A DNA stretch of 64,000 nt from Parcubacteria group bacterium LiPW_15. Lineage in GTDB: Bacteria > Patescibacteriota > Minisyncoccia > UBA6257 > 2-01-FULL-56-20. The notes under the pieces were generated by a model. The model was not told where the DNA came from, made no database searches, and was given only the letters and a program-made list of their open reading frames with translations. Positions 1 to 64,000 of the stretch are shown in pieces. The translations under genes and the position numbers were made by a program. The stretch is taken from NCBI GenBank assembly GCA_007375645.1, contig VMER01000001.1, positions 273,211-337,210 of the forward strand, in the 5' to 3' direction. Numbering within the stretch: the first letter of the stretch is position 1; each line of letters starts with the position of its first letter.

Positions 1-64
1 TAGCCCTGCTCACACTCATTCGCAAGCATTGTAGCATGGCATCCCCCAAAATGTCAAAGGCCAC

Positions 65-712
65 TTAGGAAGAAGCGATTGGCTGGTCCTCGACCGGCTC
101 CTGCTTCTTAAACACAATGAACTTATACCCCAGGAAATTCCAAATGAAGGATGCGAATATTCCGCAAAGGACGGCAAAATTTGCCCAAAGATTGACCGCG
201 ACCGCTTCGCCCCGCGCCCCGTTAACCAGCGTTGCCACACCGACATTAACCAGGAGCCCGATTCCGGCAATAATATAAAATTGGATCGCCTGCTTGGTCG
301 CATCCCCTCCCTTGGAATCAAAAGTCCAAAACTTGTTCCAAAAAAAGCTGTTGGTCGTGGCAAACAAAAAGGAAATCGCTTTAAAGATCGAGAAAGCGAT
401 TCCTGTGGCAACTCCAAATATCGCGATCAAAAGATTTACGACTCCAAAATCTATGAAACTATTTAAGGTTCCCACCGCCGCGAACTTCGCGAACTGATAG
501 ACAACCTTTATCCAGCGGCCGATAAATGCGGCTACAAAAAGCGCGATTGGCGCAAGGATAGTGAAAAACACAAAAGCTAAAACTCTTGTTTTTACATCGA
601 TCGCTAACCCGAAACTTACGATAGTTTCCGCCAAAGTGGAAATCATCGGCTGGATCAAAAGACCCACCGCCGCGCCGATTATCAAACCCAACAATCCGTC
701 TTTCTTTGCCAT
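65..712 (-). CDS. GtrA-family polysaccharide-synthesis membrane protein; appears to be two tandem GtrA-like halves
   Basis: 215-aa multi-TM ORF with the GtrA-like motif NKFWTF and two similar hydrophobic halves. Confidence 0.55.
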   Translation of the reverse strand: MAKKDGLLGLIIGAAVGLLIQPMISTLAETIVSFGLAIDVKTRVLAFVFFTILAPIALFVAAFIGRWIKVVYQFAKFAAVGTLNSFIDFGVVNLLIAIFGVATGIAFSIFKAISFLFATTNSFFWNKFWTFDSKGGDATKQAIQFYIIAGIGLLVNVGVATLVNGARGEAVAVNLWANFAVLCGIFASFIWNFLGYKFIVFKKQEPVEDQPIASS

Positions 713-727
713 AGTGTTAATAATGAT

Positions 728-1453
728 TTATTTTACCGAACTAATGATTTTTGCGAATTCCTTGGGATCCAAACTCGCGCCACCGACAAGGGCGCCGTCG
801 ATTCCCTTTTGTGAAATAAATTTCTTCGCATTCTTCGCCGTGACCGATCCGCCGTAAATTACCCTTACCGGCCCGCCTGTCGGCGAGACAGACAGGAGTG
901 ATCTAATAAAATCTGCCATCGCTATTGCATCCGCCGGCTTATCCGTCCGGCCGGTGCCGATCGCCCAAATGGGTTCGTAGGCTACAATTATGTCTTTCAA
1001 AAACTTTTTCTTCACTCCGAAGAGCGCGGATTTCATTTGCGCACGCACGAAATTTTTGGCCGAGGTTATTCCTTTTTTTCTGACGTCTTCACCCTCCCCT
1101 ACGCAAAGAATAACTTTTAGCCCGGATGCAAGCGCGGTCTTTAGCTTTTTACCGACGATCTCGTTCGTATCGCCTAAAGCACGCCTTTCCGAATGTCCGA
1201 TGAGCGCGTATTTAACCCCGAAATTTTTAAGCATTTGGGCAGACACCTCTCCCGTATACGCTCCTCCCGAACGCAAGTTCTCCCAAAAAACATCCTGCGC
1301 GCCCAAGATCGTGTCTTTGCGTCCCGAAAATAATGGGATGTGTAAAAATGACGGAAACATAACAACCTCCGCCCCGCTCGTAGGTTTAAACTTTGCCCAA
1401 GCCCTAAGATCGGGCTCATGCATCTTAAAATTCGCCGCGATGAATTTCTTCAT
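728..1453 (-). CDS. tpiA: Triosephosphate isomerase
   Basis: 241 aa; N-terminal KFIAANFKMH and catalytic AYEPIWAIGTG motif are classic TIM. Confidence 0.92.
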   Translation of the reverse strand: MKKFIAANFKMHEPDLRAWAKFKPTSGAEVVMFPSFLHIPLFSGRKDTILGAQDVFWENLRSGGAYTGEVSAQMLKNFGVKYALIGHSERRALGDTNEIVGKKLKTALASGLKVILCVGEGEDVRKKGITSAKNFVRAQMKSALFGVKKKFLKDIIVAYEPIWAIGTGRTDKPADAIAMADFIRSLLSVSPTGGPVRVIYGGSVTAKNAKKFISQKGIDGALVGGASLDPKEFAKIISSVK

Positions 1454-1503
1454 ATCTCATAAGAATAACATAAATGGCCCCGCCTTGCGGCGGAGCCATG
1501 GAA

Positions 1504-1803
1504 CTAGTTCTTGAAACGAATCCTGTTCTTGAACCTCACCTGAGCGGTGGTCTGAAGGTCCGGAACCGCGAAAATGACCAGCTTCCTTTCCCGTTTCCGA
1601 TAGACTCGAAGCCACCTCTCCAGGTATTTGGCTTCCACCTGCACGACATACATCGCCGCGGCCGGAGAAAGGTCGGAAGGAACTAACCTCACCTTGGGCT
1701 TCCGGCCCTCATACCTTTTGGGCAGAGACTCCAGAATCTCTTTCCGCTTTTCTTCCGGGAGTTCTTCGCCCGAAATCACAATGATCGTTCTTTCTTTGCT
1801 CAC
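1504..1803 (-). CDS. Hypothetical basic 99-aa protein
   Basis: ORF only; no motif recognised. Confidence 0.35.
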   Translation of the reverse strand: MSKERTIIVISGEELPEEKRKEILESLPKRYEGRKPKVRLVPSDLSPAAAMYVVQVEAKYLERWLRVYRKRERKLVIFAVPDLQTTAQVRFKNRIRFKN

Positions 1804-2144
1804 TGGGGTCCCCCTTACTATGGAACTGGCTGGATTATATAAGATTTTTTTAAAGAAGTCAACAAAAAACTCGTGTTATTAAGCCCTCATGGAAACTTCT
1901 GGTTCGAGAGAAGTCATCGGAGCCGCTTGAAGCTCGGTCATTTACAGAGTAAATGTTCAAGCGGCGAGATACAGTCGCGCCCCGATGCTGGAATCGGGGC
2001 GACGACGGTTCTCGAAAATCAGAAGTTGTAATCCGTAGCGCCAGGGGGCAGAAGCAAAGCTTCTGCACTTCCACTATGTTTTGCAAAGCAAAACAAATTA
2101 TTGAAGGTCGGAATCTCACCGAGGTTCAATTCCCTAAAGCCAAT

Positions 2145-2176
2145 AAAAATACACCGCATCTGTGGTGTATTTTTAT
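2145..2176 (-). terminator. Intrinsic terminator hairpin immediately 3' of tRNA-Glu; stem ATACACC/GGTGTAT flanked by A-run and T-run (bidirectional)
   Basis: aaaaATACACCgcatctgtGGTGTATtttt seen in sequence. Confidence 0.55.
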
Positions 2177-2179
2177 TAG

Positions 2180-2250
2180 TAGCGCCAGGGGGAATTGAAC
2201 CCCCGTTCCCGCCGTGAGAGGGCGGTGTCCTACCACTAGACGATAGCGCC
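2180..2250 (-). tRNA. tRNA-Glu (anticodon CUC)
   Basis: Reverse complement GGCGCTATCGTCTAGTGGTAGGACACCGCCCTCTCACGGCGGGAACGGGGGTTCAATTCCCCCTGGCGCTA folds as a cloverleaf: 7-bp acceptor, TCTAGTGGTAGGACA D-arm typical of tRNA-Glu, anticodon loop CTCTCAC, T-loop GGTTCAATTCC. No encoded CCA. Confidence 0.85.
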
Positions 2251-2487
2251 GTTATTAAAAATTCTTTCCCTGGAAATTGCACTCGTTTTAAGGTGCACTT
2301 CTCTTGCCCTGGCTGCGGCTCTATTTTTACATTTTTCAGTGTAAATTGCTACCCAAGGTTTATAAAACTTAGTCGACTTTACGGCTCCAGAATTATGCTG
2401 AGTTAATCTGCTTTCTGGATTTCTAGAAATACCAATGTAGTGTCTCGGGAAGTTTTTACTCTTTAACACGTAAACCCAATATTCCAT
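2236..2487 (-). CDS. GIY-YIG nuclease-family protein (YhbQ-like). Its 3' end overlaps the tRNA-Glu 5' end by about 15 nt.
   Basis: YVYVLKS...HYIGIS...RLTQHNSG = GIY-YIG motifs; 83 aa. Confidence 0.7.
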   Translation of the reverse strand: MEYWVYVLKSKNFPRHYIGISRNPESRLTQHNSGAVKSTKFYKPWVAIYTEKCKNRAAARAREVHLKTSAISRERIFNNGAIV

Positions 2488-2565
2488 TTTTATTTAGCCA
2501 CTACCTGCCTGCCGGCAGGCAGGGACGATAGCGCCGTATTTAATTTTCAATTTTGAGCCTTCTTT

Positions 2566-3810
2566 TTAGAAGGACTTTATCTCTTCCACCACCTTATCGA
2601 GCTGCATCGCATGCGAGCCTTTCACCAACACTATATCACCTTTTTTCATAATGTCTTGGACCGCGGCCCCCACTTCGTCGGCCGTATCAAATTCGTAGAC
2701 ATTCCGCTTCGGCATTCCCGCCGCACGGGCTCCTTCGGCGATAAATTTAGCGCGCGGGCCTACGGCAAAAAGTATATCCGTAACCTTTGAAGCTATCGCC
2801 CCCACCTTTTCATGCGCCTGCATCGTGTATTTACCGATCTCAAGCATATCGCCCAAAACGGCAATGCGCCTCTTAGCGGGCATTTCCCGCAAAACATCAA
2901 GCGCCGCGTAAACGGACTGCGGACTCGCGTTGTAACAATCATCCAAAATGTAGGTGTACTTCACTCCCGGAATTATATTCATCCGGTGTTCGGCCGGCGC
3001 GTACTTTTCCAGTCCAGCGGAGATTTTAACCAAGTTGAGTCCGAAAATCAAACCCACTGCGGCTGCTGCGGCCGAAGCATATCCCTGCGTGCGGCCATAA
3101 GCGCCATCGAGCCTCACGGGCACAAAACTCCCGCCGTATTCTATCTTGAAAGAAACCCCGATCGGCCGCTCGCTTTCATGCCGCTCTTCAAACCCGGTGA
3201 CTCGGACCGCGGCTCCTTTTTCGAATCCGAAGGTAACAACGTGCGCGCGAGTACGCTCTTTCACGTCCATAACCGTCTCGTCATCGTAATTCAAAACCGC
3301 GAAACCTGCCGCCGGTAAAGACTCGATGAGTTTCGCTTTTTCCTTGGCCACCTCCTCCGGACCGCTATAGTGTTCCACATGCGCCGGTATCTCCCCCACC
3401 GTGGTGATAACGCTCACGTTTGGTTTGGCGATAGAAAGCAAGTATTTCATATCCCCCAGATTATCCACGCCGTATTCCAAAATCAATATCTCCGGATAAT
3501 CTTTTTTGAGAATAACATTCCAAAACGCTTTAAAAATAACTTTTGGCCAGAAAAACATCCCCTCGATCTTTTCATAATTTCCAAGGATCGTAAGCGGCAA
3601 GCCTAACTCGTTGTTGAAATTGGCGCGCGAATAGCGCACGGAACGTTCCCCTTCCAAAACCGAGGCTATCGCAAGCTTGGCGGAAGTCTTCCCCACGCTC
3701 CCGGTTATGCCGATTATGCCCGGCCTATAGCGCCAAATGGTTAACTTTGAAAGCTCTTTGAGCTTCCAGCGTAAAATTTTTAGTAAAGTTTCTTTGAGTT
3801 GTATTTTCAT
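2566..3810 (-). CDS. murF: UDP-MurNAc-tripeptide--D-Ala-D-Ala ligase (Mur ligase, MurF-type)
   Basis: P-loop GITGSVGKTS, NFNNELGLPLTIL and DDCYNASP motifs; sits in dcw cluster context. Confidence 0.8.
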   Translation of the reverse strand: MKIQLKETLLKILRWKLKELSKLTIWRYRPGIIGITGSVGKTSAKLAIASVLEGERSVRYSRANFNNELGLPLTILGNYEKIEGMFFWPKVIFKAFWNVILKKDYPEILILEYGVDNLGDMKYLLSIAKPNVSVITTVGEIPAHVEHYSGPEEVAKEKAKLIESLPAAGFAVLNYDDETVMDVKERTRAHVVTFGFEKGAAVRVTGFEERHESERPIGVSFKIEYGGSFVPVRLDGAYGRTQGYASAAAAAVGLIFGLNLVKISAGLEKYAPAEHRMNIIPGVKYTYILDDCYNASPQSVYAALDVLREMPAKRRIAVLGDMLEIGKYTMQAHEKVGAIASKVTDILFAVGPRAKFIAEGARAAGMPKRNVYEFDTADEVGAAVQDIMKKGDIVLVKGSHAMQLDKVVEEIKSF

Positions 3811-3824
3811 TGGAAATTAATCAT

Positions 3825-5441
3825 TTATTTGGTTATCCTATCCGGCGCGACATCGTAATAATGCAGAATAAACTGCCCCAGCTCTTTGAACGCCGGCACC
3901 ACCGTTGTTCCGGCGAGAAGTTCCTGCGGCAAATCATCTATTTTTATAAGCGCTACAAATTTTGGATCGACGGTCGGACCAAAACCGACATAAGTATCGA
4001 CAACTCTGTCGCTATAGCCTCCTTTTTTGAAATCCGGTATCTGCGCCGTACCTGTTTTTCCCGCAATGCTGAATCCGTCTATTTTCGCAACTCCGGCTTT
4101 GTCTACCGCGGAGACCATCATTTTAGTAACCGCTCTGGCGGTATCCGCGCTTATAACCTCGCGGATGAGCTGCGGTTCGGAATTCGCGTTCAGATACGGC
4201 CTCATCAATTTTCCCCCGTTTGCTATCGCGGAAACGGCATTTATAAGCTGTATCGGAGTCACGGAAACGCCCTGTCCGAATCCCGCGGTCGCGAAAGCGA
4301 TAGCCGGAGCTTTTGGAACCAAACGCGAAACATTTCCCTTGAGTTCTCCCGGAAGATCGATGTTTGCTTTTTCACCGAAACCAAATTTTTTAATATACGA
4401 TGTTAGAACCGACGAACCCATTGTTTTGACGGCAAACGCGGTACCGGTATTGAGCGACTGTTCAATAACATTGGTCATTGTAACCTTGCCGTGAGCCTTA
4501 AGATCCCAGTTGGATATTTTTTTTCCGCTGATAGTCACGCTCCCTGAATCGTAATAAGTCGTATCCGGGGTGATCTTCCCGGCATCTATTCCGGCAGCCA
4601 TCGTAAAAACTTTAAAGACCGAACCCGGCTCATAGACCGCTTCGGTTATCGGATTAGTGAAATTTTTAATACTGAAAGTGGAGTAAGTATTCGGATCGTA
4701 GTTCGGAAAACTGGCGGCAGCCAGGATCTTACCGGTATTCGGATCTTCGACTATCACACTGCCGCTCGGAGACCCCGTGTCCCGAATAAGTTTTTCCAAA
4801 GTCTGTTCCGCTTGCCGCTGGATGTTCGGATCTATGGTCAAAACCAGCCCTTCTCCGGAAGCAAGCTCGTTATTACTATCGGCTCCCGACAAAGAATTGT
4901 CGTAGAATTTTTCGAGTCCGTAACGGCCGACTTCTCCGTTCTTCTTGTCGTCCGGACCGACAAACCCGATCACCTGCGCCGCAGTGGTTCCGAAGGGATA
5001 AAACCTATCCGGAGATTGCTTCGCGTAAACCCCTTTAATATTGAGTTCCTGTATTTTGAAAACGGACTCATTGGGAGCTTTTTTAAATAATGATGAGTAT
5101 TGGCTCATTTTATCGGAAAGCTTTGCTTCCAGATCTTCCGCCGGAACGTTAAATGCCAGGGATAGCTGATGAGTCGTCTCCTGAATATCCTCGATTTCCT
5201 TCGGCACGGCATAGATCTCGTTAAAATCCTTATTTAAGGCCGCCGGAACCTTGCCCCCGTCTTTGTCCGCAAAATAAATTATCCCCCGGCGGGAGGCTTG
5301 TGAATTCGTAGCGCTGATCTGAGCTTCGGCCTGAGCAAGATACGAAGAGCCTTTGGTTATCTGCACCTCATAGAGGTGGAACAGCAAAAAGCCGTAACAC
5401 AAGGTTACGACCGCGATTAAAGATGCGAAGCGAGCGCCCAT
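3825..5441 (-). CDS. ftsI: Class B penicillin-binding protein / peptidoglycan transpeptidase (FtsI-like)
   Basis: N-terminal TM, SVFK (SxxK) and KTGTA (KTG) transpeptidase motifs; dcw context. Confidence 0.85.
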   Translation of the reverse strand: MGARFASLIAVVTLCYGFLLFHLYEVQITKGSSYLAQAEAQISATNSQASRRGIIYFADKDGGKVPAALNKDFNEIYAVPKEIEDIQETTHQLSLAFNVPAEDLEAKLSDKMSQYSSLFKKAPNESVFKIQELNIKGVYAKQSPDRFYPFGTTAAQVIGFVGPDDKKNGEVGRYGLEKFYDNSLSGADSNNELASGEGLVLTIDPNIQRQAEQTLEKLIRDTGSPSGSVIVEDPNTGKILAAASFPNYDPNTYSTFSIKNFTNPITEAVYEPGSVFKVFTMAAGIDAGKITPDTTYYDSGSVTISGKKISNWDLKAHGKVTMTNVIEQSLNTGTAFAVKTMGSSVLTSYIKKFGFGEKANIDLPGELKGNVSRLVPKAPAIAFATAGFGQGVSVTPIQLINAVSAIANGGKLMRPYLNANSEPQLIREVISADTARAVTKMMVSAVDKAGVAKIDGFSIAGKTGTAQIPDFKKGGYSDRVVDTYVGFGPTVDPKFVALIKIDDLPQELLAGTTVVPAFKELGQFILHYYDVAPDRITK

Positions 5442-5728
5442 TGGTTAGTTTCGAGGTAGCTTGGTTTGTTTTCTTTAACCAATCCCCGATCTTTAGCCAA
5501 AACCTCGACTTTGCTTGGATCAAATATTTTAAAAAGTTGGTCTTTAAGCTCGGCGCTTTGCACGCCCAGTTTTTGTGTTTCCGCCCTCATATCGGATATT
5601 CCGTGTCGTAAATTTACCATCTGATTATACACTGCGATCAGATAAATAAAACCGAAAACCAGAAGCGCTCCAAAAATTATAAGAAGGATGTTCGAGATAT
5701 TTTGTTTTTCGGATCTTACAAATGTCAT
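5417..5728 (-). CDS. ftsL: FtsL/FtsB-like septum formation initiator (single TM + coiled coil)
   Basis: 103 aa with one TM then coiled coil; position between rsmH and ftsI. Confidence 0.6.
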   Translation of the reverse strand: MTFVRSEKQNISNILLIIFGALLVFGFIYLIAVYNQMVNLRHGISDMRAETQKLGVQSAELKDQLFKIFDPSKVEVLAKDRGLVKENKPSYLETNQWALASHL

Positions 5729-5729
5729 T

Positions 5730-6602
5730 TTATATAATTTTTATGGCTCGAAGTTTTGCGGAGCGGCTGCGTGGATTGATCTTTGTCTCTTCCCTTGAGG
5801 CAACTATCGGTTTTTTGTTTAAAAGTTCTGCGAACTTACCGCGGCTCAGCTCCCTGAACTTCTCCTTAACTATTCTGTCTTCAAGCGAGTGGAAAGAAAT
5901 TATCGCGACCCTTCCACCCGAGGCGACTATGTCTTTTAGGTCTCCCAGTATCTTTTCCAAATTCTCCAGTTCGTGATTCGCGTATATTCGAAGCGCCTGG
6001 AAAGTTCTGGTTGCGGGATCCATTCTGCGGCCCTCATAACCCCTCGGCAAACTCTTTCTCACTACTTCCGCAAGACGTCCGGCGGTTTCTATTTTCCCCG
6101 CCGACTTTATCGCTCTGGCGATTCGCCTCGAGTATCTTTCTTCGCCGAATTTGTAGATTATGTCCGCCAGCGCGTCTTCCCGTGTCCGCCTCAAAATTTC
6201 TTTGACCGGCACATCGTCTTTATCGAAAGTCATAAGGAGCGGCTCATCTCTCGCCTCCTCGGCGAAACTGAATCCCCTGCCGGAGACAAGTTGTTCCGAA
6301 GAGAACCCGAGATCCAAGAGAAGCGCGTCCGCTTTCCCCAGCTTTTGGACGGAAAGTATTTCTCTTAGGTCGGCGTAATTGCCATGCCTTAAGATCACAT
6401 TCTTCCCTCCAAGGCGTTTCTTGGTTTCGGAGAGTATTTGTTCGTCGAGATCCAAACCTAAGATTTTTCCTTTGGCTCCGACCAGAGGCAAAAGTGCCTC
6501 CGCGTGTCCTCCTCCGTCCACCGTCCCATCAACCACAAAGTCTCCGGGGACGACAGAAAGCGCATTTTTTACTTCTTCTAAAAGAACTGGAATGTGAGCC
6601 AT
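5730..6602 (-). CDS. rsmH: 16S rRNA (cytosine1402-N4)-methyltransferase RsmH (MraW)
   Basis: MAHIPVLLEEV...DGTVDGGGHAEALL N-terminus and SAM-binding region; follows mraZ. Confidence 0.9.
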   Translation of the reverse strand: MAHIPVLLEEVKNALSVVPGDFVVDGTVDGGGHAEALLPLVGAKGKILGLDLDEQILSETKKRLGGKNVILRHGNYADLREILSVQKLGKADALLLDLGFSSEQLVSGRGFSFAEEARDEPLLMTFDKDDVPVKEILRRTREDALADIIYKFGEERYSRRIARAIKSAGKIETAGRLAEVVRKSLPRGYEGRRMDPATRTFQALRIYANHELENLEKILGDLKDIVASGGRVAIISFHSLEDRIVKEKFRELSRGKFAELLNKKPIVASREETKINPRSRSAKLRAIKII

Positions 6603-6603
6603 C

Positions 6604-7035
6604 TTAGATTCCCAATTGGCCCAGCTGTTCGGCTATTTCTTCGGAGGCGCCTTCGGTCTTGGCTTTATACTTTTCCCAAGCATCGGCGTCCCAAAGTTCT
6701 ACCCGGCTGTAAAGACCGGCTACCACAACTTGTTTTTTAAGATCTGCGAATTTTTTTAAATATTCCGGGACGAGTATCCTCCCTTGTTTGTCCAATTCCA
6801 CATCCGTGGCTCCGGCGAGCATCAAACGAACGAATGCTCTGGAGTTTGATTGAGAGAGCGGAAGAGCCGTTAATTTCGCAACGAGCTCCTGCCATTCTTT
6901 TTGGGCAAAAACAAAGAGACAATTATCCAGTCCCCTGGTTATGATGGCCCCGGCGGACAACTGCTCGCGAAACTTGGCCGGAACCGCTATCCGACCTTTT
7001 TGATCTATATTGTGTCTGTATTCGCCGAGCAGCAT
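6604..7035 (-). CDS. mraZ: Transcriptional regulator MraZ
   Basis: 143 aa, N-terminus MLLGEYRHNIDQKGRIAVPAKFR is typical MraZ. Confidence 0.9.
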   Translation of the reverse strand: MLLGEYRHNIDQKGRIAVPAKFREQLSAGAIITRGLDNCLFVFAQKEWQELVAKLTALPLSQSNSRAFVRLMLAGATDVELDKQGRILVPEYLKKFADLKKQVVVAGLYSRVELWDADAWEKYKAKTEGASEEIAEQLGQLGI

Positions 7036-7089
7036 TGGATTTGGTTGGGTTAAATATAAATAGGGCTTTAAATATGGGGGTTTTGACTT

Positions 7090-7138
7090 ATCCCCAGAAG
7101 TGGGTGTTTATCCCCAAAGTTATCCACAATTCCCCACT
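7090..7138 (-). promoter_or_regulatory. Putative MraZ operator: four GTGGG-like repeats (GTGGGG, GTGGAT, TTGGGG, CTGGGG on the minus strand) phased at 10/20-bp spacing upstream of mraZ
   Basis: Plus strand tccccaGAAGTGGGTGTTTAtccccaAAGTTatccacAATTccccac; the repeat centres at 7092, 7112, 7122 and 7132 are in helical register. Established MraZ boxes are GTGGG direct repeats with 10-bp spacing. Confidence 0.55.
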
Positions 7139-7378
7139 TCCATCTTATTCTATTCCACTTCTGCCTACTGTCAAAATGTGCATATCTTTTGGTTTTCCAC
7201 CCAAGCACGCAAACTGGCCCTTAAAGGCACTGCCCGGTTCCCCACCCCGTAAAACTTTGCCGCGGGGCAAGGTGCAATTGCGAAATTTCGAGCTAAACAT
7301 TATAGTTTCTTGGTGAGAACGGACGATTAGCCCTGCCTGCCGGCAGACAAGTCAGTTGGTTAGAGCGCTGCATTTTCA

Positions 7379-7489
7379 CCCGCCCACCAATTAACGGACC
7401 CATAGCTCAGTGGTAGAGCGTTCCGTTCACATCGGAAAGGCCACAGGTCCGATCCCTGTTGGGTCCACATCGCAGAATTGGTGGGCGGG
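7379..7489. repeat. Perfect 14-bp inverted repeat (cccgcccaccaatt / aattggtgggcggg) bracketing tRNA-Val
   Basis: Seen directly at 7379-7392 and 7476-7489. Confidence 0.8.
7396..7467 (+). tRNA. tRNA-Val (anticodon CAC)
   Basis: GGACCCATAGCTCAGTGGTAGAGCGTTCCGTTCACATCGGAAAGGCCACAGGTCCGATCCCTGTTGGGTCCA; perfect 7-bp acceptor stem, anticodon loop TTCACAT, T-arm ACAGG/CCTGT. Confidence 0.85.
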
Positions 7490-7623
7490 CAAGTTGCAAG
7501 GGTCATACCTGCCTGCCGGTAGGCAGGGGTTCGATCCCTACAGGGTGCACAAACAGAAATTCAAAAGGTAGGGCGGGCAAGTCGGAAAGGTCACGGGTCC
7601 GACTTCCGATATTCGACAACATT

Positions 7624-8040
7624 ATGGAAATAAAAAATAAACTTATTGAACTTGATCTTAATTCTGAAAATACAGTTGTTATCGGTTCTGGTATTTTGAA
7701 CGCTTTAAATCTTCGAGAAAACAAAGATATTGATGTTGTCGTAACTGAAGAAAAATATAAGGAACTTTCTGACAACAGTCGTTTCAGAAAAGAGCAAAAT
7801 CATGGTCGAGAAATTTTGAATGATGACCTATTTGAAATTGGAACGAGTTGGACTGTTGTCGGGGAAAATTGGAAATTTGATGATTTGCTAAATCATTCGA
7901 TAACAATAGACGGCGTTCGCTACAATACAGTTGAATTTCTGTTAGACGCGAAACGCCGTTGGATTGCAGATGGAGAAGGCCGCCAGAAAGATATTGACGA
8001 TGTTAAGCTAATGGAACAATATCTTTCTGGTCTAAAATAG
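7624..8040 (+). CDS. Small nucleotidyltransferase-domain protein (Pol-beta/MNT superfamily) in an AT-rich foreign-looking gene
   Basis: From MEIKNK...; motif GSGILNALNLRENKDIDVVV fits hG[GS]x9-13DhD. The ORF-track N-terminal extension (7459-) runs through tRNA-Val and is rejected. GC is markedly lower than the flanks. Confidence 0.6.
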   Translation: MEIKNKLIELDLNSENTVVIGSGILNALNLRENKDIDVVVTEEKYKELSDNSRFRKEQNHGREILNDDLFEIGTSWTVVGENWKFDDLLNHSITIDGVRYNTVEFLLDAKRRWIADGEGRQKDIDDVKLMEQYLSGLK

Positions 8041-8092
8041 TTAACCGTCATTTTTTCAAAACAGAGAACGAATCCATCACATCACCAAAAAC

Positions 8093-8121
8093 AAAAATAC
8101 CGCTCCCGCGGTATTTTTTTC
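8093..8121. terminator. Bidirectional intrinsic terminator (ATACCGC tccc GCGGTAT + T6; A-run on the other side)
   Basis: aaaaATACCGCtcccGCGGTATtttttt seen in sequence. Confidence 0.6.
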
Positions 8122-8133
8122 TTACGCTTCTTT

Positions 8134-8529
8134 TTACTTCTCGATCATCCCCAGCGTCTCCTTAACTTTTCTGACCACATCTTCAATTTTCCAATCGGCC
8201 TTCACTAAATAATAGGAGGGTTCTTCTTCGGAAACTTCCCCGCTTATTTTATCGTTTGCGGAAAGATTCGTAAGAATTATCATGGGGACTTTCTTGCCAT
8301 AATCCGAAGACTGCCTTAGTTCGTGCATCATCTGCAATCCTGTTTTTTTCGGCATTATAAGATCTAGGAGTATCAGATCCGGCTTTTCAGCTAGCGCGAC
8401 CTTAAGTCCGTCCTCCCCATTCTCTGCTCTCAACACGCCGAAACCTTCACCCGCGAATTTATTCGTGAGAGCTTTGAGAACCGATCTTTCATCTTCGACT
8501 ATCAACAATATTTTTTTATCTTCCGCCAT
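8134..8529 (-). CDS. Single-domain response regulator (CheY-like receiver only)
   Basis: LLIVEDE...PDLILLDLIMPKKTG receiver motifs; 131 aa, no output domain. Confidence 0.85.
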   Translation of the reverse strand: MAEDKKILLIVEDERSVLKALTNKFAGEGFGVLRAENGEDGLKVALAEKPDLILLDLIMPKKTGLQMMHELRQSSDYGKKVPMIILTNLSANDKISGEVSEEEPSYYLVKADWKIEDVVRKVKETLGMIEK

Positions 8530-8556
8530 GTTGTTTCTTATTATAGATTATCTTAT

Positions 8557-11500
8557 TCAGCCATCCAAACTTCTGGCCCCGGTTCTCTGTTTCATGCCGC
8601 TTATGGGGATGGTCACCGAGAAAGTCGTTCCGACATTCTCTTCGGACTCAAAACTAACGGCGCCTCCCGACTTCTCCACGATCTCTTTGACGATATAAAG
8701 TCCGAGCCCCGTGCCGTCTGTTTCTACCGGAATTATATTGTCGGCGCGGAAAAATTTTTCGAACACTCTCTCCTGTTGATTCAACGGTATTCCATATCCA
8801 TTGTCCAAAACCTTCACCACTACATCACGCTCCGTTTTAGAAATAAAAATTGATATTTTCCCTCCGTCCGGAGTGTATTTAACGGAATTGGAGATTAAAT
8901 TCTGAAGTATCATGCGCGTCAGATTCGGGTCGATGTTTATCAATTTTGGCACATCTTCGGAATAATTACTGACAACAACTTGGTTTTTTGTTAAAATTTT
9001 TGGCTCCAGCTCTTTTATGACCGAATTCGCGATATCCCGAATATCTGTTGGTTTAGGTTCGATAGCAAAAGTCCCGAGCTCGATACGCGACACATTGAGG
9101 AGCGCGCCCACCAATTCGGCCATCCGGCGCGAAGAGGCATAGATCTCGGAAGCATAATCTTTCTGTTTATCATTCAAAGCTCCGGCGTCGCCCCCTAAGA
9201 GCATTTCCGCATACCAATTAATGGCGGAAAGCGGAGTGCGAAGTTGATGAGAAGCCAGAGAAACAAATTCACTTTTCGAGCGATCTATCTCCTCCGCTTT
9301 GGTGATGTCGCGCTCAACGCCGACGAAAAAGATAATATTTCCATCCTCGCTCAAAATGGGACTGATGCTGAACTCCGAAAGATACGTTTCCCCGCTCTTT
9401 CGCCTATTGGTAACCTTGCCGGTGAAAGATTTTTTCTCGGTCTTAATCACGCGCCACATGTTGGTATAAAATTCTTTCGGCATTTGACCGCCCCATAAAG
9501 CCGGTGTTTTACCGATCATCTCTTTCGCCGAATATCCCGTCGTCCTTTCGGCGCCGCGATTCACGTAAATAATCTTGGCATCCGGGTCGGTAATAATAAT
9601 GTGGTCAGAGGCATTGTCGACCGCGCGCTTGAATTGCTGCAGTTCTGCAGCGGTATGTTCCAATTCTGTGAAAACCCTCTCCTTTTCCGCCTTAGTGCGA
9701 ATGCTTGCGATACTGAAAGCTAAGTCGCCCGCAAGCTCTTCGAGCATTTTCACCTCCGCAGAGTTAAAAAGATCGGCTGCTGCAGAATAGATGTTTAGAG
9801 CTCCAAAGACACGCCCCTCTAAGAGAAGCGGCACAACTGCGCTACCCACATAGCCCAACGCCCTGGCCTCTTTAAACCAAGGACCAAAATTCGGATCTTT
9901 GGAAAAATCCGGGTCTATGACAACTCGCTTCTCACGAATAGCCGTACCGGTTGGTCCCCTGCCGCGCTCCGTATCCGCCCAGCTTATATTCAGCTTTTCT
10001 ATATAACCATCGGTGTGTCCGGCCCAAGCCATAGGACGAACGGATTTGTTTTCATCATTTTCCGCATATCCGACCCACGCCATTCTATAGCCGGCGTTTT
10101 TAACAAGTATATTGCAAACATCTTTGAGGAGCTTGTCTTCGCTTGTGGCTTGAACCGCAACCTGGTTGGCTTCGCTTATGGTCATGAGCGCCCGATTCAG
10201 ATTCTGCGATTCCTCGGTCTGCTCCCGAAGCGCGGCGTCGGCCCTTCTCCGTTCGGTTATGTCCCGAAAGATACCCAAGACAAACTTTTTATCACCTATC
10301 GTTACCGGAGAAGAAGTGATGTCGGCATAAAAAATACCTCCGTCCTTTCTTTTGATCGGAATGTCCCTCGCGACGTCAACCTCTTTCCTGAGCAGTTTTT
10401 CAAATTGATCGAGTACGTGCGAAACAGCTTCGTCGGGATGAATATCGTTTATCCATAATTTTCTTATTTCGTCCGGACTAAACCCAAGCATCTTTGAAAA
10501 CGCTCCGTTGCTGTCGGAAAACTTCTTGTTTTCCAGATCCGCCAACACCATTCCGTCGCTCGCGTTATCAAATACGATTTTAAATCGCTCTTCTGCATAT
10601 GCCTTCAACTGCTCCTCGATCTTCTTGCGCTCGGTAATATCCCGAACAAGAGCGTGAAGAAAAGACTTTTTTCCGTAGTCCACCCGCGAGAGCAGCACCT
10701 CCGCCGGAAAATCTTGTCCATCTATCCTTCGGTGCGTCCATTCAAAGAAATTGTGCCCCTCGCGCATCGCCTGCTCGATCATTTCTTTGGCCTTCGCCAT
10801 GGATGGGCGCCCATCCGGCTGAGCTTCCGGTGATAATTTCCACGGCTCATATGACATAAATTCCTTCTCATCCTTCGCTTTAAACATCTCTACCGTCGCC
10901 GGGTTCCCGGAAGTAAAATTCCAGGTCGGGGGCTCCAAAGTCATAACCGCGTCCCGCGAAGAGAGAAAGAGAGTTCTATATCGATTCTCGCTGGCCCTCA
11001 CCAGTTCCTCTTCCATCTCGCGCAGATCTGCCGTCATCTTGTTCGCGATCTTAACCGCCCTGACTCTGGACTCCATCAAAAGATAAACGGCAGCGGCTAC
11101 AAGAAGCGCGATAAGCAAACCTCCGAAAAGCAAAAGCCGCGGCCCCAATCGAACATCCATATAAGCATCAAAGGCCGGAGTTGAATAAAAACCCAGCGTC
11201 CAAGTCCGGTTGCCGATGACATAGGGGCGATAAGCCACAAATCTCGGCGCATAGCCGGCCGTCTGCTTCAATAGCGGATTGGATTCATATGTCGCCGATG
11301 AAGAAGTTGCGCTGCCGCTCTCATATGCGCTTACTTCTACATAACCTTCGGGATAGGACGGAAGGATAGAGCTAAGCAGTGCTTGTGTATCAAAAACCAA
11401 AACCGCGTAGCCCTTAAGCGCCGCCCGCCTTTCTTCCACTGTATTGCGCGACAGGTTCTTTCCATAAATTGCCTTAAACACTATTACGCCGTTCCCGTTT

Positions 11501-12051
11501 ATAAAATTAACCTTAAAATCTTCGGTGGAAGTTATTATATCCTTATCCCTGGCTTCCAGCATGTCCGGAACCGAAACCTGGCCTTCGGCGATATCGAAGC
11601 CTATGGCCAGAGCGGTACTCGTCGTCACCGGCACAACGTATTTTATTGGCAGATATTCGTCCTTATCTTTTTCCGGAAAAATTTTGAAGTTCGGATACCC
11701 GTCCGGGAAAATGGCTTCGTCCTTTCGGATCGTGCTTATAAACTCGGGAAGCCCCGCCTTAGGCACTCTTTCTACATACGCGAACGCGCGCACCGCCGGA
11801 TTGTTTAGAGCTCCCACATCGTTCGCGAAAGTGGCCCATTCGCTCCTCGTGACGTCTTCGCTGGCGCTAAAAAGCTCCTGCACCGAGAAAAGCATGTTTC
11901 GGTAGAGCAATTGAAAACTCTCAACTTGGCGCAGTCTATCAAGCTGCTCGCTTTCGAATATATTATTAAATTCCGTTTGCGTGCTCGCGTTAAGCTGCGC
12001 GTAAAAAACCAAGGCTGCGGAACAAAACGCGGCGAAAACCAAAACGGACAC
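8557..12051 (-). CDS. Multi-sensor histidine kinase, 1164 aa: N-terminal ~300-aa extracytoplasmic domain between two TMs, then PAS/GAF/PAS modules, HisKA and HATPase_c
   Basis: H-box SHQLRTPLSAINWYAEML; G-boxes DNGYGIP and GTGLGL; TM LLLFGGLLIALLVAAAVYLL around residue 310. Confidence 0.85.
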   Translation of the reverse strand: MSVLVFAAFCSAALVFYAQLNASTQTEFNNIFESEQLDRLRQVESFQLLYRNMLFSVQELFSASEDVTRSEWATFANDVGALNNPAVRAFAYVERVPKAGLPEFISTIRKDEAIFPDGYPNFKIFPEKDKDEYLPIKYVVPVTTSTALAIGFDIAEGQVSVPDMLEARDKDIITSTEDFKVNFINGNGVIVFKAIYGKNLSRNTVEERRAALKGYAVLVFDTQALLSSILPSYPEGYVEVSAYESGSATSSSATYESNPLLKQTAGYAPRFVAYRPYVIGNRTWTLGFYSTPAFDAYMDVRLGPRLLLFGGLLIALLVAAAVYLLMESRVRAVKIANKMTADLREMEEELVRASENRYRTLFLSSRDAVMTLEPPTWNFTSGNPATVEMFKAKDEKEFMSYEPWKLSPEAQPDGRPSMAKAKEMIEQAMREGHNFFEWTHRRIDGQDFPAEVLLSRVDYGKKSFLHALVRDITERKKIEEQLKAYAEERFKIVFDNASDGMVLADLENKKFSDSNGAFSKMLGFSPDEIRKLWINDIHPDEAVSHVLDQFEKLLRKEVDVARDIPIKRKDGGIFYADITSSPVTIGDKKFVLGIFRDITERRRADAALREQTEESQNLNRALMTISEANQVAVQATSEDKLLKDVCNILVKNAGYRMAWVGYAENDENKSVRPMAWAGHTDGYIEKLNISWADTERGRGPTGTAIREKRVVIDPDFSKDPNFGPWFKEARALGYVGSAVVPLLLEGRVFGALNIYSAAADLFNSAEVKMLEELAGDLAFSIASIRTKAEKERVFTELEHTAAELQQFKRAVDNASDHIIITDPDAKIIYVNRGAERTTGYSAKEMIGKTPALWGGQMPKEFYTNMWRVIKTEKKSFTGKVTNRRKSGETYLSEFSISPILSEDGNIIFFVGVERDITKAEEIDRSKSEFVSLASHQLRTPLSAINWYAEMLLGGDAGALNDKQKDYASEIYASSRRMAELVGALLNVSRIELGTFAIEPKPTDIRDIANSVIKELEPKILTKNQVVVSNYSEDVPKLINIDPNLTRMILQNLISNSVKYTPDGGKISIFISKTERDVVVKVLDNGYGIPLNQQERVFEKFFRADNIIPVETDGTGLGLYIVKEIVEKSGGAVSFESEENVGTTFSVTIPISGMKQRTGARSLDG

Positions 12052-12125
12052 CAGTAGAGATCTCCAGGAAAAAGTAATGTGCTTATTTTCTGCGTGCTCC
12101 TCTGTAATGTGTAATACTATTTAGA

Positions 12126-12497
12126 TTATTTTATTTCCGTTAGCACGCTTTTAACTTTCTCCACGATCTCGTTTATCGGGTGCTGACTCTTAACAAAATA
12201 GTCTGCGGCGCCAAGCGTTAACGCCTTTTTTATGTCGCTATCTTCTCCAAGATTGGAGACGACCACGATTGGTATCAGCTTCATTCCCGCATCCTCCTTG
12301 ATCTCCTCCAAAACAAGAAAGCCGTTCTTTTTGGGCAACACCAAATCCAAGACTATGACGTCCGGCTTGCCATCCCGCGCCATAGTTATAGCCACCTCTC
12401 CGTCGGAAGCCACTAGGCATTCAAACCCGGAACGCTCGAACTTTTCCTTTAGAACCTTGGAAAGAACTGCTTCGTCTTCGACGATTAAAATTTTCAT
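12126..12497 (-). CDS. Single-domain response regulator (receiver only)
   Basis: MKILIVEDE...PDVIVLDLVLPKKNG...ADYFVKS. Confidence 0.85.
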   Translation of the reverse strand: MKILIVEDEAVLSKVLKEKFERSGFECLVASDGEVAITMARDGKPDVIVLDLVLPKKNGFLVLEEIKEDAGMKLIPIVVVSNLGEDSDIKKALTLGAADYFVKSQHPINEIVEKVKSVLTEIK

Positions 12498-12572
12498 ATT
12501 ATTTATTTTTTGTTATTGTCCGCCTTGTCTTATTGCGACTTTTCGCCTTAAAAACACTGATTATATTATACC

Positions 12573-14306
12573 TTAATCCTGCATTTCCTCCACATTTTCG
12601 GACATATAACGCTTCATTTTCTCGAGATTATCCCGCATCCGCTTGAGATAAAATTCGATTTCTTTGGCCTCAGACTCGTTTATCTTTTCGTCGCTGTAGT
12701 CGTCCAGCATTTTGTCTATGTCCTTTCGGAGTGAATTGAAAATAACGGAAATGTCCCGCTGGGCTATGACCACCTTCCTCCCCCGCTGTTCCTTGGCCAG
12801 TTTTTGCGTAAAATATCCGGCGAAGAAGCCGCCGATCAAAAGAAGCAAAAGAAAGACCGCCAATGTTCCCGAAGTTATTTCCAATCCGAAAATAATAAAG
12901 AGCGGTCTGGGGCGTACGCTAAAATCCGTTTTGATCGGAAAACTCGTAGCGCCGCGCGCGTCTTTGGCCAAGATTTCCAAATAATAGGCTCCCGCCTTTC
13001 GGGGTAGGTCAAAAGTAGCGCTCCAGTTTCCATTGGCATCCGGAATCGGATCCGCGTTCGCAATAAGGTCCCCGTTTTTACCCTCCATGGAGATAGACGG
13101 CGTTGTCCCCGTCGCCGCCGAACCGTTTATCTGAAGCGGACCTTCACCCAAATATGTGTCTTTGGTTATAAAGGTCACGGTTGGTCCGGCTATCGGCACC
13201 ACGTTCAAAGTAATATTATTCTCGGCCGCGTTCCCCGCTTTATCGATCGCCCGCACCAAAACGGTGTGCTCACCCGGCGCCTGAACGGGCAGCGTGTAAG
13301 AAGTCGATGTGGATACGAACAGTTCCTTGCCGTCAACGCGTATCTCGTAATGATCTATACCCGAAAGCGCGTCTTGTGTTTCGTAAAATATTTTTGGAGT
13401 CGGATTATCGCTCGACACATTATCCGCCTTAAGTTTAAACGGCAAAGGTGAGGCGGTATCGATAGATATTCCGTAATACGCGGCCGGCCCCCAGCCCTTG
13501 AGATTTTGGAATTGTACTCGCGCGTACCAAATTCCGTCATCCAAAACGCCCAGATCTTTTCCGTTAACAAGCTCCCGTTCCGGCGTGCCGGTTTCGGATG
13601 TTTTTGCGCGCACGACCCGAGCGGAAACATCCGTAATATCCGCCGGAACATCCCAGAAAACGACGGTGTCCCCAACCTGGCTATACCATTTGGTTTCATC
13701 CGGATACAAAGGAATCCTGAGTTTCGGTGCCGCCGGTAAACCGGTAGCCGGCGCTGGCGCCCTGCTGATCACCGCCGGTTGTTCCTGCGCGGATTGTCCC
13801 GACGGAGTTACGGAAACGGCTACACCGACGCCGATTGTTCCGTTTTGGATCCCGTCCAAAATGTTGGTGCCCTTCCCGTCGTTTGAAGTTATCGCGGCAT
13901 CGGAAGCGGATATCACGGCGGAGCCGGAGCCCACCGCTTTAAAATTAATGGTTAAAACCGAAAGGGCCGCTCCGGAAATGCCGGCGGTAGTCCCTCCGAT
14001 AAATTTTATTGTCCCATCGCTATTCGAAATATTCGGCCCGTCCAGCCAAAATCCGAATGCACTGTTTTTTGTGTCAAAACTTGTCGCCTGCAGTTTATCC
14101 GGCGGAAAGCTGATGGTCGCTTGCGCCGCGTTAATCGAGGCGCTGGAACTGTTGATTCTTACATACACCGTTATCTGATCCCCTCGACGGACCGTGCCGC
14201 TCGCCGGAATAATAGAAAGCGTCGCCGCGGACGCCGCTGAGACGCAAAACATCGCCCAAAGCGACAAAACTACAGTTACGCCAGTTAAATATTTTTTAAT
14301 TTTCAT
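12573..14306 (-). CDS. Secreted cell-surface protein with N-terminal cohesin-like domain, beta-rich repeats, a C-terminal TM anchor and a charged cytoplasmic tail
   Basis: Signal peptide; residues ~28-170 (TLSIIPASGTVRRGDQITVYVRI...ISFPPDKL...GTIKFIGGT...LSVLTINFKAVGSG) match the cohesin beta-sandwich pattern; TM IIFGLEITSGTLAVFLLLLLIGGFFAGYF near the C-terminus. Confidence 0.55.
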   Translation of the reverse strand: MKIKKYLTGVTVVLSLWAMFCVSAASAATLSIIPASGTVRRGDQITVYVRINSSSASINAAQATISFPPDKLQATSFDTKNSAFGFWLDGPNISNSDGTIKFIGGTTAGISGAALSVLTINFKAVGSGSAVISASDAAITSNDGKGTNILDGIQNGTIGVGVAVSVTPSGQSAQEQPAVISRAPAPATGLPAAPKLRIPLYPDETKWYSQVGDTVVFWDVPADITDVSARVVRAKTSETGTPERELVNGKDLGVLDDGIWYARVQFQNLKGWGPAAYYGISIDTASPLPFKLKADNVSSDNPTPKIFYETQDALSGIDHYEIRVDGKELFVSTSTSYTLPVQAPGEHTVLVRAIDKAGNAAENNITLNVVPIAGPTVTFITKDTYLGEGPLQINGSAATGTTPSISMEGKNGDLIANADPIPDANGNWSATFDLPRKAGAYYLEILAKDARGATSFPIKTDFSVRPRPLFIIFGLEITSGTLAVFLLLLLIGGFFAGYFTQKLAKEQRGRKVVIAQRDISVIFNSLRKDIDKMLDDYSDEKINESEAKEIEFYLKRMRDNLEKMKRYMSENVEEMQD

Positions 14307-14354
14307 TTTATTTAGTTATCAAGAATATATGGTTATTATAGCAGACGGCCTTTT

Positions 14355-17225
14355 TTATTGGGAATTTCTTGCTTGCTGGAATGCGTTTAGAAATATGCTG
14401 AAATCTATGATGTCTATTTTGCCGTCGCGATTAAAATCGATGGTCCCCCGCGTTTTCTTGTCCTCGGTGCGCCATCGGGAAAGAAAAATACTCCAATCCG
14501 AAATAGTTGCCGATTGATCCCCGTTCAGATCAACAACGGATTTCGCTTCTGTTGTGAGATTGAAGGTTTTTTGAAGTGATGGATCGCTTGTTTTTCCGGA
14601 AAATATTTCTTTGGCGTAAACCGAATGGGAGCCCAATGAAAGCCCCGTACTCGTCGCCGCAAAAGTATAATATCCGGAAGAATCCGGTTTCGTACTGCCA
14701 ACCGTCTTCCCGTCGACAAATAAACTGACTGTCGCTCCGGGAATGGCGTAACCATTCAAAAATATCGGACTTTTGCTCCCGATCACGCTCGAATCAAGCA
14801 CCAATGTTGGCGGGAGAATTATGTCTTTGATCGTCCAATCGACGCCTGCGACCGCAAGCTGAGCAAAAGAAATTATCGCCGTGGAATTATTGTTCTTATC
14901 TTTGGCTTGTATGGCAAAGAAATAATCTGCCTGCAAAAAGTTTTCGAGCGAGACTTCAAAACTTCCGTTATTGGCGATAGTTACGGTTTTGAAAGGAACG
15001 CTTGCGTATACTCCGCTCACGGAACTCTTGGTAAAAATTTGTATGTCCGCGCCGGGATACGCGTAACCGTAAAAATGAGCATTGGCCGGACCGTAGCCGC
15101 TTAGATTCACCGGCGGCGCGGAAGAACTCGGCTGCGGACTGGTTCCGGAAGAAACCGTAACCGTGGCGACCGCAGTATCGGAACCGGCGACATTGGTACA
15201 AGTGAGCGTATAAGCGCTGGTCGTTTGCGGCTGAGTCGTGGTCGCGGTTCCGATTATGCCGCCCGAACCGATAGTCGCGTTACCGGGGTCGGTGATCGCG
15301 CAAGTGGTAGCCGCGCCGATAGCGCTCCAGGTGAAAGTTATCGTTTGTGACTCGCCGATCGATACGCTCGAAGGAGACGCATCGAAACTCTGTATGGTCG
15401 GAGCAACCGGGGCGCTTGATACCGTAAGCGTTTGCGCATTGGAAGTTCCTCCGCCCGGAGTCGGATTAAATACCGTTATCGATCTGGTTCCGGCCGAAGA
15501 AATATCTGAGGCGAGAATGTTGGCCGAAAGCTGGGTTGAAGATGCAAATGTCGTCGTTCGATTTGATCCCCCTATCCGCACAACAGAATCACCATCGAAT
15601 CCGGAACCGTTTACGATTAAAGAGAAACCGGATCCGCCTGCGGCAACCGTAGTCGGAGAAATAGAGGTTGTAACCGGCGCGGCATGTGTCGGCGAAAAAG
15701 GCGAACCGGACGGAACAACGCCTGCCGCATAATTCCCGCTCGTATCACGGCTCAAGAGTTTGTAATGATAGTTCGTGCCTCCGGTAAGTCCGGAGTCTGT
15801 GCATCCCGTGCCCGGAGACGCGGTTACGCAAGCGACGATTGAGGCTCCGATTGAATTGCCGACGGTGTATACGGTTCCCTCGACAGGCGTATCGGTTACT
15901 GCGCTTGTGGAACGCAAGGCGACAATGCTGTGTAGATCGGCGTCTCCCGGATTTGTCCAAGAAAGAGAAACTTGGGCGACACCCGCCGTGCCGGAAGCTC
16001 CGGTCACATCCGCTGGCGACTGATTATCAACGGTAATTGTGGCCGAAGAAGCGTCGGATCCCGCCTGCGAATTGGTGCCGGTAAAAGAAGTTACTGTGCC
16101 GGTTACGGAATAAGCGGAACCGGGAACTGCGGGCATATTGGCGTGGCTTTTCGGAGTGATTCTCACCTTGAACTGAACCGGGCTTGTGGAAACCGGGATG
16201 CCGCAACCGGAAAGCGCCACCGTATTTGAAACCGGATCGTTCTCTGAACAATAAGTCGTTGCTCCGTCGTTTGAAGTGATTGCGACTGAAGACAAACTGC
16301 TTGTGGTGTTTGCTCCGAGCGTTACGGTCGCGGCAGTCACGGTATCGCTGCCGTCCGTAGTTTGGAGAGTGAAAGAGTCCAGATCCGTAGCCGAAGCTCC
16401 GGGAGCGATCGTGGCGTTAGAAGGATCTGTGCCGTTGGCAAGCGTGGTAACCGGCGGCTGAAGCGAAATTGTCATCATACCTTTTACGGTGGCAGTAGCA
16501 AAAGTTACAGTCGTTGTTGAGTAAGCGCCCGCTGTCGCTTTTTGGCCATCGAAGACCGTTAGGCCTCCGCCGTCACCGGTACCGGTTTCCGCGTTAACTC
16601 GCACAGCAGAGATGTTTGCCAAACTGGAATTCACAACCGTAGCAATCGGAGTGTCGGCAGCAGTCGCGCCGGCCCCGACAATCACAACAAGACGATCCGG
16701 ACCGATTGTGGTTGCTCCCGCAATATCCCCGGACACATCACTCGTGGCGTCGACAGAACCAGATGTAACGTCCCATGGATTTCCCGTGGTTACGACACCT
16801 CTATAAGCGCAAATGGATCCACCTTGGTGGTTTCCGGAATCGGAAGTTGTGGGATCGCCTTGAGTGCCGTTATACCGCGACCAAAAAACGGTAAGCGTGA
16901 CTGCGCCACTGGGAGACTGCGGAGAACCGGAAACTTCGGTCCACGTTCCCCCGTTTCCGTTAGCGATAGTGATTGCTTGACCCGATGTTTCTAAAAATAG
17001 CAGTAGAATATCATTGGCCGCGATACCTGCAGGTAAGACTGGTGTGATTGCTGCAGCGGCGCCCGCGGCGGCACCGCAGCCGACAAAGGTTGGGATTGCG
17101 GCGTTGGCGGACGGTATCCCCCAGATCAGACCGGAAAATCCGCCGGTCAAAAAGACTGCGCAAAAAAATACAACAAATAGAAATTTGCTGGTTGAGCTAG
17201 TCGAATTTTTTTTCTCTTTTTTCAT
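14355..17225 (-). CDS. Large secreted Thr/Ser/Gly-rich surface protein with C-terminal type-I dockerin (two Ca-binding repeats)
   Basis: C-terminal DLNGDQSATISD and DFNRDGKIDIID match the dockerin DxNxDGxIxxxD loops. Start chosen at MKKEKK (17225) just before the signal peptide; the ORF track extends to 17297. Confidence 0.65.
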   Translation of the reverse strand: MKKEKKNSTSSTSKFLFVVFFCAVFLTGGFSGLIWGIPSANAAIPTFVGCGAAAGAAAAITPVLPAGIAANDILLLFLETSGQAITIANGNGGTWTEVSGSPQSPSGAVTLTVFWSRYNGTQGDPTTSDSGNHQGGSICAYRGVVTTGNPWDVTSGSVDATSDVSGDIAGATTIGPDRLVVIVGAGATAADTPIATVVNSSLANISAVRVNAETGTGDGGGLTVFDGQKATAGAYSTTTVTFATATVKGMMTISLQPPVTTLANGTDPSNATIAPGASATDLDSFTLQTTDGSDTVTAATVTLGANTTSSLSSVAITSNDGATTYCSENDPVSNTVALSGCGIPVSTSPVQFKVRITPKSHANMPAVPGSAYSVTGTVTSFTGTNSQAGSDASSATITVDNQSPADVTGASGTAGVAQVSLSWTNPGDADLHSIVALRSTSAVTDTPVEGTVYTVGNSIGASIVACVTASPGTGCTDSGLTGGTNYHYKLLSRDTSGNYAAGVVPSGSPFSPTHAAPVTTSISPTTVAAGGSGFSLIVNGSGFDGDSVVRIGGSNRTTTFASSTQLSANILASDISSAGTRSITVFNPTPGGGTSNAQTLTVSSAPVAPTIQSFDASPSSVSIGESQTITFTWSAIGAATTCAITDPGNATIGSGGIIGTATTTQPQTTSAYTLTCTNVAGSDTAVATVTVSSGTSPQPSSSAPPVNLSGYGPANAHFYGYAYPGADIQIFTKSSVSGVYASVPFKTVTIANNGSFEVSLENFLQADYFFAIQAKDKNNNSTAIISFAQLAVAGVDWTIKDIILPPTLVLDSSVIGSKSPIFLNGYAIPGATVSLFVDGKTVGSTKPDSSGYYTFAATSTGLSLGSHSVYAKEIFSGKTSDPSLQKTFNLTTEAKSVVDLNGDQSATISDWSIFLSRWRTEDKKTRGTIDFNRDGKIDIIDFSIFLNAFQQARNSQ

Positions 17226-17406
17226 GGAACAGCGTTTTAACGCTCCGATACGCTTTATTCGACTTCCGCGAGATGCCGCCCGGCTGGTGCAATCCACACG
17301 CCAGCAATCTATTGATAGATATAGTATAGCAAAGACAAAAGAATTGTGTGGGATAACAAAAACCCGCCCGACGCGAATGCGTTTAGGGCGGGTTTTTGAT
17401 TGTGAG

Positions 17407-17441
17407 CTATCTACTATCTGCTATCTACCATCTACTATTCA
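17407..17441. repeat. Five tandem heptamers CTATCT(A/G) in the intergenic region upstream of the dockerin gene
   Basis: ctatcta ctatctg ctatcta ccatcta ctattca. Confidence 0.7.
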
Positions 17442-17456
17442 CTGTATTTACGGTAT

Positions 17457-17819
17457 TTACAGTATCTCTACAGTCGCTCCGGCTTCCTCAAGTTTCTTCT
17501 TGAGCTCGTCGGCTTCTTCCTTCTTCAAGCCTTCTTTGACCATCTTCGGAGCGCCATCAACCAAGTCCTTCGCCTCCTTGAGGCCAAGACCGGTCACTTC
17601 GCGCACAACCTTGATGACATTGAGCTTCATATCGCCCGCAGCTTTCAAGTTAACGTTGAAAGAGGTCTTCTCTTCGGCGGCAACGGCAGGACCGGCGGCG
17701 GCCACAGGGGCGGCGGCGGAAATGCCAAACTTCTCTTCCATTGCCTTTACGAGCTCAACGAGTTCGCCGACGGACAATTTTTCTACTTCGGAAATTATGC
17801 TGTTGAATTTATCGGACAT
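17457..17819 (-). CDS. rplL: 50S ribosomal protein L7/L12
   Basis: 120 aa; Ala-rich hinge and C-terminal [12 protein letters not shown]...EAGA.VE. Confidence 0.95.
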
Positions 17820-17850
17820 GTTATTTGTTTAAGTTAGTTTATCTTCGACC

Positions 17851-18366
17851 TTAAGCTTTCTTAGATTTCTCTACCATCAAATACATAAAGGATTTGATAG
17901 GCGCGATGAACATTCCAAGGACCATAGAAAGCGCGACTTCTCTTGGCGGCAATTGGCCGTAGAAAAGTATCATCTCTCTCGTGGCCATTTCTTTCTTTGC
18001 AAGATCCAATCCGCCCAAGATCTTCGTCATCGCCGCGGCTTTGGCTTCTTTGTCTTCGCCGAGCGAACTGAAAAACTTGTAAACGGCAGAGCTCGCGGTC
18101 TCAAGACCGTTTCCGGAGAAAACTGTTCCCAGCGATCCGGCAAACTGCTTGGAGTCGAACTCGATTCCCTTCTCCTTTAAAGCCACGCCCAAAAGACGTT
18201 TCTTTAAAACGAGCATGGAATTTCCCGCGGCGCGAACTGCGCGGCGCAGGTTTCGAAGGTCTTCCGCGGAAACTTTATTGAAGTCCACGAAAACCAAGGC
18301 ATCGCTCTTTTTAAGGAGTTCCTTCGCTTCACCGACTTCCACTTCTTTTTGTGCTTTTGTTTTCAT
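17851..18366 (-). CDS. rplJ: 50S ribosomal protein L10
   Basis: 171 aa, typical L10 N-terminus; immediately upstream of rplL. Confidence 0.9.
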   Translation of the reverse strand: MKTKAQKEVEVGEAKELLKKSDALVFVDFNKVSAEDLRNLRRAVRAAGNSMLVLKKRLLGVALKEKGIEFDSKQFAGSLGTVFSGNGLETASSAVYKFFSSLGEDKEAKAAAMTKILGGLDLAKKEMATREMILFYGQLPPREVALSMVLGMFIAPIKSFMYLMVEKSKKA

Positions 18367-18843
18367 GCCAAATTTGTTTTAATTTTTGGCCTCTCCTTTG
18401 TAGAAAATTATCTACAAATTTGAGCACCCGGTGAGATAGGCGAAGCCGCCATCTCACGGGGTTTTTATTAGCTAGGCTCGCTATCTCGCCAAGATAATAA
18501 AAAAAACGACCTTTTATTCCAAAAGTCGCACAAGTGCGAGCATGTAGTCCCGTTAGAAGTAGTTTGTTTTAACAAACGTAAATTCTAATGGGAACCCTCG
18601 GCAGGTCTTAGGCCCTTTCGGGTTCGCCTGCTGTCTTTGGAACGTGAGAACAGTATAGCTTAAATATGACTTAAGTCAACCCTATTTCGCCCGTATTTTC
18701 TTAAACACTCCAGGGAGGATGACCGTCCGAAAAGGGGCCGCCGCAAGCATAAAAAGCTTGGTTTTTCTATTGAAAAATTTTTATGCCGAGGCCGCAGACA
18801 CGCCCGTTCGCCGGAAGCGGGCGATGGCGTCCCTTTAGGGCGG

Positions 18844-19074
18844 TTATCCGACCACCTCCGCGCTATAGCCGAGTTTCTTTATTATCTCCACTATTTTCTC
18901 GGGCGAAACCAGTTTTTCGTCAAAAGTCACTTCGGCCTCTGATTTCGCAAAGCTTGCCTTCACTTTTTTTACTCCCGGAGTGTCTTCCAACTCCCCCTCT
19001 ATATTCATAATGCAGCTCGTACAATGAAGCCCCTGGAGATTTAATTTAATTGTTTTGATATTTTCTTCTGTCAT
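18844..19074 (-). CDS. copZ: Copper chaperone CopZ (heavy-metal-associated domain)
   Basis: GLHCTSC = GMxCxxC metal-binding motif; 76 aa. Confidence 0.85.
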   Translation of the reverse strand: MTEENIKTIKLNLQGLHCTSCIMNIEGELEDTPGVKKVKASFAKSEAEVTFDEKLVSPEKIVEIIKKLGYSAEVVG

Positions 19075-19088
19075 ATTTTTTGGTTTTT

Positions 19089-19116
19089 CTATCCACCATT
19101 CTCTATCTACTATCTA
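19089..19116. repeat. Four tandem heptamers CTATC(C/T)A immediately upstream of copZ
   Basis: ctatcca ccattct ctatcta ctatcta. Confidence 0.65.
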
Positions 19117-19131
19117 CCGGCAATTATTGTC

Positions 19132-20196
19132 TTACTGGACAATAATTGTGCCTCTATACATCCCCATCGAACACATAAAAGGAATTGTGGTCGGTTTGTC
19201 GGGCGCGGTAAATTCCAAAGTTTGCGAAGTCCCTGGCGGCACGGAAGCGCGGAGATTCAAGCTCGGAATAACAAAGCTCTGCGCACAGCTATAGCCATCG
19301 TCATTTTTTAAAGTTATTTTAACTTTCTCCCCCGCTCCGACGTAAAGCGTCTTCGGACTATAACCATAAGAATTAATAGCAATGGTGGGATTATTGTTGG
19401 TTTCGTTATTGAAACCAGACCCATTATTTGCAGGTCCGTAGTTATCACCCGGTACAGGTTCCACAAAATAATTCGGCTTATTTAAAGATTCCCAGACGCT
19501 CACAAAGTTCGGCACTCCCGCCAAGGCCAGCGCTCCATTCAAACTGAATAGCGCCAGAAAGATTATTGCCACCGCCGCGAACTTATAGAACTTTTTCTGC
19601 ATCGAGTCTCCCATCTTGGTCACGAAATATCCCAGGATGAAAAACAAGGGCGTGGTTCCCAAAATGAAGGCAAAGAGGATTGCCATTCCGGAAAATGCTT
19701 TACCGGAAGAGATCGCGAGAGCCATCATCGCCTGCGTCGTCCCGCACGGGATAAATATGGTAAGCGCTCCCAAGATTGCCGGAGCGAAGATGGATTTTGA
19801 CTTGGCCTGGCTCCTCAGCCTTCGGGTCAAGAACCTGGGCGGTTGGATAATAAAATAGCGGAAAATGGGATGCAGGTTTAACAAATTTCCCGCAGTGCCC
19901 AGCATGAAGATGATTACCGCAAATTGTAAAGCCACGCTTGCGCCAACCGACAACTCCAAGGCCGATCCCAAAAGTCCCAGAAGAAGTCCTAATATAGTGT
20001 AAGCAACGAGCTTCGCGCTCAAGAACCAGAGGATAGGCATGGCCCCGGGGCGTTTTTTCTCGCCGTGTCCATCCCCTTCCTGCTGTTCCTCTTCCTCCTG
20101 CGCCATCGCGGTGGCCAAAAGCCCGCCTTGTACGGCAAGGCAGGTCAATCCCCCGGTTAGAAGTCCTGTTCCAAAAATTACAAATAGGTTTGGCAT
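19132..20196 (-). CDS. Membrane protein with a DsbD_2-like Cys-containing TM domain plus C-terminal cupredoxin-like domain (probable copper handling)
   Basis: TM Cys motifs GGLTCLAVQGG and IFIPCGTTQAMM; Glu/His-rich loop; C-terminal LYVGAGEKVKITLKNDDG...FMCSMGMYRGTIIV resembles cupredoxin_1. Confidence 0.55.
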   Translation of the reverse strand: MPNLFVIFGTGLLTGGLTCLAVQGGLLATAMAQEEEEQQEGDGHGEKKRPGAMPILWFLSAKLVAYTILGLLLGLLGSALELSVGASVALQFAVIIFMLGTAGNLLNLHPIFRYFIIQPPRFLTRRLRSQAKSKSIFAPAILGALTIFIPCGTTQAMMALAISSGKAFSGMAILFAFILGTTPLFFILGYFVTKMGDSMQKKFYKFAAVAIIFLALFSLNGALALAGVPNFVSVWESLNKPNYFVEPVPGDNYGPANNGSGFNNETNNNPTIAINSYGYSPKTLYVGAGEKVKITLKNDDGYSCAQSFVIPSLNLRASVPPGTSQTLEFTAPDKPTTIPFMCSMGMYRGTIIVQ

Positions 20197-20219
20197 TGGA
20201 TTAGCTTAATTGTTTTTTA

Positions 20220-21314
20220 TTATTTTAAATTAAATGAGGTTTTGGCTTGTTTGCTTCTAGAGTAAAACGGATGGCCGGTCTTTAATGCTTTCATCATTTT
20301 CTCGGTATCGGATGGCAGATCTATCAAAAATCTTTTTGTCACACCCAGCATGTATTTCTCGTGATCCCGATATGTTCTCGCCTTCCCGTAGGACGCTGAA
20401 AGACCCTTAAAACCGTAACCCTTTCCAAAAACTTTTTTGAATATCCAAATTGCCCGCTCCATATGATAATCGGACGTTATGAGCCAAATCTTTCCCTTGA
20501 CCTTCATTTTCTCGACTATCTGCTTTGAAAATACTGCGTTGCCGATCGTATCTTTGGATTTTTCTTCCAAGATAATATTTTTCTCCGATATTCCGTTCTT
20601 CAGCAGATAATTTCTCATTGCCCCGGCCTCGGTTATGGGCGGTTTCTTTTTTAGCGAACCGTTAAACCCTCCGCTCAAGATAACCTCAAAAGGAGAAAGT
20701 TTACCCGAAACTTTCAAAAATAGATCCAACCGTTCTTTGCCGCCTCTGATCGGTTTGCCGGCATGGCTGACCCCTCCTCCGAGAACTATTACGATATTCT
20801 TCGGACCGCTGTTTTTATTAACATCCACATAGTATCGCCTTATCATCCTGCCCTTGTTCATTAATTTGTCTTTGAGAACTCCACCGTTGGCCTCGATTAT
20901 TTTCCAAGAACCGACGTTGTCGTCATCGCAAGTGATAAGCGCCTTTTTAATACCCATCTTTTTTATCTTCTTTAAGGCCAGCGCCAGGATCTTTGTTCCG
21001 TATCCTCTTTTGCGCTTCGAAGGACGGATTCCGTAGCCGACATGCCCGCCCTCTTTTGTAAGCTTTGCGTTTAGCCTGTGCCGAATAGTGGTCTCCCCGA
21101 TAAACCGATTCCCATCCATCATCCAGTAGCTCGTGCACGGCACGTACCCTTTTTTGAGATATTTGTTGCTGTACATTTTAAGAAGATAGGTCTTAAAATC
21201 CCGCTCCATTTCTTGGATTCTCTTCTCTGTCGTCTCGCCTTTCCGCGTGGATTCCCGCTCGCTCGCGAGATATTCTTTCTTATATTTAATTGTCGGCTTG
21301 ATCAGGCGAAGCAT
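20220..21314 (-). CDS. Fusion protein: N-terminal GNAT acetyltransferase domain + C-terminal DUF218 (YdcF/ElyC-like) domain
   Basis: GNAT: HVGYGIRPSKRKRGYGTKILALAL. DUF218: IVIVLGGG...ILSGG...SKDTIGNAVFS...LITSDYHMERA. Confidence 0.65.
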   Translation of the reverse strand: MLRLIKPTIKYKKEYLASERESTRKGETTEKRIQEMERDFKTYLLKMYSNKYLKKGYVPCTSYWMMDGNRFIGETTIRHRLNAKLTKEGGHVGYGIRPSKRKRGYGTKILALALKKIKKMGIKKALITCDDDNVGSWKIIEANGGVLKDKLMNKGRMIRRYYVDVNKNSGPKNIVIVLGGGVSHAGKPIRGGKERLDLFLKVSGKLSPFEVILSGGFNGSLKKKPPITEAGAMRNYLLKNGISEKNIILEEKSKDTIGNAVFSKQIVEKMKVKGKIWLITSDYHMERAIWIFKKVFGKGYGFKGLSASYGKARTYRDHEKYMLGVTKRFLIDLPSDTEKMMKALKTGHPFYSRSKQAKTSFNLK

Positions 21315-21316
21315 AT

Positions 21317-23656
21317 TTATAGTTTTATTCTTTTTAGCCTTAGCGAATTGGCGACCACAGAGATAGAACTCATGGCCATCGCGGCGGAGGCGAATATGGG
21401 GCTTAAGAGTATCTCGAAAAATGGATACAAAGCGCCCATCGCCACGGGGATAAGGACTATATTATAACCGAACGCCCAGAAAAGATTGCCTCTAATTATT
21501 CCCATCGTCCGGCGGGAAAGCTTGATAACATTCGCGACCGAATCCAAATTCTTATTAACCAAGGTGATATTCGCCGCTTCAATTGCTACATCCGTACCCG
21601 TACCCATCGCGAGACCTACGTTCGCGGCCGCGAGAGCCGGAGCGTCGTTTATTCCGTCCCCTACCATCGCCACAATCTTTCCTTCTGCCTGAAGTTTTTT
21701 AATTATCGCTTCTTTTTCTGTGGGCAGCACTTCCGAAATTATCCGTTCTATCCCAAGCTCTTTGCCGATAGCTTCTGCCGTGCGTTTATTGTCTCCGGTA
21801 AGCATCACAGTCTCTACTCCCATTTGTCGGAGTTTTTCTATCGCCTCCTTCGCGCTCGCTTTCGGCCGGTCGGAAACCGCAACAAGTCCTATAAGAGATT
21901 TATTGAGCGCCAAATACATCACGGTTTTTCCTCCTCGTTCCAATTTATCCGCAATTTCGGTTGCCGAGATGGACTCCTTGTCCGCCGATGAAACGGAAAC
22001 CCCCAGTTCATCCATTAACTTTTTATTCCCGAAATATATATTCCTCCCTCCATGAGTCGCCTGAACGCCTTTCCCCGGAATAGCCCTGAATCCCTCAAGC
22101 CGCGAGAGAGCAAAACTTTTGGGTAACGTATTTTCAGCATGTTTCACTATCGCCTCGGCCAAGGAATGCTCTGAACCCTTCTCGATCGCGGCGGCCAATT
22201 CCAAAACCTGATTCTCAGTCATCCCAAACCCGACTATATCCGTGACCTCGGGCTTCCCTTCGGTAAGTGTGCCGGTCTTATCAAAAACGATTGCGTTTAC
22301 TTTGTGCGCGGTCTCCAGGCTCTCCGCGTCTTTAATTAAGATTCCATGTTCCGCACCAAGCCCCGTGCCCACCATGATTGCCGTAGGCGTCGCGAGTCCC
22401 ATAGCGCAAGGACAAGCGATGATAAGGACTGCCACGGCGTTTAAAATGGCGAGCAAGAGCCCCGCCTGCCCTGAGCTTGTCGAAGGGCCCAGGTCATACC
22501 ACAAAACGAACGTTAATATAGAGAGCATTATGACTATCGGCACGAAATACGAGGAAATTGTGTCGGCAATGCGCTGAATCGGCGCCTTGCTCCCCTGCGC
22601 TTCCTCTACCAGTTTAATAATTTGCGCGAGCATGGTATCCGCGCCAATCTTCTCCGCGCGAAAAAGAAAGCTGCCGGTTTTATTTACGGTCGCACCGATG
22701 ACTTTACTTCCCACGGATTTGTCCGAAGGAATGCTCTCGCCCGTGACCATAGATTCATCAATAGATGATTCCCCTTCTATAATTACGCCGTCCACAGGGA
22801 TCTTTTCGCCGGGACGCACGCGGATAATATCGCCGATCTTTACTTGTTCCACCGGTATGTCTGTTTCTTGTGGAACAACCCCATGGGAACCGAAAGGTTT
22901 CCCATCGGGGTAATACAAAACTCTCGCCGTCTTTGCCTGAAGCCCGATAAGCTTCTTTATAGCTTCCGAAGTTCCCGCTTTGGCCCGAGCCTCGAAATAA
23001 CGCCCAAGGAGTATGAGACCGATAACTAAGGTGGAAACATCGAAATACGGCATTGCTTCCACTCCGGCAGAAGTTATGATGCCTGGAAAAAATACCGCAA
23101 AAACGGAATACAAAAAGGCCACGCTTGTGCCGATGGCCACAAGTGAGTCCATATTTGCACTTCTGTGTCTTAGCGCCCTGCCCGTAGCCTTATAGAATCC
23201 CCAAGCCGCCCAAAACTGCACGGGAATGGCCAGCGCCAACTGCACATAAACATTTTTTAATATCTCCGGCGCGAAATTCACAAGCCCCGGAAAACTACCC
23301 CAAAGAATGAGTGCGCCGGCAACCAAGGCAACGCAGGTGCGGTTCAATAGATCTCTTTGCGCCTTTTGTTTTTCTTTTTTAATATCCCCTTCGTGCATGC
23401 TGGCGTCTTCGAGCATCGCCTCGTAGCCGACGTTCGAAACAGCCGACAAAATATCCGTGTCTTTGACCTTAAGGGCGTCATACGAAACCGTGGCTTTCTC
23501 GGTCGCCAAGTTTACGACAGCCGAGTTTACCCCGGGCACCTTTCTAAGCGACCGCTCGATAGTAGAGACGCACGAAGCGCAATGCATGCCTTTTATCGGA
23601 TATGTTTTCCGCGCCAGCGCCCCGTTAGAAGTTTTATCGGTCATCGGTTTATCCAT
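21317..23656 (-). CDS. copA: Copper-translocating P1B-type ATPase
   Basis: N-terminal HMA GMHCASC; CPC motif [11 protein letters not shown]; DKTGTLT phosphorylation site; GDGINDAP. Confidence 0.92.
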
Positions 23657-23735
23657 TTGTCTTATCTAATTGAAAAATAATTGATTAATATATTTGCCCC
23701 GCCCCTAAACTTCTAAGCGGGGTATCGGGACCAAC

Positions 23736-23858
23736 CTACATATTCATATGTTCCTCCGCGGTCATCTCCGGCATCGCATCCTTCTTTTTTCCGAAAAAGA
23801 ACCAGGCGACAAACGCCATAAGTATCACTCCTACGATTGTTACGATAATTTTATCCAT
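23736..23858 (-). CDS. Possible 40-aa single-TM peptide (MDKIIVTIVGVILMAFVAWFFFGKKKDAMPEMTAEEHMNM) between csoR and copA
   Basis: Unlisted short ORF, ATG start, hydrophobic N-terminus and Met/His/Glu-rich tail; weak SD. Confidence 0.25.
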   Translation of the reverse strand: MDKIIVTIVGVILMAFVAWFFFGKKKDAMPEMTAEEHMNM

Positions 23859-23865
23859 GTATTTC

Positions 23866-23900
23866 TACCTACTACATACTACTCACTACTCACTACCTAC
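23866..23900. repeat. Five tandem heptamers CTAC(C/A/T)(T/C)A spanning the csoR stop / downstream spacer
   Basis: ctaccta ctacata ctactca ctactca ctaccta. Confidence 0.65.
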
Positions 23901-24165
23901 TGTTTTTAAGTATCTCCGCCAACTCTTTTACCGCTTTCTCCCCTTCTCCTCTTTTAATCATACCAGCCGCGCAAGTTTTTAAATGATTCTCCAAAAGCAC
24001 CTCGTCGGTCGCCCGGAGGGCCTTCTGCACCGCCTGGGACTGCAAAATAACGTCTATGCAGTAGGCGCCGGATTCCACCATATCTATAACCTTCTTCAGA
24101 TGCCCCAAAGAGATCTTATATCTGTGCTCAATCCTCTCTTTGCTGGTCGCGGGTTTAAATGTCAT
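23893..24165 (-). CDS. csoR: CsoR/RcnR-family copper-sensing transcriptional repressor
   Basis: GHLKKV...YCIDVILQSQAV..AL matches the CsoR C-H-C metal site region. Start set at MTFKP (24165); the ORF-track extension to 24294 is rejected. Confidence 0.75.
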   Translation of the reverse strand: MTFKPATSKERIEHRYKISLGHLKKVIDMVESGAYCIDVILQSQAVQKALRATDEVLLENHLKTCAAGMIKRGEGEKAVKELAEILKNSR

Positions 24166-24175
24166 AAAACCAGTA

Positions 24176-24196
24176 TATCCCCCCATGGGGGATATG
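24176..24196. promoter_or_regulatory. Putative CsoR operator: G/C-tract pseudo-palindrome ATATCCCCCC-ATG-GGGGATAT just upstream of csoR
   Basis: Seen directly; known CsoR operators are ATACCC..GGGTAT-type G-tract palindromes. Confidence 0.55.
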
Positions 24197-24207
24197 TAAA
24201 GCGCCTG

Positions 24208-24321
24208 CTTTGTGCATATCTTTGATACGCAAACAAAGCCAGTGCCGAGTACTCGCGGCGTCCCGTTTTGTGCAAATCTTTGATTCGCAAACAAGAACGC
24301 AATCCCGAGTATTCCCTCGGG
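24208..24321. repeat. Imperfect tandem direct repeat, 2 x ~57 bp (tttgtgca.atctttgat.cgcaaacaa...cgagta.tc), in the csoR leader
   Basis: Copy 1 at 24208-24265, copy 2 at 24266-24321, about 75% identical. Confidence 0.7.
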
Positions 24322-24484
24322 AGGCTGCAGAAACTATTGCTCGGGGACGGCAATCCCGCTCCAGCGGCAAAATTGCCTATATTCCAACCCGCGAATCCCC
24401 CGTCGGGGAACCTATCTTCGCGGATTTCCATAATCCCCTATGCAATTAGTTTCCTCCGCGAGGCAGAGACTATAAAACGCTCAA

Positions 24485-24988
24485 TTATTCTCTAATCGAA
24501 ATTAGGCGCCCTTGCTCCGGTTCAAGTTCAATACGAAAAAGATATTGGTAGCCATAACGTTTTTTCATGTCAATCAACTTTAGTTCATCTATTCTCCTAT
24601 TCTTTCGATTCCAGTGACCCTTCACCTCAATAGCCACCAAATTATTTTCTGGCGAATTTCTTTCCCCGCGATCTGGTGTCCGCCGGTGGATGATTATATC
24701 TGGGAATATACTATCCCCACCAGAATTCTTCTTTGTAACTTGACCGTCTCGGTTATATTCGATATCAACATTCCAAGTTTTAAAATATGGTTTTAGATAG
24801 TTGGTTAGATGTGCGGAAATGGATTCCTCTTCGGCCTCAACCCTTATCAAGCCAAAATCATCTTTGTATAAGTTTGATAATGCCTGCGTTATGCACATCG
24901 CTATCTCTGCCTCGGTCATAGGATGAATACAAAATATTATTTTATTTAAAATTTCTGCGTAGCAGGTACAAATTCCGTCCAAAAACAA
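24485..24988 (-). CDS. Small PD-(D/E)xK (restriction-endonuclease-fold) nuclease; candidate effector of the ATPase operon
   Basis: Motif ...VDIEYNRDG...SIFPDIIIHRR(x19)LVAIEVKGHW = E ... PD ... EVK. 14 nt downstream of the ATPase gene. TTG start at 24988 (alternative ATG at 24919). Confidence 0.55.
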   Translation of the reverse strand: MFLDGICTCYAEILNKIIFCIHPMTEAEIAMCITQALSNLYKDDFGLIRVEAEEESISAHLTNYLKPYFKTWNVDIEYNRDGQVTKKNSGGDSIFPDIIIHRRTPDRGERNSPENNLVAIEVKGHWNRKNRRIDELKLIDMKKRYGYQYLFRIELEPEQGRLISIRE

Positions 24989-25002
24989 AGTTGAAATTAT
25001 AT

Positions 25003-26760
25003 TTATATCTCTCTATATTCCTGCCTAAGAAATGGGGCTTCCCTAGTAAACGTAGCCCTAACCTTCTTGCGATAATCAAAGTCAAAATCTTTTACCGACG
25101 AATCAAACTCGTCTTTGTTTATTGTTACGATGTATTGGAATTTAGGTTTCTTAAGTGAAGCAGCATTAAGATAATTTAAGGCTCTACTCATATCATCCTT
25201 GCCCACAGAAGCAAAAATGTTGTCGTGGATTAGGAAGCCAAGGTGTCTCTTGGAAGTATAAGTATTAAGCATCAGGAGAACGTCGTAAATAAAAGTCTTA
25301 ATGCGATTTATGCCAGAACTTCCATCTAGTTTTATCCTGTAATCAAAATTTATGAATTCTTTGCCTTTTTCATTAACTTCGATTTGGAAATGGTATGCCT
25401 TATTGCCAGCAATAAACTCGTGGATCTGTTCCAAGTCTTTTCTGAAAGATTCTATTTTTATCGATAGGCCAATGAGCTGCGCATCTAATGCCTCTATAGC
25501 AGCTTGTCTCTCGCGCATAATTCTTTTATGCTCCCCTTTCTTGGTAGTAAGCATATTATATGCAGAAGAAAGCTTATCCAGCTCGCTGTTTTTTTCTCGG
25601 AAAATGATAATTGCACTTTTCAGCTCTTCTATTCTTTCGGGAGCTGTTGTTTTCGAATATATCTTCGCGATCTTTTCATCGAGTTCGTCTATGCGTATTT
25701 CTAGCTCATTTATCTCTTTATTCAAATCCTGAAGCTTTTCCGTCATCAGACCATTCTGAAATGCCTGAACTTCAAGCTGGAAAGCTTGAACTTCTTCAAA
25801 TGACTTGTTGACCAAATCTCCCAAGCCCTTTTTAAACTGGTTGTATATAGCTTTTATTTCGGCAGAATTTACTTTTTCAACCCTGGGCAAACTTTTAATC
25901 TGTCTTACAACATATTCTCTCGCAACCTTTTCGGAAACCAGCCTTCTAATTTCTTCTTCGAGATTTTTTAATTCTTGTTGTGTCTGAAGCACCGCTTCTC
26001 CTGGTTGTAATTTTTTAATCGAAAAATCCAACTTTTCGACCCTATCCCTCAGCTCGTTGAGATACACTTCAATATCTTTGGGGTCGACATTCTCTTGGCG
26101 AATGTCATCGCGCAAAGCCTTCATCACCTCGGTTATACTATCCAACTTTTTGTCAAAGCTCTTTATCTTGTCCACCAAGGCTAGATCAAAATCAAAGAAA
26201 TATAGATGCGGTTTAATTGCGTCCCCAAAATATCCCTTAGCCGACTCCGTGTAGGGGTAAAGTATATTGTTATACGAAGTTCTTTCGTCTCTGATAGCCA
26301 AAGATAACAAGCTGCGCAAGGAGGGTCTCTCCTTTATGGCTGAGTCCCTAAAGATTAGATCTTCCACATACTCTTTCGCATCTTCAGCTTTCTCGAACTC
26401 TTTTTCTTCCTGCGCATCAAACACAAAGACGTTATTTTTCTCACTAGTGCTCCTTTTTATTGTGAGAGCCTTGAGGGACTTATCGGTTTCTATCTCTAGT
26501 TCCAAGCATAGGAAAATTTGGGGGGATAAAACAGCGGAAGGAATTCTATCCACCCTGCTATTTTTTAGATCTTTGAACAAGCAAAAGTTAATCATTTCAA
26601 TGAGCATGGATTTCCCAACGCCATTCATCTTTTTTGCCTCTATCTGGTTCTCGTTCTTCTCAGATTCCTCCCCGATAATGAAATTCAAACCAGTAGAAAA
26701 TTCTATTGGCTGAATGTCGTTAAAGGTGGGTTCGAAGTAGAACTTTTTCAGGGTTATCAT
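25003..26760 (-). CDS. Coiled-coil ABC/SMC-like (RecF/Rad50-type) ATPase, 585 aa
   Basis: N-terminal GLNFIIGE...KMNGVGKSMLIEMINF (Walker A); ~350-aa heptad-rich Glu/Lys/Leu coiled-coil middle; C-terminal DGSSGINRIK (signature-like) and LGFLIHDNIF (Walker B). ATG overlaps the upstream gene stop (ATGA). Confidence 0.75.
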   Translation of the reverse strand: MITLKKFYFEPTFNDIQPIEFSTGLNFIIGEESEKNENQIEAKKMNGVGKSMLIEMINFCLFKDLKNSRVDRIPSAVLSPQIFLCLELEIETDKSLKALTIKRSTSEKNNVFVFDAQEEKEFEKAEDAKEYVEDLIFRDSAIKERPSLRSLLSLAIRDERTSYNNILYPYTESAKGYFGDAIKPHLYFFDFDLALVDKIKSFDKKLDSITEVMKALRDDIRQENVDPKDIEVYLNELRDRVEKLDFSIKKLQPGEAVLQTQQELKNLEEEIRRLVSEKVAREYVVRQIKSLPRVEKVNSAEIKAIYNQFKKGLGDLVNKSFEEVQAFQLEVQAFQNGLMTEKLQDLNKEINELEIRIDELDEKIAKIYSKTTAPERIEELKSAIIIFREKNSELDKLSSAYNMLTTKKGEHKRIMRERQAAIEALDAQLIGLSIKIESFRKDLEQIHEFIAGNKAYHFQIEVNEKGKEFINFDYRIKLDGSSGINRIKTFIYDVLLMLNTYTSKRHLGFLIHDNIFASVGKDDMSRALNYLNAASLKKPKFQYIVTINKDEFDSSVKDFDFDYRKKVRATFTREAPFLRQEYREI

Positions 26761-27002
26761 TTTTTCTTTAAAATATGAGGGCTTTTAAACAGTATGAGGT
26801 CGTTCATGAATAAAAACGTAACAGCATAAAGCATGGTTCTAAAGTTAAGTCCTCCGAGCTGCTTCCTTATTGTGGAATACAAATCAAAAATCGTAATGCT
26901 ATGCTTTTTATTAAGTAATTTCAATATCAAAAAACCCGTATACACGCTAGACGAGCGCACATCTTGTTCGGAAGATATCAGCAGGTTATTCTCGAGTTTC
27001 AT
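26757..27002 (-). CDS. 81-aa hypothetical protein, translationally coupled (ATGA overlaps on both sides)
   Basis: ORF with 4-nt overlaps at both ends; no recognisable motif. Confidence 0.5.
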   Translation of the reverse strand: MKLENNLLISSEQDVRSSSVYTGFLILKLLNKKHSITIFDLYSTIRKQLGGLNFRTMLYAVTFLFMNDLILFKSPHILKKK

Positions 27003-27535
27003 AGTTCAAGCGGGTTTGGGAAAATATTACACTTTACCAACTCATTAAAAAGATAAAATCGTACCGCCGCTTCGTCGTAATCTTCTTTTATCGGTAAGGC
27101 TTCAAAATGCTCAATCAGCTTCGCAGTTAGCTTGCTTAACGCAGTTATCGGGTTGTTCTCGGATTCTTTTAATACTTCTTCGCTTCTGCGTCTTAAGGTA
27201 ATAGCGATTTTATCGGCGGTAGTTTCCGAAATATCACTTTGTTTTAGCGCCTCTTGATAAAATGATCCATAGTGAGGGAGAAGATCGCTATATTCTTTTT
27301 TTAAGGCTTCTTTAAACTCTGAAAAATTATTTAACTTTTTGTCGATATCTTTTTCGCTCACTTCGCGGCTATCAGCAACCCCTTCCGACAGGACGGAGAG
27401 CACAGAGATGACTTTCATAATAGAGAGCATCTCCGTTGAGGCGTTCTGGGCAACCTTGCCTAAATAAACATTGCCGACAATATTCAACGCCCTATCTCCA
27501 CTACTTTTCTGAACATTTTTAATTTCCTCGCTCAT
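26999..27535 (-). CDS. 178-aa all-alpha-helical acidic protein (candidate middle/adaptor component)
   Basis: No TM; Glu/Lys-rich helical composition; its start overlaps the upstream gene by 17 nt. Confidence 0.5.
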   Translation of the reverse strand: MSEEIKNVQKSSGDRALNIVGNVYLGKVAQNASTEMLSIMKVISVLSVLSEGVADSREVSEKDIDKKLNNFSEFKEALKKEYSDLLPHYGSFYQEALKQSDISETTADKIAITLRRRSEEVLKESENNPITALSKLTAKLIEHFEALPIKEDYDEAAVRFYLFNELVKCNIFPNPLEL

Positions 27536-27713
27536 GGGAGTCGCTTTTTACAGAGTTTTCAGAAATTACATTTAAAGCGCTGTCTCCCTTAGACTGTTGT
27601 TTATTGACCTGCTTATTCTTCTGGCTCCTGACTGTGATGTGAGCGGTAATGCCCCCGCTAATTGCTCCGACAATCACGCTGATAATTAGATTCCAAATAT
27701 CCAAATTTTGCAT
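27519..27713 (-). CDS. 64-aa single-TM peptide, first gene of the operon
   Basis: MQNLDIWNLIISVIVGAISGGITAHI TM followed by a polar basic tail; ATG start. Confidence 0.4.
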   Translation of the reverse strand: MQNLDIWNLIISVIVGAISGGITAHITVRSQKNKQVNKQQSKGDSALNVISENSVKSDSHERGN

Positions 27714-27730
27714 ACATTAATTAAAGTCCA

Positions 27731-27748
27731 AATAGACTATGAAGTCTA
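27731..27748. promoter_or_regulatory. Perfect inverted repeat ATAGACT-atga-AGTCTAT in the divergent promoter region between the operon and the 27862 gene (candidate operator)
   Basis: Seen directly; 7-bp arms, 4-bp spacer. Confidence 0.4.
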
Positions 27749-27861
27749 TGGTGTCTAATACACATCACTGCTCGATATGCGCACCGGAGCTATTTACGCA
27801 CCGCCAAAAACATTATTTTTGGGAGTTTGCCTCAACGTCTCTTTGGGTGTAATTTTTAGGC

Positions 27862-28539
27862 ATGCTCAATAAACTCTGGGCAAAAGAAAAGGTGCTCATC
27901 AGCCTTTCTGGTCTCATTGCCGCCCTAAGCGCGTTGTTTTTAGATATCCCAGTCCCCCAGATCGAAGATGCGAAAATTGCCCTAGCAAATGTACAATTTT
28001 TCTGGTTAGTGCTTTTGACAATCAGCCTAACTAAACTCTTTTTCAGCCTTATAGATTTGACAATCAAGACCGAAAAAGAAATTAAGAAAAAATATGATCT
28101 CCCCATTGGGGTTTTCTCGATGACGTTAGCCACTATTCTTCTTATGGTGCTTGGTAATTTTTGGAAATATATTTTTGACCTGTATGGAAAATCTTTTTGG
28201 GGATTCATGGACATCGTCTTTCCAGAGCTAGTTGCCGTGTCATGCGTTCTTCTGCTTCTTTTCGTAGAGAAAAAAAGAAGTAGATTCACTAGATTTTCCT
28301 ACATCATCGTCCTCTCGTTTGTACTTGGCCTGCTTATAGGCCTAGCAGGAATTTATATTCAGGAGGCATTAATTGGATATTTTTATTTTTATTGGCTCAA
28401 TCTGATATTCCCCGGCGCAACCATAATCGTAGCTCTGGGATTAATGATATTTTCTTACCTGAAGAAAAAACCTTTATTTTCAGCTCTCCCAAAAAGTTCG
28501 GCCTACGGCAAAACACTCACTGCCCAGCAAAACACATAA
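27862..28539 (+). CDS. Polytopic membrane protein (~6 TM), function unknown, divergent from the ATPase operon
   Basis: 225 aa, hydrophobic segments throughout; AT-rich. Confidence 0.5.
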   Translation: MLNKLWAKEKVLISLSGLIAALSALFLDIPVPQIEDAKIALANVQFFWLVLLTISLTKLFFSLIDLTIKTEKEIKKKYDLPIGVFSMTLATILLMVLGNFWKYIFDLYGKSFWGFMDIVFPELVAVSCVLLLLFVEKKRSRFTRFSYIIVLSFVLGLLIGLAGIYIQEALIGYFYFYWLNLIFPGATIIVALGLMIFSYLKKKPLFSALPKSSAYGKTLTAQQNT

Positions 28540-28555
28540 CCTCGAAATACGAATA

Positions 28556-28588
28556 CAAAAATACCGCCCCTGCAGCGGTATTCTTATT
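28556..28588 (+). terminator. Intrinsic terminator ATACCGC ccctgca GCGGTAT + T-rich tail; same stem sequence as the 8093 terminator
   Basis: aaaATACCGCccctgcaGCGGTATtcttatt. Confidence 0.55.
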
Positions 28589-28695
28589 GGCACTCAGGTT
28601 AGCTCTGCGCTGCGCCACACATAGAATTAGTAACGTTTCCCAGGCAATAATCATCTAGGTGGTTTCGCCTCAGGTTGTTCCTGGGAATTTAAGCC

Positions 28696-28989
28696 TTAAA
28701 CTAGCTTGACCTCAAACCTCCTTAAACTTGAGCCCGCTGCCCAATTTCGAAAAGCTGCGAGTTGAAATTTAGTATGTTCAGCATCTATTGTATCTGCAGT
28801 CTCGACTTCTATAACTACTTCCTGCGAACCATGTTTCCCGTAAACGTCAGGAATATACATGCCGATCATTGGTGGTTTTGCCTTTCCGGGCAGGTCAGCG
28901 TACACGATTGACCATCCATTAGAAGCAAGGTTGTTTGCCCAAAATGCTACCCCACTATCATGCCTCTCTTGATTTACTTTTAATCTCAT
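28696..28989 (-). CDS. Hypothetical 97-aa protein (possible degenerate nuclease-like PD...EVE motif)
   Basis: IPDVYGKHGSQEVVIEVET; otherwise unassigned. Confidence 0.35.
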   Translation of the reverse strand: MRLKVNQERHDSGVAFWANNLASNGWSIVYADLPGKAKPPMIGMYIPDVYGKHGSQEVVIEVETADTIDAEHTKFQLAAFRNWAAGSSLRRFEVKLV

Positions 28990-29162
28990 CTGGAAATTAT
29001 TGGATTTGTATTGATCGACCTTTCGGGTGGACGGCAGGACGTCTTATTCCCGCTATGATCATAACCCAATGCAATGTTAAAAAAGCTACACTTATCCACA
29101 GAAAAATTGACAAAATATAATTTTGTTTCTAAATCAAATCCAATCGAAAGTCGCCAGCAAAA

Positions 29163-30368
29163 TTACTCGTACCTCAACGCTTCCGCAGGCTCCATTTTGG
29201 CCGCTTGGCGGGCAGGTAAAAGTCCTGCGAAAATCCCGGTCATAAAGGTCACGAAAAGGATGACTGCGAAGCCGTAGAAGTCTAAGGAAGCAAAGGAGAA
29301 GAGCCCCTGGGTGCCAAGCTTTCCGGCAAAGAGCCCGATAAGGAAGGAGATAAAGACTCCGAGCAAGATTCCCATTAGTCCCCCGGTCAAACCGATTATC
29401 CCCGATTCCATGAGGAACAAGGAAAGCACATTTTCGCTTGAGGCGCCGATGGCCTTTAATATCCCGATCTGCTTGGTCCGCTCTAAAACCGAGGTATACA
29501 TTGTGTTCATTATGCCCACCGCGCCGACCACCAAAGATATGAGGGCTATGACTATCAAAAATATTTCGACGAGCGACATTACGCTCCCGATAAGCTGGCT
29601 GGTTTTCGCGGGAGTAAGAACCGAGAAGTCCCTGACTGTTTCCTGTTTGCCAAGCTCAAATTTTATCTGTCGGGCCAAGAGATCGAGATTCACGCCCGGG
29701 TTGGCCTTAAGTATCGCCGAGATCACGGCCCGCTCGCTCCCCGAGATCATCCAATAATTATTGAGGGATATATAGAACGAGTTGTCATCATCCTGCGCCC
29801 CTATCGGGTTCAACACGCCCACCACGCGCATTCTTTTTGATCCGACGATAAGCTCATCCCCCGTCCGGACGGGTGTTTTAAAAGTTTTGTTCGCCGCTAT
29901 ATCGCCGAGCACCATTTCGTTCGTGTCTTCGTTCTGCGGCCAGACGCCGGAGGCCAGCTTCACGCCCTGCGATTCTTCAAAGATCGGCCGCATGCCGGAC
30001 CAGGGAGCGGCATGTATCGTCGCGCCTTGTTTTTCCCCGCGGAATTCAATATTCATGATCGCCACATCGGTCGGCATGACGTATTTCACGCCCGAGATCC
30101 TTTCTAGATCAAAGAGATCGTCCACTTTGAATTTTTGTCCGCCCATAAGGCTCGCCATAGGATTTGTTTCCTTGCCCGGGAATATAAAGATGAGATCCGA
30201 GCCGAAACTCTGGAGGAGTCCCGAAATCGCCTTCTCTATTCCGGAACTCAAAGAAAAAATAATGACCACGAGCATTATGCCGATAACTATTCCCAAAATC
30301 GTAAGCCAGCTCCGAAGCGAGCGGTAGCGGATGCTTTTTAGAGTTAAGAGGAGAAAACTTTTAAACAT
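29163..30368 (-). CDS. ABC transporter permease, MacB/FtsX family
   Basis: N-terminal TM, large periplasmic domain, C-terminal FtsX-type 3-TM bundle; overlaps the ATPase gene. Confidence 0.85.
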   Translation of the reverse strand: MFKSFLLLTLKSIRYRSLRSWLTILGIVIGIMLVVIIFSLSSGIEKAISGLLQSFGSDLIFIFPGKETNPMASLMGGQKFKVDDLFDLERISGVKYVMPTDVAIMNIEFRGEKQGATIHAAPWSGMRPIFEESQGVKLASGVWPQNEDTNEMVLGDIAANKTFKTPVRTGDELIVGSKRMRVVGVLNPIGAQDDDNSFYISLNNYWMISGSERAVISAILKANPGVNLDLLARQIKFELGKQETVRDFSVLTPAKTSQLIGSVMSLVEIFLIVIALISLVVGAVGIMNTMYTSVLERTKQIGILKAIGASSENVLSLFLMESGIIGLTGGLMGILLGVFISFLIGLFAGKLGTQGLFSFASLDFYGFAVILFVTFMTGIFAGLLPARQAAKMEPAEALRYE

Positions 30369-31230
30369 TGTGTTCGGTAAGAGTCCGTCTGTGAATATTA
30401 TGATCGCGGAGCATCTCGCCGTCCCGGATGGTTATAACCTCATCCGCCTTTTCCGCGATATCCGCGTCGTGAGTCACAACGATAAGCGTTTTTTTCTCGC
30501 CGCGGTTCAGACCGATAAGCATTTCCAAAATTTTGTTGCCGGTTTTGGAATCCAGATTCCCGGTCGGTTCATCGCCCAAGATAACCGCCGGGTCGTTCAC
30601 AAGCGCGCGCAAAATGGCGGTGCGCTGCTGTTCGCCGCCGGAAAGCTGAGTCGGCCGATGCGTTACTCTTTCCTTCATACCCATATCTTCAAATCTCGCG
30701 AGCATCTTCACTCCATCCGTATCCCCGGTCGAAAATATAAGCGGAAGAGTCGCGTTTTCCAGGGCCGAAAGCCAGGGAATCAAATTGTATTGCTGAAACA
30801 CAAATCCGAAAGCGGTGGACCGCAATATCGCGCGCTCGTGATCCTCCGCGTTTGAAACGTCTTTCCCACGGAAAAATACTTTGCCGCTCGAGGGCCGGTC
30901 GAGGAGCCCGATCATATTCAAAAGCGTGGACTTCCCCGAACCGGAAGCGCCGATAATGGCCGTGAAGTCGCCTTCCCAAATGCTCAAGTTTATTCCCTTC
31001 AAAACTTCGGTTTTCGTGTCTCCCATATCAAAAACTTTCCAGACATTTTCAAGGCGAATTAAAGGTTCGCCCAAAAACCGGTCGGGCGTTTGTTTAAACC
31101 GATGTTCGCAACCGTCGCCGCAAAGGGCGTAGGTTTTCCCGGCGTGAGCCACATGCTTCAAGTCGGAAAGGCCCGAAACATCCATCCCGCAGACCGGGTC
31201 AAACAATTTTTCTGTACTCTCCGTCTCCAT
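30361..31230 (-). CDS. ABC transporter ATP-binding protein (MacB/LolD-like) with N-terminal YHS/TRASH-type metal-binding domain
   Basis: N-terminal DPVCGMDV...YALCGDGCEHRF (YHS-like); Walker A GASGSGKST, LSGGEQQR, Walker B DEPTGNLD. Confidence 0.8.
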   Translation of the reverse strand: METESTEKLFDPVCGMDVSGLSDLKHVAHAGKTYALCGDGCEHRFKQTPDRFLGEPLIRLENVWKVFDMGDTKTEVLKGINLSIWEGDFTAIIGASGSGKSTLLNMIGLLDRPSSGKVFFRGKDVSNAEDHERAILRSTAFGFVFQQYNLIPWLSALENATLPLIFSTGDTDGVKMLARFEDMGMKERVTHRPTQLSGGEQQRTAILRALVNDPAVILGDEPTGNLDSKTGNKILEMLIGLNRGEKKTLIVVTHDADIAEKADEVITIRDGEMLRDHNIHRRTLTEHNV

Positions 31231-31236
31231 ATTAAA

Positions 31237-32697
31237 TTAGCTCGATATGATGAGCGTCTCGCCTCCCTCTAAGCCCGAAAGGACTTCGATATTTTCCCCG
31301 TCGGAAATGCCCGTCGTGATCTTCGTTTCGACCGGACCCTTATCAGTCTCTACATTTACAAAAGCTTGGCCGCCGGACTTAAACATGGCGATTTCCGGGA
31401 TAACCACAACATTTTTGTGAAATTCCGCGAGTATTTTAAGATCCGCGCTCATTCCCGAACGGATTTCTACCCCGTCCGTTCCTCCGCCCTCAAAGAAAAC
31501 ATTTGTCCGATAATATTTGTCGGTATCTTTTAAAACCGGCTGCGGATCGACGGAAACAACCCTGCCTTTAAACGATCTTCCCGGAAACGCATCCAGCTCT
31601 ATCGTGACCTCGTTGCCGTTGGACCCGGCAGTGATCTTGCCGATATCCAATTCCGAAATATCGGATTGCAGTTTATAGCCGACCGCCGAAAGCGAAACGG
31701 CGTTTATGCCGGGCTGAGCCGCTTCCTGCCGTTCAAGCCAAACCTTGGTTACACGCGAAGCGATCGGCGCATAGAGCGTTGATTTCGCGATCTTATCCCG
31801 CGCGATTCCGATATCCGCGTCTTCGCTTTCCACCGCCGCGCGTTTCAAATCCAAAGTCTTAACGGCCAGATCTAAATTGGTTTTAGCGGTGGAGAATGCT
31901 CCGTCCGCGGTGGTGAGGTTGGTGATCGCCGCGTTAATGCTGGTTCTCGCCGCGGAAATCGTTTCTTTGTAGGAAGCGAGAGAAGCTGTGTCATTCGTGA
32001 TAGCCGCGAGATTTTGCAAAAAAGTGACGGTCAGATTCAAGGTATCATGCGCCACGGAATCCACGGCGGAAAGATCGCTCAAAGTCCCGGAGCTTGCCGC
32101 GGCAAGTCCATTTTTGAAATTTGTTAGGTCCGTTTCCAGGCGCTGGCGTTCGGTCTCCACCGCGTTCTTCAGGTCGAAGGAATTCGCACCGACTTGATAG
32201 TTAAAGACAGGAACGGTTCTCGGATTGGTAAACAGTGCGTCCATTTTTCCCCTCACCACATCATCGGCTCTGAAATATCCGTCGTTTAAAGAACTCAAAA
32301 GCGCTTTCGAGGCCGCGTCGCTTGCCGCGCGCGCGTTCACAACCGACGCCTCGGCTACCGCGACATCTTTTGCCGCCGCATGCGAAAGCAATTTGTCCAA
32401 GCTCAATTCCAATTCCCTGGTATCCAGTTTCGCCAAAGGAGTTCCGGCCGGGACAACGTCCCCTTCTTTCACGTAAACGGATGAAACCGTGCCGGAAACC
32501 GGAAACTGCAGATCAAAATCCTTTTGGGAAACCACTTCGCCCCGGGCTTTGACGGTTTCTCGAATATCTTTGCGTTCGGCCGTAAAAGTCAGATTGCTTG
32601 TATCCGGAGCTTTAATGTATTTTTCATAAACCCAAATTCCGGTTAAGAGTACTCCGGCCGCAACCGCCACGATTAAATACGTAGAAATTTTTTTCAT
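31237..32697 (-). CDS. HlyD/MacA-family periplasmic adaptor (membrane fusion protein) with long coiled coil
   Basis: N-terminal TM, Ala-rich coiled-coil hairpin, C-terminal beta-barrel region. Confidence 0.8.
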   Translation of the reverse strand: MKKISTYLIVAVAAGVLLTGIWVYEKYIKAPDTSNLTFTAERKDIRETVKARGEVVSQKDFDLQFPVSGTVSSVYVKEGDVVPAGTPLAKLDTRELELSLDKLLSHAAAKDVAVAEASVVNARAASDAASKALLSSLNDGYFRADDVVRGKMDALFTNPRTVPVFNYQVGANSFDLKNAVETERQRLETDLTNFKNGLAAASSGTLSDLSAVDSVAHDTLNLTVTFLQNLAAITNDTASLASYKETISAARTSINAAITNLTTADGAFSTAKTNLDLAVKTLDLKRAAVESEDADIGIARDKIAKSTLYAPIASRVTKVWLERQEAAQPGINAVSLSAVGYKLQSDISELDIGKITAGSNGNEVTIELDAFPGRSFKGRVVSVDPQPVLKDTDKYYRTNVFFEGGGTDGVEIRSGMSADLKILAEFHKNVVVIPEIAMFKSGGQAFVNVETDKGPVETKITTGISDGENIEVLSGLEGGETLIISS

Positions 32698-32756
32698 GTT
32701 TGGTGCCCTTATTATCTATAATTATACATCATTCGCATCTCTTTATGCTGGATTTA

Positions 32757-32794
32757 AATAAAAAAAGCTCCGACCCAGAAACCCAGGTCGGAGC
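32757..32794 (-). terminator. Intrinsic terminator GCTCCGACC...GGTCGGAGC + T-run (minus strand)
   Basis: aaaaaaaGCTCCGACCcagaaacccaGGTCGGAGC. Confidence 0.6.
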
Positions 32795-32801
32795 GGGAAA
32801 G

Positions 32802-33065
32802 CTACTCCAAAAGGAACGACTCGCTCTCGGTTGAGTTAGGCACGACGACGCCCATGGCCTCGAACCAGCCGGTCGGAATGGCATGGGTGTTTGTCATCCG
32901 AGCACCGCACGCTTCGCAGTCGCCCGGATTCATCTTCAAGTTGTTGGGCCGCTCGCTTTTGCAGGCCGAGCACTCGATCCACATGATGTGCGCGGCATAT
33001 TTCTTCGCCACCCACTCGGCGCGCTTCCCTTCGGGCTCCTCGGTGGTCATGATCTCACGCCTCAT
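32802..33065 (-). CDS. Small zinc-ribbon protein (CxxC...CxxC)
   Basis: CSACK...CEACG in an 87-aa ORF, GC-rich. Confidence 0.45.
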   Translation of the reverse strand: MRREIMTTEEPEGKRAEWVAKKYAAHIMWIECSACKSERPNNLKMNPGDCEACGARMTNTHAIPTGWFEAMGVVVPNSTESESFLLE

Positions 33066-33083
33066 TTCTTTGCGCTTCGCCGT

Positions 33084-33476
33084 CTACTTCCGGTGCGATC
33101 CCAGGGACTTGGCTCGCCCCCGCAGGATATTGTAGAAATCGGTGGCCAAAAGTATCGTTTTGGTGGTTTCAATCCTTTCGTATTTCTCGCGAATGTCCAC
33201 CGTGCCGCCACTCCAGACCTCGACCTCTACATTTGAAAGAGTTGCGCCGCTCAAACGGACCTCGGCCAGCACAACCATTTGCCACGGACTGGTGTTACGT
33301 TTCCGCCCCAGCTTCAAACTCAGACCACCGAATCCGTCTTCTGCGTAAAGCCGGTTGACGGCTTCGATGAGCTTTTGAATAAGCCCTACGAAAACCGAAT
33401 CTTCCAAAAGATTCTGCGCGTCTCCACATCCGTTGTCCAGGATGATAGTCGGTGGTTTCGGTCTGGGCTTCGCCAC
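33084..33476 (-). CDS. Hypothetical protein, paralog A of a local pair
   Basis: TIILDNGCGD...AVNRLYAEDGFGGLSLKL aligns with the 33648 gene. Confidence 0.5.
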   Translation of the reverse strand: MAKPRPKPPTIILDNGCGDAQNLLEDSVFVGLIQKLIEAVNRLYAEDGFGGLSLKLGRKRNTSPWQMVVLAEVRLSGATLSNVEVEVWSGGTVDIREKYERIETTKTILLATDFYNILRGRAKSLGSHRK

Positions 33477-33588
33477 ATGTCCTCCATACCGCTCGGAGCT
33501 CCGTCCTGCGGCTTTGGTTTTTTTGACGTCCGCGAAATGCGCACGCCTGCTGGTTACTTAATACCACTAATCGCGCCTTAAGGTCAAT

Positions 33589-33614
33589 CAAAAAGCGCCC
33601 CTTCGTGGGGGCGC
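33589..33614 (-). terminator. Intrinsic terminator GCGCCCC ttcgt GGGGCGC + T-run (minus strand)
   Basis: Seen in sequence. Confidence 0.5.
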
Positions 33615-33647
33615 GAGACTTCTTCAAAACTGATCTGATTGCCGAAG

Positions 33648-34124
33648 CTATTTCTTGAGCCTCAGCTTCTTCGCCCGCTTTTCGAGAAACTCGATGAGCG
33701 CGGCGAGAGGCGTTTCCCGCTTAACCGGATGCCAGATGTATTCGTCTCCGGTAGGCTTCGGATTCTTCTCCAGGAGATTTCCACCGCCCACCGTGAAATG
33801 AACCCCAGTGGCGAGTAGCTTCCCCCGGAACCGAAATTCGGCTGACGGCTCAGCACAGTTGAAGTTGTTGATGTAGCGGGTGAGCTTAACGCTCACACCC
33901 GCATAGCCGTGGTCGTAAAGCGTGTTTGCCGCCCTGGCGTAGACGACATAGGCTTCCGTGAATTCCCTGCTCGCCAAGGATCTTTCGGAAAGACCGAATT
34001 GGTTGTCCAAAAGAACGATGGCCCACTTCTGTTCCTTGGCCCGAGCCACGACCTTCTTCGCGTCTTTTCTTACCTTGCGCATCATACGAGCCTCCTCTTC
34101 CCTTCTCTGTAGGGAACTGCTCAC
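33648..34124 (-). CDS. Hypothetical protein, paralog B (basic N-terminal extension)
   Basis: AIVLLDNQFG...AANTLYDHGYAGVSVKL aligns with paralog A. Confidence 0.5.
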   Translation of the reverse strand: MSSSLQRREEEARMMRKVRKDAKKVVARAKEQKWAIVLLDNQFGLSERSLASREFTEAYVVYARAANTLYDHGYAGVSVKLTRYINNFNCAEPSAEFRFRGKLLATGVHFTVGGGNLLEKNPKPTGDEYIWHPVKRETPLAALIEFLEKRAKKLRLKK

Positions 34125-34153
34125 AGATTAGCAGGCTGAATTTTAAATATCAA

Positions 34154-34207
34154 TAAAACAAAAACCCGCTCCGACCTAGGTCGGAGCGGGTTTCGTCTCG
34201 TTTTGCC
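34154..34207. terminator. Bidirectional intrinsic terminator CCCGCTCCGACC ta GGTCGGAGCGGG flanked by A- and T-runs
   Basis: 12-bp perfect stem seen; shares the GCTCCGACC core with the 32757 terminator. Confidence 0.65.
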
Positions 34208-34228
34208 TTAAGGCAAGGAGAGATGCAT

Positions 34229-34468
34229 TTACGCAGTAGGCTCTGCAGCAGCAGGCTTTTCGGCTTCTACGCGAGTAACGTTTACTGCGTAAAGACCTTT
34301 ATCACCTTCGGCGACTTCGAAGGAAAGCTTATCGCCTTCCTGCAATTCGTCAAAAGTAATGCCTACGAGATCCTTGGAGTGGAAGAAAAGATCCTTCGCC
34401 TCGCCTTCGCGAGTGATGAATCCAAATCCCCTATCCTTAACAAGAGTCTTGATAATTCCAGTCATCAT
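34229..34468 (-). CDS. cspA: Cold-shock protein (CspA family) with Ala/Pro-rich C-terminal tail
   Basis: GIIKTLVKDRGFGFI...FFH RNP motifs. Confidence 0.9.
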   Translation of the reverse strand: MMTGIIKTLVKDRGFGFITREGEAKDLFFHSKDLVGITFDELQEGDKLSFEVAEGDKGLYAVNVTRVEAEKPAAAEPTA

Positions 34469-34654
34469 TTGATTACGGTTTTAATTAGTTTATTGCTGTA
34501 AAATTCGACTAGGTTTTCGTGCCAAACGCACTTGAGGATAAGTGTATACTATTCTCCGCCGCTTGTCAAGGGTTCCAGGTTTCGCTGGATATATAACACA
34601 CTAAAACGAAAGCCACCCCGATTGTGGAGTGGCTTTTCGGTACAATGTCTATTT

Positions 34655-36118
34655 TTATTCCCCGTTCAGGATGACGCGGGTGCTTGGACCAACGTAGCCG
34701 GCGGCGGTAACACCGTGCGCGCTCTGATATTTTTTAACCGCAGCTTCGGTCGCGGTACCGTAGTAACCGGTTGTCGAGCCGCTAAAATATCCTTCCGAAA
34801 TCAATCTCTTTTGAAGCTCCGTAACTTCGTTACCGGAAGAACCGACAGCGAGAAATAAAGTGAACTTATATTTTATTTGAGTCGTTCCCCCGCCGGAAGT
34901 TGAACCGCCCGCGCTCGCCGCAAGCTGGGTAAGTTTTGCGGCCATCGTTTGGATGGAAACCAAGATCTGCGCGAGCTGGCTTTGCATCGCGGTTATCTCT
35001 GCGAGCAAAGTCATATTCGAGGTGGTTCCCCCGGTCGTGCCCGACACCGTTACATAGAGAGTGCTGCAGGTTCCGGACGAAGCGCATATCGCAATTGAGG
35101 TCGAACCAGCGCTCGATCCATAGAGCGAGAGCGTGGATCCGCTCAAATTGGCCTGCGCCACGCCGGAATTGGAATTGGAGGAAATATAATAGTAGTTATA
35201 TCCGCCGTAGATCGGAACGCTCATACTTTGGCCGATGGAAATAGTCGGATTAGTACTCCCGAAGGAGATGGATTGATTTGTCCCGGATGTATTCACCGTC
35301 ACGTATATGATCCCGCAACCGCCCGAAGAAGAACAAACGTTGACATTCGTGGATCCGTTCGCGGCACCATAGATCGTAAGCACGCTGCCGTTTATGGAAG
35401 GAGTCGCAACACTTGAGTTGGAGTTCGAAGCGACGTAATATCCGCTTCCGCCGTAAAGATTGATCGTCGTATTCTGGCCGGTCGTAAGCGTAACGTTATT
35501 CTGGCTAAAGGAAAGCGATTGCACATTGGCGCTCTGCACGTTGATGGCCAGATTCGCGCAGTTCGATGCCGTGCCGACATAACAAATAGTCGCGTTCGTG
35601 CTTCCGATCTGCCTGCCGGTGATACTTATCTGCGTTCCGTTTATTTGAAGAAGTGCGATAGTCGAGTTCGGGCTTAGACCCGCGTAAACGCCGGTGGTGT
35701 TCCCCTGCGAAGTCACAGTCACCGTCTGTCCGAGTCCCACCGGAACATTGGTCTGGCTAAGCGACGGAGTTCCAAGCGAAGAAGAATTGTACGGCCAGGT
35801 CTGCATTGCCGACTGCTGGCTGTTTACCAAAACATAGACGGAGCTTCCGGAGTTAACCCCGTATGCCGCTCCGCTTATCGTGGTCGTAAACGTACCGCTC
35901 GAGTTGGTGGTCCCGAGGGTCGTGACCTGCATGCCCGATGAACTGCCGATATTGTAATAGAACATCACGCCGGAATTAGCGTCTCCCACCACATTTATCT
36001 GAACCGAATCCCCGCTTGTGCTCGACATCGAGAGAGTCGGCGTCATCGCGTACGCGCTCAATGTTCCGAAAGAACCTATCGACGCGAACAAAACCGCAAA
36101 CACAATTATTTTTTTCAT
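34655..36118 (-). CDS. Secreted repeat protein with C-terminal peptidoglycan-binding domain (PG_binding_1)
   Basis: Signal peptide; two ~70-aa internal repeats (..TINLYGGSGYYVASNSNS.. / ..VPIYGGYNYYYISSNSNS..); C-terminal NEVTELQKRL...YYG..T..AVKKYQ PG-binding motif. Confidence 0.65.
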   Translation of the reverse strand: MKKIIVFAVLFASIGSFGTLSAYAMTPTLSMSSTSGDSVQINVVGDANSGVMFYYNIGSSSGMQVTTLGTTNSSGTFTTTISGAAYGVNSGSSVYVLVNSQQSAMQTWPYNSSSLGTPSLSQTNVPVGLGQTVTVTSQGNTTGVYAGLSPNSTIALLQINGTQISITGRQIGSTNATICYVGTASNCANLAINVQSANVQSLSFSQNNVTLTTGQNTTINLYGGSGYYVASNSNSSVATPSINGSVLTIYGAANGSTNVNVCSSSGGCGIIYVTVNTSGTNQSISFGSTNPTISIGQSMSVPIYGGYNYYYISSNSNSGVAQANLSGSTLSLYGSSAGSTSIAICASSGTCSTLYVTVSGTTGGTTSNMTLLAEITAMQSQLAQILVSIQTMAAKLTQLAASAGGSTSGGGTTQIKYKFTLFLAVGSSGNEVTELQKRLISEGYFSGSTTGYYGTATEAAVKKYQSAHGVTAAGYVGPSTRVILNGE

Positions 36119-36195
36119 ATCGTTAATGATTTATATATCTGCCCTTTACCTAATTCTCCTCTTTGGAGCGAGGTTTTCAAGTGGCGCGAATCCCC

Positions 36196-36254
36196 CTCCT
36201 TCGCTAAAGCTTCGGTGGGCAAGCTCCGCCTTCGCTGAAGCTTCGGTGGACAAG
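36196..36254. repeat. Tandem direct repeat, 2 x ~29 bp (ctcc..ttcgct.aagcttcggtgg.caag), upstream of the PG-binding protein gene
   Basis: Seen directly. Confidence 0.7.
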
Positions 36255-36269
36255 CCTCTTTCAATTTAG

Positions 36270-36842
36270 TTAGGCAAAAATCTCCTCCGAAAGATCGTTT
36301 ATGCCGATTTTCTTCGTTGTGGAACACGGAATTATCACGTGATCTCCCACCAAATCTCCCAATCGTTGAAGTTTCTTTTCGTACTCGGATTTTTTTATTT
36401 TATCTACCTTGTTCGCCACGACCACTATATCTTTCTCTTTTATTTCCAAATTTTTTAGCATCGCGAGATCTTTGTCGGTCGGACCGACATTCGCGTCTAT
36501 AATAAGCACCACTTTTTTCTGTTGATATCCGGAATCCAAGAGGTACCAATCGATAAGCTCCCGAAGCTGCTCCTTCCCGCCTTTTGAGGCGTAAGAATAG
36601 CCGTAGCCCGGCAGGTCCACCAGATAAAACTTTTTATTTATCAAAAACAGATTTATCGCTCGTGTATATCCCGGAATATCGCTCGTTCGCGCCAAACCCT
36701 TCTCGCCTACGAGAGAATTGATAACGCTCGACTTACCCACGTTGGAACGGCCGATAAAAGCGATTTGTGGCTTGCCGTCCGAAAGAGACTCATCCGGACC
36801 GACCAGACTTTTTACAAACACGGCAGAATTTATTTTTGCCAT
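36270..36842 (-). CDS. engB: Ribosome-biogenesis GTPase EngB/YsxC (YihA)
   Basis: G1 GRSNVGKSS, G3 DLPGYG, G4 ANKVD; start set at MAKINS (36842), 5 nt after the RND gene stop. Confidence 0.85.
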   Translation of the reverse strand: MAKINSAVFVKSLVGPDESLSDGKPQIAFIGRSNVGKSSVINSLVGEKGLARTSDIPGYTRAINLFLINKKFYLVDLPGYGYSYASKGGKEQLRELIDWYLLDSGYQQKKVVLIIDANVGPTDKDLAMLKNLEIKEKDIVVVANKVDKIKKSEYEKKLQRLGDLVGDHVIIPCSTTKKIGINDLSEEIFA

Positions 36843-36847
36843 TTGTT

Positions 36848-39800
36848 TTAGAACCTGTCTTTCTCCCCGATCAAAGAAACATAGAGCGTGGGCACGATGA
36901 ACAGAGTAAGGAAGGAGGAAAGCGAAAGTCCGAAGATGACCGCGCCGCCCAAAGACGTCCAAGTTTCATTCGAAAGCGTTACCGGCAAGATCCCGAAGAT
37001 CGTGCAGATAGAGGTGATAAAGATAGCCTCCATTCTGGATTTGCCCGCGTCTACCACGGAATCCATGAACGGGATCCCGCTCTTTATATTGAGGTTCATC
37101 TTGTCCACTAAAATTATCGCGTTCTTAACCACAATTCCAAAAAGCGCCAGAATTCCGATAAGTCCCGGGAAGCTCAAGGCAACATTGAAGATTCCCATAC
37201 CCACGAAAACTCCGATCAAGGCCAGAGGAATCGTGACCAAAACTATCGCCGCCTTCCTAAAGGAATTAAATTGGATAACCAAAGTGATGATGATCAAAAG
37301 GATCGCGATCACCATCGCCTGCAGGATCGAAACGACGGATTCCGTATTTTGCTCGTTCTCTCCCCCGTAGAAGATGGAATATCCGGTCGGAAATTCGTAA
37401 GTTTCTATTTTGGATTGGAAATCCGCCAGGATTTTATTCGAATTGGTGGTCGAATCCGCGCCTGCCGAAAGCAGAACTGTCCGCTTTTGATCTATGCGCG
37501 TTATGGTATCCACCGCGGGTTTCAGCTCTATCTTCGCCACGTCCTTCAGAAACACCGCTTGCTTGCGCAAATTGAGTATCTGCAAATTCTGCACGGCCTC
37601 CAGGCCCGGAAGCTTGGCTTTGTCGAAACGCACCACAATTTTTACCTCCTTGCCGTTTTGGATCACGGTGCTGACTTCGCTTCCGGAGATAGCCATCCTG
37701 AGCATTGAACCTACATAGGCGGCGTTCAGGCCGTTCAATTCAAGCTTCACCGGATCCAGGGTAAACGTATATTCCGGAGCCGCATCCTTAAGCGAAATAT
37801 CCACGTTAATAACGCCGGGAATTTCCTTGAGTTTAACTTCCAGCTCCTGCGCTATTTTATCCAATTCTTTGAGGTCGTCGCCGCTGATGCGGGCTTCAAA
37901 CGCGGCTCCGGTCGGCGGTCCGCCGCTCTCGGTCGAAACGGTTAACTCCGCGCCGCTTACGCTCGCAAAATCGCGCCGCATATCTTCCGCAAGAAGATAG
38001 GATTTCTTGGAGCGCAGCTTCGCGTCCTTAAGGGTTATAGTCATGGAAGCGACATTAGAGCCGCTGCGGCCGTTCGTACTCATCGCGCTCGGGTGGCCGA
38101 CAATAGACGAGAACGTTTTGATATCCGGATATTTAATAAGTTTCTCTTCAACCTGGCGCGCAACCTTATCCGTTTCCGAAATATTCATTCCGATCGGGGT
38201 GCGTACATCCACATATACGTAATCGGAATCCGATACCGGGAAAAATATCATCTGCACGATGCCCGTCGCGGGCAGCATGAGCGAAAATATAAAGATCGCA
38301 CCAACGGTCCACAAGGTTATCTTGCGCGCCCGTTTGGTCCCGATCATCTTGGTCACCGCCCGCTCATAGGACGGCAGGAAAACGTTGAAATGCAATATTC
38401 CGTGGATAAGTTTTTCCGCGAGCGTCGCGTCGGGATGATTGCCCTGCTCTCTCAATTTTTTCTTTATAAGCTCGTCGCTCTGCCACTCCATATCCATCTG
38501 CGCTTTGTTTGCCACAAGCTGATCGTGCCCGCCCCGCTCATACCAAACTATCATCCAAATATTTCCGGCCAAAACCAAAGCTCCCGCACCGAAGCCCAAG
38601 ACCCCGCCGGTCCAGAAAAGCAGACCCATTATCGCGATAAGCAGCAGTTCGATCAAGATGAAAAACCGCTTGGTCATCCGAAGGCGCTCCAAAACCGCCG
38701 CCAGCGGATGGTTGATCATGAGTGCGATAAACAAAGAAGAGATAAGCGTTATGGAAACGGTTATCGGAATGGATTTTATGAACTCCCCCATTATTCCGGT
38801 CGAGAGAAGAAGCGGGAGGAAAGCCCACACGGTGGTAAGAGTCGTGGTCGTAAGCACAACTTTGAAATCGTTCAAGACCAAAAGTACCGCCTCTTCCGGA
38901 GTGTATTTCCCGGTTCGCAAATATTGCTTGGTCGCGGAAACCACGACTATCGCGTCGTCCACGAGAAGTCCCAAGGCCAGGATAAGCGAAAACAGCGAAA
39001 GGAAGTTCAGGGTCTGGCCCATCGCAAGCATTACCGAAAAGGTCGCAAAAAACACGAGCGGTATGGCAAGTCCGGCCACAAACGCTTCTTTAAGGCCAAC
39101 TATCAAAAAGAGGATCACGAAAACCAGAAGAAGCGTCAGCAAAAAATCGTGGCTTAACTGATTAAAATCCCGATCCACCAATTCCGCGAGATCGGTCGTG
39201 GTTTGATATTGCACTCCGGGCGGGAAAACTTTGAGCATCCGCTCCGTAGCCGCCTTGGCTTCGGAAACCGTGTCGATTATAGAACCGCCCGTCCTCTTTA
39301 TTATGGAAATTGTCACCGCGTCCTCCGGAACGGAACCTTCGGAAGAAAGGCGGGAATAAGCGGTTTTTTCTATTGCCTTAAGCGAAACATTAGCCAGATC
39401 TTTTACGAAGATAAGTCCCCCGTCGTTCGTGTGCCCCACGGGAATAGCGCCGATAGTTTCCGCCGTAAACACGCGCGAGTCCGAGCGGATCGGATAAGTG
39501 AATTGGCTGCCCTCAAAGTTTCCCGCAGGAATCGCGAGATTAGTGGCAGCTATCGCCTGATTCGCCTGGTCCGCGGAGATTCCGTAAAAAAGTAATTTTT
39601 CCGGGCTGTAGGCTACCTCGAATTCTTTTTCATCGCCGCCGGAAATATTCGCCTCCCGAACTCCGGGTATTTTTTCGAGCTCGTCCTTAAGATCTTCGGC
39701 CATCTGCCGCATTTCAAATCCGCCGTAAGGTCCGGTAATGGCCAGGGTAAGCACCGGCTGATCGTCCATGGATATTTCCGTGACCACCGGCTCTTTGGCG

Positions 39801-40258
39801 TCGGCCGGCAAACTATTCTTTGCGCTGGTCACTTTGTCCCGCAAACTGCGGATAGAATCGTCGAGGTTCGCCTTCGCGTTAAATTCCACGACTATCGAGG
39901 AAACGGAGTTATAGGAATTGGAGGTGACCTTATCCAGGTCTTTGAGCCCCGCGATGCCGGTTTCCAATTTCTTGGTGACCAGCTCTTCCACGTCCGAAGG
40001 CGAGGCCCCGGGGTAGACAGTCGAAACAACCGCGATCGGTATCTTTACTTCCGGGTTGGATTCGCGCGGAAGCTTCGAAAAGGAATACGCGCCGGCAACA
40101 GCCAAAATGCCGATAAGCAGAATAACAACCCTGAAATTCGAAACGAAAAAGTTCAGAAAACTTTTCCGAAGTTCCGGATTAAATTCGAGGCGCTCCAAAT
40201 ATTTTTCGTCGGAAGACTTGTGGGTCGATTCCGGGATATTTATCTCTTCGTTTTCCAT
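36848..40258 (-). CDS. RND-family efflux transporter permease (AcrB/HAE1-like), 1136 aa
   Basis: 12-TM topology with two large periplasmic loops; characteristic N-terminus and size. Confidence 0.9.
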   Translation of the reverse strand: MENEEINIPESTHKSSDEKYLERLEFNPELRKSFLNFFVSNFRVVILLIGILAVAGAYSFSKLPRESNPEVKIPIAVVSTVYPGASPSDVEELVTKKLETGIAGLKDLDKVTSNSYNSVSSIVVEFNAKANLDDSIRSLRDKVTSAKNSLPADAKEPVVTEISMDDQPVLTLAITGPYGGFEMRQMAEDLKDELEKIPGVREANISGGDEKEFEVAYSPEKLLFYGISADQANQAIAATNLAIPAGNFEGSQFTYPIRSDSRVFTAETIGAIPVGHTNDGGLIFVKDLANVSLKAIEKTAYSRLSSEGSVPEDAVTISIIKRTGGSIIDTVSEAKAATERMLKVFPPGVQYQTTTDLAELVDRDFNQLSHDFLLTLLLVFVILFLIVGLKEAFVAGLAIPLVFFATFSVMLAMGQTLNFLSLFSLILALGLLVDDAIVVVSATKQYLRTGKYTPEEAVLLVLNDFKVVLTTTTLTTVWAFLPLLLSTGIMGEFIKSIPITVSITLISSLFIALMINHPLAAVLERLRMTKRFFILIELLLIAIMGLLFWTGGVLGFGAGALVLAGNIWMIVWYERGGHDQLVANKAQMDMEWQSDELIKKKLREQGNHPDATLAEKLIHGILHFNVFLPSYERAVTKMIGTKRARKITLWTVGAIFIFSLMLPATGIVQMIFFPVSDSDYVYVDVRTPIGMNISETDKVARQVEEKLIKYPDIKTFSSIVGHPSAMSTNGRSGSNVASMTITLKDAKLRSKKSYLLAEDMRRDFASVSGAELTVSTESGGPPTGAAFEARISGDDLKELDKIAQELEVKLKEIPGVINVDISLKDAAPEYTFTLDPVKLELNGLNAAYVGSMLRMAISGSEVSTVIQNGKEVKIVVRFDKAKLPGLEAVQNLQILNLRKQAVFLKDVAKIELKPAVDTITRIDQKRTVLLSAGADSTTNSNKILADFQSKIETYEFPTGYSIFYGGENEQNTESVVSILQAMVIAILLIIITLVIQFNSFRKAAIVLVTIPLALIGVFVGMGIFNVALSFPGLIGILALFGIVVKNAIILVDKMNLNIKSGIPFMDSVVDAGKSRMEAIFITSICTIFGILPVTLSNETWTSLGGAVIFGLSLSSFLTLFIVPTLYVSLIGEKDRF

Positions 40259-40260
40259 AT

Positions 40261-41880
40261 TTACTGATTTACCGAAACCTTTTCTCCTGTTTTCAATTCA
40301 TAAACCGGGGAAACGATGCTCATGTCCGCGGAAATGCCGGATTTAACTTCGACAAACTCGCCGTTAACCGCTCCCAGTTGCACCGGTCGCTCGGAAAGCA
40401 TTCCGTTCTCCACGAGATATACAAACGCTCCATCACTGCTTATTTTCACGGCTTGAAGCGGCAAAAGGAAGGAGGCTCCGCTTCCGGCAATCTGCTTCGC
40501 GGCAATTTTAACCGCTACATTTTGACCGACCACCAAATTGGAAGTCTTAGGATCGGAAACAATCACATCCACCTGGACTTTTTTGGTGCCGGGATCAATG
40601 CTCGGAGCAACCCGATTAACTTTGCCGGCGATATTGTCTCCGATAACCGCGTCCGCTCCCTCTTCAACCAAAGAAACATCCGAAGCGCTTACGAAAGATT
40701 TAACCTTCAACCAATCCTTGTTGACCACGGAAACAACCAATTGCCCGGGCGAAGAAAGTTCGCCCACGCGCGCCGGTATGGCCGCGACCACCCCGTCGAT
40801 CGGAGAACGAATAACCGTTTTCGCCACCTGCGCCCTAAGCGCGTTCACGGATTCCAAAGACTGCTGAACCAAAGCTTCCTGAGAGGCTATCTGGTCGGAA
40901 GTATATCCGGCCTCCTTGAGCTGAAGTTGGTTTTTAATCCCTTGGATCACCAGTTTCTGCGCGGATATCGCCTGCTCTTGCGCGCTTATTGAAGTAGCTG
41001 CGCCGTTCGCTTCCCCTTTCGCGACGCCTAAAGTCAATCGAAATCCATCAACTGCAGTTTGCGACAATCCGGTCTCGTAACGGATCGCGTCGGAAGTCCG
41101 ATCCAAAAATGATTTAATGAAAGCTACATGGGCTTTGGAATTCGTAATAAGCTTGTCGAAGTCACTTTGCGTGGAAGTGCTCGTCACCGCGGATAATTCC
41201 ACGCGCCACTTATTAAGCTCGGCGCTCGCGCCAAGCCTGCCGGTCTCCACGTCTATTTTCGTTTGCGCGTCGCTGACCAAAAAAGTTAATTGAGGATTCA
41301 GCTCTTCGTCGTTCGTAAAAAACTGATCCAGTTGTTTTCTTACCGCGTCCTCGCTTTTTGAATAAGCGTCGCTTAGAAGATTCGGGGTGTTGCTGTAGAT
41401 ATTCCCGAGGCCCTGGTTGGCTTTGTCCAATTCGGTTTTAGTGATATTGAGGTCTTCCGCGCGCACGCCCTTCCTCATTTCCGCGAGTCGCGACTCCTGC
41501 GCATCCAAACCGGCCTGAACCTGTCCAAGTTGCGCCAAGAAATCCGCATTTTGGAAATTAACCAAAGCCTGATCCTTCGAAACCTTATCTCCGACCGAAA
41601 CATTTATTTTGGAAACCTGAGCGGATATCTGGCTCCTGAGTTCCGCCTGCTCCAAAGACTCCACCGAACCGTCGCCGAAAACAAACGACCCGGACTTTCC
41701 GTAGTCCTTAACCGCTATCAAATTTACTCTTTTTGCGGAGTCGGACGATCCGCCGGAGTTTTGAACCGCCAGTCTTGAGCCGACCGCGGCCACGGCAACC
41801 ACCGCGACCAAAAGAAGACTCATTAATATCTTGTGTTTTTTAAACATTTTATTTTTGTGCAAGTCCAGAAAGTGTAGCAA
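40261..41880 (-). CDS. HlyD/AcrA-family periplasmic adaptor for the RND pump
   Basis: N-terminal TM, long coiled coil, beta-barrel; directly upstream of the RND gene. Confidence 0.8.
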   Translation of the reverse strand: MLHFLDLHKNKMFKKHKILMSLLLVAVVAVAAVGSRLAVQNSGGSSDSAKRVNLIAVKDYGKSGSFVFGDGSVESLEQAELRSQISAQVSKINVSVGDKVSKDQALVNFQNADFLAQLGQVQAGLDAQESRLAEMRKGVRAEDLNITKTELDKANQGLGNIYSNTPNLLSDAYSKSEDAVRKQLDQFFTNDEELNPQLTFLVSDAQTKIDVETGRLGASAELNKWRVELSAVTSTSTQSDFDKLITNSKAHVAFIKSFLDRTSDAIRYETGLSQTAVDGFRLTLGVAKGEANGAATSISAQEQAISAQKLVIQGIKNQLQLKEAGYTSDQIASQEALVQQSLESVNALRAQVAKTVIRSPIDGVVAAIPARVGELSSPGQLVVSVVNKDWLKVKSFVSASDVSLVEEGADAVIGDNIAGKVNRVAPSIDPGTKKVQVDVIVSDPKTSNLVVGQNVAVKIAAKQIAGSGASFLLPLQAVKISSDGAFVYLVENGMLSERPVQLGAVNGEFVEVKSGISADMSIVSPVYELKTGEKVSVNQ

Positions 41881-42148
41881 AAACCGAGGGTTATTTCAAC
41901 CAAAAACCGCCCTGCCTCATATAAACCCACGCGGGGACGGACGAACAAACCCTTTGAAAGACTATCCCGCAAAATGAGCGCCCAGGTAATACGGCCAGAC
42001 TATTACCGCGAGCACCCCTTGCCAGAAGGCCAGCTTAAGGAAGCCGATGGTGAAAAACCAGCCGGCTGCCCAAAACACGCCGCACGACCCTCCCATATGT
42101 CCACACTTCATTTTGTCCATTATTAAAATTGATGAGCGACCTTTTGAT

Positions 42149-42493
42149 TTAAATTTCTTCCAACATTCTGGACGCCTTGTTTTTCAGATCAACAGCTTGT
42201 TGTCTGACTGGAGTATCGGTATGTGCCTCGGAATCCGCGTTTAAAACAACATCCCACAACACCTCTTCCGCTTCCGCCTTCTCTCCGGCTTCAAGCAAGA
42301 GTTTCGCCAGTTCTATCTGAAAATTTATTTTGGAAAGCGGACTCTTATCCTCCGCGTCCATGCGCTCAGAAGTTTCAGCTATCCATTTATTAAGGAATTC
42401 TTTTGCTTCCGAATTCGCCAAACCTTTCTCGGCTATTTCTGCCACGACCCGTTCCCGGGATGGGCCCTTTTCGAAATTAGACGCCTTATCCAT
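42149..42493 (-). CDS. Hypothetical acidic helical 114-aa protein
   Basis: ORF only. Confidence 0.4.
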   Translation of the reverse strand: MDKASNFEKGPSRERVVAEIAEKGLANSEAKEFLNKWIAETSERMDAEDKSPLSKINFQIELAKLLLEAGEKAEAEEVLWDVVLNADSEAHTDTPVRQQAVDLKNKASRMLEEI

Positions 42494-42545
42494 AGATTAA
42501 GTATAAATCCAAGATTGCTTCATGTAAAAAACCCTTTTTTGTATT

Positions 42546-42573
42546 AAAAACGCCCCGACCGGGGGTCGGGGCG
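42546..42573 (-). terminator. Intrinsic terminator CGCCCCGACC ggg GGTCGGGGCG + T-run (minus strand)
   Basis: Seen directly. Confidence 0.55.
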
Positions 42574-42594
42574 CGTTGACGAAGAGCTGAACTG

Positions 42595-43722
42595 TCAGTA
42601 GCCGTATTTCTCGCGCAGCGTCGCAAGAGAGGCCCGAACCTGGAACAAAGAACTCTCGAGAGAGCGAAGCGTCTCCTGTCTCGCGCCGAGGGCCCTCTGC
42701 TTCTCTTGGAGATCCCCGAACCCGAAGCTGGCGCTTCCGGCGTTCATGAAAAAGAGCTGGATCTTCGCGATCTCTTCTCGCTCGTCTTTGATCCTCGAAG
42801 CCACCTCTTCCACGAGAGCCTTGGCCCCCTCGTATTCGGCCTTCCGCCGCTCCGTTTCCTTGAAGAATGCCTCGAGATAGCAGAGGACGCGCGCGGGCTC
42901 GTTCCGCCTCCACTCCTTACTCACGAGGGCTTCTTCGAGAGAAGCCGGAACTTCGTCGCTGGACTTGCGATCCCTGGGCTTCGCGAAAACAAGTCCGCGA
43001 AGGATCCCGATGTCCACCGCATCGATGCCCTCGCGATGCATCCACAGCCGGTCGAGTTCGCCCATCTGCAGAAGGATCCTCATGAATCCGATCCTGTGTG
43101 CGCTGAGAAGATTCCTCCACTCGTCCAGCTTTTCACGGTGTTCGCTCCACGGCGGATACATCCTATCCCGCCAGAAGAATTCGCTGTTCCACGCAAAAAG
43201 ACAGAGCTTCAGGAGGAATTCCTTGAGAATGATTTTCTCATGGGCAGTCAAGACGTTGCGATAGTCGAAGCTCCTCGAACTGCCATGGCCCGAGAAATTG
43301 TCGAGAAACTCGAAAAGCTTCGGCAGGACCTCCGCGTCCAGGATATCCGGAAACCAAGAAGGCATTGCAGAACTGGACGCATTCTTGAAAACGCGCTGGC
43401 AGAGAACCGAAGCGGCTTTCTCCGCGATCTTGCACTCCGGACAGACGTTGCCGGCGCTGCAGTGCGACATCGCATGGTCCAGAAAGAACAGCGTCCTCGC
43501 CTGCCTTTCCTTGCAGCTTTTCGGTTCGCTGTCGTAGGCGATATGCAGATGGTTGATGAGCGAAACGGTATACGTTTCGCGATTCCAATCGAAGAGCCAC
43601 GCCTGCCAGGAATAATCCCGGGGTTCGCCCCCCAGGACCTTCCTCCCCTTGAGCGGATGAACCCACTTCTTGCCCTCTTCGGGCGGTTTCTCGGTGACCT
43701 GGGTCTCGCTATTTTCGGCCAT
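42595..43722 (-). CDS. Hypothetical 375-aa protein in a strongly GC-rich (foreign-looking) segment
   Basis: Long ORF with clearly higher GC than the flanks; Cys cluster CSAGNVCPECK; no family recognised. Confidence 0.5.
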   Translation of the reverse strand: MAENSETQVTEKPPEEGKKWVHPLKGRKVLGGEPRDYSWQAWLFDWNRETYTVSLINHLHIAYDSEPKSCKERQARTLFFLDHAMSHCSAGNVCPECKIAEKAASVLCQRVFKNASSSAMPSWFPDILDAEVLPKLFEFLDNFSGHGSSRSFDYRNVLTAHEKIILKEFLLKLCLFAWNSEFFWRDRMYPPWSEHREKLDEWRNLLSAHRIGFMRILLQMGELDRLWMHREGIDAVDIGILRGLVFAKPRDRKSSDEVPASLEEALVSKEWRRNEPARVLCYLEAFFKETERRKAEYEGAKALVEEVASRIKDEREEIAKIQLFFMNAGSASFGFGDLQEKQRALGARQETLRSLESSLFQVRASLATLREKYGY

Positions 43723-43817
43723 ATAGGCCTCCTTTCAATCTAGCCCCATACCAAGCCGGGGCTTTGGCTACGCAAAATATAGACCTCTCGCCGAGGCCCC
43801 GCAAGTGTCGAATAGGC

Positions 43818-44342
43818 CTATTTCGGCTCAAACGTTTTGAGCGGTTTGCCCTGAATTATTTGGTCTACCTCTTCAAACCCTAGCGGAAACGCAAAGTTAT
43901 AGCGCGCCGGTAGAGCAAAAACATATTTAGCGTTCCGGTCAAGTTCGCTAGGAGGAATCGGCGCCGCGCCGATATGAAATTTCTCTTGCTGTAGTTCACC
44001 CCACTGGTTAAGCGTGAAGATCATTATCGGAATATCTTGATACATTACTTCTTTGGTCCATTTTGGATTATGGATAGAGACCACCGTACCGGTCGTGTAA
44101 TGTGTTTCGCCCAATTGATCGCCGATCACGTCTCCGCTCCACTCGTCATTCGTCACCGTGTAACCCATCCAGGTTGCCGGCAATGAAACGCTGAAACCAT
44201 ACTCGGCATTTTTATATTCGAGCTGCGTTATATTCTGTTTTTCGCAAAACTTCGGCCAAGCAAAATACCCGAGCACCATTAAAATAGCCAAAAGACCGAA
44301 GATTATTACCCGCCTTATTATCGAATGCTTGATCATGAACAA
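43818..44342 (-). CDS. Membrane-anchored hypothetical protein (N-terminal TM, extracytoplasmic domain)
   Basis: ORF with one N-terminal TM. Confidence 0.45.
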   Translation of the reverse strand: MFMIKHSIIRRVIIFGLLAILMVLGYFAWPKFCEKQNITQLEYKNAEYGFSVSLPATWMGYTVTNDEWSGDVIGDQLGETHYTTGTVVSIHNPKWTKEVMYQDIPIMIFTLNQWGELQQEKFHIGAAPIPPSELDRNAKYVFALPARYNFAFPLGFEEVDQIIQGKPLKTFEPK

Positions 44343-44354
44343 TCCAAATGCCTA

Positions 44355-44702
44355 TTACTTTGGCAAATGTTTTTTTATATGCTTCCAGGAATGTTTCGCC
44401 TTCGCGGCAAGGATTTTTGCCTCAGCCAAAGAAAGTTTCTTAGCCTTTGCATAGCTCTTTGCTTTTTCAGCGACAAAGGCTTCGTACTCCGGCTCGCCCA
44501 CCTCTTTCATCTTTTTTACCTGCGGAGCGATATAGTTAAGAAATTCTCCGGATAATTTCGTAAAATTCTTCTGCATTTTTTGCCCGGATTCCGACTCCAG
44601 CATGCCGGCCACAACGCCAAGCACTCCTCCGACCAAAGCACCCGCCAAAAGACCTCCTCCTTTTTTCTTTGCTCCTTTCTTGCTAACAATTTTTTTCTTC
44701 AT
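44355..44702 (-). CDS. YtxH-like small protein (N-terminal Gly-rich TM, Lys/Ala-rich helix)
   Basis: GGLLAGALVGGVLGVVAGML then a charged helical tail. Confidence 0.45.
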   Translation of the reverse strand: MKKKIVSKKGAKKKGGGLLAGALVGGVLGVVAGMLESESGQKMQKNFTKLSGEFLNYIAPQVKKMKEVGEPEYEAFVAEKAKSYAKAKKLSLAEAKILAAKAKHSWKHIKKHLPK

Positions 44703-44770
44703 AATATTTTTTATTTAATTTATTAACTGCCTCGTCGCGACCTTTCCGATCTATTCCAACAAACCATACG

Positions 44771-45166
44771 CTACCAATTAAGATACGTTATCGTGAGCTG
44801 GAGAATTGTCGCGAACGAAACCCAAACGAGATACGGTATCTGGATGTAAGTTAACCACTTTTCATGCCGGTAAATCGCCGCCATCCCCCAGATAAGCGTG
44901 CCAAGAATGAGCAGGATATCTATGGCCGCAAGAAAATTATTCTGGAGGGTAAATTGTATCGGGGAGAATGCAAGGTTAAAAATAAGATTTAAGACGAACG
45001 GCAAAGCAACAATTTTATCGATCTTCTTCCTCCACGCCAGCACAAAAACCCTGCCGAAAGAAATTCCGATTAAAATATAGAGCGCTGTCCAAACCGGACC
45101 GAAAAGCCAGGCCGGCGGCGCAAAAGACGGCCTTGCCAAGCTCGCATACCAAATTGCTGTCTCCAT
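44771..45166 (-). CDS. TspO/MBR-family tryptophan-rich membrane protein (short form)
   Basis: WYASLARPSFAPPAWLFGPVWTALYILIG and Trp-rich TM helices. Confidence 0.6.
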   Translation of the reverse strand: METAIWYASLARPSFAPPAWLFGPVWTALYILIGISFGRVFVLAWRKKIDKIVALPFVLNLIFNLAFSPIQFTLQNNFLAAIDILLILGTLIWGMAAIYRHEKWLTYIQIPYLVWVSFATILQLTITYLNW

Positions 45167-45223
45167 GCTCTAATTATAGCAGGACTTTAAAATTTCTCCG
45201 TCTTTAGTTAGAATCCTTCCAAT

Positions 45224-45294
45224 GGGGGCATAGTTCAATGGTAGAACAGCGGTCTCCAAAACCGCTGACCTGGGTTCGATTCCTAGTGCCCCCG
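45224..45294 (+). tRNA. tRNA-Trp (anticodon CCA)
   Basis: GGGGGCATAGTTCAATGGTAGAACAGCGGTCTCCAAAACCGCTGACCTGGGTTCGATTCCTAGTGCCCCCG; anticodon loop CTCCAAA. Confidence 0.88.
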
Positions 45295-45492
45295 CTAGCA
45301 AAATGAGATGGTCTTGTGGCCATCTCATTTTGATATTGGCAGTTAGGAATCGGACTGAGAGGTGGGGTCGGGAGGAAAGGTATTCCTCCCGTGTCGGAAA
45401 TTACTCAAAAACGAGGGTTTTGAGAAGCGAATGAAATGAACGCATGAGATTCCCTTGAGCGCCTGCGCTTAGTGCCCCCGCTAGCAAAATGA
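45285..45492 (+). repeat. 23-bp direct repeat (tagtgcccccgctagcaaaatga) = tRNA-Trp 3' end + 12 nt, duplicated 163 bp downstream (att-like scar)
   Basis: Copies at 45285-45306 and 45470-45492. Confidence 0.75.
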
Positions 45493-45531
45493 CGCCTAGT
45501 ATAGAAAGAGCATAAAAACAAAAATCCCCGG

Positions 45532-45711
45532 TTATTTGCCGGAGATCCTTGTTTCCTTGTGCTTAGTAGACTTCCTGCACCAGGCGCAGTATTTCTTAAG
45601 TTCGATCTTGCGCTCCACTTTCTTCTTATTTTTGGACGTATAATATCCCCTGTTTTTACAGACTTCACACTTCAGGGCTATTAGGTTTTCGGACCGCTTT
45701 ACCTTTGCCAT
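45532..45711 (-). CDS. rpmG: 50S ribosomal protein L33
   Basis: MAKVKRSENLIALKCEVCKNRGYYTSKNKKK...KKYCAWCRKST; the ORF-track N-terminal extension is rejected. Confidence 0.85.
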   Translation of the reverse strand: MAKVKRSENLIALKCEVCKNRGYYTSKNKKKVERKIELKKYCAWCRKSTKHKETRISGK

Positions 45712-45808
45712 AGTTCGGTAATAGTAGCAAATTGCCCAAATCTTGTAAACCCCGGGAGGATGACATATCCTTCCATTTCGGCTAAAATCCAATTGTCTTC
45801 GACCGAAG

Positions 45809-45880
45809 GCCACCTTAGCTCAGCGGTAGAGCAACTCTTTTGTAAAGAGAAGATCCTCGGTTCAAATCCGAGAGGTGGCT
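45809..45880 (+). tRNA. tRNA-Thr (anticodon UGU)
   Basis: GCCACCTTAGCTCAGCGGTAGAGCAACTCTTTTGTAAAGAGAAGATCCTCGGTTCAAATCCGAGAGGTGGCT; perfect acceptor and T-arm, anticodon loop TTTGTAA. Confidence 0.8.
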
Positions 45881-45890
45881 CCGAAAGAAC

Positions 45891-45935
45891 AAAAAAATCC
45901 GTCCGGCGGTGAACGCAAGGACGGATTTTTTGTTT
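45891..45935. terminator. Bidirectional intrinsic terminator ATCCGTCC...GGACGGAT flanked by A7 and T6
   Basis: aaaaaaATCCGTCCggcggtgaacgcaaGGACGGATtttttg. Confidence 0.65.
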
Positions 45936-46179
45936 ACATAGCCGGGGTTTCTGGTGCTGCCGGCGGGGTAACGTCTGCCGGCGGGGTCGCGTCTTTCGCC
46001 TTGGCGATCATGGCCGCCTTCATCTCTTCCGGGGTCATGGTTTCGGCCATCTTTTGAACTACTTCCGGATGGGCCACTGCCGCATGCTGTTCAAGTTTGG
46101 TCGCGGCCTCTTCCGGAGTTTCGCCTTCGGCGACAAACGGGCAGGTAACGCCCATATCCATACAAGAAATATTTTTCAT
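45934..46179 (-). CDS. DUF1059-like small protein
   Basis: MKNISCMDMGVTCPFVAEGETPEEA...HP matches the MKxISCxDxGxxCxF DUF1059 pattern. Confidence 0.5.
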   Translation of the reverse strand: MKNISCMDMGVTCPFVAEGETPEEAATKLEQHAAVAHPEVVQKMAETMTPEEMKAAMIAKAKDATPPADVTPPAAPETPAM

Positions 46180-46322
46180 GGGTATATTTAATTTAAAAGT
46201 TCCGACCTTTCATTGCGACCCGATTTAGGTACGTCTTTATTTTAACCCATAAGGCGCAACACGGGCAAAGTCTGGCTATGGACTTTTCGGCCAAAATAAA
46301 TACAATCAAAGAGTCCTTTTAC

Positions 46323-46395
46323 GCCAATGTAGCTCAGTTGGTAGAGCAACTCCATGGTAAGGAGTAGGTCGTCGGTTCAACTCCGACCATTGGCT
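46323..46395 (+). tRNA. tRNA-Thr (anticodon GGU)
   Basis: GCCAATGTAGCTCAGTTGGTAGAGCAACTCCATGGTAAGGAGTAGGTCGTCGGTTCAACTCCGACCATTGGCT; anticodon stem ACTCC/GGAGT, loop ATGGTAA. Confidence 0.85.
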
Positions 46396-46415
46396 CAGAA
46401 ATAAGCTCGAGATCA

Positions 46416-46437
46416 AGAAGCCCGTAGGGGCTTTTTT
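46416..46437 (+). terminator. Intrinsic terminator AAGCCC gta GGGGCTT + T6
   Basis: Seen directly after tRNA-Thr. Confidence 0.55.
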
Positions 46438-46517
46438 GACACGGTAAAATCCTGTAGTATGTATCTAAAGATCGCCGAAAAGGACGCCTGCCGAATCCCA
46501 AATAGGCAAAATATTCC

Positions 46518-49500
46518 ATGGCCAAATTTACCCACCTACACGTACACAGCCACTATTCTCTCCTCGACGGACTCACGAAGATAGACGAACTTATTAAAAG
46601 GATAAAAGAAACCGGAATGGATTCCGTGGCTTTGACCGATCACGGAGTCATGTATGGTTCCTTGGAGTTCTACCAAAAGGCAAAAAAAGCGGGCGTCAAA
46701 CCGATCCTCGGAGTGGAAGCATATGTCGCCCCGAAAAGCCGCCTCGACCGGGACGCCAATGATGAAAAATATTACCACCTCATCCTCCTCGCCAAGGATC
46801 TGACCGGCTGGAAAAATCTTATTAAACTCGTTTCCCGCGCGAATCTGGAGGGCTATTACTATAAGCCCCGGGTGGATAAAGAAATTTTGCGCGAACATCA
46901 CGAGGGGCTTATCGCCCTTTCGGCGTGCTTAGGCGGAGAAATCGGCCAAGCGTTACTCGCCGAAAATTTTGAGAAAGCAAAAACCATCGCCCTGGAACAC
47001 GAAGAAATTTTCGGAAAAGGAAATTATTTTATTGAGATACAAAAGCACCCGAACATAGAAGATTCCGAAAAGATCGAAGCAGATCTTTTAAGGCTCTCCA
47101 AAGAAACCGGCATACCGCTCGTGGCCACTCAGGACTCCCACTATCCGCGGAAAGAAGACGCGCACTATCACGACATCCTCTTGGCAATCCAGACCGGCAA
47201 TAAACTTTCCGATGATGACCGACTCTCTTTGAAAGCGGACGATTTTTCACTCGCCTCCCCCGAAGAAATGGAATTGAAATTCACCTTCGCGCCGGAAGCG
47301 ATAGAAAATACCGCGAAGATCGCGGAAATGTGCAATGTGGAACTCGAACTCGGAAAAACCCTGCTTCCTAATTTTCCAAAACCGGAGGGTAAGACCGCGA
47401 ACGAATATCTGCGCGAACTCATGGAGGAGCGCCTGCCGAACCGCTATCCGGGCGATAAATTGACTCAAACCGTAAGAGAGCGGGTGGAATATGAATTCGG
47501 GGTTATCGAAAAGACCGGCTTTGCGGATTACTTCCTTATTGTCCAAGACCTTATCAACTGGGCCAAGAACCACGGCATATCCGTAGGTCCCGGAAGAGGT
47601 TCCGCCGCGGGCAGCATTGTTTCTTATATCTTGAATATCACCGATATCGACCCTCTGGTTTATGACCTGCTTTTTGAAAGATTCTTGAATCCGGAACGCA
47701 TTCAAATGCCGGATATAGATATCGACTTTGCCGATACCCGCCGGGGTGAAGTTTTGGCCTATGCGCGCCAGAAATACGGCGAAGATCACGTGGCCCAGAT
47801 CATCACTTTCGGAACCATGGCGGCCCGCGCGGCCATCCGTGATGCCGGACGCGCCATGGGTGTCGCCTACTCTTTCTGCGATCAGGTCGCAAAGCTTATC
47901 CCCTTCAATCCCACCCAGGGTATGAAGGAAGGCTGGCTCCAAAAATGTTTGGATGAAGTTGAAGATTTAAAAACCCTCTACAGCTCGAACGCTCAAGCCA
48001 AAGAGCTTATTGATACTGCATTACATCTCGAAGGCGTGGTCCGTCACGCCTCCGTTCACGCCTGCGGCACGGTTATCTCCCGCGACCCGCTCGTGGAAAA
48101 TGTGCCGCTGCAATTCGCCCCGCAGGATAAAGACATCATCATCACCCAAATAGAAATGGGCGGCATTGAAAAACTGGGTCTTTTGAAAATCGACTTTTTG
48201 GGACTCAAGAATCTAACCATCATTGAAGACACCTTGCGCCTGATACGCGAACTCCAAAATAAAGACGTGAAGATCGCCGAAATTCCATTGGACGATCCAG
48301 CAACTTACGAACTTCTCCAAAAAGGAGATACTACAGGAGTTTTTCAATTTGAATCTTCCGGCATGCGCCGTTACATGAAAGAGATCAAGCCAACCGTGCT
48401 TGAAGATCTTATCGCTTTGGTCGCCCTATACCGTCCGGGTCCGATGGAACTTATCCCGACCTTCATCAAACGTAAAAATGGGCAGGAAAAAATAACCTAT
48501 ATCCACCCGAAGCTCGAGCCGATACTCAAGAACACCTATGGCATCGGTGTGTATCAGGAGCAAATGATGCGCATCGCCCGCGACTTGGCAGGCTATTCGC
48601 TCGCCGAAGCGGACACCTTGCGCAAAGCTATCGGTAAAAAAATTAAGTCGCTCTTGGACGAACAGCAAGTAAGGCTCGTAAGCGGAATGCTCAAGAATAG
48701 TATTGACGAACGCTCCGCTAAAGCCATCTGGGAGCTCTTCCCGCCGTTCGCGCGCTACGGCTTTAACAAGAGCCACGCGGCCTGCTACGCGATGATAGGT
48801 TACAGGACTGCATATCTTAAGGCCCACTACCCCGAAGAGTTCATGGCAAGCCTTTTAAACGCCGATAGCGGAGACACGGAGCGCATCTCTTTCCTCATCA
48901 ACGAGGCCAAGCAATCCAACGTAGATGTCTTGCCGCCGGACGTCAACCAAAGCTTCACCCGTTTTTCTCCGGAGGGCGCGAAAATTCGCTTCGGTCTTTT
49001 GGCGATCAAAAACGTGGGCCAGGCCATCTCCGAAGCGATAATCGAGGAGCGCGGGAGCCGCGGACCGTTCAAAGATTTCGCGGATTTCTTGTCCCGTGTT
49101 AATCATAAAGATCTCAACAAAAAATCATTGGAGAGTTTGGCCAAGGGCGGAGTATTCGATTCCATGGGCATGGAGCGCAACCAGATACTCGAAAATATGG
49201 ATGAAATATTGCGCTTTGCTCAAGCCGCCAGAAAAGGCACGCAGGGCGCCCAAAATTCCCTCTTCGGAGATCTGCCTGCCGCAAGCATTCAAGGATTGAA
49301 ATTAAAGCCGGTTCCGCCCGCGGAAGTCGGTCAAAAACTTGCTTGGGAAAAGGAACTTCTGGGTTTCTATCTTTCCGAACACCCGCTCGCTCGGTTTGAA
49401 ACAAAGATCAAAGAAGTTAAAGCGAGAACAATAGAAGAGATAAGGAAGGCGGAGAACACGAATCTAATTTATCGCACCGCCGGATTAATTTCCAAATCGC

Positions 49501-49715
49501 ACAAAATAATTACCAAAAACGGCCAGCCGATGCTCTTCGTAACCCTCGAAGATCTGTCTCCTTATCAAATAGAACTCGTGGTATTTAATAATACCCTTCA
49601 GAAAACCCAAGACATTTGGAATGAAAACAATGTGATCATAGTTGAGGGCAAAGTGAATCACCGAAACGGCGAACCTTCGCTTATCGTAGAACGGGCAAAG
49701 ATATTGGAGACATAA
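46518..49715 (+). CDS. dnaE: DNA polymerase III alpha subunit
   Basis: PHP domain start MAKFTHLHVHSHYSLLDG; 1065 aa with polymerase core motifs; the only long plus-strand gene in the window. Confidence 0.92.
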   Translation: MAKFTHLHVHSHYSLLDGLTKIDELIKRIKETGMDSVALTDHGVMYGSLEFYQKAKKAGVKPILGVEAYVAPKSRLDRDANDEKYYHLILLAKDLTGWKNLIKLVSRANLEGYYYKPRVDKEILREHHEGLIALSACLGGEIGQALLAENFEKAKTIALEHEEIFGKGNYFIEIQKHPNIEDSEKIEADLLRLSKETGIPLVATQDSHYPRKEDAHYHDILLAIQTGNKLSDDDRLSLKADDFSLASPEEMELKFTFAPEAIENTAKIAEMCNVELELGKTLLPNFPKPEGKTANEYLRELMEERLPNRYPGDKLTQTVRERVEYEFGVIEKTGFADYFLIVQDLINWAKNHGISVGPGRGSAAGSIVSYILNITDIDPLVYDLLFERFLNPERIQMPDIDIDFADTRRGEVLAYARQKYGEDHVAQIITFGTMAARAAIRDAGRAMGVAYSFCDQVAKLIPFNPTQGMKEGWLQKCLDEVEDLKTLYSSNAQAKELIDTALHLEGVVRHASVHACGTVISRDPLVENVPLQFAPQDKDIIITQIEMGGIEKLGLLKIDFLGLKNLTIIEDTLRLIRELQNKDVKIAEIPLDDPATYELLQKGDTTGVFQFESSGMRRYMKEIKPTVLEDLIALVALYRPGPMELIPTFIKRKNGQEKITYIHPKLEPILKNTYGIGVYQEQMMRIARDLAGYSLAEADTLRKAIGKKIKSLLDEQQVRLVSGMLKNSIDERSAKAIWELFPPFARYGFNKSHAACYAMIGYRTAYLKAHYPEEFMASLLNADSGDTERISFLINEAKQSNVDVLPPDVNQSFTRFSPEGAKIRFGLLAIKNVGQAISEAIIEERGSRGPFKDFADFLSRVNHKDLNKKSLESLAKGGVFDSMGMERNQILENMDEILRFAQAARKGTQGAQNSLFGDLPAASIQGLKLKPVPPAEVGQKLAWEKELLGFYLSEHPLARFETKIKEVKARTIEEIRKAENTNLIYRTAGLISKSHKIITKNGQPMLFVTLEDLSPYQIELVVFNNTLQKTQDIWNENNVIIVEGKVNHRNGEPSLIVERAKILET

Positions 49716-50030
49716 AAAAAGAAAAACGGCCGGGGGGAACCCCGGCCGCGGAAAGAGGCGCGTGACACGTCAGACCGACTCGCAATCGCGGTTCTGCCTG
49801 TCGTCGTCCGCTCCCCGAATCACGAGATACATGAAAGCGCCAACGATGACGAGTGCGATTCCGAGTCCGACCATGACGATCACCTCCCTTGCTGAAAGTA
49901 AATATAAGCTATTCCCGAAAAAAGTCAAGTCCCTTAATTTATTTTTTAGGCCTCTTCGACAATTTAAAAAGCCCTCCTTCGCACGAGGCTACGGAGGACG
50001 CATGAATCCCTCTTGGGCCTCATAAGCGTC

Positions 50031-51503
50031 TTAAAGCGCCTTGCGCTCAGACCCGTGCGCCTTTGGGCGCATTAGGGGGAAAAACAATATCTCCCGAATC
50101 GGCTTGTCCATCAAAACTGCGAATAGTCTCTCAGAAATTCCAAAACCCGCGGTCGGCGGCATGCCGTATTCCAAGGCGGTTATAAACTCTTCATCCAGCA
50201 TCTGCGCCTCTGCGTCCCCCGCCTCTCTTAAGCCCATCTGCTCCTCAAAACGAGCCCGCTGATCCAAGGGGTCATTGAGCTCCGAAAAACCTTTACCAAG
50301 CTCTGTGCCTGCGGCCAAAACTTGGAATCTTTCCACGCGCCGCGGGTCTTTCCTGTGTCTCTTTGCCAGAGGCTCTATCTCTACCGGAGGATCCACAAGG
50401 AAACACGGGTCAAAAAGCGTCGGCCGCACTGTTTTTTTAAAAATAAGATCGATAAGCCTGCCCTTGCCCATGTGGCGCTCGGGGTTCAGTTTGAGTTCAA
50501 TGGCTTTTTTGCGCAGCTCTTCCTCCGAGGCGGAAAGCGGATCAAGCTTTACGGCTTTCTTGAAAGATTCCACGTAATCCACTTTTTTCCATTTCTTGCC
50601 CCAGTCGATTTTCTTCCCTTCATAAACGGTCTTCAAACCGCCGGTGGTCTTTTTGATCACAAATTTATAAGTTTTCTCGATGAACTTCATCAGATCTTCG
50701 TATTCATGAAAAGCCCAATAAAATTCCAGCTGGGTGTAATCCTGAAGGTGCTCTTTATCCATCCCCTCATTCCGGAAAATGCGTCCGATCTCAAAAACTT
50801 TTTCATAGCCTGCGACTATGAGCTTCTTGAGCGGAAGTTCCAACGAAATACGAAGATAAAGATCGATATCCAAAGCATTGAGGTGCGTTTTGAAAGGCTC
50901 CGCTTCCGCGCCTCCGGGAATAGATTCGAAGATCGGGGTTTCCACCTCCAAAAAACCGTCATTTAAAAATGTCTCCCGGAAAGCTGCCCAAAAGGCGGCC
51001 TTCTTCCGGAACATGTCCGAAACGGTCTTATCGGTCAGTATCTCGAGATACCTGCGCCTCAAGCGCAGCTCATCGTCCTCCACGCCATACCATTCGGACG
51101 GTATCGGCAAAAGCGCCTTGCTCAAAAGCCTTACCTCTTTTATTTCTACGCTCTCCTCTCCTTTCTTGGTTTTAAAAAGAATCCCGGAGATCTGAATAAA
51201 ATCTCCCCGATCCAAAGAATTTTTCCAAAGCGGAAAATCTTTAACGTTCTTTTTGGTGAGCACGCCCTGCAAAGACCCTGATTCATCCCGTATGTCCAAA
51301 AAAATTATGTTTCCCTGATCGCGGATACTCCAAATGCGCCCGGCAAGAAACACTCTCTTTTTCGCTTTAGACAATTTCGCGAAATCCTTTCTAACCTCCC
51401 CCAGCGTGTGGGTTCGTTTGCAATCTGCCGGATACGCCAAAAGCCCTGCGTCCTTTACGCGGGCAAGCTTCTTTAATCGTTCCTCGCGAAGAGCATCGAT
51501 CAT
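50031..51503 (-). CDS. lysS: Lysyl-tRNA synthetase (class II)
   Basis: N-terminal OB anticodon-binding domain and class II motifs; 490 aa. Confidence 0.9.
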   Translation of the reverse strand: MIDALREERLKKLARVKDAGLLAYPADCKRTHTLGEVRKDFAKLSKAKKRVFLAGRIWSIRDQGNIIFLDIRDESGSLQGVLTKKNVKDFPLWKNSLDRGDFIQISGILFKTKKGEESVEIKEVRLLSKALLPIPSEWYGVEDDELRLRRRYLEILTDKTVSDMFRKKAAFWAAFRETFLNDGFLEVETPIFESIPGGAEAEPFKTHLNALDIDLYLRISLELPLKKLIVAGYEKVFEIGRIFRNEGMDKEHLQDYTQLEFYWAFHEYEDLMKFIEKTYKFVIKKTTGGLKTVYEGKKIDWGKKWKKVDYVESFKKAVKLDPLSASEEELRKKAIELKLNPERHMGKGRLIDLIFKKTVRPTLFDPCFLVDPPVEIEPLAKRHRKDPRRVERFQVLAAGTELGKGFSELNDPLDQRARFEEQMGLREAGDAEAQMLDEEFITALEYGMPPTAGFGISERLFAVLMDKPIREILFFPLMRPKAHGSERKAL

Positions 51504-51517
51504 CGGTATGTCAGCCG

Positions 51518-51973
51518 CTATTCAACGCGGGTTATTTTGTAGGTGGCTTGGCCGTTCGGAGTGGAGACTTGAGCGCTGTCCCCGGCCTTCTTGCCCAAGA
51601 AAGCTGCGCCTAAAGGAGATTCGTTGGAAATTTTATTCTCTTCCGGCTTGGACTCTTCGGAACCGACGATGGTAAAAGTTTTTGTCACGCCGTCTTTTTC
51701 GACGGTCAAAGTGGAACCGATGCGCGCCTCAACTCCCCCATCCCCTTTTTTGATTATGGAAACATGCTTCATCATGTCTTCCAACTCATAGATGCGGGTT
51801 TCCACGCGGGATTGTTCTTCGCGAGCTTCCACGTATTCGGAATTTTCGGACAAGTCGCCGAATTCTTTGGCCCTGAGCAATCGCTCGGAAACTTCGTTTC
51901 TTTTTTGTCCTTTCAATATTTCCAATTCTTTCTTCAACTCTTCAAGTCTCTCGGGGGTAAGGTAATAGGTCAT
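51518..51973 (-). CDS. greA: Transcription elongation factor GreA
   Basis: N-terminal coiled coil with acidic tip (EFGDLSENSEY) and C-terminal FKBP-like domain. Confidence 0.88.
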   Translation of the reverse strand: MTYYLTPERLEELKKELEILKGQKRNEVSERLLRAKEFGDLSENSEYVEAREEQSRVETRIYELEDMMKHVSIIKKGDGGVEARIGSTLTVEKDGVTKTFTIVGSEESKPEENKISNESPLGAAFLGKKAGDSAQVSTPNGQATYKITRVE

Positions 51974-52054
51974 GGGTCGTATATCATATAACGCGTAGCG
52001 TGTAGCATATCACGCCCTGCGTTGGTTATTGATTATTATGCTATATGTTCAGGA

Positions 52055-52798
52055 CTACACGGTTCGTGCTTTGAATGGGTATTTCCTTCTCCAAAGCCAT
52101 AGGCGAATCTTAAGGGTTTCGATGAGAACTTTCAAGTAATCGGAAATTCCGATATGAGAACCTTCAGCGTTCACCCAATGCACGGGAATTTCCTGGATCT
52201 TGTAACCGAGCTCTTTGGCCAGCGCCAAGCACTCGACATCAAACCCCCAGCCGACTATTTTCATCATGCCAAATATTTCTTCTGCCGCCCGATCGCTAAA
52301 AGCCTTGAAACCGCATTGCGTGTCCCAAATCCCGGGGAGCAACAATGCCTGGATGAACAAATTCCCCAGCTTGCCGGGTATTTGCCGATAAAACGGTTCC
52401 GGCGGATCTAGTTTTGCGCCTTTGACCGCTCGACTTCCAATGACCACATCCGCCCCTGTCCTAAAATGTTCGATCATTTTGTCAAAGTGGTCCACGGTCG
52501 TGGCGTTATCTGCATCCATAAATAAGCGATAATTTCCTTGCGCGATAAGCATACCGTCCCTGACCACCGCGCCCTTGCCTCGATTCACATGATTGTCCAC
52601 TACTTTTAAATTTTTTATATGCGAACTCATCTTTTGCGCGACTTCCGCGGTATTGTCTTTGGAACCATCGTTCACCACTAAGATCTCGTAGGTGTAATCC
52701 ACTTTCGCCATGTGCTTATCGATATCGATAAGCGTAATCGGCAGACGTTTTGCCTCATTCCAAGCGGGTATGATTATGGAAAGATAAGGTCGAGCCAT
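52055..52798 (-). CDS. GT2-family polyprenyl-phosphate glycosyltransferase (DPM1/GtrB-like)
   Basis: SIIIPAWNE...VVNDGSKDNT...DADN motifs. Confidence 0.8.
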   Translation of the reverse strand: MARPYLSIIIPAWNEAKRLPITLIDIDKHMAKVDYTYEILVVNDGSKDNTAEVAQKMSSHIKNLKVVDNHVNRGKGAVVRDGMLIAQGNYRLFMDADNATTVDHFDKMIEHFRTGADVVIGSRAVKGAKLDPPEPFYRQIPGKLGNLFIQALLLPGIWDTQCGFKAFSDRAAEEIFGMMKIVGWGFDVECLALAKELGYKIQEIPVHWVNAEGSHIGISDYLKVLIETLKIRLWLWRRKYPFKARTV

Positions 52799-52863
52799 GG
52801 GGTAATTATACCATAAGAAAAAGCCCCCGAAGGGGCCGAATCCGCCAGGCTATGGCACGCAAC

Positions 52864-53625
52864 CTAGGCCTGGGTGAGTATCCTATGCCCTTTTTCTGTT
52901 ATGGCAATTGTGTGCTCAAAATGGGCGGCCATTGAGCCATCGGCGGTCACAAAGCTATCATCCTCAAGCTGCTTTACCCTCGGCTTCCCGGCGCAAACCA
53001 TAGGTTCCAAAGCCAGCACCATTCCGGGCTTTAAAACGTCCCATTCGCCCGGGAGCCCCTCGTTGAAGACATACGGGTCTTCGTGAAGCTTCCTGCCGAT
53101 ACCGTGCCCAGTCAGCCCATCCACCACGTGAAAACCATTCTTTTTTACGAAACTCCCGATTGCATAGCCGATATCTCCCAGGGTGTTTCCGGGTTGTGCC
53201 GCGGCGATTCCTTTTTCGAGCGCCCCGCGAGTCACGGATATCAGCTCCTGATCCTCTTTGGACGTCTTTCCGATCGGAACCGTGATAGCCATATCGGAAT
53301 AAAATTTTTCATATATTAGACCCAGGTCAAGTTTTAAAAGATCACCGCTCTTAAGCGCATAGCCCGAAGGAAGTCCGTGAACCACGCCGGAGTTTATTGA
53401 AGTACAAATGGTCGCCGGATATGGTCTGTCCGCGCCGCTCGGGCGGTAATTTAAAAAAGCCGGAATGCACCCGGATTCTTCTATGAGGCGCTTGGCTTCC
53501 CGATCGATCTCGTAGGTAGTAACACCCTCTTTCACCATGGCCTTAAGAGCCCTGACCACCAGGGCTAGGCGCTTCCCCGCTTCCGCCATTATTTTTATTT
53601 CTTCCTCGGTCTTTATAAGGATCAT
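52864..53625 (-). CDS. map: Methionine aminopeptidase type I
   Basis: Pita-bread fold motifs with metal ligands D..D..H..E..E. Confidence 0.9.
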   Translation of the reverse strand: MILIKTEEEIKIMAEAGKRLALVVRALKAMVKEGVTTYEIDREAKRLIEESGCIPAFLNYRPSGADRPYPATICTSINSGVVHGLPSGYALKSGDLLKLDLGLIYEKFYSDMAITVPIGKTSKEDQELISVTRGALEKGIAAAQPGNTLGDIGYAIGSFVKKNGFHVVDGLTGHGIGRKLHEDPYVFNEGLPGEWDVLKPGMVLALEPMVCAGKPRVKQLEDDSFVTADGSMAAHFEHTIAITEKGHRILTQA

Positions 53626-54293
53626 TACTTCAGTATCTTTTCGATACGTTCAAACACTTTATACGGTGCAGGCCTGGCGTCAAGTTTCAAAACCTTAATC
53701 CCGTTTTCTTTCATAAAATCCAGGATCGGTTCCGTCCTTTCTTTATATTCTTTTAGCCTAATTTTTATCGTCGCAGGATTATCCAAAGTCCGCTTATAAA
53801 ATGGTCCGCCGCAAACCGGACAGTGTTTTGGTTTTTTTACATCGTAATAAGCGGAGAGAAGACCGTAACCGCAAAATTTACACATCATCCTGTTGCTGTT
53901 TCTCTTTATAGAAACCTCTGCCGGCACATTAAGCGCAAAGACATGAAGATTCTTCCGCCCATAAAGTTTGGTAAGAACAGGAATAAAATGCTTCGCTTCG
54001 TACATGGTTCTAAGCGAGCCGCTAAAAATAAGACCGAAACCCGCAGCATGTATTTTTCTTGCTTCTATCTCTTCCGTTTTCACAACCCAGCTTGGCGTTA
54101 AAAGTATGCCAGTGTCGAAAAGTTTTCTTTCTCTTCGGATTATTCGATTTTTTTGGTTAGCCGGATCGTGCAAAATCTTTTCAAAGTATTTACCGGTATC
54201 AAAATGAATCATATTGAGCTTCGCCGCCAAAAGATTGGCTTGCGTCCCCTTTCCAGCTCCAGGAGGTCCATAAATGATAACTACCTTTTTCAT
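53625..54293 (-). CDS. adk: Adenylate kinase (Zn-binding lid form)
   Basis: P-loop GPPGAGKGTQ and lid CKFCG...CPVCGG. Confidence 0.9.
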   Translation of the reverse strand: MKKVVIIYGPPGAGKGTQANLLAAKLNMIHFDTGKYFEKILHDPANQKNRIIRRERKLFDTGILLTPSWVVKTEEIEARKIHAAGFGLIFSGSLRTMYEAKHFIPVLTKLYGRKNLHVFALNVPAEVSIKRNSNRMMCKFCGYGLLSAYYDVKKPKHCPVCGGPFYKRTLDNPATIKIRLKEYKERTEPILDFMKENGIKVLKLDARPAPYKVFERIEKILK

Positions 54294-54387
54294 ATCTTTA
54301 TTCTAAACCAAAATCGGATATATAAAAATACTGAATACAAAAACGACCCACTTTTTTGTGAGCCGTTTTCTTAGACCAATAAGATTA

Positions 54388-55659
54388 TTATTCTAAGCCC
54401 TCATAGCCCCTAATTGTGAGCTGTGAATTCACCTGCCTCATGGTTTCCAAAACCACGGCGACTACGATCAAAAGCGAAGTGCCGCTTATTTGAAGTGCGG
54501 AAACCTTAGTCACAGTCTGCACGAATATCGGCAGTACGGCGATAAGTCCCAGGAACACCGCGCCGGAGAGATTAACGCGGGAAAGTATTCTTTTGAAGAA
54601 GGAAGCGGTGGCCTCGCCCGGGCGAATACCGGTCACAAATCCTCCGCCGCGCTGCAAGTTCTTCGCTACCTCTTCCGGATTAAAGGTAATGGCGGAATAG
54701 AAGAAGGTGAAAGCCACGACCAAAATGAAATATAAAAGTCCGTACCAAAGTTGATTGGCCAGGAATGTGCTGATCGCCGTGTGAAGCTTAAGCCCTAAAT
54801 CCGCCGAAAACACCGAAACAACCTGCGCAAAAAACTGCGGGAAAAGCAAAACGGAAACAGCGAAGATGAGCGGTATCATTCCCGCTTGATTCACCTTCAA
54901 GGGCAGGTAGCTCGAAGAGCCTCCGTACATTTTGTTTCCCCGGATACGTCTGGCATAAGCGATAGGGATCTTCCTCTCCCCTTCGTTCAGATAGACAACT
55001 GCGGCGATTATACCGATTGCGATGATCGCGAAACCAACATAGGTCGGAAGCATTGCCGGAGTGTAGGACGCAATAAGAAGCCTGAAATCCGTCGGCAGTT
55101 GGCTCACGATACCAGCCAAGATGATCAAAGAAATTCCGTTCCCGACTTTCTGTTCGCTGATAAGCTCGCCGAACCAAAGCGCGAGCATCGAGCCTGCGGT
55201 TATCGCCAAAATATTTGTGAGCATTCCAAGCGCGCTCGGCCGCGCGATAGCGCCCTGGGAAATCAAAAGATTCAAAAAACCGAAACCCTGAAGCACGGCC
55301 AACGGAATAGTTAGAATACGCGAGTATTGATTGAACTTGGCCTGGCCGCGGGCGCCCTCCTCGTAATACAGCTGCTTCATCTTCGGAAAGATGATAGTCA
55401 AAAGCTGCATGATAATGGTCGCGGTGATATAGGGACCGACGCCAAGCATCGCGAGCGAAAGGTTCGTCAAACCGCCTCCGGAGAAGAGGTTCAGAAAACC
55501 GAAAAGTTGGCTTGAAGCCAGAAACTGCGCGAGACGCGCCGGATCGACTCCCGGTATCGGAATAGAAGCCAAAACCCGGAAAGCGACAAGAAGGCCCAAA
55601 ACAATGAGGACCTTGTTGCGCAAGTCTTTTACCCTGAAAAGCTCGAGGAATTTATTCAT
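54388..55659 (-). CDS. secY: Preprotein translocase subunit SecY
   Basis: 10-TM 423-aa protein in the spc operon position. Confidence 0.92.
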   Translation of the reverse strand: MNKFLELFRVKDLRNKVLIVLGLLVAFRVLASIPIPGVDPARLAQFLASSQLFGFLNLFSGGGLTNLSLAMLGVGPYITATIIMQLLTIIFPKMKQLYYEEGARGQAKFNQYSRILTIPLAVLQGFGFLNLLISQGAIARPSALGMLTNILAITAGSMLALWFGELISEQKVGNGISLIILAGIVSQLPTDFRLLIASYTPAMLPTYVGFAIIAIGIIAAVVYLNEGERKIPIAYARRIRGNKMYGGSSSYLPLKVNQAGMIPLIFAVSVLLFPQFFAQVVSVFSADLGLKLHTAISTFLANQLWYGLLYFILVVAFTFFYSAITFNPEEVAKNLQRGGGFVTGIRPGEATASFFKRILSRVNLSGAVFLGLIAVLPIFVQTVTKVSALQISGTSLLIVVAVVLETMRQVNSQLTIRGYEGLE

Positions 55660-55664
55660 CCTAT

Positions 55665-56111
55665 TTATTCTACCTTACCGCCGGCTTTTTCGATCTTAGC
55701 CTTTGCGGAGGCGGAAACTTTAAGCCCTTTTACGGTTATGGGAATAGTGAGCTCTCCTTTGGACAAAAGTTTAGCGATACCGCGAAAGTTTTTGGCGACA
55801 AGCCGCGCCTCCTTCAAGGCGGCGACATTAATAAGCACACTGTTATTTCCGGCCGCGAACTTTTTAAATTTGGACTCGATCGCGGAAAGATTGAAAGTCA
55901 CGACTTTGTTGCTCGTCGGCTTGTTCGCAAAACCGCGAAGCTTAGGCAAGCGCTGAATAAGATCGCGCTCGGCCGGACGGATAACGTGACCGGAACGGGA
56001 TTTCTGACCCTTCTGGCCGCGGCCGGAAGTGATTCCCCTCTTACCGCCTCGCCCTATGCGCTGCGGACGCTTCCTTTGTCCTACGGATTTTGTAAATTCG
56101 TGTAATTGCAT
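55665..56111 (-). CDS. rplO: 50S ribosomal protein L15
   Basis: Gly/Arg-rich N-terminus; operon position. No L30 gene lies between rpsE and rplO. Confidence 0.9.
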   Translation of the reverse strand: MQLHEFTKSVGQRKRPQRIGRGGKRGITSGRGQKGQKSRSGHVIRPAERDLIQRLPKLRGFANKPTSNKVVTFNLSAIESKFKKFAAGNNSVLINVAALKEARLVAKNFRGIAKLLSKGELTIPITVKGLKVSASAKAKIEKAGGKVE

Positions 56112-56115
56112 GAGT

Positions 56116-56640
56116 TTAAGCTTGAGCTTCCGCCTTCTGCGGCTTTATAAGACGAACCTTTTTGAGCGCTTCCATGGTAGCCATGGCATTCGTAAGCTTG
56201 TTCGGAGTTCTCGAAATACACTTCGCGGTCGCATCCTTAATCCCGGCGAGGCCCAAAACTACGCGAACGGCTCCTCCGGCCTTGAGTCCGTGGCCGACTT
56301 TCGCCGGCTTGATAATAACCTCAGCCGCGCTGTATTTCGCAGAAGCTTCGTGAGCGATAGTGCGGCCCTCTTTCAGCTTAATGAACAAAAGAGATTTCTT
56401 GGCGTCTGCCTTGCCCTTCGCTACGGATTGCTGGAAGTCGGCGCCCTTGCCGATGCCGACACCGACGCGGCCCTTACCATCGCCGATGACCACGGTCGCA
56501 CGGAAACGAAAACGCTTGCCGCCCTTAACCACGCGCGTTACGCGGCGCATATCCAGAACTTTCTCGTTGAACTCGTCTTTATATTGTTCGCGCGGTCCCC
56601 TGCCCGGTCCCCGTCCGCGATTATTATTGTTGAACATCAT
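56116..56640 (-). CDS. rpsE: 30S ribosomal protein S5
   Basis: Conserved S5 dsRBD plus C-terminal domain; operon position. Confidence 0.92.
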   Translation of the reverse strand: MMFNNNNRGRGPGRGPREQYKDEFNEKVLDMRRVTRVVKGGKRFRFRATVVIGDGKGRVGVGIGKGADFQQSVAKGKADAKKSLLFIKLKEGRTIAHEASAKYSAAEVIIKPAKVGHGLKAGGAVRVVLGLAGIKDATAKCISRTPNKLTNAMATMEALKKVRLIKPQKAEAQA

Positions 56641-56641
56641 T

Positions 56642-56995
56642 TTATATCTTTAATCCTGCTTCTCTTGCGGCTTCGGCCAAAGCCTTAACGCGCCCGTGAT
56701 ATCTGTAGGCACCGCGATCGAAAATAACTCCGGCAAGTTTTAGCTCCTTGGCCTTCTTAGCGATCTCGTCACCAACAAGCTTTGCGGCATCTATCTTCGC
56801 TTTTTTGCCCTTCACAAGATTTCTCGAAGAAACCGAAGCCAGAGTTTTCATGGCCTCGTCGTCGATAAGCTGGGCGTAAATGAACTTGTTGCTACGAAAA
56901 ACCGAAAGGCGAGGGATCGCTTGGGTTCCTTGGAGTTTGGCGCGGGTGCGCTTGGCTCTCCTTTCTTTTCTTTCATAAAGTAGTTTCTGTTTCAT
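56642..56995 (-). CDS. rplR: 50S ribosomal protein L18
   Basis: 117 aa; operon position; sequence typical of L18. Confidence 0.9.
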   Translation of the reverse strand: MKQKLLYERKERRAKRTRAKLQGTQAIPRLSVFRSNKFIYAQLIDDEAMKTLASVSSRNLVKGKKAKIDAAKLVGDEIAKKAKELKLAGVIFDRGAYRYHGRVKALAEAAREAGLKI

Positions 56996-57000
56996 GAGAT

Positions 57001-57546
57001 TTATGCGGCAGCGGCACCGGCTTTCTTGCCGACCTTACGCACTATCACTTCGCCCTGGTAGTGAATGCCTTTTCCTTTGTACGGCTCCGGTTTTTTCTTC
57101 GCGCGGATGGTTGCAGCAATTTCACCGACCATTCCCTTATCCACGCCGGAAATCTTTATCTGGTTCTTTTCTACGGCAATGGTGATCCCGGCCGGAGCAG
57201 CGATCCTTATCGGATTAACAAAGCCCAAAGAAAGAACGATCGTGGTCCCCTCCATCGCAGCTTTGTAACCGACTCCTTCGATCTCCAGCACTTTTTGAAA
57301 ACCATCTTTCACGCCCAAAATCGCGTTCTTAACGAGAGAAGCGGTAGTGCCGGTGTTGGCCAAGGCCTGCTTGCTGTTACCGGTAGTCGTTATCTGCACC
57401 GCACCGTCCAAAATTTCTGTTTTCACAAAAACCGGAACCTTCACGGGATGCTCGCCCTTCGGGCCCTTAAAAATAAGCCTGCCGTCTTCCTCGCGGACGG
57501 TGACCCCTTCAAGTAATTTAATCGGTTTTTTAGCTAGTCTAGACAT
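57001..57546 (-). CDS. rplF: 50S ribosomal protein L6
   Basis: 181 aa, two-domain L6; operon position. Confidence 0.92.
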   Translation of the reverse strand: MSRLAKKPIKLLEGVTVREEDGRLIFKGPKGEHPVKVPVFVKTEILDGAVQITTTGNSKQALANTGTTASLVKNAILGVKDGFQKVLEIEGVGYKAAMEGTTIVLSLGFVNPIRIAAPAGITIAVEKNQIKISGVDKGMVGEIAATIRAKKKPEPYKGKGIHYQGEVIVRKVGKKAGAAAA

Positions 57547-57550
57547 ATTT

Positions 57551-57931
57551 TTACCAAATTTCGCAAAGATATTCGCCGCCGACTTTTTCTTTGCGGGCTT
57601 CCCGGTTGGTCATAACTCCTTTTGAGGTGGAAAGTATGGAAATTCCGTAACCCTGCTTAATGGGCAGGAGTTCCTGGTATCCTTTATAAATTCGCCGTCC
57701 GGGCTTGGAAACGAGTTTGAAATCGGTGAAGTTCGGCTCCTTGCCTTTATAAGAAACCTTGACCTCCAAGAACTGCTTTTTGCCTACTTCTTTTTTGTGC
57801 GCACTCCTAAGATAGCCGGCGGAAACCAGTATTTTTGCGAGGGCCAAATCCATGTTCGAATAAGAAGTTTGAATAAACTCTTTTCTGGCTCTGGCGGCGT
57901 TTTTAATTTTTGGAAGTAAGTCGTAATACAT
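57551..57931 (-). CDS. rpsH: 30S ribosomal protein S8
   Basis: 126 aa; operon position. Confidence 0.92.
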   Translation of the reverse strand: MYYDLLPKIKNAARARKEFIQTSYSNMDLALAKILVSAGYLRSAHKKEVGKKQFLEVKVSYKGKEPNFTDFKLVSKPGRRIYKGYQELLPIKQGYGISILSTSKGVMTNREARKEKVGGEYLCEIW

Positions 57932-57936
57932 ATTAT

Positions 57937-58122
57937 TTACCAGGAAGATTTTTTAACGCCCGGGATGTAGCCGGCGGTCGCAAGTTCGCGGAAGCAGATC
58001 CTGCAGATTCCGAAAGCGCGCATATATCCTCTCTTCCTGCCGCAGCGAAAACAACGCCTCACAATGCGAGTGGAGTATTTCGGCGTCTTTTTGCTTCTTG
58101 CGACTACGGAAGTTTTTGCCAT
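57937..58122 (-). CDS. rpsZ: 30S ribosomal protein S14 type Z (zinc-binding)
   Basis: 61 aa with CFRCG...CRICFR Zn ribbon. Confidence 0.92.
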
Positions 58123-58667
58123 TATTTTTTGTTAGATTTCCTTCTCTTGCGCCCCCTACCTTTTGCCTTGGCTTCCTCTCCCTTCATGAACGGAACCCCG
58201 AGCTTTTTATAGGTTTCGATCATCTCCAAGCGCTTATATGACTTCGGAACAATGTTCACGCCGAAAGAAAAGCTGAAATGAGATTCCTCCGGATTGAGTT
58301 CCGGGAAAACGCCCTGTTCCCTGAAGCCGACATGCAAAGTTCCCCGTTCATCCACGGTACCCACGGAAAGGCCCTTAAAGTCATGAACACGAGGTAATAC
58401 TATTCTATTCATACGCTCAAAAAAATCAACCATTTTCTGGCCCCGGAGGGTTACAACCACCCCGACCACCTGGCCCTCTCTGAGCTTAAAGCCGGCGATA
58501 GATTTCTTGGCGCGAGCCTCCTTCGGCTTCTGGCCGGTTATCTCGGAAATTTCTTTTTTTATTTCCGGCAAAATTTTGTCGTCAAAATTAGCCTGCCCCG
58601 AAAGTTTTCCGACTCCGACATTGACCACGATCTTTTCTAACAAAGTTTTTGGATTAAGTTCTTTCAT
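58122..58667 (-). CDS. rplE: 50S ribosomal protein L5
   Basis: 181 aa; operon position. Confidence 0.92.
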
Positions 58668-58671
58668 GATT

Positions 58672-58983
58672 CTAGTTTGGGGCCTCGCATTTCTTGCAAT
58701 AACGGATCTTTAAGGAACCTTCGGCGCGGAAACCGACCCGGGTCGCTTTTTTGCAATTCTTACAAACAAGGGCAGCGTTCGAAGCGTCCACGGCGCGCGG
58801 TAAAAGAACGGTCTCGCCGGTCTTACCCTGCTGAGTCGGGCGTTTCCTTTTTTTGACGAGATTCAATCCTTCCACAACCACCTTGCCTTCCCGCGCCGAA
58901 AGAACCAAGCCGGTCTTGCCCCGATCCTTTCCGCTCAACATTTTAATTTGGTCTCCTTTCTTGAGGTTCATATGTTTATACAA
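58672..58983 (-). CDS. rplX: 50S ribosomal protein L24
   Basis: KOW motif IKKGDQIKMLSGKDRGKTG. Confidence 0.92.
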   Translation of the reverse strand: MYKHMNLKKGDQIKMLSGKDRGKTGLVLSAREGKVVVEGLNLVKKRKRPTQQGKTGETVLLPRAVDASNAALVCKNCKKATRVGFRAEGSLKIRYCKKCEAPN

Positions 58984-59344
58984 TTTCTTCCGCCATGGTT
59001 ATGATCTTTTCGTAGCCGCGCCCCTTAAGCTCCCTGGGCATCGGGCCGAAAACGCGGGTGGAAACAGGTTCGTTCTTTGCGTTTATTATAACAGCCGCGT
59101 TCTCATCAAAACGGAGATAAGTTCCGTCAGCCCTCCTAAACGGCGCCTTGGCGCGGACCACAACACAGCGGACAATATCCTTTTTCTTGGTGGCCTTCCT
59201 CGGTTCCGCGGATTGGACGGAGGCGATAAATATATCCCCTATCCTCGCGTAGCGATGCCGGGTGCCTCCGAGTATGCGGAAACAGCGTACAAGCTTTGCG
59301 CCCGAGTTATCCGCGACTTTAAGAATAGAACGTTCTTGTATCAT
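58976..59344 (-). CDS. rplN: 50S ribosomal protein L14
   Basis: MIQERSILKVADNSGAK typical L14 N-terminus. Confidence 0.95.
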   Translation of the reverse strand: MIQERSILKVADNSGAKLVRCFRILGGTRHRYARIGDIFIASVQSAEPRKATKKKDIVRCVVVRAKAPFRRADGTYLRFDENAAVIINAKNEPVSTRVFGPMPRELKGRGYEKIITMAEEIV

Positions 59345-59345
59345 G

Positions 59346-59594
59346 TTATTTGATCTTTTCTACTATCTTAAATCTCTTTTCTTTGGAAAGAGGCCGGGTT
59401 TCTTCGATTATTACCACATCACCCACTTTATAGGCGTTCTCTTCGTCGTGGGCCTTAAACCTCTTGGTGACTTTATATAGACGCTGGTACTTCGGGTGCT
59501 TTCTGGTTCCGGATACCGCAACCACGCGCGTCTTGGACATTTTGTCCGAAACCACGATTCCCTGGATCCTTCTTTTTATAGGTTGTTTATCCAT
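59346..59594 (-). CDS. rpsQ: 30S ribosomal protein S17
   Basis: 82 aa; operon position. Confidence 0.9.
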
Positions 59595-59781
59595 TTTGGT
59601 TTAAAAACGTCGAAAGCCTCGCGATTTTTTTCCTTAAGGCTCGCGGGGTCCTGACATTATTGAGTTTCCCGGCTTCCAAGTCAAACGTAGCCTTCCTTAA
59701 TTCGGCTTTAGTCTCGTTAAGCTCTTTCAAAAGCTCAACTTTCGGCTTGGTCCTCAATTCTTGTATATCTTTGCGCTTCAT
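59587..59781 (-). CDS. rpmC: 50S ribosomal protein L29
   Basis: 64 aa helical; operon position. Confidence 0.88.
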
Positions 59782-59782
59782 A

Positions 59783-60193
59783 TTATTTGGATACGAATTT
59801 TACGGTAAACGGCATTTTGTGTCCGGCGCGGCGAAGGGCTTCTTTAGCGGTCGTAAGCGATACGCCATCGATCTCGAAAATTATTCTTCCGGGACGGACC
59901 GGGAAAACGTAGCGGTCAACGGAACCCTTTCCGCCACCCATAGTGAGCTCAGGCGGACGGGCAGTCACCGGCTTATCGGGAAAAACACGGATCCAAAGAC
60001 GTCCTTCGCGCTTTAAGAAGTTCGTAATAGTGCGGCGTCCGGCTTCTATCTGGCGAGAGTTGAGCCAAGCTGATTCCATGGCCTTAAGTCCGAATTTTCC
60101 GAAAGCCAAAGTGAGCCCGCGGGTCTCAACCGTTCTTTTCCTCGAACGTCCTTTATGCCACTTCCTATGTTTTACTTTTTTTGGTACGAGCAT
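59783..60193 (-). CDS. rplP: 50S ribosomal protein L16
   Basis: MLVPKKVKHRKWHKGR typical L16. Confidence 0.95.
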   Translation of the reverse strand: MLVPKKVKHRKWHKGRSRKRTVETRGLTLAFGKFGLKAMESAWLNSRQIEAGRRTITNFLKREGRLWIRVFPDKPVTARPPELTMGGGKGSVDRYVFPVRPGRIIFEIDGVSLTTAKEALRRAGHKMPFTVKFVSK

Positions 60194-60199
60194 GGGAGT

Positions 60200-60919
60200 T
60201 TACTTGGTTTCTTTCTTCTTCCTTTCGAATATTTCGCCCTTATATATCCAAACTTTGATGCCGTTCGTGCCGTAAGAGGTATGCGCGGTCGCGGTTCCAT
60301 AATCAATATCCGCGCGCAGATTCTGCAAAGGCAAGGCGCCGAATTTCAAAACTTCGCGGCGGGAAATTTCATTTCCGTCGATACGGCCGGAAACTAGGAT
60401 CTTCGCTCCCTTCGCTTCCCGGTTCTGGCCGATGAAATCCAAATACTTTTTCATCGTGCGGCGGGTGGACATTCTTTTTTCAATATCCCAGGCAATCTGT
60501 TGCGCGGTGTATTGAGCGGAAATTTCCGTTCGCTTCAGCTCTTCAATGTTGACGCTCAACGGAACCGGCTGCTTTTCTTCGCGGATCTTTCGGATAGCGA
60601 TATCGATAGCCTTGGTCAGCTCTTCCACGCCTTTTCCTCCGCGGCCGATAACGAGACCCGGTTTCGCGGCTTTAATATAAACGCGGACATTGGAAGCAGT
60701 GCGCTCTATTTCGATGGAAGCAACTCCGGAAAGCGCGATCTTCTCGGCCACGGTCTTTCGAATAGCCTCGTCCTCCATGAGGAAACGGGCATACATCTTG
60801 GACTTCGGAATAGAGGTCTTCTTTCCTCCCTTTTCCGGAGGCAGCGCGAAGAACCATCTGGAAGACCAGTTCTTATTTATTCCTGTCCTGAAAGATTTTG
60901 GATTTATTTTTTGACCCAT
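60200..60919 (-). CDS. rpsC: 30S ribosomal protein S3
   Basis: MGQKINP...KH domain; 239 aa. Confidence 0.95.
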   Translation of the reverse strand: MGQKINPKSFRTGINKNWSSRWFFALPPEKGGKKTSIPKSKMYARFLMEDEAIRKTVAEKIALSGVASIEIERTASNVRVYIKAAKPGLVIGRGGKGVEELTKAIDIAIRKIREEKQPVPLSVNIEELKRTEISAQYTAQQIAWDIEKRMSTRRTMKKYLDFIGQNREAKGAKILVSGRIDGNEISRREVLKFGALPLQNLRADIDYGTATAHTSYGTNGIKVWIYKGEIFERKKKETK

Positions 60920-60924
60920 GTTAT

Positions 60925-61539
60925 TTATTCTCCTCCTTTATTGCCCGCTCCTCCGCCGGTCGGTCCGGCGTTTCTCTGGAAGACTTTCTTAAAGAAACCG
61001 GGGTTCTTCGGGCGTTTCGAAACTTTTTCGGGTTGTATCTTCGGCTTTTTCTTGGTGCCTTCTTCGTGAGTCAGGTGCTTCGTCTTTTTGTGCACCAATA
61101 TCTTGTAGCGGGAATTCTTAGCCTTCGTGTCTTCGGCCAGGATCAAAGTGATGTGGCTCATCTTCTTCTGTATCTCGGCCATGGAACCTTGGGCGCGGGC
61201 CATAAAACGCTTGAGCATCGGGCCTCCGTCCACGCGGATGGATTCGATCTTCAGCATTTCCATATTCAGCTTGCCTTTGGCCTTAGCCGCGGCGACCGCG
61301 GAACGCAAAAGCTTCAAGATCGGCTTGGCGGCGCGCTTGGTTACGAAAAGCAATTGAGCTTCCGCCTCATTGACGCTCATGCCGTTGATCAAGCTCGCAA
61401 CCAAACGAACTTTCCTCGGAGCCATCCTCAAGTAGTTGAGCTTCACGATCTGCTTCTCCTCGGCGCTAATCGGAGATTCGGAAACCGCCCGCTTTTCGCG
61501 GTTCAGATTCTTCCTCGGTTGTTTAGCCTGATTGCTCAT
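60925..61539 (-). CDS. rplV: 50S ribosomal protein L22 with a ~90-aa Lys-rich C-terminal extension
   Basis: Core L22 fold then a long basic tail; 204 aa. Confidence 0.88.
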   Translation of the reverse strand: MSNQAKQPRKNLNREKRAVSESPISAEEKQIVKLNYLRMAPRKVRLVASLINGMSVNEAEAQLLFVTKRAAKPILKLLRSAVAAAKAKGKLNMEMLKIESIRVDGGPMLKRFMARAQGSMAEIQKKMSHITLILAEDTKAKNSRYKILVHKKTKHLTHEEGTKKKPKIQPEKVSKRPKNPGFFKKVFQRNAGPTGGGAGNKGGE

Positions 61540-61566
61540 TTTGTGGAATATTTCTTGGATAAAGGA

Positions 61567-61881
61567 TTATTTTTTAGCGGCAGGAGCGGCGGCAGGAGCT
61601 GCAGCCTTCTGCTCGATCTCTTTCTGCATCTTTCCGCCGTGGCGGGTGAATTTGCGGGTCAAGGAAAACTCTCCGAGCCTGTGCCCTACCATTTCCTCCG
61701 CAACTCTGACTTCGATAAAATCTTTTCCGTTATGGACGGCGAAAAGATAACCCACCATTTCCGGGGAAATTTCCGAAGCTCTCGCCCAGGTCTTTATTGC
61801 CGGACCTTCCGGCTTCTGCTTGGCGATCTTCGCGAGGAGATTCTGGTCCACATACGGACCTTTTTTGATTGAACGGCTCAT
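61567..61881 (-). CDS. rpsS: 30S ribosomal protein S19 (Ala/Pro-rich C-terminal tail)
   Basis: MSRSIKKGPYVD...HNGK typical S19. Confidence 0.95.
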   Translation of the reverse strand: MSRSIKKGPYVDQNLLAKIAKQKPEGPAIKTWARASEISPEMVGYLFAVHNGKDFIEVRVAEEMVGHRLGEFSLTRKFTRHGGKMQKEIEQKAAAPAAAPAAKK

Positions 61882-61887
61882 TTATGT

Positions 61888-62712
61888 TTATTTCTTATTC
61901 CTTCTTTTGACTATTAAGCGGTTAGTCGGCTTTCTCTTCGCTCGAGTCTTCCTACCGCCGGTAATGTTACCATAGACATCTTTCGGACGCTTGGTGCCGC
62001 GAGGCTGCGCGCCTTCACCGCCGCCGTACGGGTGATCCACCGGGTTCATCGCGGAACCGCGAACGGTCGGACGAACGCCCATGTGGCGAGACCTTCCGGC
62101 TTTGCCGATGTTAACAAGATTGTGCTCGATGTTCGAAAGCTGGCCCAAAGACGCGAATCCTTCCCAGAGGACGTGGCGGACTTCGCCGGACGGCATTTTG
62201 AGGTCGGTATAGCCATCGGCGTTCGCCAAAATTTCGGCGTAGCTTCCGGCGGAACGGATTATCTTTCCGCCCTGGCCAGGCTGGAGTTCAACGTTGTGCA
62301 CCTGGTAACCTACCGGAATATTTTTAAGCTTCATCCTGTTTCCGTTCTTAAGCGGAGTAGATTCGGCGATAAGAAGCGTCGCGCCCTTAGTGATGTTATG
62401 CGGAGCAAGAATGTAGGCGCGGGAATCGTTTTCATATTTAACGCGAGCGATAAAAGCGGTGCGATACGGATCGTATTCCACGGTTTCAACCAAAGCCTTG
62501 CCCGGCTTCATCTTCCAATCGATTATGCGATATATCTTTTTATTACCTCCTCCCTGGTGGCGCTGGGTAATACGACCGGCGGAATTACGGCCCGAATTCT
62601 GCTTAATTCTTATAAGCAGGGATTTATACGGCTTGTCGCCGGTGAGGAGCTTTTTATACTCCACATTGGTGGCCTGCCTTCTCGACGGACTTGTTGGATT
62701 ATGAACCTTCAT
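61888..62712 (-). CDS. rplB: 50S ribosomal protein L2
   Basis: 274 aa with conserved L2 C-terminal GGGEG...RK region. Confidence 0.95.
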   Translation of the reverse strand: MKVHNPTSPSRRQATNVEYKKLLTGDKPYKSLLIRIKQNSGRNSAGRITQRHQGGGNKKIYRIIDWKMKPGKALVETVEYDPYRTAFIARVKYENDSRAYILAPHNITKGATLLIAESTPLKNGNRMKLKNIPVGYQVHNVELQPGQGGKIIRSAGSYAEILANADGYTDLKMPSGEVRHVLWEGFASLGQLSNIEHNLVNIGKAGRSRHMGVRPTVRGSAMNPVDHPYGGGEGAQPRGTKRPKDVYGNITGGRKTRAKRKPTNRLIVKRRNKK

Positions 62713-62737
62713 ATTATTTATAGTGAGCTTGTCGAAT

Positions 62738-63022
62738 CTATTTGGTTTGAGCGGTATCTATTTTTTCGCCCTCTTTGAGAGTAACCACGGCTTTCTTGTA
62801 TTCTTTCTTATCGCCGATCTTAAAGCCGTAGCGCTTGGCGCGGGAGTAAGAGCGGATAGTATTTACATCGTGAACCTTAACACCGTAGAGCGACTCTATC
62901 GCCTTTCTTATTTCCGGCTTGGTGGCTTTTTTCGCGACCATGAAAACATATTTGCCGCCTTCCTGCATTATCGTGGCCTTTTCGGTAAGACCGATTTTTC
63001 TGATCAAAAGAGTGTCAGCCAT
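62738..63022 (-). CDS. rplW: 50S ribosomal protein L23
   Basis: 94 aa; operon position. Confidence 0.9.
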   Translation of the reverse strand: MADTLLIRKIGLTEKATIMQEGGKYVFMVAKKATKPEIRKAIESLYGVKVHDVNTIRSYSRAKRYGFKIGDKKEYKKAVVTLKEGEKIDTAQTK

Positions 63023-63023
63023 T

Positions 63024-63740
63024 TTATATCTTGTAGTGGTTAGCGATAGTTTCCACGGCCTTTTCCTCGATGAGTAAGTGCTTGTAGTTCAAAATATCGT
63101 AAACGTTCAACGAATTGGAATCCAAAACCTTGGCTTTCGGCAAATTGCGGGTGGCTCTCGAAAGATTTTTGGTTTCGGTTCCGTAGACCAAAAGCGCATC
63201 GTATTTCTTGGTGCTCTTCGGCCTTCCGACAAGCGCGGTTAAGGCGGTCGCCATGAGGGCGGTCTTTGGTTTTTCGATATCAAAAGCCTTTACGATCTTT
63301 ATCTCGCCGTCTTTGAATTTCCTGGAAAGCACGGAGAAGAGCGCGGTGCGCTTCATTTTCTTGTTAACTTTCTGGGTGTAGTCTCTCTCTTTGGTCGGAC
63401 CATGGGATTTGCCGCCACCCTTCCAGATAGGCGAACGGATAGAACCGTGCCTGGACCTTCCGGTTCCCTTTTGCTTCCACGGCTTCCTGCCGCCACCGCG
63501 GACCTCGCCTCTCCCCTTCGCATGCGCCCAGGGACGGCGAAGATTGGCCATTTGGGCCAGAACAACCTGCTTAATGAGTCCCGGATTCCAGGAAACTCCA
63601 AAGACTGACTTCGGCATTTCAATTTTACCGACAGCCTTGTTGTTGAAGTCAAAAACTTCCGCCTCCATAGAACCCAAAGCGACCGCTTTCGGTTTTCTTA
63701 CGGACGGAGCTTTTTTAGTTTTTTTGGAATCGGTCGCCAT
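63024..63740 (-). CDS. rplD: 50S ribosomal protein L4 (basic N-terminal extension)
   Basis: 238 aa; conserved L4 loop region; operon position. Confidence 0.9.
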   Translation of the reverse strand: MATDSKKTKKAPSVRKPKAVALGSMEAEVFDFNNKAVGKIEMPKSVFGVSWNPGLIKQVVLAQMANLRRPWAHAKGRGEVRGGGRKPWKQKGTGRSRHGSIRSPIWKGGGKSHGPTKERDYTQKVNKKMKRTALFSVLSRKFKDGEIKIVKAFDIEKPKTALMATALTALVGRPKSTKKYDALLVYGTETKNLSRATRNLPKAKVLDSNSLNVYDILNYKHLLIEEKAVETIANHYKI

Positions 63741-63742
63741 GT

Positions 63743-64000
63743 TTACTTGGTTTTAATAATTTCCAAAACTCCATTGATCGCGCCTGGAACCGCGCCTTTT
63801 ATAAGGAGCAGGTTCTTTTCCGGATCAACTCCGACGATAGTCAAGTTGGTAACGGTAATGCGGGTGTCGCCCATGTGTCCGGCCATTCTGTGGCCCGGAG
63901 TAACACGCTGCGGAGCGGTCGCGCCGATAGAACCAACGGCTCTCTGGCGATTTTTCTGACCGTGAGTAGCGGGGCCGCCATGGAAGCCGTGGCGCTTAAC
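63743..64000 (-). CDS. rplC: 50S ribosomal protein L3, C-terminal part (gene continues beyond the window edge)
   Basis: Minus-strand reading ends ...[15 protein letters not shown], then the rplD start follows 3 nt later. Confidence 0.8.

Follow-up and report, generated by a model that had tools for sequence, protein, structure and literature searches.

A tRNA-Val gene nested in the halves of older tRNA-Val genes, and a putative family of tRNA-replacing cassettes in Patescibacteria

In the window (the whole 64-kb stretch of DNA analysed here), the tRNA-Val(CAC) gene is the cargo of a ~116-bp cassette, TTTCA-CCCGCCCACCAATT … tRNA-Val(CAC) … AATTGGTGGGCGGG-CAAGT, which sits in the anticodon loop of a second tRNA-Val gene. 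From this arrangement we judge it probable that a working tRNA-Val gene (V) has become lodged in the anticodon loop of an older, dead one (X), and we hold with similar confidence that V now does the tRNA-Val(CAC) job and that the X halves are junk. Cassettes with the same ends enclose tRNA-Met, tRNA-Val or tRNA-Glu genes at 14 distinct loci, and we think it likely that they form a family in which each member occupies a tRNA anticodon loop and the outer gene, where it can be typed, reads the codon of the cargo.

The nested tRNA-Val locus

The original prediction had described a tRNA-Val(CAC) gene bracketed by an inverted repeat and followed by tRNA-like repeats, palindromes and a low-GC gene, and all of the sequence features that it listed at the locus proved real. 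The tRNA itself is backed by both ARAGORN and Rfam (RF00005; 68 bits against a gathering score of 29). Open reading frames around the block encode MraZ, a nucleotidyltransferase-fold protein, a response regulator and a histidine kinase. The promoter-like site on its 5' side, where a TTATAGTTT motif is also found 5' of the tRNA in four relatives (L157, L158, L159 and L161), probably drives the entire nested unit. The features of the locus, together with an outlying palindrome copy, are as follows.

2504-2523, no strand assigned: third copy of the palindrome, within a tRNA-Glu 5' fragment, following nt 12
7278-7306, + strand: promoter-like site TTGCGA-17 nt-TATAGT, directly 5' of the outer tRNA 5' end
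7321-7378, + strand: 5' half of X, the probable dead tRNA-Val (acceptor, D-arm, 5' anticodon stem, start of the loop), broken by a palindrome and an extra TT
7332-7351, no strand assigned: palindrome copy in the D-stem of X, without target duplication
7374-7392, + strand: cassette left end, TTTCA plus clamp arm CCCGCCCACCAATT
7396-7467, + strand: V, the probable working tRNA-Val(CAC) and cassette cargo (ARAGORN, Rfam)
7476-7494, + strand: cassette right end, clamp arm AATTGGTGGGCGGG plus CAAGT
7495-7549, + strand: 3' half of a different, probably dead tRNA-Val, Y (3' anticodon stem, variable loop, T-arm, acceptor), from sequence reading
7508-7527, no strand assigned: second palindrome copy, inside the T-stem of Y
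7567-7582, + strand: second, orphan cassette right end, GGTAGGGCGGGCAAGT
7583-7616, + strand: third tRNA-Val 3'-half remnant
7624-8040, + strand: 138-aa accessory gene of predicted nucleotidyltransferase (Pol-beta-like) fold, low GC
8093-8118, no strand assigned: terminator-like hairpin closing the block, which can serve both strands

Comparison with related genomes for presence or absence of the block, which the original prediction had proposed, revealed an empty site. In L159 and L160, whose MraZ is 87% identical to that of the window, an intact X (GGACGATTAGCTCAGTTGGTTAGAGCGCTGCATTCACATTGCAG…) occupies the same site with the response-regulator gene ~190 nt downstream, and cassette, perfect palindrome and nucleotidyltransferase gene are all missing there. 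The 5' half of X in the window is 100% identical to the intact tRNA-Val of L159 except for an exact 20-nt insertion after C11 and the added TT; over 7318-7379 the window follows the L159 sequence with these two exceptions, after which the cassette begins. Read from these aligned sequences, the cassette is an insertion. Its distribution is patchy: the 87% relative is empty and a relative with 72% identical MraZ (L132) is filled, with X on both sides of the cassette and an inner tRNA that matches V at 70/72 positions. A further filled relative, L158, has an inner tRNA identical to V within a different outer 5' half. Two genomes with 76-77% identical MraZ (L207 and L209) are uninformative, since they have no tRNA upstream of mraZ.

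On its 3' side the locus is layered, because the repeats beginning GGGCGGGCAAGT are cassette right ends, each of which is then followed by a tRNA-Val 3' half; the window as a whole holds one full cassette and one orphan right end. The two direct repeats previously placed at 7484 and 7573 and described as ~27 bp long do exist, with starts that are off by 1-2 nt and a length of 23 nt (7483-7505 and 7571-7593, 87% identical). The second of them had been said to resemble the 3' half of tRNA-Val, in agreement with a 21-nt match at 90% between 7582-7602 and 7432-7452. The third remnant begins like V (19/21 identical to V positions 39-59), and its tail weakly resembles the end of X. As for Y, its T-stem is split by a palindrome and its acceptor strand does not pair with that of X; its counterparts are the outer 3' half in L158 and a decayed remnant 3' of the intact X in L159. 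Insertion of the cassette more than once at this site, with recombination among cassettes, would have produced the 5' half of X, the 3' half of Y and the further end with its third 3' half. As a separate observation, partial 5' tRNA copies adjoin an intact gene at several Patescibacteria loci (L005, L008, L034 and L087).

Recurrence of the cassette and pairing of its clamp

The cassette ends recur at other loci. In L019, which came up in the palindrome search, independently of the cassette ends, the same ends surround a tRNA-Met gene in another neighbourhood (gatA, gatC and a Mur-ligase-like gene), and a metagenome scan for both ends returned 32 hits with about 15 nested tRNAs, yielding 12 further distinct loci. 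As this search required the ends, the window, L019 and L158 alone give an unbiased view of their conservation, and of these L158 has a differing left end. The left end is common to 13/14 loci, with CTCACA and CCCTCCC in the exception, L158; the ends shared around different tRNA types at unrelated loci amount to 12+11 nt. We rebuilt the outer genes by changing TTTCA to TCA and deleting the clamp, the tRNA and CAAG before running ARAGORN, which recovered tRNA-Met(CAT) in four loci (L130, L140, L141 and L146) and tRNA-Glu(CTC) in one (L142), in all cases equal to the inner anticodon. Inner and outer tRNAs are of the same type wherever the outer one can be typed, and the outer acceptor strands pair in most loci.

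The tRNA-Val gene had been reported to lie within a perfect 14-bp inverted repeat, which is indeed present (7379-7392 and 7476-7489, spacing 83 nt); it is neither an isolated bracket nor an insertion-sequence terminus, but forms the clamp, covarying between loci, of a cassette that recurs, and has the general, GC-rich form TTTCA-CCCGCCCA… / …TGGGCGGG-CAAGT. Among the 14 loci, 86% of cells are paired and 6 pairs have changed on both sides, a score reached by 0/500 shuffles, with slid controls far lower; in L158 the clamp has changed in compensatory fashion to CCCTCCC/GGGAGGG. The pairing of the clamp is maintained across loci, which could reflect arm-to-arm correction in related palindromic DNA instead of selection. 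In the predicted RNA fold the V cloverleaf stands at the tip of the clamp (z = -5.8), and we infer that the clamp works either at the RNA level, as a processing stem, or at the DNA level, as a hairpin.

Terminal inverted repeats of the kind found in MITEs and insertion sequences are present, their first 8 nt being conserved across loci. The flanks TTTCA and CAAGT share CA alone and show no target-site duplication of fixed length, and removing one CA copy fails to give back the pre-insertion loop known from L159. The junctions contain an extra TT and AG and follow a common rule, in which the loop's own TCA (TCACA in X) becomes TTTCA-clamp-tRNA-clamp-CAAG.

The tRNA-Glu gene of the window is nested likewise and holds a GIY-YIG nuclease gene (ORF 2236-2487; PF01541, E 2.4e-15, 57 bits). 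The 14 loci reveal no enzyme tied to the cassette: only 1/14 has a GIY-YIG ORF within 2.5 kb, in a non-adjacent position, and the nucleotidyltransferase-fold gene is near the cassette in the window only. No cassette was found in viral contigs.

Competing explanations and a proposed mechanism

The original prediction had attributed the locus to repeated site-specific integration and decay at tRNA-Val. Repeated arrival of DNA and the tRNA-derived nature of the pieces hold up, and the pattern is not that of an integrase, with no integrase gene and no duplicated tRNA 3' end. In its full form, that explanation has larger elements integrating repeatedly at tRNA-Val by means of an integrase and then being deleted, leaving att-like 3' fragments, palindromic scars and one cargo gene. 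It would account for two tRNA 3' halves that begin just past the anticodon loop, which in the sublocation classes attributed to Williams in 2002 is reportedly a known integrase crossover site, and for an accessory gene that follows the tRNA, is missing from a relative and has homologues often found behind tRNA genes. We nevertheless regard it as unlikely: neither ORFs nor Pfam reveal an integrase or recombinase gene in or near the block, and the products of such integration are a hybrid tRNA and a single displaced 3' piece, not 5' and 3' halves around a complete tRNA. The repeats, moreover, exclude the tRNA 3' end (the V repeat covers positions 39-59 only), the identical 12+11-nt ends surround other tRNA types at unrelated loci, and the palindrome is an independent, widespread element. 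Prophages and genomic islands using tyrosine-integrase att sites do resemble the cassette in targeting a tRNA gene, often in its anticodon loop, bringing replacement tRNA sequence that keeps the host viable, and leaving fragments; the cassette differs in being only ~116 bp long, in bringing a whole tRNA without an integrase, in keeping both halves of the old gene around the new one, and in having a covarying hairpin for ends instead of att repeats.

Still less probable is a passive origin, in which tandem or partial tRNA duplications and hairpin-mediated replication slippage built the locus, and the shared ends descend vertically from one lineage-specific event. Hairpins are abundant in such regions, and partial 5' copies do lie beside an intact gene at L005, L008, L034 and L087. 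However, the inner and outer tRNA-Val genes are only ~74% identical and thus not recent duplicates, the same ends are found with Met, Val and Glu tRNAs whose neighbouring genes differ, and close relatives are patchily occupied (87% empty, 72% filled).

We consider it very unlikely that the outer tRNA is functional and that the insert is a giant intron, from which processing at the RNA level frees V and rejoins the outer halves. Such a device would fit the position in the anticodon loop, which in L158 lies exactly between positions 37 and 38 so that removal would restore CTCACAT, as well as the stable fold and the long covarying helix that abuts the junction as in split tRNAs. Yet drawing by hand yielded no 3-4-3 bulge-helix-bulge at the Met-, Val- or Glu-type junctions; the best drawing has a 3-bp helix (U.G, U-A, U-A) and a CA/C internal loop, and in the window lacks any 3' bulge. 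Because of the extra TT and AG, a single excision fails to restore a 7-nt loop in the Met, Glu and window cases, which need two separate deletions (TT; clamp plus CAAG), L158 being the sole exception. Palindromes interrupt the D- and T-stems of the outer halves, whose acceptor strands are unpaired in the window and whose sequence varies more than the flanking DNA between 97%-identical strains. The host, furthermore, is bacterial (mraZ, rsmH, ftsL-like, PBP and murF genes are present), and bacteria are not known to have a splicing endonuclease. In archaeal intron-containing, split and permuted tRNA genes, as here, the anticodon loop is broken and the adjoining sequences form a long GC-rich helix; these genes differ in host, in the bulge-helix-bulge, in the repair of the loop by one excision and in that here the outer gene decays. 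Rfam finds no intron family at the locus, and nothing at all beyond the tRNA itself and a spurious below-threshold antisense match. A group I intron was considered separately and rejected: no Rfam intron match appeared even at E up to 10, and the insert has 116 nt, 72 of them tRNA, group I introns being about 200 nt or more in length.

We return to replacement of the tRNA gene by a nested cassette. In the mechanism that we propose, a resident tRNA-Val(CAC), X, between mraZ and the response-regulator gene, would have been split in its anticodon loop by the ~116-bp cassette, whose clamp encloses a complete, different tRNA-Val(CAC) gene, V, that would then take over. Since the outer gene, where it can be typed, reads the same codon as the cargo, an essential and probably single-copy tRNA gene would be destroyed and replaced in one step. 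The cassette would spread actively, either through transposition or through homing that follows nuclease cleavage of the loop DNA, and a GIY-YIG nuclease like that of the nested tRNA-Glu may drive it; spread by homologous homing within one tRNA type would account for the match between cargo type and target type. More tentatively, and with somewhat more doubt than belief, we suggest that minimal, selfish "kill-and-replace" cassettes of ~110-130 bp form a family in Patescibacteria; each would land in the anticodon loop of an essential tRNA and carry a same-type tRNA within its conserved clamp hairpin. Repeated invasion would leave onion-like layers of dead halves, and spread would be driven by a nuclease encoded at another place in the genome, for which the small GIY-YIG proteins of sister cassettes are possible candidates.

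Homing-endonuclease cassettes and group I introns in tRNA anticodon loops, such as those of cyanobacterial tRNA-Leu and tRNA-fMet, likewise insert into a highly conserved essential RNA gene that the host survives and are patchy among relatives, and free-standing GIY-YIG genes such as T4 segB in its tRNA cluster recall the GIY-YIG gene inside the nested tRNA-Glu. The tRNA cassette, in contrast, has no ribozyme (no Rfam match, and 116 nt is too short), most cassettes have no nuclease gene, and a spare gene would rescue the host instead of splicing. Known tRNA-targeting mobile DNA spares its host either by self-splicing, as introns do, or through an integrase that duplicates a portion of the tRNA. 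The cassette would instead bring a complete spare gene into the gene that it destroys, in a package barely larger than a tRNA; if true, mobile DNA would have a third means of living in essential RNA genes, besides splicing and 3'-end duplication. In a full-text literature search with incomplete coverage, we found no description of tRNA replacement by a nested cassette, of tRNA-in-tRNA nesting in bacteria or of the palindrome described below. If mobile, the cassette would explain tRNA gene swaps between lineages with very small genomes, and it would also explain the frequent contig breaks at tRNA genes in these groups. For annotation, tRNA "fragments" flanking a tRNA may be layers of history, and the conserved ends TTTCA-CCCGCCCA and TGGGCGGG-CAAGT offer a handle for finding the enzyme involved.

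The palindrome and the accessory gene

The 20-bp palindrome CCTGCCTGCCGG(C/T)AGGCAGG had been noted at 2504, 7508 and 7331. The first two copies are exact (2504-2523, and 7508-7527 with T), while the last lies at 7332-7351 and has 2 mismatches here, being perfect in 97%-identical strains; 0.02 matches are expected by chance. All 3 copies in the 64 kb lie in dead tRNA pieces, and L159 has a decayed copy at the corresponding position of Y, as if dead tRNA halves later collect the element. It had been taken for a local integration scar, a reading that we discard in favour of an independent element, as the identical 20-mer turns up across many phyla, in >120 genomes, and also in 35 viral contigs. 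Outside the window, contigs carry 1-6 copies each, in varied contexts, and ~8% of sites touch tRNA-like DNA, compared with 1.3% of control positions.

Three possible identities were rejected for the palindrome. As the end of a GIY-YIG element it would be expected near such genes, and a GIY-YIG ORF lay within 400 nt at 5/120 genome loci and within 600 nt at 1/35 viral contigs; a 5-7-nt flanking direct repeat, as for a transposon with target duplication, was seen at 5/121 sites; and a flanking inverted repeat of at least 4 nt, as for insertion on hairpin tips, at 4/121. REP/BIME elements, Rickettsia palindromic elements and yeast mitochondrial GC clusters resemble it as short GC-rich hairpins in RNA-gene debris, inserted precisely and sometimes within another copy of themselves. 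It differs from these in being only 20 bp long and identical across many phyla and phage contigs, in lacking a target duplication at most sites and in having no associated transposase identified. An element common to distant phyla and phages poses a question separate from that of the cassette.

As had been claimed, the gene behind the tRNA remnants is low in GC (0.355 at 7601-8000, most of the neighbouring DNA lying at roughly 0.45-0.55); it may be a separate accessory gene lodged behind the tRNA and is probably read from the tRNA's promoter. It had been called a minimal nucleotidyltransferase, which the G-[SG]…D-x-D motif and the predicted fold favour and which no curated sequence family confirms. 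The 138-aa protein has GSG at 21-23 and DID at 35-37, with S22, G23, D35 and D37 invariant in 25 homologues. Its AlphaFold model (pLDDT 94.6) matched TM1012 (2ewr; E 2.3e-4, TM 0.62), 5kqj (E 7e-4) and the ANT(2'')-Ia fold in Foldseek. There was no above-cut-off match in Pfam, NCBIfam, PADLOC or PDB sequences, and in PHROGs only a weak one (E 1.6e-4) to a family of unknown function. Motif and predicted fold thus resemble those of the minimal nucleotidyltransferases of the Pol-beta superfamily (TM1012, ANT(2'')-Ia, MNT antitoxins), from which the protein differs in lacking a Pfam or NCBIfam profile match and a HEPN partner gene, and in belonging to a family known from Patescibacteria only. Homologues often lie just behind tRNA genes, and the gene is absent from both L159 and L132.

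The gene had further been credited with its own terminator, corresponding to the terminator-like hairpin at 8093-8118, with a stem identical to one at 28561, a likeness from which a common mobile donor had been suggested; such a donor would be conjectural. The stem ATACCGC/GCGGTAT does occur exactly twice in the window, at 8097 and 28561, where 0 would be expected by chance, and the stretch common to the two copies is ACAAAAATACCGC…GCGGTAT (13+7 nt).

The tRNA-Val locus and its broken outer gene

The individual features of the original prediction were borne out. We recovered tRNA-Val(CAC), hereafter V, at 7396-7467 (ARAGORN; Rfam 68 bits), enclosed by an inverted repeat whose 14-bp arms match perfectly (7379-7392, CCCGCCCACCAATT; 7476-7489, AATTGGTGGGCGGG), as well as two 23-nt direct repeats at 7483 and 7571 (87% identical, both beginning GGGCGGGCAAGT), the second of which, as claimed, resembles tRNA-Val, leading into 21 nt that are 90% identical to positions 39-59 of that tRNA. 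Three sites carry the 20-bp palindrome CCTGCCTGCCGGYAGGCAGG, namely 2504, 7332 (2 mismatches) and 7508, with 0.02 matches expected by chance; the open reading frame at 7624-8040 lies in the region's lowest-GC stretch (0.355), and a terminator-like hairpin ends the block at 8093-8118, its stem found once more at 28561. The terminator hairpins at 8090-8114 and 28551-28581 have ACAAAAATACCGC…GCGGTAT in common, with only these two matches in 64 kb.

The sequences flanking V are, read as tRNA, halves of other tRNA genes, so that the inverted repeat around tRNA-Val interrupts a second, broken tRNA gene at its anticodon loop.

Features flanking V
7278-7306: promoter-like site, on the start side of the outer tRNA
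7321-7378: outer 5' half (acceptor, D-arm, 5' anticodon stem), sequence read as tRNA: GGACGAT-TA-GC[palindrome]TC-AGTTGGTTA-GAGC-G-CTGCA-T…
7495-7549: outer 3' half (3' anticodon stem, variable loop, T-arm, acceptor), sequence read as tRNA: TGCAA-GGGTC-ATA[palindrome]GG-TTCGATC-CCTAC-AGGGTGC-A
7567-7582: right end of a second cassette, preceding a third, V-like 3' half

In two strains (L002, L003) with 97% identity to the window, the 7332 palindrome is perfect and TTGCA pairs with TGCAA. Together, the promoter-like site and the sole terminator (8093-8118) suggest that a single transcript may run from the start of the outer tRNA to the end of the gene at 7624-8040, which encodes 138 amino acids.

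MraZ homologues place the host in or near Candidatus Liptonbacteria, and comparison of presence and absence among relatives, a check that the original prediction had proposed, identified empty and filled sites.

Corresponding sites upstream of mraZ in relatives (MraZ identity)
L159/L160 (87%): an intact tRNA-Val(CAC), X (GGACGATTAGCTCAGTTGGTTAGAGCGCTGCATTCACATTGCAGAGGTCACTGGTTCGAACCCAGTATCGTCCA), then a response-regulator gene ~190 nt on; cassette and nucleotidyltransferase gene both absent
L132/L138 (72%, syntenic): the same cassette, flanked by X on both sides
L158 (87%): the same inner tRNA, within a different outer tRNA, Y
L161 (81%): an inner-type tRNA immediately behind the promoter

The empty L159/L160 site identifies the cassette as an insertion. 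Positions 7318-7379 of the window are identical to intact X, except for an exact 20-nt insertion of the palindrome after C11 and an extra TT, whereupon the cassette begins. The window's outer halves are mismatched, the 5' half deriving from X and the 3' half from Y, and their acceptor strands do not pair; counting the third, V-like half, three or more tRNA-Val genes have thus left pieces around the working V. Recombination within a shared cassette would most simply explain this X/Y chimera. Downstream of its intact X, L159 also has what is left of a Y, in which both the tRNA sequence and the palindrome have decayed.

Two contigs of public assembly SRR8863432 (L001, L004) stop within the working tRNA-Val, where they overlap by 30 nt (window 7413-7442), and several relatives' contigs also stop at this locus, one (L157) exactly at the start of the palindrome, which suggests either that the population has alternative flanks or that the repeats induce assembly breaks. 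U at T-loop position 55 is near-universal in tRNAs; the working tRNA-Val (7449-7455) and inner or outer tRNAs of three other loci (L130, L133, L146) have the T-loop TCCGA, with C in its place.

Recurrence, junctions and pairing of the cassette

The same arrangement was found in L019, a Patescibacteria contig picked up solely through the palindrome, where TTTCACCCGACC…tRNA-Met…GGCGGGCAAGT lies within an outer tRNA with pairing acceptor strands (GTCAGGG/CCCTGAC), in a gene neighbourhood (gatA, gatC, a Mur-ligase-like gene) unlike the window's. Scanning metagenomes with the pattern TTTCACCCGNCC-N80-110-GGNGGGCAAGT yielded 32 matches, ~15 of them nested tRNAs and ~17 chance matches within protein genes, about the number that a manual estimate gives for a pattern of 21 bases. 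There are 14 distinct cassette loci, the window and L158 included, in which the inner tRNA is tRNA-Met(CAT) (9/14), tRNA-Val(CAC) (3/14), tRNA-Glu(CTC) (1/14) or an atypical CAT-type tRNA (1/14). Hosts are known only for L019, L158 and the relatives of the window, and all of them belong to the Patescibacteria.

The junctions follow a common rule. Met-case loops read N32-TT-TCA-[clamp…tRNA…clamp]-CAAG-TAA and the Glu case TTC-TT-TCA-[…]-CAAG-T, while the X loop is TTCACAT when intact and T-TTTCA-[…]-CAAG-T with the cassette. We restored outer genes in silico by changing TTTCA to TCA and deleting clamp, tRNA and CAAG; ARAGORN then called tRNA-Met(CAT) in L130, L140, L141 and L146 and tRNA-Glu(CTC) in L142, in every case with the anticodon of the inner tRNA. 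At the remaining loci, where the outer halves bear further hairpins, the restored gene received no ARAGORN call. Restoration takes two separate edits, L158 being the exception, with a left junction (CTCACA|) that falls exactly at position 37/38. Dead outer halves in relatives hold other GC-rich hairpins (TCCGCCAGCTGGCGGA, CCCGCCCG…CGGGCGGG, CCCCGACGTAACGTCGGGG; L132 6400-6440 and 6130-6200, L133, L148, L149 4550-4640), as many as three or more in one half, with the intervening tRNA sequence largely still readable.

The inverted repeat forms a helix, the clamp, whose first 7-8 pairs are near-constant over the 14 loci (CCCGCCCA/TGGGCGGG), while distal pairs vary yet remain complementary (ACCAATT/AATTGGT, AAATTT/AAATTT, ATTAAAT/ATTTAAT, and the compensatory CCCTCCC/GGGAGGG of L158). 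Across loci, 86% of clamp cells are standard pairs, compared with 40-58% in a control in which the partners were slid by 1-3 columns; six pairs are changed on both sides, involving 19 cells, and the covariation score was attained by 0/500 shuffles. The predicted RNA fold of 7321-7549 places the V cloverleaf at the clamp tip (-107.7 kcal/mol, z = -5.8). Covariation and fold thus indicate that clamp pairing is maintained, be it in RNA, as a processing stem, or in DNA, as a hairpin.

These results best support a small DNA cassette that inserts into a tRNA gene at the anticodon loop and supplies a tRNA of matching type in its stead; the proposed integration hotspot held in spirit but not in mechanism. 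Integrase scars, as originally proposed, were rejected on the features tested. An RNA-level intron was likewise rejected, since two separate edits are needed to restore the loop and a single excision could not recover the outer gene. Accidental duplication fared no better, as V and X share only ~74% identity and V is therefore not a recent duplicate. We found no description of such a tRNA-in-tRNA cassette, or of the 20-bp palindrome, in the searchable literature.

The palindrome and the nested tRNA-Glu

The palindrome is independent of the cassette and widely distributed. More than 120 species-representative genomes at the least (L005-L124 among the matches listed) carry the exact 20-mer (CCTGCCTGCCGGCAGGCAGG), among them Patescibacteria, Bacteroidota, Omnitrophota, Planctomycetota, Gammaproteobacteria, Bdellovibrionota and cultured isolates, as do 35 viral or phage contigs (L172-L206), with up to six copies in one. 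Flanks were tRNA-like at 10/125 listed genome sites versus 8/595 control positions, several being a 5' partial tRNA copy that immediately precedes the intact gene (L005, L008, L034, L041, L087, L110, L122). Target duplications and hairpin extensions beside the palindrome are rare, two genomes (L022, L046) carry copies within another copy, and no neighbouring gene or target duplication was shared across the genomic and viral sites. In the window, all three copies are found within pieces of dead tRNAs, into which they were inserted precisely and without duplication.

One of them belongs to a tRNA-Glu(CTC) (2033-2535, minus strand) nested like tRNA-Val, with remnants of an older tRNA-Glu on both sides.

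Features of the nested tRNA-Glu (minus strand)
2535 to 2496: tRNA-Glu 5' fragment, nt 1-12, palindrome, nt 13-18
2487 to 2236: GIY-YIG open reading frame (Pfam E 2.4e-15), its stop codon within the working tRNA-Glu
2250 to 2179: working tRNA-Glu(CTC), followed by a terminator
2078 to 2033: tRNA-Glu 3' remnant, TAGTGG, AAGT, a hairpin and the final 14 nt (TAGTGG…CCCCCTGGCGCTAC)

The same order (5' fragment with palindrome, GIY-YIG frame, intact tRNA) occurs in L041, L110 and L122, and L158 has a truncated GIY-YIG start directly behind its outer tRNA. Mainly because of this nuclease gene inside the nested tRNA-Glu, and of similar arrangements elsewhere, we suspect that a homing-type drive may lie behind the nesting; clamp cassettes are not regularly adjacent to a GIY-YIG gene.

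The 138-aa accessory gene

The predicted "minimal nucleotidyltransferase" was supported in fold and motif but not in family membership. Its structure model (pLDDT 94.6) matches the nucleotidyltransferase folds of TM1012, ANT(2'')-Ia and viral poly(A) polymerases, and S22, G23, D35 and D37 are invariant in 25 homologues; none of its 287 homologues (58-93% identical among the matches listed; all Patescibacteria where an organism is named) has a Pfam domain. No adjoining gene fits a toxin-antitoxin pair. The gene is not present in L159, and at its position L132 has a different, ~380-aa frame (4930-6080 in locus coordinates, minus strand) that has a comparable motif, G…x…DLDISV, and no detectable similarity to the protein of the window. 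Among four other, unrelated contexts, three have homologues just 3' of tRNA genes (L162, Ala; L169, Cys and Leu; L170, Leu), and these family genes are 60-90% identical between different Patescibacteria classes, a degree of sequence identity suggesting that the family may have spread horizontally.

Follow-up and report, generated by a model that had tools for sequence, protein, structure and literature searches.

A cohesin-bearing membrane anchor and a dockerin-tailed secreted protein, encoded side by side in Parcubacteria, form a candidate surface-display pair

The DNA analysed here, referred to as the window, is a 64-kb stretch from the MAG of an ultra-small Parcubacteria bacterium. Two neighbouring genes in it encode a protein that ends in a dockerin (gene B, the payload) and a protein that carries a cohesin domain (gene A, the anchor), and genes for two-component signalling proteins lie directly downstream. 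The features of the locus are as follows.

14355-17225, minus strand: gene B, dockerin-tailed payload, predicted to be secreted (956 aa; TSC60441.1, "fibronectin type III" in GenBank)
17100-17225, minus strand: putative Sec-type signal peptide of B (aa 1-42), with a K-rich n-region, a hydrophobic core and an AXA (A-N-A) cleavage motif at 40-42, read from sequence
15690-17099, minus strand: variable head of B, comprising an N-domain (aa 43-255) and a module (aa 256-512)
15420-15680, minus strand: choice-of-anchor Z repeat domain of B (CoaZ_rpt_PGGG; aa 516-602; NCBIfam NF058597, 97.9 bits versus a cutoff of 30)
14538-15083, minus strand: pre-dockerin cassette of B, two Ig-like domains (aa 715-896) that directly abut the dockerin, in an X-module-like position
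14358-14537, minus strand: dockerin of B, two EF-hand-like Ca2+ loops with helices (aa 897-956)
12573-14306, minus strand: gene A, cohesin anchor, predicted to be held in the membrane (577 aa; TSC60440.1, "Uncharacterized protein" in GenBank)
14226-14306, minus strand: signal peptide of A (aa 1-27)
13827-14225, minus strand: cohesin domain of A (aa 28-160; Pfam, AlphaFold2 domain model and Foldseek)
13722-13826, minus strand: Pro-rich linker of A (aa 161-195)
12873-13721, minus strand: stalk of A, three beta-sandwich/Ig-like domains (aa 196-285, 290-370 (Big_13) and 375-478; AlphaFold2)
12576-12866, minus strand: TM helix (aa 481-499) and cytoplasmic helical-hairpin tail (aa 500-577) of A, from the AlphaFold2 model
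12126-12497, minus strand: stand-alone receiver-domain response regulator, 123 aa, 75 nt downstream of A (Pfam Response_reg, 79.9 bits)
8557-12051, minus strand: CHASE-PAS-GAF-PAS-HisKA-HATPase sensor histidine kinase, 1164 aa (Pfam)
8134-8529, minus strand: second stand-alone receiver, 131 aa (Pfam Response_reg, 63.7 bits)
8093-8118, after the second receiver: terminator-like hairpin, an 11-bp stem with a run of T after it (consensus match only)

Both open reading frames lie where an earlier note on this DNA had placed them. Because both genes are on the minus strand, B precedes A in the order of transcription. They share the same reading frame and are separated by 48 nt, and in-frame read-through from B into A is interrupted by three stop codons. 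B starts at an ATG (MKKEKK); an alternative, longer open reading frame extends up to a GTG at 17297. Scanned with HMMs of the two families, the window contains exactly one dockerin (E 1.3e-27) and exactly one cohesin (E 1.8e-53), which adjoin each other. This adjacency is far beyond chance.

Residues 38-158 of A match the Pfam Cohesin family (PF00963; 34.5 bits versus a gathering score of 24.1, E 2.9e-8), and the match spans positions 10-137 of the 139 in the model. The same family is matched (E < 0.01) by 11 of 20 diverse members of the anchor family, and Big_13, likewise found in A, occurs in all 20. In the AlphaFold2 model of full-length A (pLDDT 90.1), the cohesin domain is a 9-10-stranded beta-sandwich; modelled alone, this domain reaches a pLDDT of 94.7. 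When the cohesin-domain model was compared with the PDB using Foldseek, the best 50 matches were all cohesins (TM 0.70-0.76), the closest being 6kgf_C (E 7.9e-10, TM 0.74, rmsd 2.6 Å). That is, the predicted nine-stranded beta-sandwich of A is superimposable on solved cohesins, and the cohesin fold proposed in the earlier note for residues ~28-170 is borne out by both Pfam and the model. The domain is nearer to type I cohesins than to those of type II or III (TMt 0.70-0.76 versus 0.53-0.60). A profile of the full-length anchor, compared with PDB sequences, gave a sole and marginal cohesin match, 5aoz (E 0.04).

The segments that follow the cohesin, previously described as repeats, proved to be Ig-like domains rather than sequence repeats; residues 385-462 give a SiiE/BapA-like match. 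The C-terminal TM anchor proposed for A appears in the AlphaFold2 model as a helix at aa ~481-499, and the model has helices at aa 479-539 and 544-576. Neither Pfam nor NCBIfam matched an SLH domain or an LPXTG sortase signal in A, whose C-terminus is predicted to consist of the TM helix and the cytoplasmic hairpin. Homologues of A are full-length across Parcubacteria, and the length of the anchor is tightly constrained across the family (median 577 aa); the top 150 matches each score at least 580 bits.

B had been described as a Thr/Ser-rich secreted protein, and its 956 residues agree with that description, with a Ser plus Thr content of 26.9%, a pI of 4.66 and the predicted Sec-type signal peptide. 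An N-terminus resembling this signal peptide is found in 42 of 50 complete payloads, and the payload family as a whole has a median pI of 4.7 and a Ser/Thr content of 24-27%. The N-domain of the head (aa 43-255) has no match in Pfam, NCBIfam or PDB sequences, and the head likewise matched no PDB sequence; the module at aa 256-512 is 55-57% identical to tandem modules of Vicinamibacterales proteins. No TM segment, LPXTG signal, SLH domain or other anchoring device was found in Pfam and NCBIfam scans of B or in Pfam scans of 44 payloads. Nor was any CAZyme domain (GH, CE, PL or CBM) found in B, by Pfam and NCBIfam, or among the 44 payloads.

The first dockerin repeat of B reads D899-L-N-G-D-Q-S-A-T-I-S-D910 and the second D930-F-N-R-D-G-K-I-D-I-I-D941. 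The putative Ca2+ ligands, at positions 1, 3, 5, 9 and 12, are D899, N901, D903, T907 and D910 in the former and D930, N932, D934, D938 and D941 in the latter; the first loop carries Q at position 6 and T at position 9. Among 38 tails of the family, the Asp residues at positions 1 and 12 are invariant in both repeats, and conservation at position 5 is 90% or more. As judged from this ligand pattern, B ends in the tandem Ca2+-loop-plus-helix arrangement that marks a dockerin, and the claim of a two-repeat dockerin with Ca-binding geometry stands. With the whole of B as query, Pfam Dockerin_1 (PF00404) scores 21.7 bits, just below its gathering score of 22.9; with the 72-aa tail alone, it scores 27.8 bits. 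Of the family tails, 37 of 38 match this model, as do 40 of 44 payloads, and a profile of the dockerin tails compared with the PDB ranks solved dockerins first (2y3n_B at 7.9e-9, then 4fl4_A, 2yik and 1daq). The Ser-Thr pair at recognition positions 10-11, in the style of C. thermocellum type I dockerins, is absent from B and is not the family pattern. B has I-S and I-I at these positions, and the family has a hydrophobic and then a variable residue. This pair is a trait of species specificity and does not define dockerins.

Related loci were sought with patterns drawn from an alignment of 8 sequences; an alignment of 20 sequences had no usable conserved stretch. Of 80 Patescibacteria loci, ~75 have, directly upstream of the anchor and on the same strand, a gene whose product carries the same dockerin at its C-terminus; the gap between the two genes is mostly 0-50 nt. 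There is exactly one dockerin open reading frame in 82 loci and exactly one cohesin open reading frame in 81. Mean p-distances are 0.52 for the dockerin and 0.54 for the cohesin, versus 0.58-0.73 for the remaining segments, and the cohesin is the most conserved domain of the anchor. The proposal that A and B are a cognate cohesin-dockerin pair is much strengthened by this adjacency, by the 1:1 ratio and by the conservation of precisely these segments, and the two proteins would be expected to bind each other. A homologue search with the 242-aa tail cassette returned 7 short proteins. We found no published description of this paired system.

The partial Mantel correlation between dockerin and cohesin, given the other domains, is 0.095 (p ~0.02), versus -0.01 between the dockerin and the Ig domains of the anchor; this mirror-tree signal is small. 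In an analysis of residue covariation (mutual information with APC, 66 pairs), the top dockerin-cohesin scores are not above those between the dockerin and control domains. One residue pair is suggestive, namely R/K at B 947 in the dockerin with D/E at A 48 in the cohesin, both altered in the lineage of the window; this is a single event. Conservation at the canonical 8-3-6-5 cohesin face, compared with the opposite sheet, is 2.59 versus 2.30 bits, a bias that is not significant (p = 0.11).

Outside the dockerin, the payloads vary widely. Complete ones span 327 to 3054 aa, and the Pfam domains found in 44 of them are Ig, FN3, TIG, YDG, InlB-B-repeat, RTX and beta-helix; besides the dockerin, only the cassette of two Ig-like domains preceding it aligns across this set. 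In L006, the closest relative, the payload is 74% identical to residues 599-956 of B. The head of B, however, is missing from the L006 payload although the two anchors are 82% identical, and it is 62% identical to that of a Nealsonbacteria payload, P0127, from a genome whose anchor shares only 39% identity; the pre-dockerin cassette of B is 39% identical to that of P0127. Heads are thus swapped between close relatives while anchor and tail are kept. Because tail and anchor are conserved and the head is exchanged, lineages could alter the part that would be displayed and leave the putative attachment device unchanged.

Of 38 well-flanked loci, 37 have a histidine kinase or a stand-alone receiver no more than 3 kb away, and these genes cluster in the first kilobase. 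In 28 of 68 loci, the gene right after the anchor encodes an orthologous receiver (121-133 aa); a histidine kinase comes after that receiver in 14 of the 68, and is adjacent on either side in most. The pair is therefore linked by gene neighbourhood to two-component signalling genes, and a regulatory link may go with it. A scan for promoters and terminators gave no more matches than shuffled sequence did, which leaves the operon boundaries tentative. Strand and gene order, the two-component linkage and the modular swapping of heads are observations that go beyond the reading in the earlier note.

Considering the folds and motifs, the conserved 1:1 synteny, the head swapping and the two-component neighbourhood, we conclude that A and B are probably (at roughly 0.75) a dedicated non-cellulosomal cohesin-dockerin pair for surface display, whose role is most likely that of a variable adhesin or host-contact structure. 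In this model, A would be exported via Sec and retained in the membrane by its C-terminal TM helix, with one type-I-like cohesin at the far end of a stalk (the Pro-rich linker plus three Ig-like domains) that would be long enough to cross the wall. B would be secreted, and its cassette of two Ig-like domains plus the Ca2+-binding dockerin would plug into the cohesin of A, so that B is retained non-covalently at the cell surface, the variable N-terminal head facing outward. Heads would be exchanged by recombination, with tail and anchor constant, and the CHASE-type sensor kinase and stand-alone receivers may regulate the display system or couple to it. The bearers would be episymbiont-type bacteria, and it is on this lifestyle, together with the domain content of the payloads, that a role in attachment or host interaction is suggested.

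A different use of the same coupling, which we consider unlikely though worth weighing, is that the payload forms the S-layer or outer coat of the cell, with the anchor as its membrane stalk in the manner of SlaA/SlaB, rather than a host adhesin. A large, acidic, Ser/Thr-rich secreted protein that is hypervariable except for its conserved anchoring tail would suit such a coat, as would the adjoining, length-constrained beta-sandwich stalk with its C-terminal TM helix. The anchor family is also extensive and broadly distributed within the lineage; at E <= 1e-30 it numbers 6201 representatives, giant tandem-Ig proteins included. In 2015, Luef and colleagues reportedly described ultra-small CPR cells from groundwater that, in cryo-EM, bore a periodic surface layer not assigned to particular proteins. 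However, the tenfold range of payload lengths and the adhesin-type domains (YDG, InlB B-repeat, RTX and TIG) are more in keeping with fibres than with a lattice, and so tight a linkage to a sensor kinase and receivers would be unusual for constitutive S-layer genes.

That the two proteins do not interact at all is improbable. They would then be independent and merely co-regulated, the dockerin-like tail being a Ca2+-stabilised module for some other ligand, a glycan or a protein, and the cohesin-like sandwich a generic adhesin domain. Many non-cellulosomal cohesin and dockerin modules are said to have no known partner, as in a survey attributed to Peer and colleagues from 2009, and neither the covariation analysis nor the conservation of the canonical binding face points to a shared interface. 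Independence is nevertheless difficult to reconcile with a strict 1:1 adjacency that persists in many candidate phyla although everything else in the payload has turned over, with dockerin and cohesin being the best-conserved parts of their respective proteins, and with a payload in which no other anchoring device was recognised. Least credible, to the point of being hardly tenable, is a minimal cellulosome- or amylosome-like tether for a polysaccharide-degrading enzyme. The best structural matches of the A cohesin are indeed cellulosomal type I cohesins, and single-cohesin anchoring proteins are known in C. thermocellum, where OlpA and OlpC (4dh2 and 3ul4) are among the matches. Yet no glycoside hydrolase, esterase, lyase or CBM occurs in B or in the 44 payloads, each locus has one cohesin and one dockerin, and A lacks a recognisable SLH or sortase anchor. 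Neither a multi-cohesin scaffoldin nor a CAZyme-borne dockerin was found, and the cellulosomal reading is largely refuted, as the earlier note had anticipated and as the Parcubacteria source also indicates.

The surface-display pair that we favour has partial counterparts among known systems. OlpA and OlpC of Clostridium thermocellum resemble A in their folds (TM ~0.7) and in placing one type-I-like cohesin on a wall-spanning protein that captures a dockerin-bearing secreted protein at the surface. They are, however, anchored by SLH domains and not by a TM helix followed by a helical tail in the cytoplasm. They partner numerous CAZymes whose genes lie elsewhere, in contrast to the single adhesin-like protein encoded immediately upstream of A, and they have no two-component link. 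More generally, the anchoring scaffoldins (SdbA, OlpA/B/C and ScaE) attach to the wall through SLH or LPXTG signals, neither of which was detected in A. In the X-dockerins (CipA XDoc-SdbA and Ruminococcus flavefaciens CttA XDoc-ScaE), the dockerin comes directly after a conserved Ig-like module, as in B, and serves in cell attachment rather than enzyme recruitment, as it would in B; these systems use type II or III cohesins, whereas the A cohesin is closer to type I. The cohesins of Archaeoglobus fulgidus (2xdh, among the best matches of the A cohesin, TM 0.71/0.76) and of the Clostridium perfringens toxin complex (2jh2, 2vo8 and 2w1n) show that the fold is used outside cellulose degradation. 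Those modules are isolated within enzymes or orphan proteins, while A and B form a conserved, lineage-wide 1:1 pair; we know of no non-cellulosomal cohesin or dockerin described as a lineage-wide 1:1 operon of a TM anchor and a head-variable payload.

Other likenesses are analogies. In Sulfolobales, too, the S-layer canopy SlaA, a large and variable outer protein, and the stalk SlaB, a beta-sandwich protein ending in a TM helix, are encoded side by side, an analogy of architecture; they have no cohesin or dockerin and no homology to A and B. LapA-LapG-LapD of Pseudomonas fluorescens, a giant adhesin held non-covalently with its retention tied to a cytoplasmic signal, offers an analogy for the two-component link, although its proteins and envelope are entirely different, the coupling for A and B is suggested by gene neighbourhood, and no protease or c-di-GMP module was seen at the A/B locus. 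Closer in lineage is SEML1_0315 of the cultivated Patescibacteria epibiont Southlakia epibionticum, an essential dockerin-domain envelope protein with a proposed role in host interaction (Wang et al. 2023, PMC10633639). It bears a dockerin, as B does, but belongs to another class (Saccharimonadia), and a cohesin partner is not mentioned in that report.

Dozens of related genomes have the same pair next to signalling genes, and it thus probably builds an exchangeable outer surface, perhaps for attachment. A broader proposal, which we put forward as speculation and think doubtful, is that the four-to-five-gene module (payload, cohesin anchor, one or more receivers and CHASE kinase) is the principal unrecognised surface-recognition apparatus of Paceibacteria/Parcubacteria. 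It would be a universal plug and socket whose heads are shuffled between lineages, even from other phyla, like phage receptor-binding cassettes, and the anchor's conserved cytoplasmic hairpin would signal with the receivers, either in outside-in contact sensing or in inside-out switching of display; alternatively, the pair might be the long-sought CPR S-layer.

If the surface-display reading is confirmed, cohesin-dockerin biology would be extended to a lineage-wide, 1:1, operon-encoded and TM-anchored form unrelated to polysaccharide degradation, which may also be a source of orthogonal cohesin-dockerin pairs for protein engineering. To our knowledge, almost no CPR/Patescibacteria outside Saccharibacteria are genetically tractable. 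A central open question is by what means these bacteria recognise hosts or surfaces and stay attached to them, and the module offers a concrete, testable candidate. The conserved tail could be used to find the displayed protein of each genome and the variable heads to predict host or substrate specificity, and the dedicated sensor kinase may report what triggers display.

The payload protein B matches TSC60441.1 of Parcubacteria group bacterium LiPW_15 at 100% identity, and the anchor protein A is TSC60440.1; GenBank names them 'fibronectin type III' and 'Uncharacterized protein', respectively. The source is a metagenome-assembled genome of Parcubacteria (CPR/Patescibacteria). Both genes are on the minus strand, with B transcribed first, in the following context.

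Genes and features around the pair (window coordinates)
17851-18366, minus strand: rplJ, ribosomal protein L10
17457-17819, minus strand: rplL, ribosomal protein L7/L12
14355-17225, minus strand: B, dockerin-tailed payload, 956 aa
12573-14306, minus strand: A, cohesin anchor, 577 aa, 48 nt after B and in the same frame
12126-12497, minus strand: receiver 1, stand-alone receiver, 123 aa
8557-12051, minus strand: CHASE-PAS-GAF-PAS histidine kinase, 1164 aa
8134-8529, minus strand: receiver 2, stand-alone receiver, 131 aa
8093-8118: terminator-like hairpin, after receiver 2

A promoter-like site at 14335-14364 (minus strand; TTCCCA, 18-nt spacer, TG-TATAAT) overlaps the end of B and the B-A spacer, so that A might also be transcribed separately; the site is a consensus match only, in a region where such sites are no more numerous than in shuffles. 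Adjoining the ribosomal genes is a copper/heavy-metal cluster (18844-23656, minus strand), which encodes an HMA chaperone, a DsbD_2-cupredoxin fusion (354 aa), an acetyltransferase-DUF218 protein and a CopA-type P-type ATPase. At 24001-28000 the GC content is 0.40, versus ~0.48-0.50 elsewhere; this stretch includes a 585-aa AAA_23 plus DUF2326 protein (ORF 25003-26760, minus strand) and may have been acquired horizontally, perhaps as a defence-related island. An AcrB-type RND transporter (1136 aa, ACR_tran 588 bits) and HlyD-family membrane-fusion proteins are encoded at 36848-41880 and 31237-32697 (-), though the CPR genome is presumed to lack an outer membrane.

The earlier note had described A as a protein with a cohesin-like N-terminal fold and a C-terminal transmembrane anchor, and B as a Thr/Ser-rich secreted protein of more than 950 aa ending in a two-repeat dockerin; each of these descriptions held. 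Residues 38-158 of A match Pfam Cohesin with 34.5 bits (gathering score 24.1). Full-length A was modeled with AlphaFold2 on an alignment of 87 sequences (pLDDT 90.1). The resulting model consists of a signal peptide, a beta-sandwich at residues 28-160, a Pro-rich linker of low confidence, three more beta-sandwich domains, including a Big_13 domain and one like the Ig domains of SiiE/BapA, and a transmembrane helix that continues as a cytoplasmic helical hairpin. Because Foldseek searches with the whole model gave only tandem Ig/FN3 proteins, residues 24-170 were modeled separately (pLDDT 94.7). The best 50 matches of this domain in the PDB are all cohesins (50/50; TM 0.70-0.76, rmsd 2.5-3 Å), so the modeled domain does adopt a cohesin fold. 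The better fits are to type I cohesins (C. acetobutylicum CohA2, C. cellulolyticum, P. cellulosolvens ScaB) and to the non-cellulosomal cohesin of A. fulgidus; type II and III fit less well. In A, a single type-I-like cohesin sits distally on a stalk of several domains.

B begins with a Sec signal peptide, contains 26.9% Ser plus Thr and has a pI of 4.66. Two EF-hand-like loops, DLNGDQSATISD and DFNRDGKIDIID, lie at its C-terminal end, and a W/F-S-I-F-L helix comes after each of them. Against Dockerin_1, B as a whole scores 21.7 bits, slightly below the threshold of 22.9, and its 72-aa tail by itself 27.8 bits. Among 38 aligned tails from related genomes, Dockerin_1 matches 37, and Asp is invariant at loop positions 1 and 12 in both repeats; positions 10-11 are hydrophobic or variable, not Ser-Thr. 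When this alignment was used as a profile, solved dockerins came first (2y3n_B, 7.9e-9, then 4fl4_A, 2yik and 1daq). Taken together, these matches and the invariant Asp indicate that calcium-binding geometry is present. A 2391-aa payload (L012:2653-9828) has three or four such calcium-loop repeats at its C-terminus (DLNGDGKFDISDFSIFL ... NWSIFLTLW ... DLNGDGKFDVVDLSIYL), and its tail looks like a duplicated dockerin.

The main new result of the analysis is that this pairing is conserved. The A family is large and conserved over its full length across Parcubacteria lineages, including Azam-, Falkow-, Nealson-, Niyogi-, Yonath-, Wolfe-, Staskawicz-, Colwell-, Yanofsky-, Lloyd- and Magasanikbacteria. 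When 1.84 billion cluster representatives were searched with the family profile, 6201 hits reached E <= 1e-30; the best 150 of these all score at least 580 bits, most as a single stretch in proteins of 560-610 aa. The length of the anchors is tightly constrained (median 577 aa, 5-95% range 459-597). ORFs were called in 80 anchor loci from species-representative genomes, and in ~75 of the 80 a gene with the same two-repeat dockerin tail lies directly upstream of the anchor in the same orientation, usually at a distance of 0-50 nt. By family-specific HMMs, 82 loci have just one dockerin ORF and 81 just one cohesin ORF; the 64-kb window likewise has a single copy of each. The exceptions are loci containing N runs, a doubled pair and tandem anchor paralogues. 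The doubled locus (L081:8319-19885) holds two complete pairs ~8 kb apart, and the tandem arrays (L080:1202-7445, L082:48-3052, L084:2793-5283) hold two to four shorter anchor-family paralogues. Four family members of 866-901 aa (P0252, P0259, P0279, P0302), with a ~300-aa N-terminal extension and profile matches in three stretches, may be two-cohesin versions of the anchor.

The payloads vary far more. Complete ones span 327-3054 aa, and one truncated payload exceeds 3260 aa. Only the last ~240 residues of 44 payloads can be aligned, namely two Ig-like domains abutting the dockerin (Dockerin_1 in 40/44). Their other Pfam domains are Big_6, InlB B-repeat (Flg_new_2), YDG, FN3, TIG, Big_3_5, RTX and beta-helix, with no carbohydrate-active enzyme among them. 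B also carries a 'choice-of-anchor Z' repeat (NCBIfam, 97.9 bits), from a class named for its co-occurrence with alternative C-terminal anchors. B and the payload of locus L006 are 74% identical over residues 599-956, and their anchors 82%, with no similarity detected in the first ~600 residues of B. With the Nealsonbacteria payload P0127, B shares 62% identity in the head and only 39% in the tail; the adjoining anchor, P0019, is only ~39% identical to A. Given these discordant identities, the system behaves as a conserved plug and socket bearing an exchangeable head. Residues 256-512 of B (a ~257-aa module, window 15690-16460) are 55-57% identical to tandem modules of DUF2341 proteins from Vicinamibacterales (Acidobacteriota), a level unusually high between phyla that suggests surface-protein modules were recently transferred laterally.

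That the two proteins are cognate is argued mainly by the strict 1:1 synteny, maintained despite complete turnover of the remaining payload, and also by the payload having no other anchoring device. Dockerin and cohesin, the latter the most conserved anchor domain, evolve most slowly (mean p-distance 0.52 and 0.54, versus 0.58-0.73 elsewhere in the proteins). Partial Mantel tests gave a small specific residual correlation between their distance matrices (r = 0.095, p ~0.02) and none between dockerin and anchor Ig domains; residue-level mutual information was not above controls in 66 pairs. Cohesin conservation peaks at strand 3 (NAAQA), the 4-5 loop and the 7-8 loop (DGxGTN), with no significant bias toward the canonical 8-3-6-5 face (p = 0.11). 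In these 66 pairs, R/K at the position of B residue 947 (window ~14385-14387), past the second helix motif, goes with D/E at that of A residue 48 (~14163-14165); both have changed in the window lineage (N and Y). The two residues could form a salt bridge at the interface, on the strength of one evolutionary event.

The pair is also linked to two-component signaling. A stand-alone receiver of 121-133 aa lies directly 3' of the anchor in 28/68 loci, followed by a histidine kinase in 14 of these, and a kinase takes that place in 7/68; on the other side, 23/43 loci have a kinase no more than 2.5 kb upstream of the payload gene. Where at least 3 kb of flank is available on both sides, a kinase or receiver is present within 3 kb in 37 of 38 loci. 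Downstream, the first kilobase beside the pair holds 25 kinases and 37 receivers; upstream, the numbers are 24 and 29. Farther away, kinases fall to 0-2 per kb. Receivers are again more frequent 2-5 kb downstream (9, 13 and 5 per kb), in a second, smaller cluster that would fit a further receiver past the kinase, as in the window. The window receivers have no output domain, which suggests action by protein-protein contact; the anchor's cytoplasmic hairpin is, speculatively, a candidate target. In two Azambacteria loci (L004:481-3603, L005:483-3548), an extra protein of 1021-1040 aa with no Pfam match lies between the upstream kinase and the payload gene, and is possibly another part of the module.

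A and B both carry export signals, and a transmembrane anchor is present in A only; B ends in a predicted calcium-competent dockerin following the conserved two-Ig cassette. B would be exported by Sec and dock on the cohesin of A, and be retained at the cell surface with its variable head outermost, while the adjoining kinase and receivers would control this display or respond to it. We consider it probable, at roughly three in four, that A and B form a surface complex. The system would work like the single-cohesin anchoring proteins OlpA/OlpC of C. thermocellum and like X-dockerin cell-anchoring pairs. A cellulosome, which the earlier note had discounted, is rejected here too because the system has a single cohesin and lacks enzymes as well as an SLH or sortase anchor.

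Cohesins and dockerins outside cellulosomes are known from A. fulgidus and C. perfringens, and a 2009 survey by Peer et al. reportedly covers them. Full-text literature searches turned up no published account of a cohesin-dockerin pair in CPR, Parcubacteria or Patescibacteria, nor any paper that identifies CPR S-layer proteins. In a cultivated saccharibacterium, a protein with a dockerin domain is essential (PMC10633639). The A-B pair uses a known interaction module in a new form: lineage-wide, 1:1 in an operon, transmembrane-anchored, linked to two-component signaling and variable in its head. As to function, the main alternative is an S-layer-like coat with a stalk, which would be analogous to SlaA/SlaB. 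The adhesin-type domains, the shuffling of heads and the CPR lifestyle fit an attachment role instead, as the earlier note had proposed, and its overall interpretation is supported. With less confidence than in the complex itself, we regard a variable adhesin or host-contact structure as the most likely function of this pair.

Follow-up and report, generated by a model that had tools for sequence, protein, structure and literature searches.

This locus raises the question of what a bacterial gene cluster that joins a predicted copper-sensing repressor to several unusual companion genes does as a whole, how it would be switched, and which of its members take part in copper handling. The cluster belongs to an uncultured groundwater Parcubacteria (CPR) bacterium, represented by the MAG LiPW_15, and we examined it within a 64-kb window, by which we mean the whole stretch of DNA that was analyzed. 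Six genes follow one another on the minus strand, here given from csoR onward:

23893-24165, minus strand: csoR, 90 aa, a Cu(I)-sensing repressor by PF02583 (E 4.6e-17)
23736-23858, minus strand: a 40-aa microprotein with one transmembrane (TM) helix and a Met/His tail, of no family
21317-23656, minus strand: copA, a P1B-1 Cu(I)-exporting ATPase with one HMA domain
20220-21314, minus strand: a GNAT (Acetyltransf_3) domain joined to a DUF218/YdcF-like domain, set 2 nt from copA and 23 nt from the next gene
19132-20196, minus strand: DsbD_2 plus Cupredoxin_1, 354 aa, with a six-TM CcdA-like domain and a C-terminal CupA-like domain
18844-19074, minus strand: copZ, a 76-aa HMA copper chaperone with an HCTSC motif

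Gene order and domains, assigned by Pfam, agree with what an earlier note on this DNA had proposed. The intergenic gaps from csoR to copZ measure 34, 79, 2, 23 and 57 nt. Inside the operon, a terminator scan returned no consensus terminator above chance level, and a promoter scan picked up no second high-scoring promoter on the minus strand. No clear terminator was found 3' of copZ; the neighboring rplJL genes carry their own promoter and L10 leader, and this sets the 3' limit of the copper operon:

18492-18679, minus strand: promoter-like site of rplJL (TTGACT-16-TATACT) with the L10 leader (RF00557)

The leader match scores 37.3 bits (E 1.8e-4), which is under the gathering score, and the promoter and leader region is 92-100% conserved among relatives.

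Judged from its sequence, the locus is a copper-detoxification (efflux) operon with a CsoR operator, a system of a known kind overall with a CPR-specific variant, and most of its parts are ordinary. The best explanation of the whole, which we hold with good confidence, is a CsoR-switched copper operon in which the small peptide and the DsbD_2-cupredoxin protein would have roles of their own, while the GNAT-DUF218 gene and a nearby repeat are extras. In a synteny comparison of 80 CPR genomes, the DsbD_2-cupredoxin gene is followed directly by copZ in 76 of 80 loci; copA is adjacent in 42 of 65, and csoR is present in 42 of 49. A CupA-like TM protein sits between csoR and copA in 23 of 49.

The repressor is a clear member of its family, with the four-helix-bundle model PF02583 matched at 62.6 bits against a curated cut-off of 22.8. 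Of the relatives with a solved structure, M. tuberculosis CsoR (2HH7, E 9e-16) is the best match; Cys36, His61 and Cys65 align with it to give the x-C-H-C ligand fingerprint, and the second-shell residues Tyr35 and Glu81, counted on the translation, are also present. CopA carries the Pfam domains HMA, E1-E2_ATPase and Hydrolase, reaches 610 bits with TIGR01511 (cut-off 397), and shows the motifs GMHCASC, CPC, DKTGT and MSS in its translation.

Directly in front of csoR are two overlapping elements that would control it:

24172-24200, minus strand: sigma-70-type promoter-like site, -35 TTTACA, 17-nt spacer, -10 TATACT
24175-24195, no strand assigned: predicted CsoR operator, a 21-nt pseudo-palindrome ATATCCCC-N5-GGGGATAT

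The promoter hexamers match the consensus at 10 of 12 positions, with the -35 at 24200-24195, and identical hexamers and spacing occur in six relatives (L002, L004, L005, L006, L007 and L014). The csoR ATG (24165) comes only 7 nt past the -10, and the csoR mRNA is therefore probably leaderless. The palindrome, ATATCCCCCCATGGGGGATAT, fills the promoter spacer exactly between the -35 and the -10, overlapping the latter, and its arm pattern has a single match in the 64 kb even when 3 mismatches are allowed. Its length of 21 nt and its position are kept in the same six relatives, in which the center varies, and similar sites lie upstream of csoR in 26 further CPR genomes. When 1.1 Mb of sequence from the 80 CPR loci was scanned, 27 of the 29 distinct sites for the motif adjoined csoR. 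The site also fits the 21-nt type-2 CsoR operator consensus from Streptomyces, ATATACCCCTNAGGGGTATAT (PMC3902906), but with ATC/GAT in place of the TAC/GTA dyad. Since the studied Streptomyces CsoR needs TAC/GTA in its operator (PMC3902906), details of recognition differ here. The conserved length and position, together with the fit to the type-2 consensus, strongly support reading the palindrome as a phylogenetically footprinted CsoR operator, as the earlier note had suggested with coordinates that were one base off.

The same palindrome was also picked up as terminator-like, with a 9-pair stem and a 3-nt loop followed by ACTGGTTTTA, and the earlier note had itself raised the possibility that it is part of an unrelated terminator. 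We consider a role as terminator of the upstream gene, rather than as operator, very improbable. The palindrome keeps its place between the conserved promoter hexamers in relatives whose upstream genes differ, its arms and total length are fixed while the loop varies, the T run that follows is interrupted and is not kept in L005 or L002, and the motif tracks csoR across the scanned loci. On the operator reading, apo-CsoR bound to the 21-nt site would block RNA polymerase at the promoter, and Cu(I) binding at Cys36/His61/Cys65 would release it. A single copper-inducible transcript would then run from csoR to copZ from this one promoter. CopZ and the 40-aa peptide would gather cytoplasmic Cu(I), and CopA would export it across the membrane.

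This regulatory core is shared with the CsoR-regulated cso/copZA operons, namely csoR-copZA of B. subtilis, csoR-rv0968-ctpV-rv0970 of M. tuberculosis and the type-2 systems of S. lividans, in having a PF02583 repressor with a C-H-C Cu(I) site, a 21-nt G/C-tract pseudo-palindrome that overlaps the promoter, and a P1B-1 ATPase and HMA chaperone under CsoR. The M. tuberculosis cso operon has a small unknown gene after csoR and a membrane protein after the ATPase, an arrangement also seen in LiPW_15. LiPW_15 differs from these operons in its ATC/GAT operator arms and its probably leaderless csoR, and it adds the microprotein, the DsbD_2-cupredoxin protein and the inserted GNAT-DUF218 gene.

Two further structured elements had been proposed for the operon. 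One was a second GC inverted repeat in front of copA:

23697-23724, minus strand: GC hairpin with an 8-bp stem, between the peptide gene and copA

The GC stem does exist, but the segment shows no operator features and folds no better than shuffled sequences (z = -0.99), and no T run follows the stem. L014 has a similar hairpin at this position, and L004, L006 and L007 show no conservation of the DNA around it. The other element was described as a tandem repeat of 2 x 57 bp in the leader:

24204-24321, no strand assigned: two-copy direct repeat with units of 58-60 nt, each with a GC hairpin and a 33-nt core hairpin (GCGWATC-AAA-GATWTGC)

Two imperfect copies do exist, with a period of 58, but they lie upstream of the -35 and not in a leader. 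The 33-nt cores (24204-24236 and 24262-24294) are 88% identical, and a weaker match extends over a further 15 nt; an alignment of whole units, which needs indels, matches at 47 of 67 columns, or about 70%. Tandem Repeats Finder made no call on the repeat, whereas none of 100 shuffles reproduced the core. The repeat units lie at the junction with a neighboring low-GC defence island.

With the proximal copy ending 4 nt short of the -35, the units could be a regulatory element of the operon, either as sites for a second dimeric regulator or as an activating or insulating element upstream. The cores are imperfect palindromes in which two differing stem positions change together (T:A to A:T) so that the dyad is kept, and the minus strand of the repeat folds better than shuffles (z = -4.2). 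The covariation, however, comes from two copies and one pair only (a rough estimate gives p of about 0.03), and in every relative the homologous DNA ends at the -35, and none carries the motif. No further copies were found in the 64-kb window or in 185,579 species genomes, and the lone metagenome match, inside an etfB-like coding region, is probably due to chance. With the units also placed at the edge of the defence island, a regulatory role appears unlikely, and on these comparisons the repeat is lineage-specific DNA upstream of the promoter and probably no part of the operon. As to variation in copy number between relatives, which the earlier note had brought up, the repeat is absent from all of them, and in L001, the sole other copy of the contig, the region is 100% identical.

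The GNAT-DUF218 gene is likewise confined to this lineage. Both domains score above their cut-offs in one polypeptide (PF13302, 49.3 bits; PF02698, 87.3 bits), and no full-length homologue exists among 5.8 billion proteins. The gene is missing from all 80 related CPR loci, as it is from L002-L005 and L014, the closest relatives, an absence that marks it as cargo rather than a copper function. The comparison of loci identifies it as a lineage-specific, one-off insertion of 1.1 kb. The earlier note was thus right to call it an atypical member, but had also seen in it a pointer to a copper-linked envelope function, and this is not supported: the gene is a lineage-specific insertion, and homologues of its two halves occur in unrelated, non-copper contexts and not next to each other. 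That it is nonetheless a functional copper-induced part, for example one that acetylates or otherwise modifies a component of the envelope or surface during copper stress, strikes us as improbable. Its tight packing, without a separate promoter or terminator, and its native-like GC3 of 0.53 would suit such a role, as would the inclusion of the envelope factor ElyC in the DUF218 family (a weak NCBIfam match, E 3.4e-4) and the presence of other envelope or redox cargo in the same slot of other CPR genomes. Its absence from every related locus and the contexts of its homologues argue against it, no metal-binding features are seen in either domain, and the DUF218 half, modelled at pLDDT >90, has as its best fold match the SAM-utilising enzyme YdcF of E. 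coli (3CA8); the GNAT half is poorly modelled. The insertion would therefore be a passenger in a slot flanked by copA and the DsbD_2 gene, and would share their transcript without being specific to copper. Two false leads, the envelope idea and the repeat in the leader, can now be set aside.

The membrane-tethered cupredoxin, in contrast to the description of it as another atypical member, is a core CPR gene. The DsbD_2 fusion to a cupredoxin domain is confirmed by Pfam (PF13386, E 2.9e-30), with the canonical DsbD_TM model reaching 27.2 bits against a cut-off of 27.1 and an Asn/Gly/Pro linker joining the two domains. The protein is found in at least 238 species, mostly CPR, and of the partners in the cluster it is the best conserved, with copZ next to it almost throughout. 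CupA (2MRY/4F2E) is the top sequence match of the cupredoxin domain (E 1.3e-5) and also its top fold match (TM 0.80, rmsd 1.2 A). Across 34 homologues C19, C151, C304, C342, M344 and M346 are invariant, and C...CxMxM is the CupA-type site. C19 falls in TM1 and C151 in TM4, helices that are visible in the AlphaFold2 model (pLDDT 73), and a Gln and a Met-Met beside the TM4 Cys are invariant as well. The cupredoxin domain is predicted to face outward on the basis of charge distribution (the positive-inside rule); homologues with an N-terminal extension have an extra TM helix.

Three known systems bear on what this protein might do. With DsbD/CcdA and the ScsB-ScsC "suppressor of copper sensitivity" proteins it has in common a six-TM core with a Cys in TM1 and in TM4, a beta-sandwich extracytoplasmic domain with a Cys pair, and a link to copper tolerance. 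In 8 of 80 related loci, the gene immediately upstream of the DsbD_2 gene also encodes a DsbA-like thioredoxin. It differs in belonging to the DsbD_2 family, in lacking the classical PCxxP motif in TM1, and in carrying, as its appended domain, a copper site in place of a thioredoxin or Ig-like redox domain; there is no thioredoxin partner in the operon of the window. Given the missing motif and partner, a role as metal relay or permease is about as likely for the DsbD_2 domain as electron transfer. In its in-membrane cysteines, its soft-metal-binding extracytoplasmic domain and its HMA partner protein the arrangement resembles the MerT-MerP mercury relay, but the fold is different, export or sequestration is presumed rather than import, and the likeness is one of layout. 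The DsbD_2-cupredoxin protein would thus act outside the membrane, where its Cys/Met site would bind exported copper, while the two-cysteine CcdA-like domain would either keep that site reduced or relay copper to it, with CopZ as the likely cytoplasmic partner.

CupA of Streptococcus pneumoniae, a membrane-anchored cupredoxin Cu(I) chaperone with the same fold and the same Cys...Cys-x-Met-x-Met ligands, has a single N-terminal TM anchor and a cytoplasmic domain, whereas the LiPW_15 domain comes after six TM helices. LiPW_15 further departs from the CupA system in that the N-terminus of its CopA is an HMA domain and not a cupredoxin metal-binding domain, and in that its regulator is CsoR and not CopY. 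In other CPR genomes, proteins of 117-122 aa with one TM helix and this domain (ending ...CGMNMFHGK) are encoded between csoR and copA. At this position LiPW_15 keeps the anchor and a Met/His tail only, without the cupredoxin domain. The 40-aa peptide matches no Pfam or NCBIfam family and consists of a TM helix, a KKK predicted to face the cytoplasm, and the tail (MPEM...HMNM); over 29 aa it is 66% identical to the N-terminus of the 117-aa TM-cupredoxin protein of L002. It is, by this alignment, the TM anchor of a CupA-like chaperone with a Met/His tail.

A decaying CupA-like remnant, or a regulatory upstream ORF that makes no functional protein, might look similar, because the match covers the anchor only, the cupredoxin domain is gone and no family model exists. 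We regard this as quite unlikely. Against L004 the ORF shows 18 synonymous and 6 non-synonymous differences (pN/pS 0.08), the EEHMNM tail motif is kept in several lineages, and independent short forms carry His-rich tails. Orthologues are always between csoR and copA, and the wider family comprises 12 representative clusters with His- or Met-rich tails. The pattern of substitution identifies the ORF as a gene under selection, and the peptide would anchor in the membrane and extend its Met/His tail into the cytoplasm, as a pared-down version of the CupA-like chaperone that other CPR have at this position.

Taken further, and only tentatively, these features may point to a conserved outer copper branch in CPR that has not been described before, formed by a module of two genes in which a two-cysteine CcdA-like domain fused to an outward CupA-type site would work with CopZ and relay electrons or copper across the membrane. 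In one Parcubacteria clade, the anchored CupA-like chaperone would have been reduced to a microprotein of 40 residues with a Met/His tail, which would continue to supply CopA.

Nothing about the regulatory core calls for a new idea, but it does provide a clean, footprinted CsoR operator variant with ATC/GAT arms for an uncultivated phylum. A 2020 review describes CupA as confined to a few streptococci (PMC7558416). In CPR, CupA-type sites are widespread, both as stand-alone anchored proteins and as DsbD_2 fusions that are almost always paired with copZ. At the chaperone position there is in addition a family of membrane microproteins of 36-45 residues with Met- or His-rich tails and under purifying selection. 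Together, the DsbD_2-cupredoxin protein and the microprotein could show how exported copper is handled in minimal-genome bacteria without a periplasm.

The ORF listing, together with Pfam and NCBIfam scans, bore out the gene order that the earlier note had read on the minus strand, and its main reading, a copper operon under CsoR control, is upheld. The features are listed below; contigs and loci that carry relatives of the operon are designated L001, L002 and so on.

Features of the copper operon and its flanks
24485-28500, minus strand: low-GC island (GC 0.38-0.41), directly 5' of the csoR promoter
24175-24195: palindrome, candidate CsoR operator, exactly filling the gap between -35 TTTACA and -10 TATACT (17-nt spacer)
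23893-24165, minus strand: csoR (PF02583)
23736-23858, minus strand: 40-aa one-helix ORF, no family
23697-23724: second GC inverted repeat, a real stem
21317-23656, minus strand: copA (TIGR01511, 610 bits against a cut-off of 397)
20220-21314, minus strand: GNAT and DUF218, both Pfam domains in a single ORF
19132-20196, minus strand: DsbD_2 and Cupredoxin_1, both Pfam domains
18844-19074, minus strand: copZ (HMA, PF00403)
18679-18652, minus strand: conserved promoter-like site 3' of copZ

The promoter-like site is followed by an L10 leader (RF00557, 37.3 bits, E 1.8e-4, below the gathering score of 44), whose terminal hairpin and T run (18529-18496) are 97-100% identical in L002, L003, L004 and L014. 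This site and the sub-threshold leader, which together take up window 18492-18679 on the minus strand, mark rplJL as a separate unit. Directly 3' of rplL, where rpoB/rpoC are usual, are genes for very large cohesin/dockerin-domain proteins (window 12573-17297, minus strand).

Six relatives were found via homologues of neighbouring genes (L002, L004, L005, L006, L007 and L014). The operator and promoter are arranged in the same way in all six, with hexamers TTKMCA and TATNNT and an operator of 21 nt without exception; the arms ATATCCCC and GGGGATAT are fixed, and the centre differs (AT, ATA, GT, GTC, CCTA). Within the 64 kb, the operator is the sole match to ATATCCCC-N5-GGGGATAT, even at three mismatches. 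With a relaxed pattern, 80 further loci (1.1 Mb) from Patescibacteria (CPR) yielded 29 distinct sites; 26 of these precede a csoR gene by no more than 76 nt, and one adjoins csoR on the opposite strand. The overlap with the promoter, the conservation in relatives and the association with csoR across CPR strongly support the palindrome as the predicted CsoR operator, as had been proposed; that it is instead a terminator we judged very unlikely. The site matches the Streptomyces type-2 CsoR consensus, a 21-nt element, ATATACCCCTNAGGGGTATAT, centred on N5 (PMC3902906), in length and tracts, whereas it has ATC/GAT where Streptomyces CsoR needs TAC/GTA (PMC3902906). The CsoR protein itself aligns best with that of M. 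tuberculosis (2HH7, E 9e-16), and, by residue count on its own sequence, retains Cys36, His61 and Cys65, plus Tyr35 and Glu81. Because the csoR ATG starts 7 nt past the -10, the mRNA is probably leaderless.

Several small elements were seen around csoR. A 7-nt tandem repeat (TAGGTAG/TAGTGAG, approximately five copies, window 23865-23901, minus strand) extends over the stop codon of csoR and the spacer to the peptide gene; in L002, L004 and L014, C/A-rich mirror versions (ACTACCTACCACTCAC) occur 5' of the DsbD_2 gene. In L005 (4300-4315), a perfect DnaA-box sequence (TTATCCACA), probably there by chance, lies just 5' of the csoR promoter's -35.

Over 29 residues, the 40-aa peptide encoded between csoR and copA shares 66% identity with the anchor at the N-terminus of a 117-aa TM-cupredoxin, the product of the gene 5' of copA in L002. 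In 23 of 49 CPR loci, CupA-like proteins of 117-122 aa, ending in CGMNMFHGK, are found between csoR and copA. In the clade of the window, this position is held by 39-45-aa forms that combine the anchor with a KK(K) stop-transfer signal and a tail rich in Met, which in the window is KKKDAMPEMTAEEHMNM. Comparison with L004 gave 18 synonymous and 6 non-synonymous differences (pN/pS 0.08), and a full-library search yielded 12 representative clusters, several of which have tails rich in His. The anchor homology, the clade-wide short forms, the low pN/pS and the 12 clusters indicate, on comparative grounds, that the peptide is a real microprotein, and it is most plausibly a reduced, membrane-anchored copper ligand that faces the cytoplasm.

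The DsbD_2-cupredoxin protein (354 aa) had been regarded as an atypical member of the operon. This view does not hold, given more than 4,000 homologues and a copZ gene directly 3' of its own in 76 of the 80 CPR loci; relatives are present in at least 238 species genomes, nearly all of them Patescibacteria, and in some loci the pair with copZ occurs with no copA or csoR nearby. The best solved relative of the cupredoxin domain is CupA, both by sequence (E 1.3e-5) and by fold (TM 0.80, rmsd 1.2 A). The CupA ligands, Cys...Cys-x-Met-x-Met, correspond to C304, C342, M344 and M346, and are invariant in 34 homologues, as are C19 in TM1 and C151 in TM4. A fold search with the model returned cupredoxin matches only, leaving the membrane domain without a structural placement. 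Since the TM3-4 and TM5-6 loops are strongly positive, both termini are likely to lie outside, and homologues with an extra N-terminal helix agree with this topology. The protein would present an outward-facing Cu(I) site, which may be supplied by a CcdA-like thiol relay or by a metal relay. According to a 2020 review, CupA is limited to a few streptococci (PMC7558416). We found no description of the DsbD_2-cupredoxin fusion, nor of the CPR copper cluster, in the searchable literature.

The remaining cargo gene, GNAT-DUF218, had been taken to suggest a copper-linked envelope function. A search of 5.8 billion proteins gave none that covers more than approximately half of it; each match was confined to one half, GNAT or DUF218, and homologues of each half sit in unrelated neighbourhoods. 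The DUF218 half gave a confident model resembling E. coli YdcF; the GNAT half was modelled poorly. In L002, L003, L004, L005 and L014, copA is directly followed by the DsbD_2 gene with no counterpart of window 21320-20205, and neither a GNAT nor a DUF218 match was obtained in any of the 80 CPR loci. The same junction carries other cargo in 16 of 65 loci, namely a BlaI/CopY-family repressor accompanied by a BlaR1-like protease, DsbA-like thioredoxins, an alpha/beta hydrolase and DUF305. Given its absence from relatives, the unrelated contexts of its halves and the other cargo, the gene is best interpreted as a passenger specific to this lineage that occupies a permissive slot, and the envelope idea loses its footing. 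Gaps of 2 nt and 23 nt make co-transcription with the operon probable. A tie between the GNAT domain, of a RimL-type family, and nearby rplL has proximity alone in its favour and was rejected.

One junction module recurs in other CPR lineages, in L017, L028, L050, L053-L055, L062, L066 and L068. It pairs the BlaI/CopY-family repressor (~126 aa) with a BlaR1/M56-like membrane protease (~335 aa), frequently alongside a DsbA-like thioredoxin (~270 aa), and the module may be a second sensory circuit within copper clusters.

A tandem repeat had also been reported in the csoR leader. The repeat (24204-24321) exists, in two copies with a 58-nt period, but it lies 5' of the -35 and thus outside any leader. 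The copies share 88% identity over a 33-nt core and 80% over another 15 nt, and they match at 47 of 67 columns when aligned as whole units; chance origin is excluded, despite Tandem Repeats Finder not calling the repeat. By BLAST, operon homology to relatives begins at window 24201-24208, the -35 itself, with no DNA shared upstream; even in L014, which is the closest species genome and has a CsoR 94% identical, DNA at this position is unrelated. No further copy of the core was found in the window with up to 3 mismatches, no inverted copy of the repeat at the distal edge of the island upstream, and no match to the core in 185,579 species genomes. A single metagenome contig matched within an electron-transfer-flavoprotein-like (etfB-like) ORF, which we judged to be chance because it is a 21-mer against a very large collection. 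The Logan contig L001 matches the window at 100% identity across 13 kb and is uninformative on copy-number variation. Rfam had no match for the csoR leader or the repeat region, whether the full window was scanned with gathering scores or the leader region with E <= 1, and a sigma-54, FNR/CRP or CopY box was rejected by eye as spacing and half-sites are unsuitable. Each core forms a hairpin, GCGWATC-AAA-GATWTGC, and the two in-stem differences between copies are complementary. With fold z of -4.2 on the minus strand versus -2.1 on the plus strand, it is possible that the dyad is under some constraint, as judged from two copies with no comparators.

The segment of the second inverted repeat does not fold better than shuffled sequence (z = -0.99), and its stem is not followed by a T run. 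L014 has a similar hairpin at the same position; the spacer is not conserved in other relatives. As a second CsoR box it was rejected, since it lacks the ATAT-C4-N5-G4-ATAT geometry and its fold is not above shuffles.

The 58-nt units sit at the junction with the low-GC island (GC3 0.38-0.43), which encodes a PD-Lambda-3_A-like protein of 167 aa with a PD-(D/E)xK-like motif, a DUF2326/PDC-M68B/LmuB-like ABC ATPase of 585 aa and an MC6 small protein, and looks like an ABC-three-component-type defence system. Relatives have other defence-like genes at this position, namely a KAP NTPase (L006) and a DpnI-like gene (L004). Approximately 5 kb 5' of the operon (window 29163-31230, minus strand), a MacB/FtsX-type permease adjoins an ABC ATPase with an N-terminal, putatively metal-binding YHS domain, a pair that may be a second metal-related transporter.

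Small insertions were also seen in relatives. A MITE/REP-like hairpin of ~50 nt (GGTCCCGCTTAGAGCTCGCGGAAACTAGAAGTTTCCTACCTCTAACGGGA), seen in L006 (4508-4560 and ~4845-4895) and L007 (~1123-1173), lies within the csoR 3' end, creating a new CsoR C-terminus and stranding the former coding end downstream. A second copy occupies the L006 csoR leader, and related GATTCC...GGAATGACA hairpins are intergenic in L004 and L007. Inserted small GIY-YIG genes separate the peptide gene from copA in L004 (2987-3256) and copZ from rplJ in L002 (8513-8803). The locus seems particularly prone to small insertions.

The copper operon belongs to, and works like, the CsoR-CopA-CopZ class. It differs from that class in its operator variant, in a repressor gene that is probably leaderless, in a CupA-derived microprotein, and in a DsbD_2-CupA-like protein that is CPR-wide.
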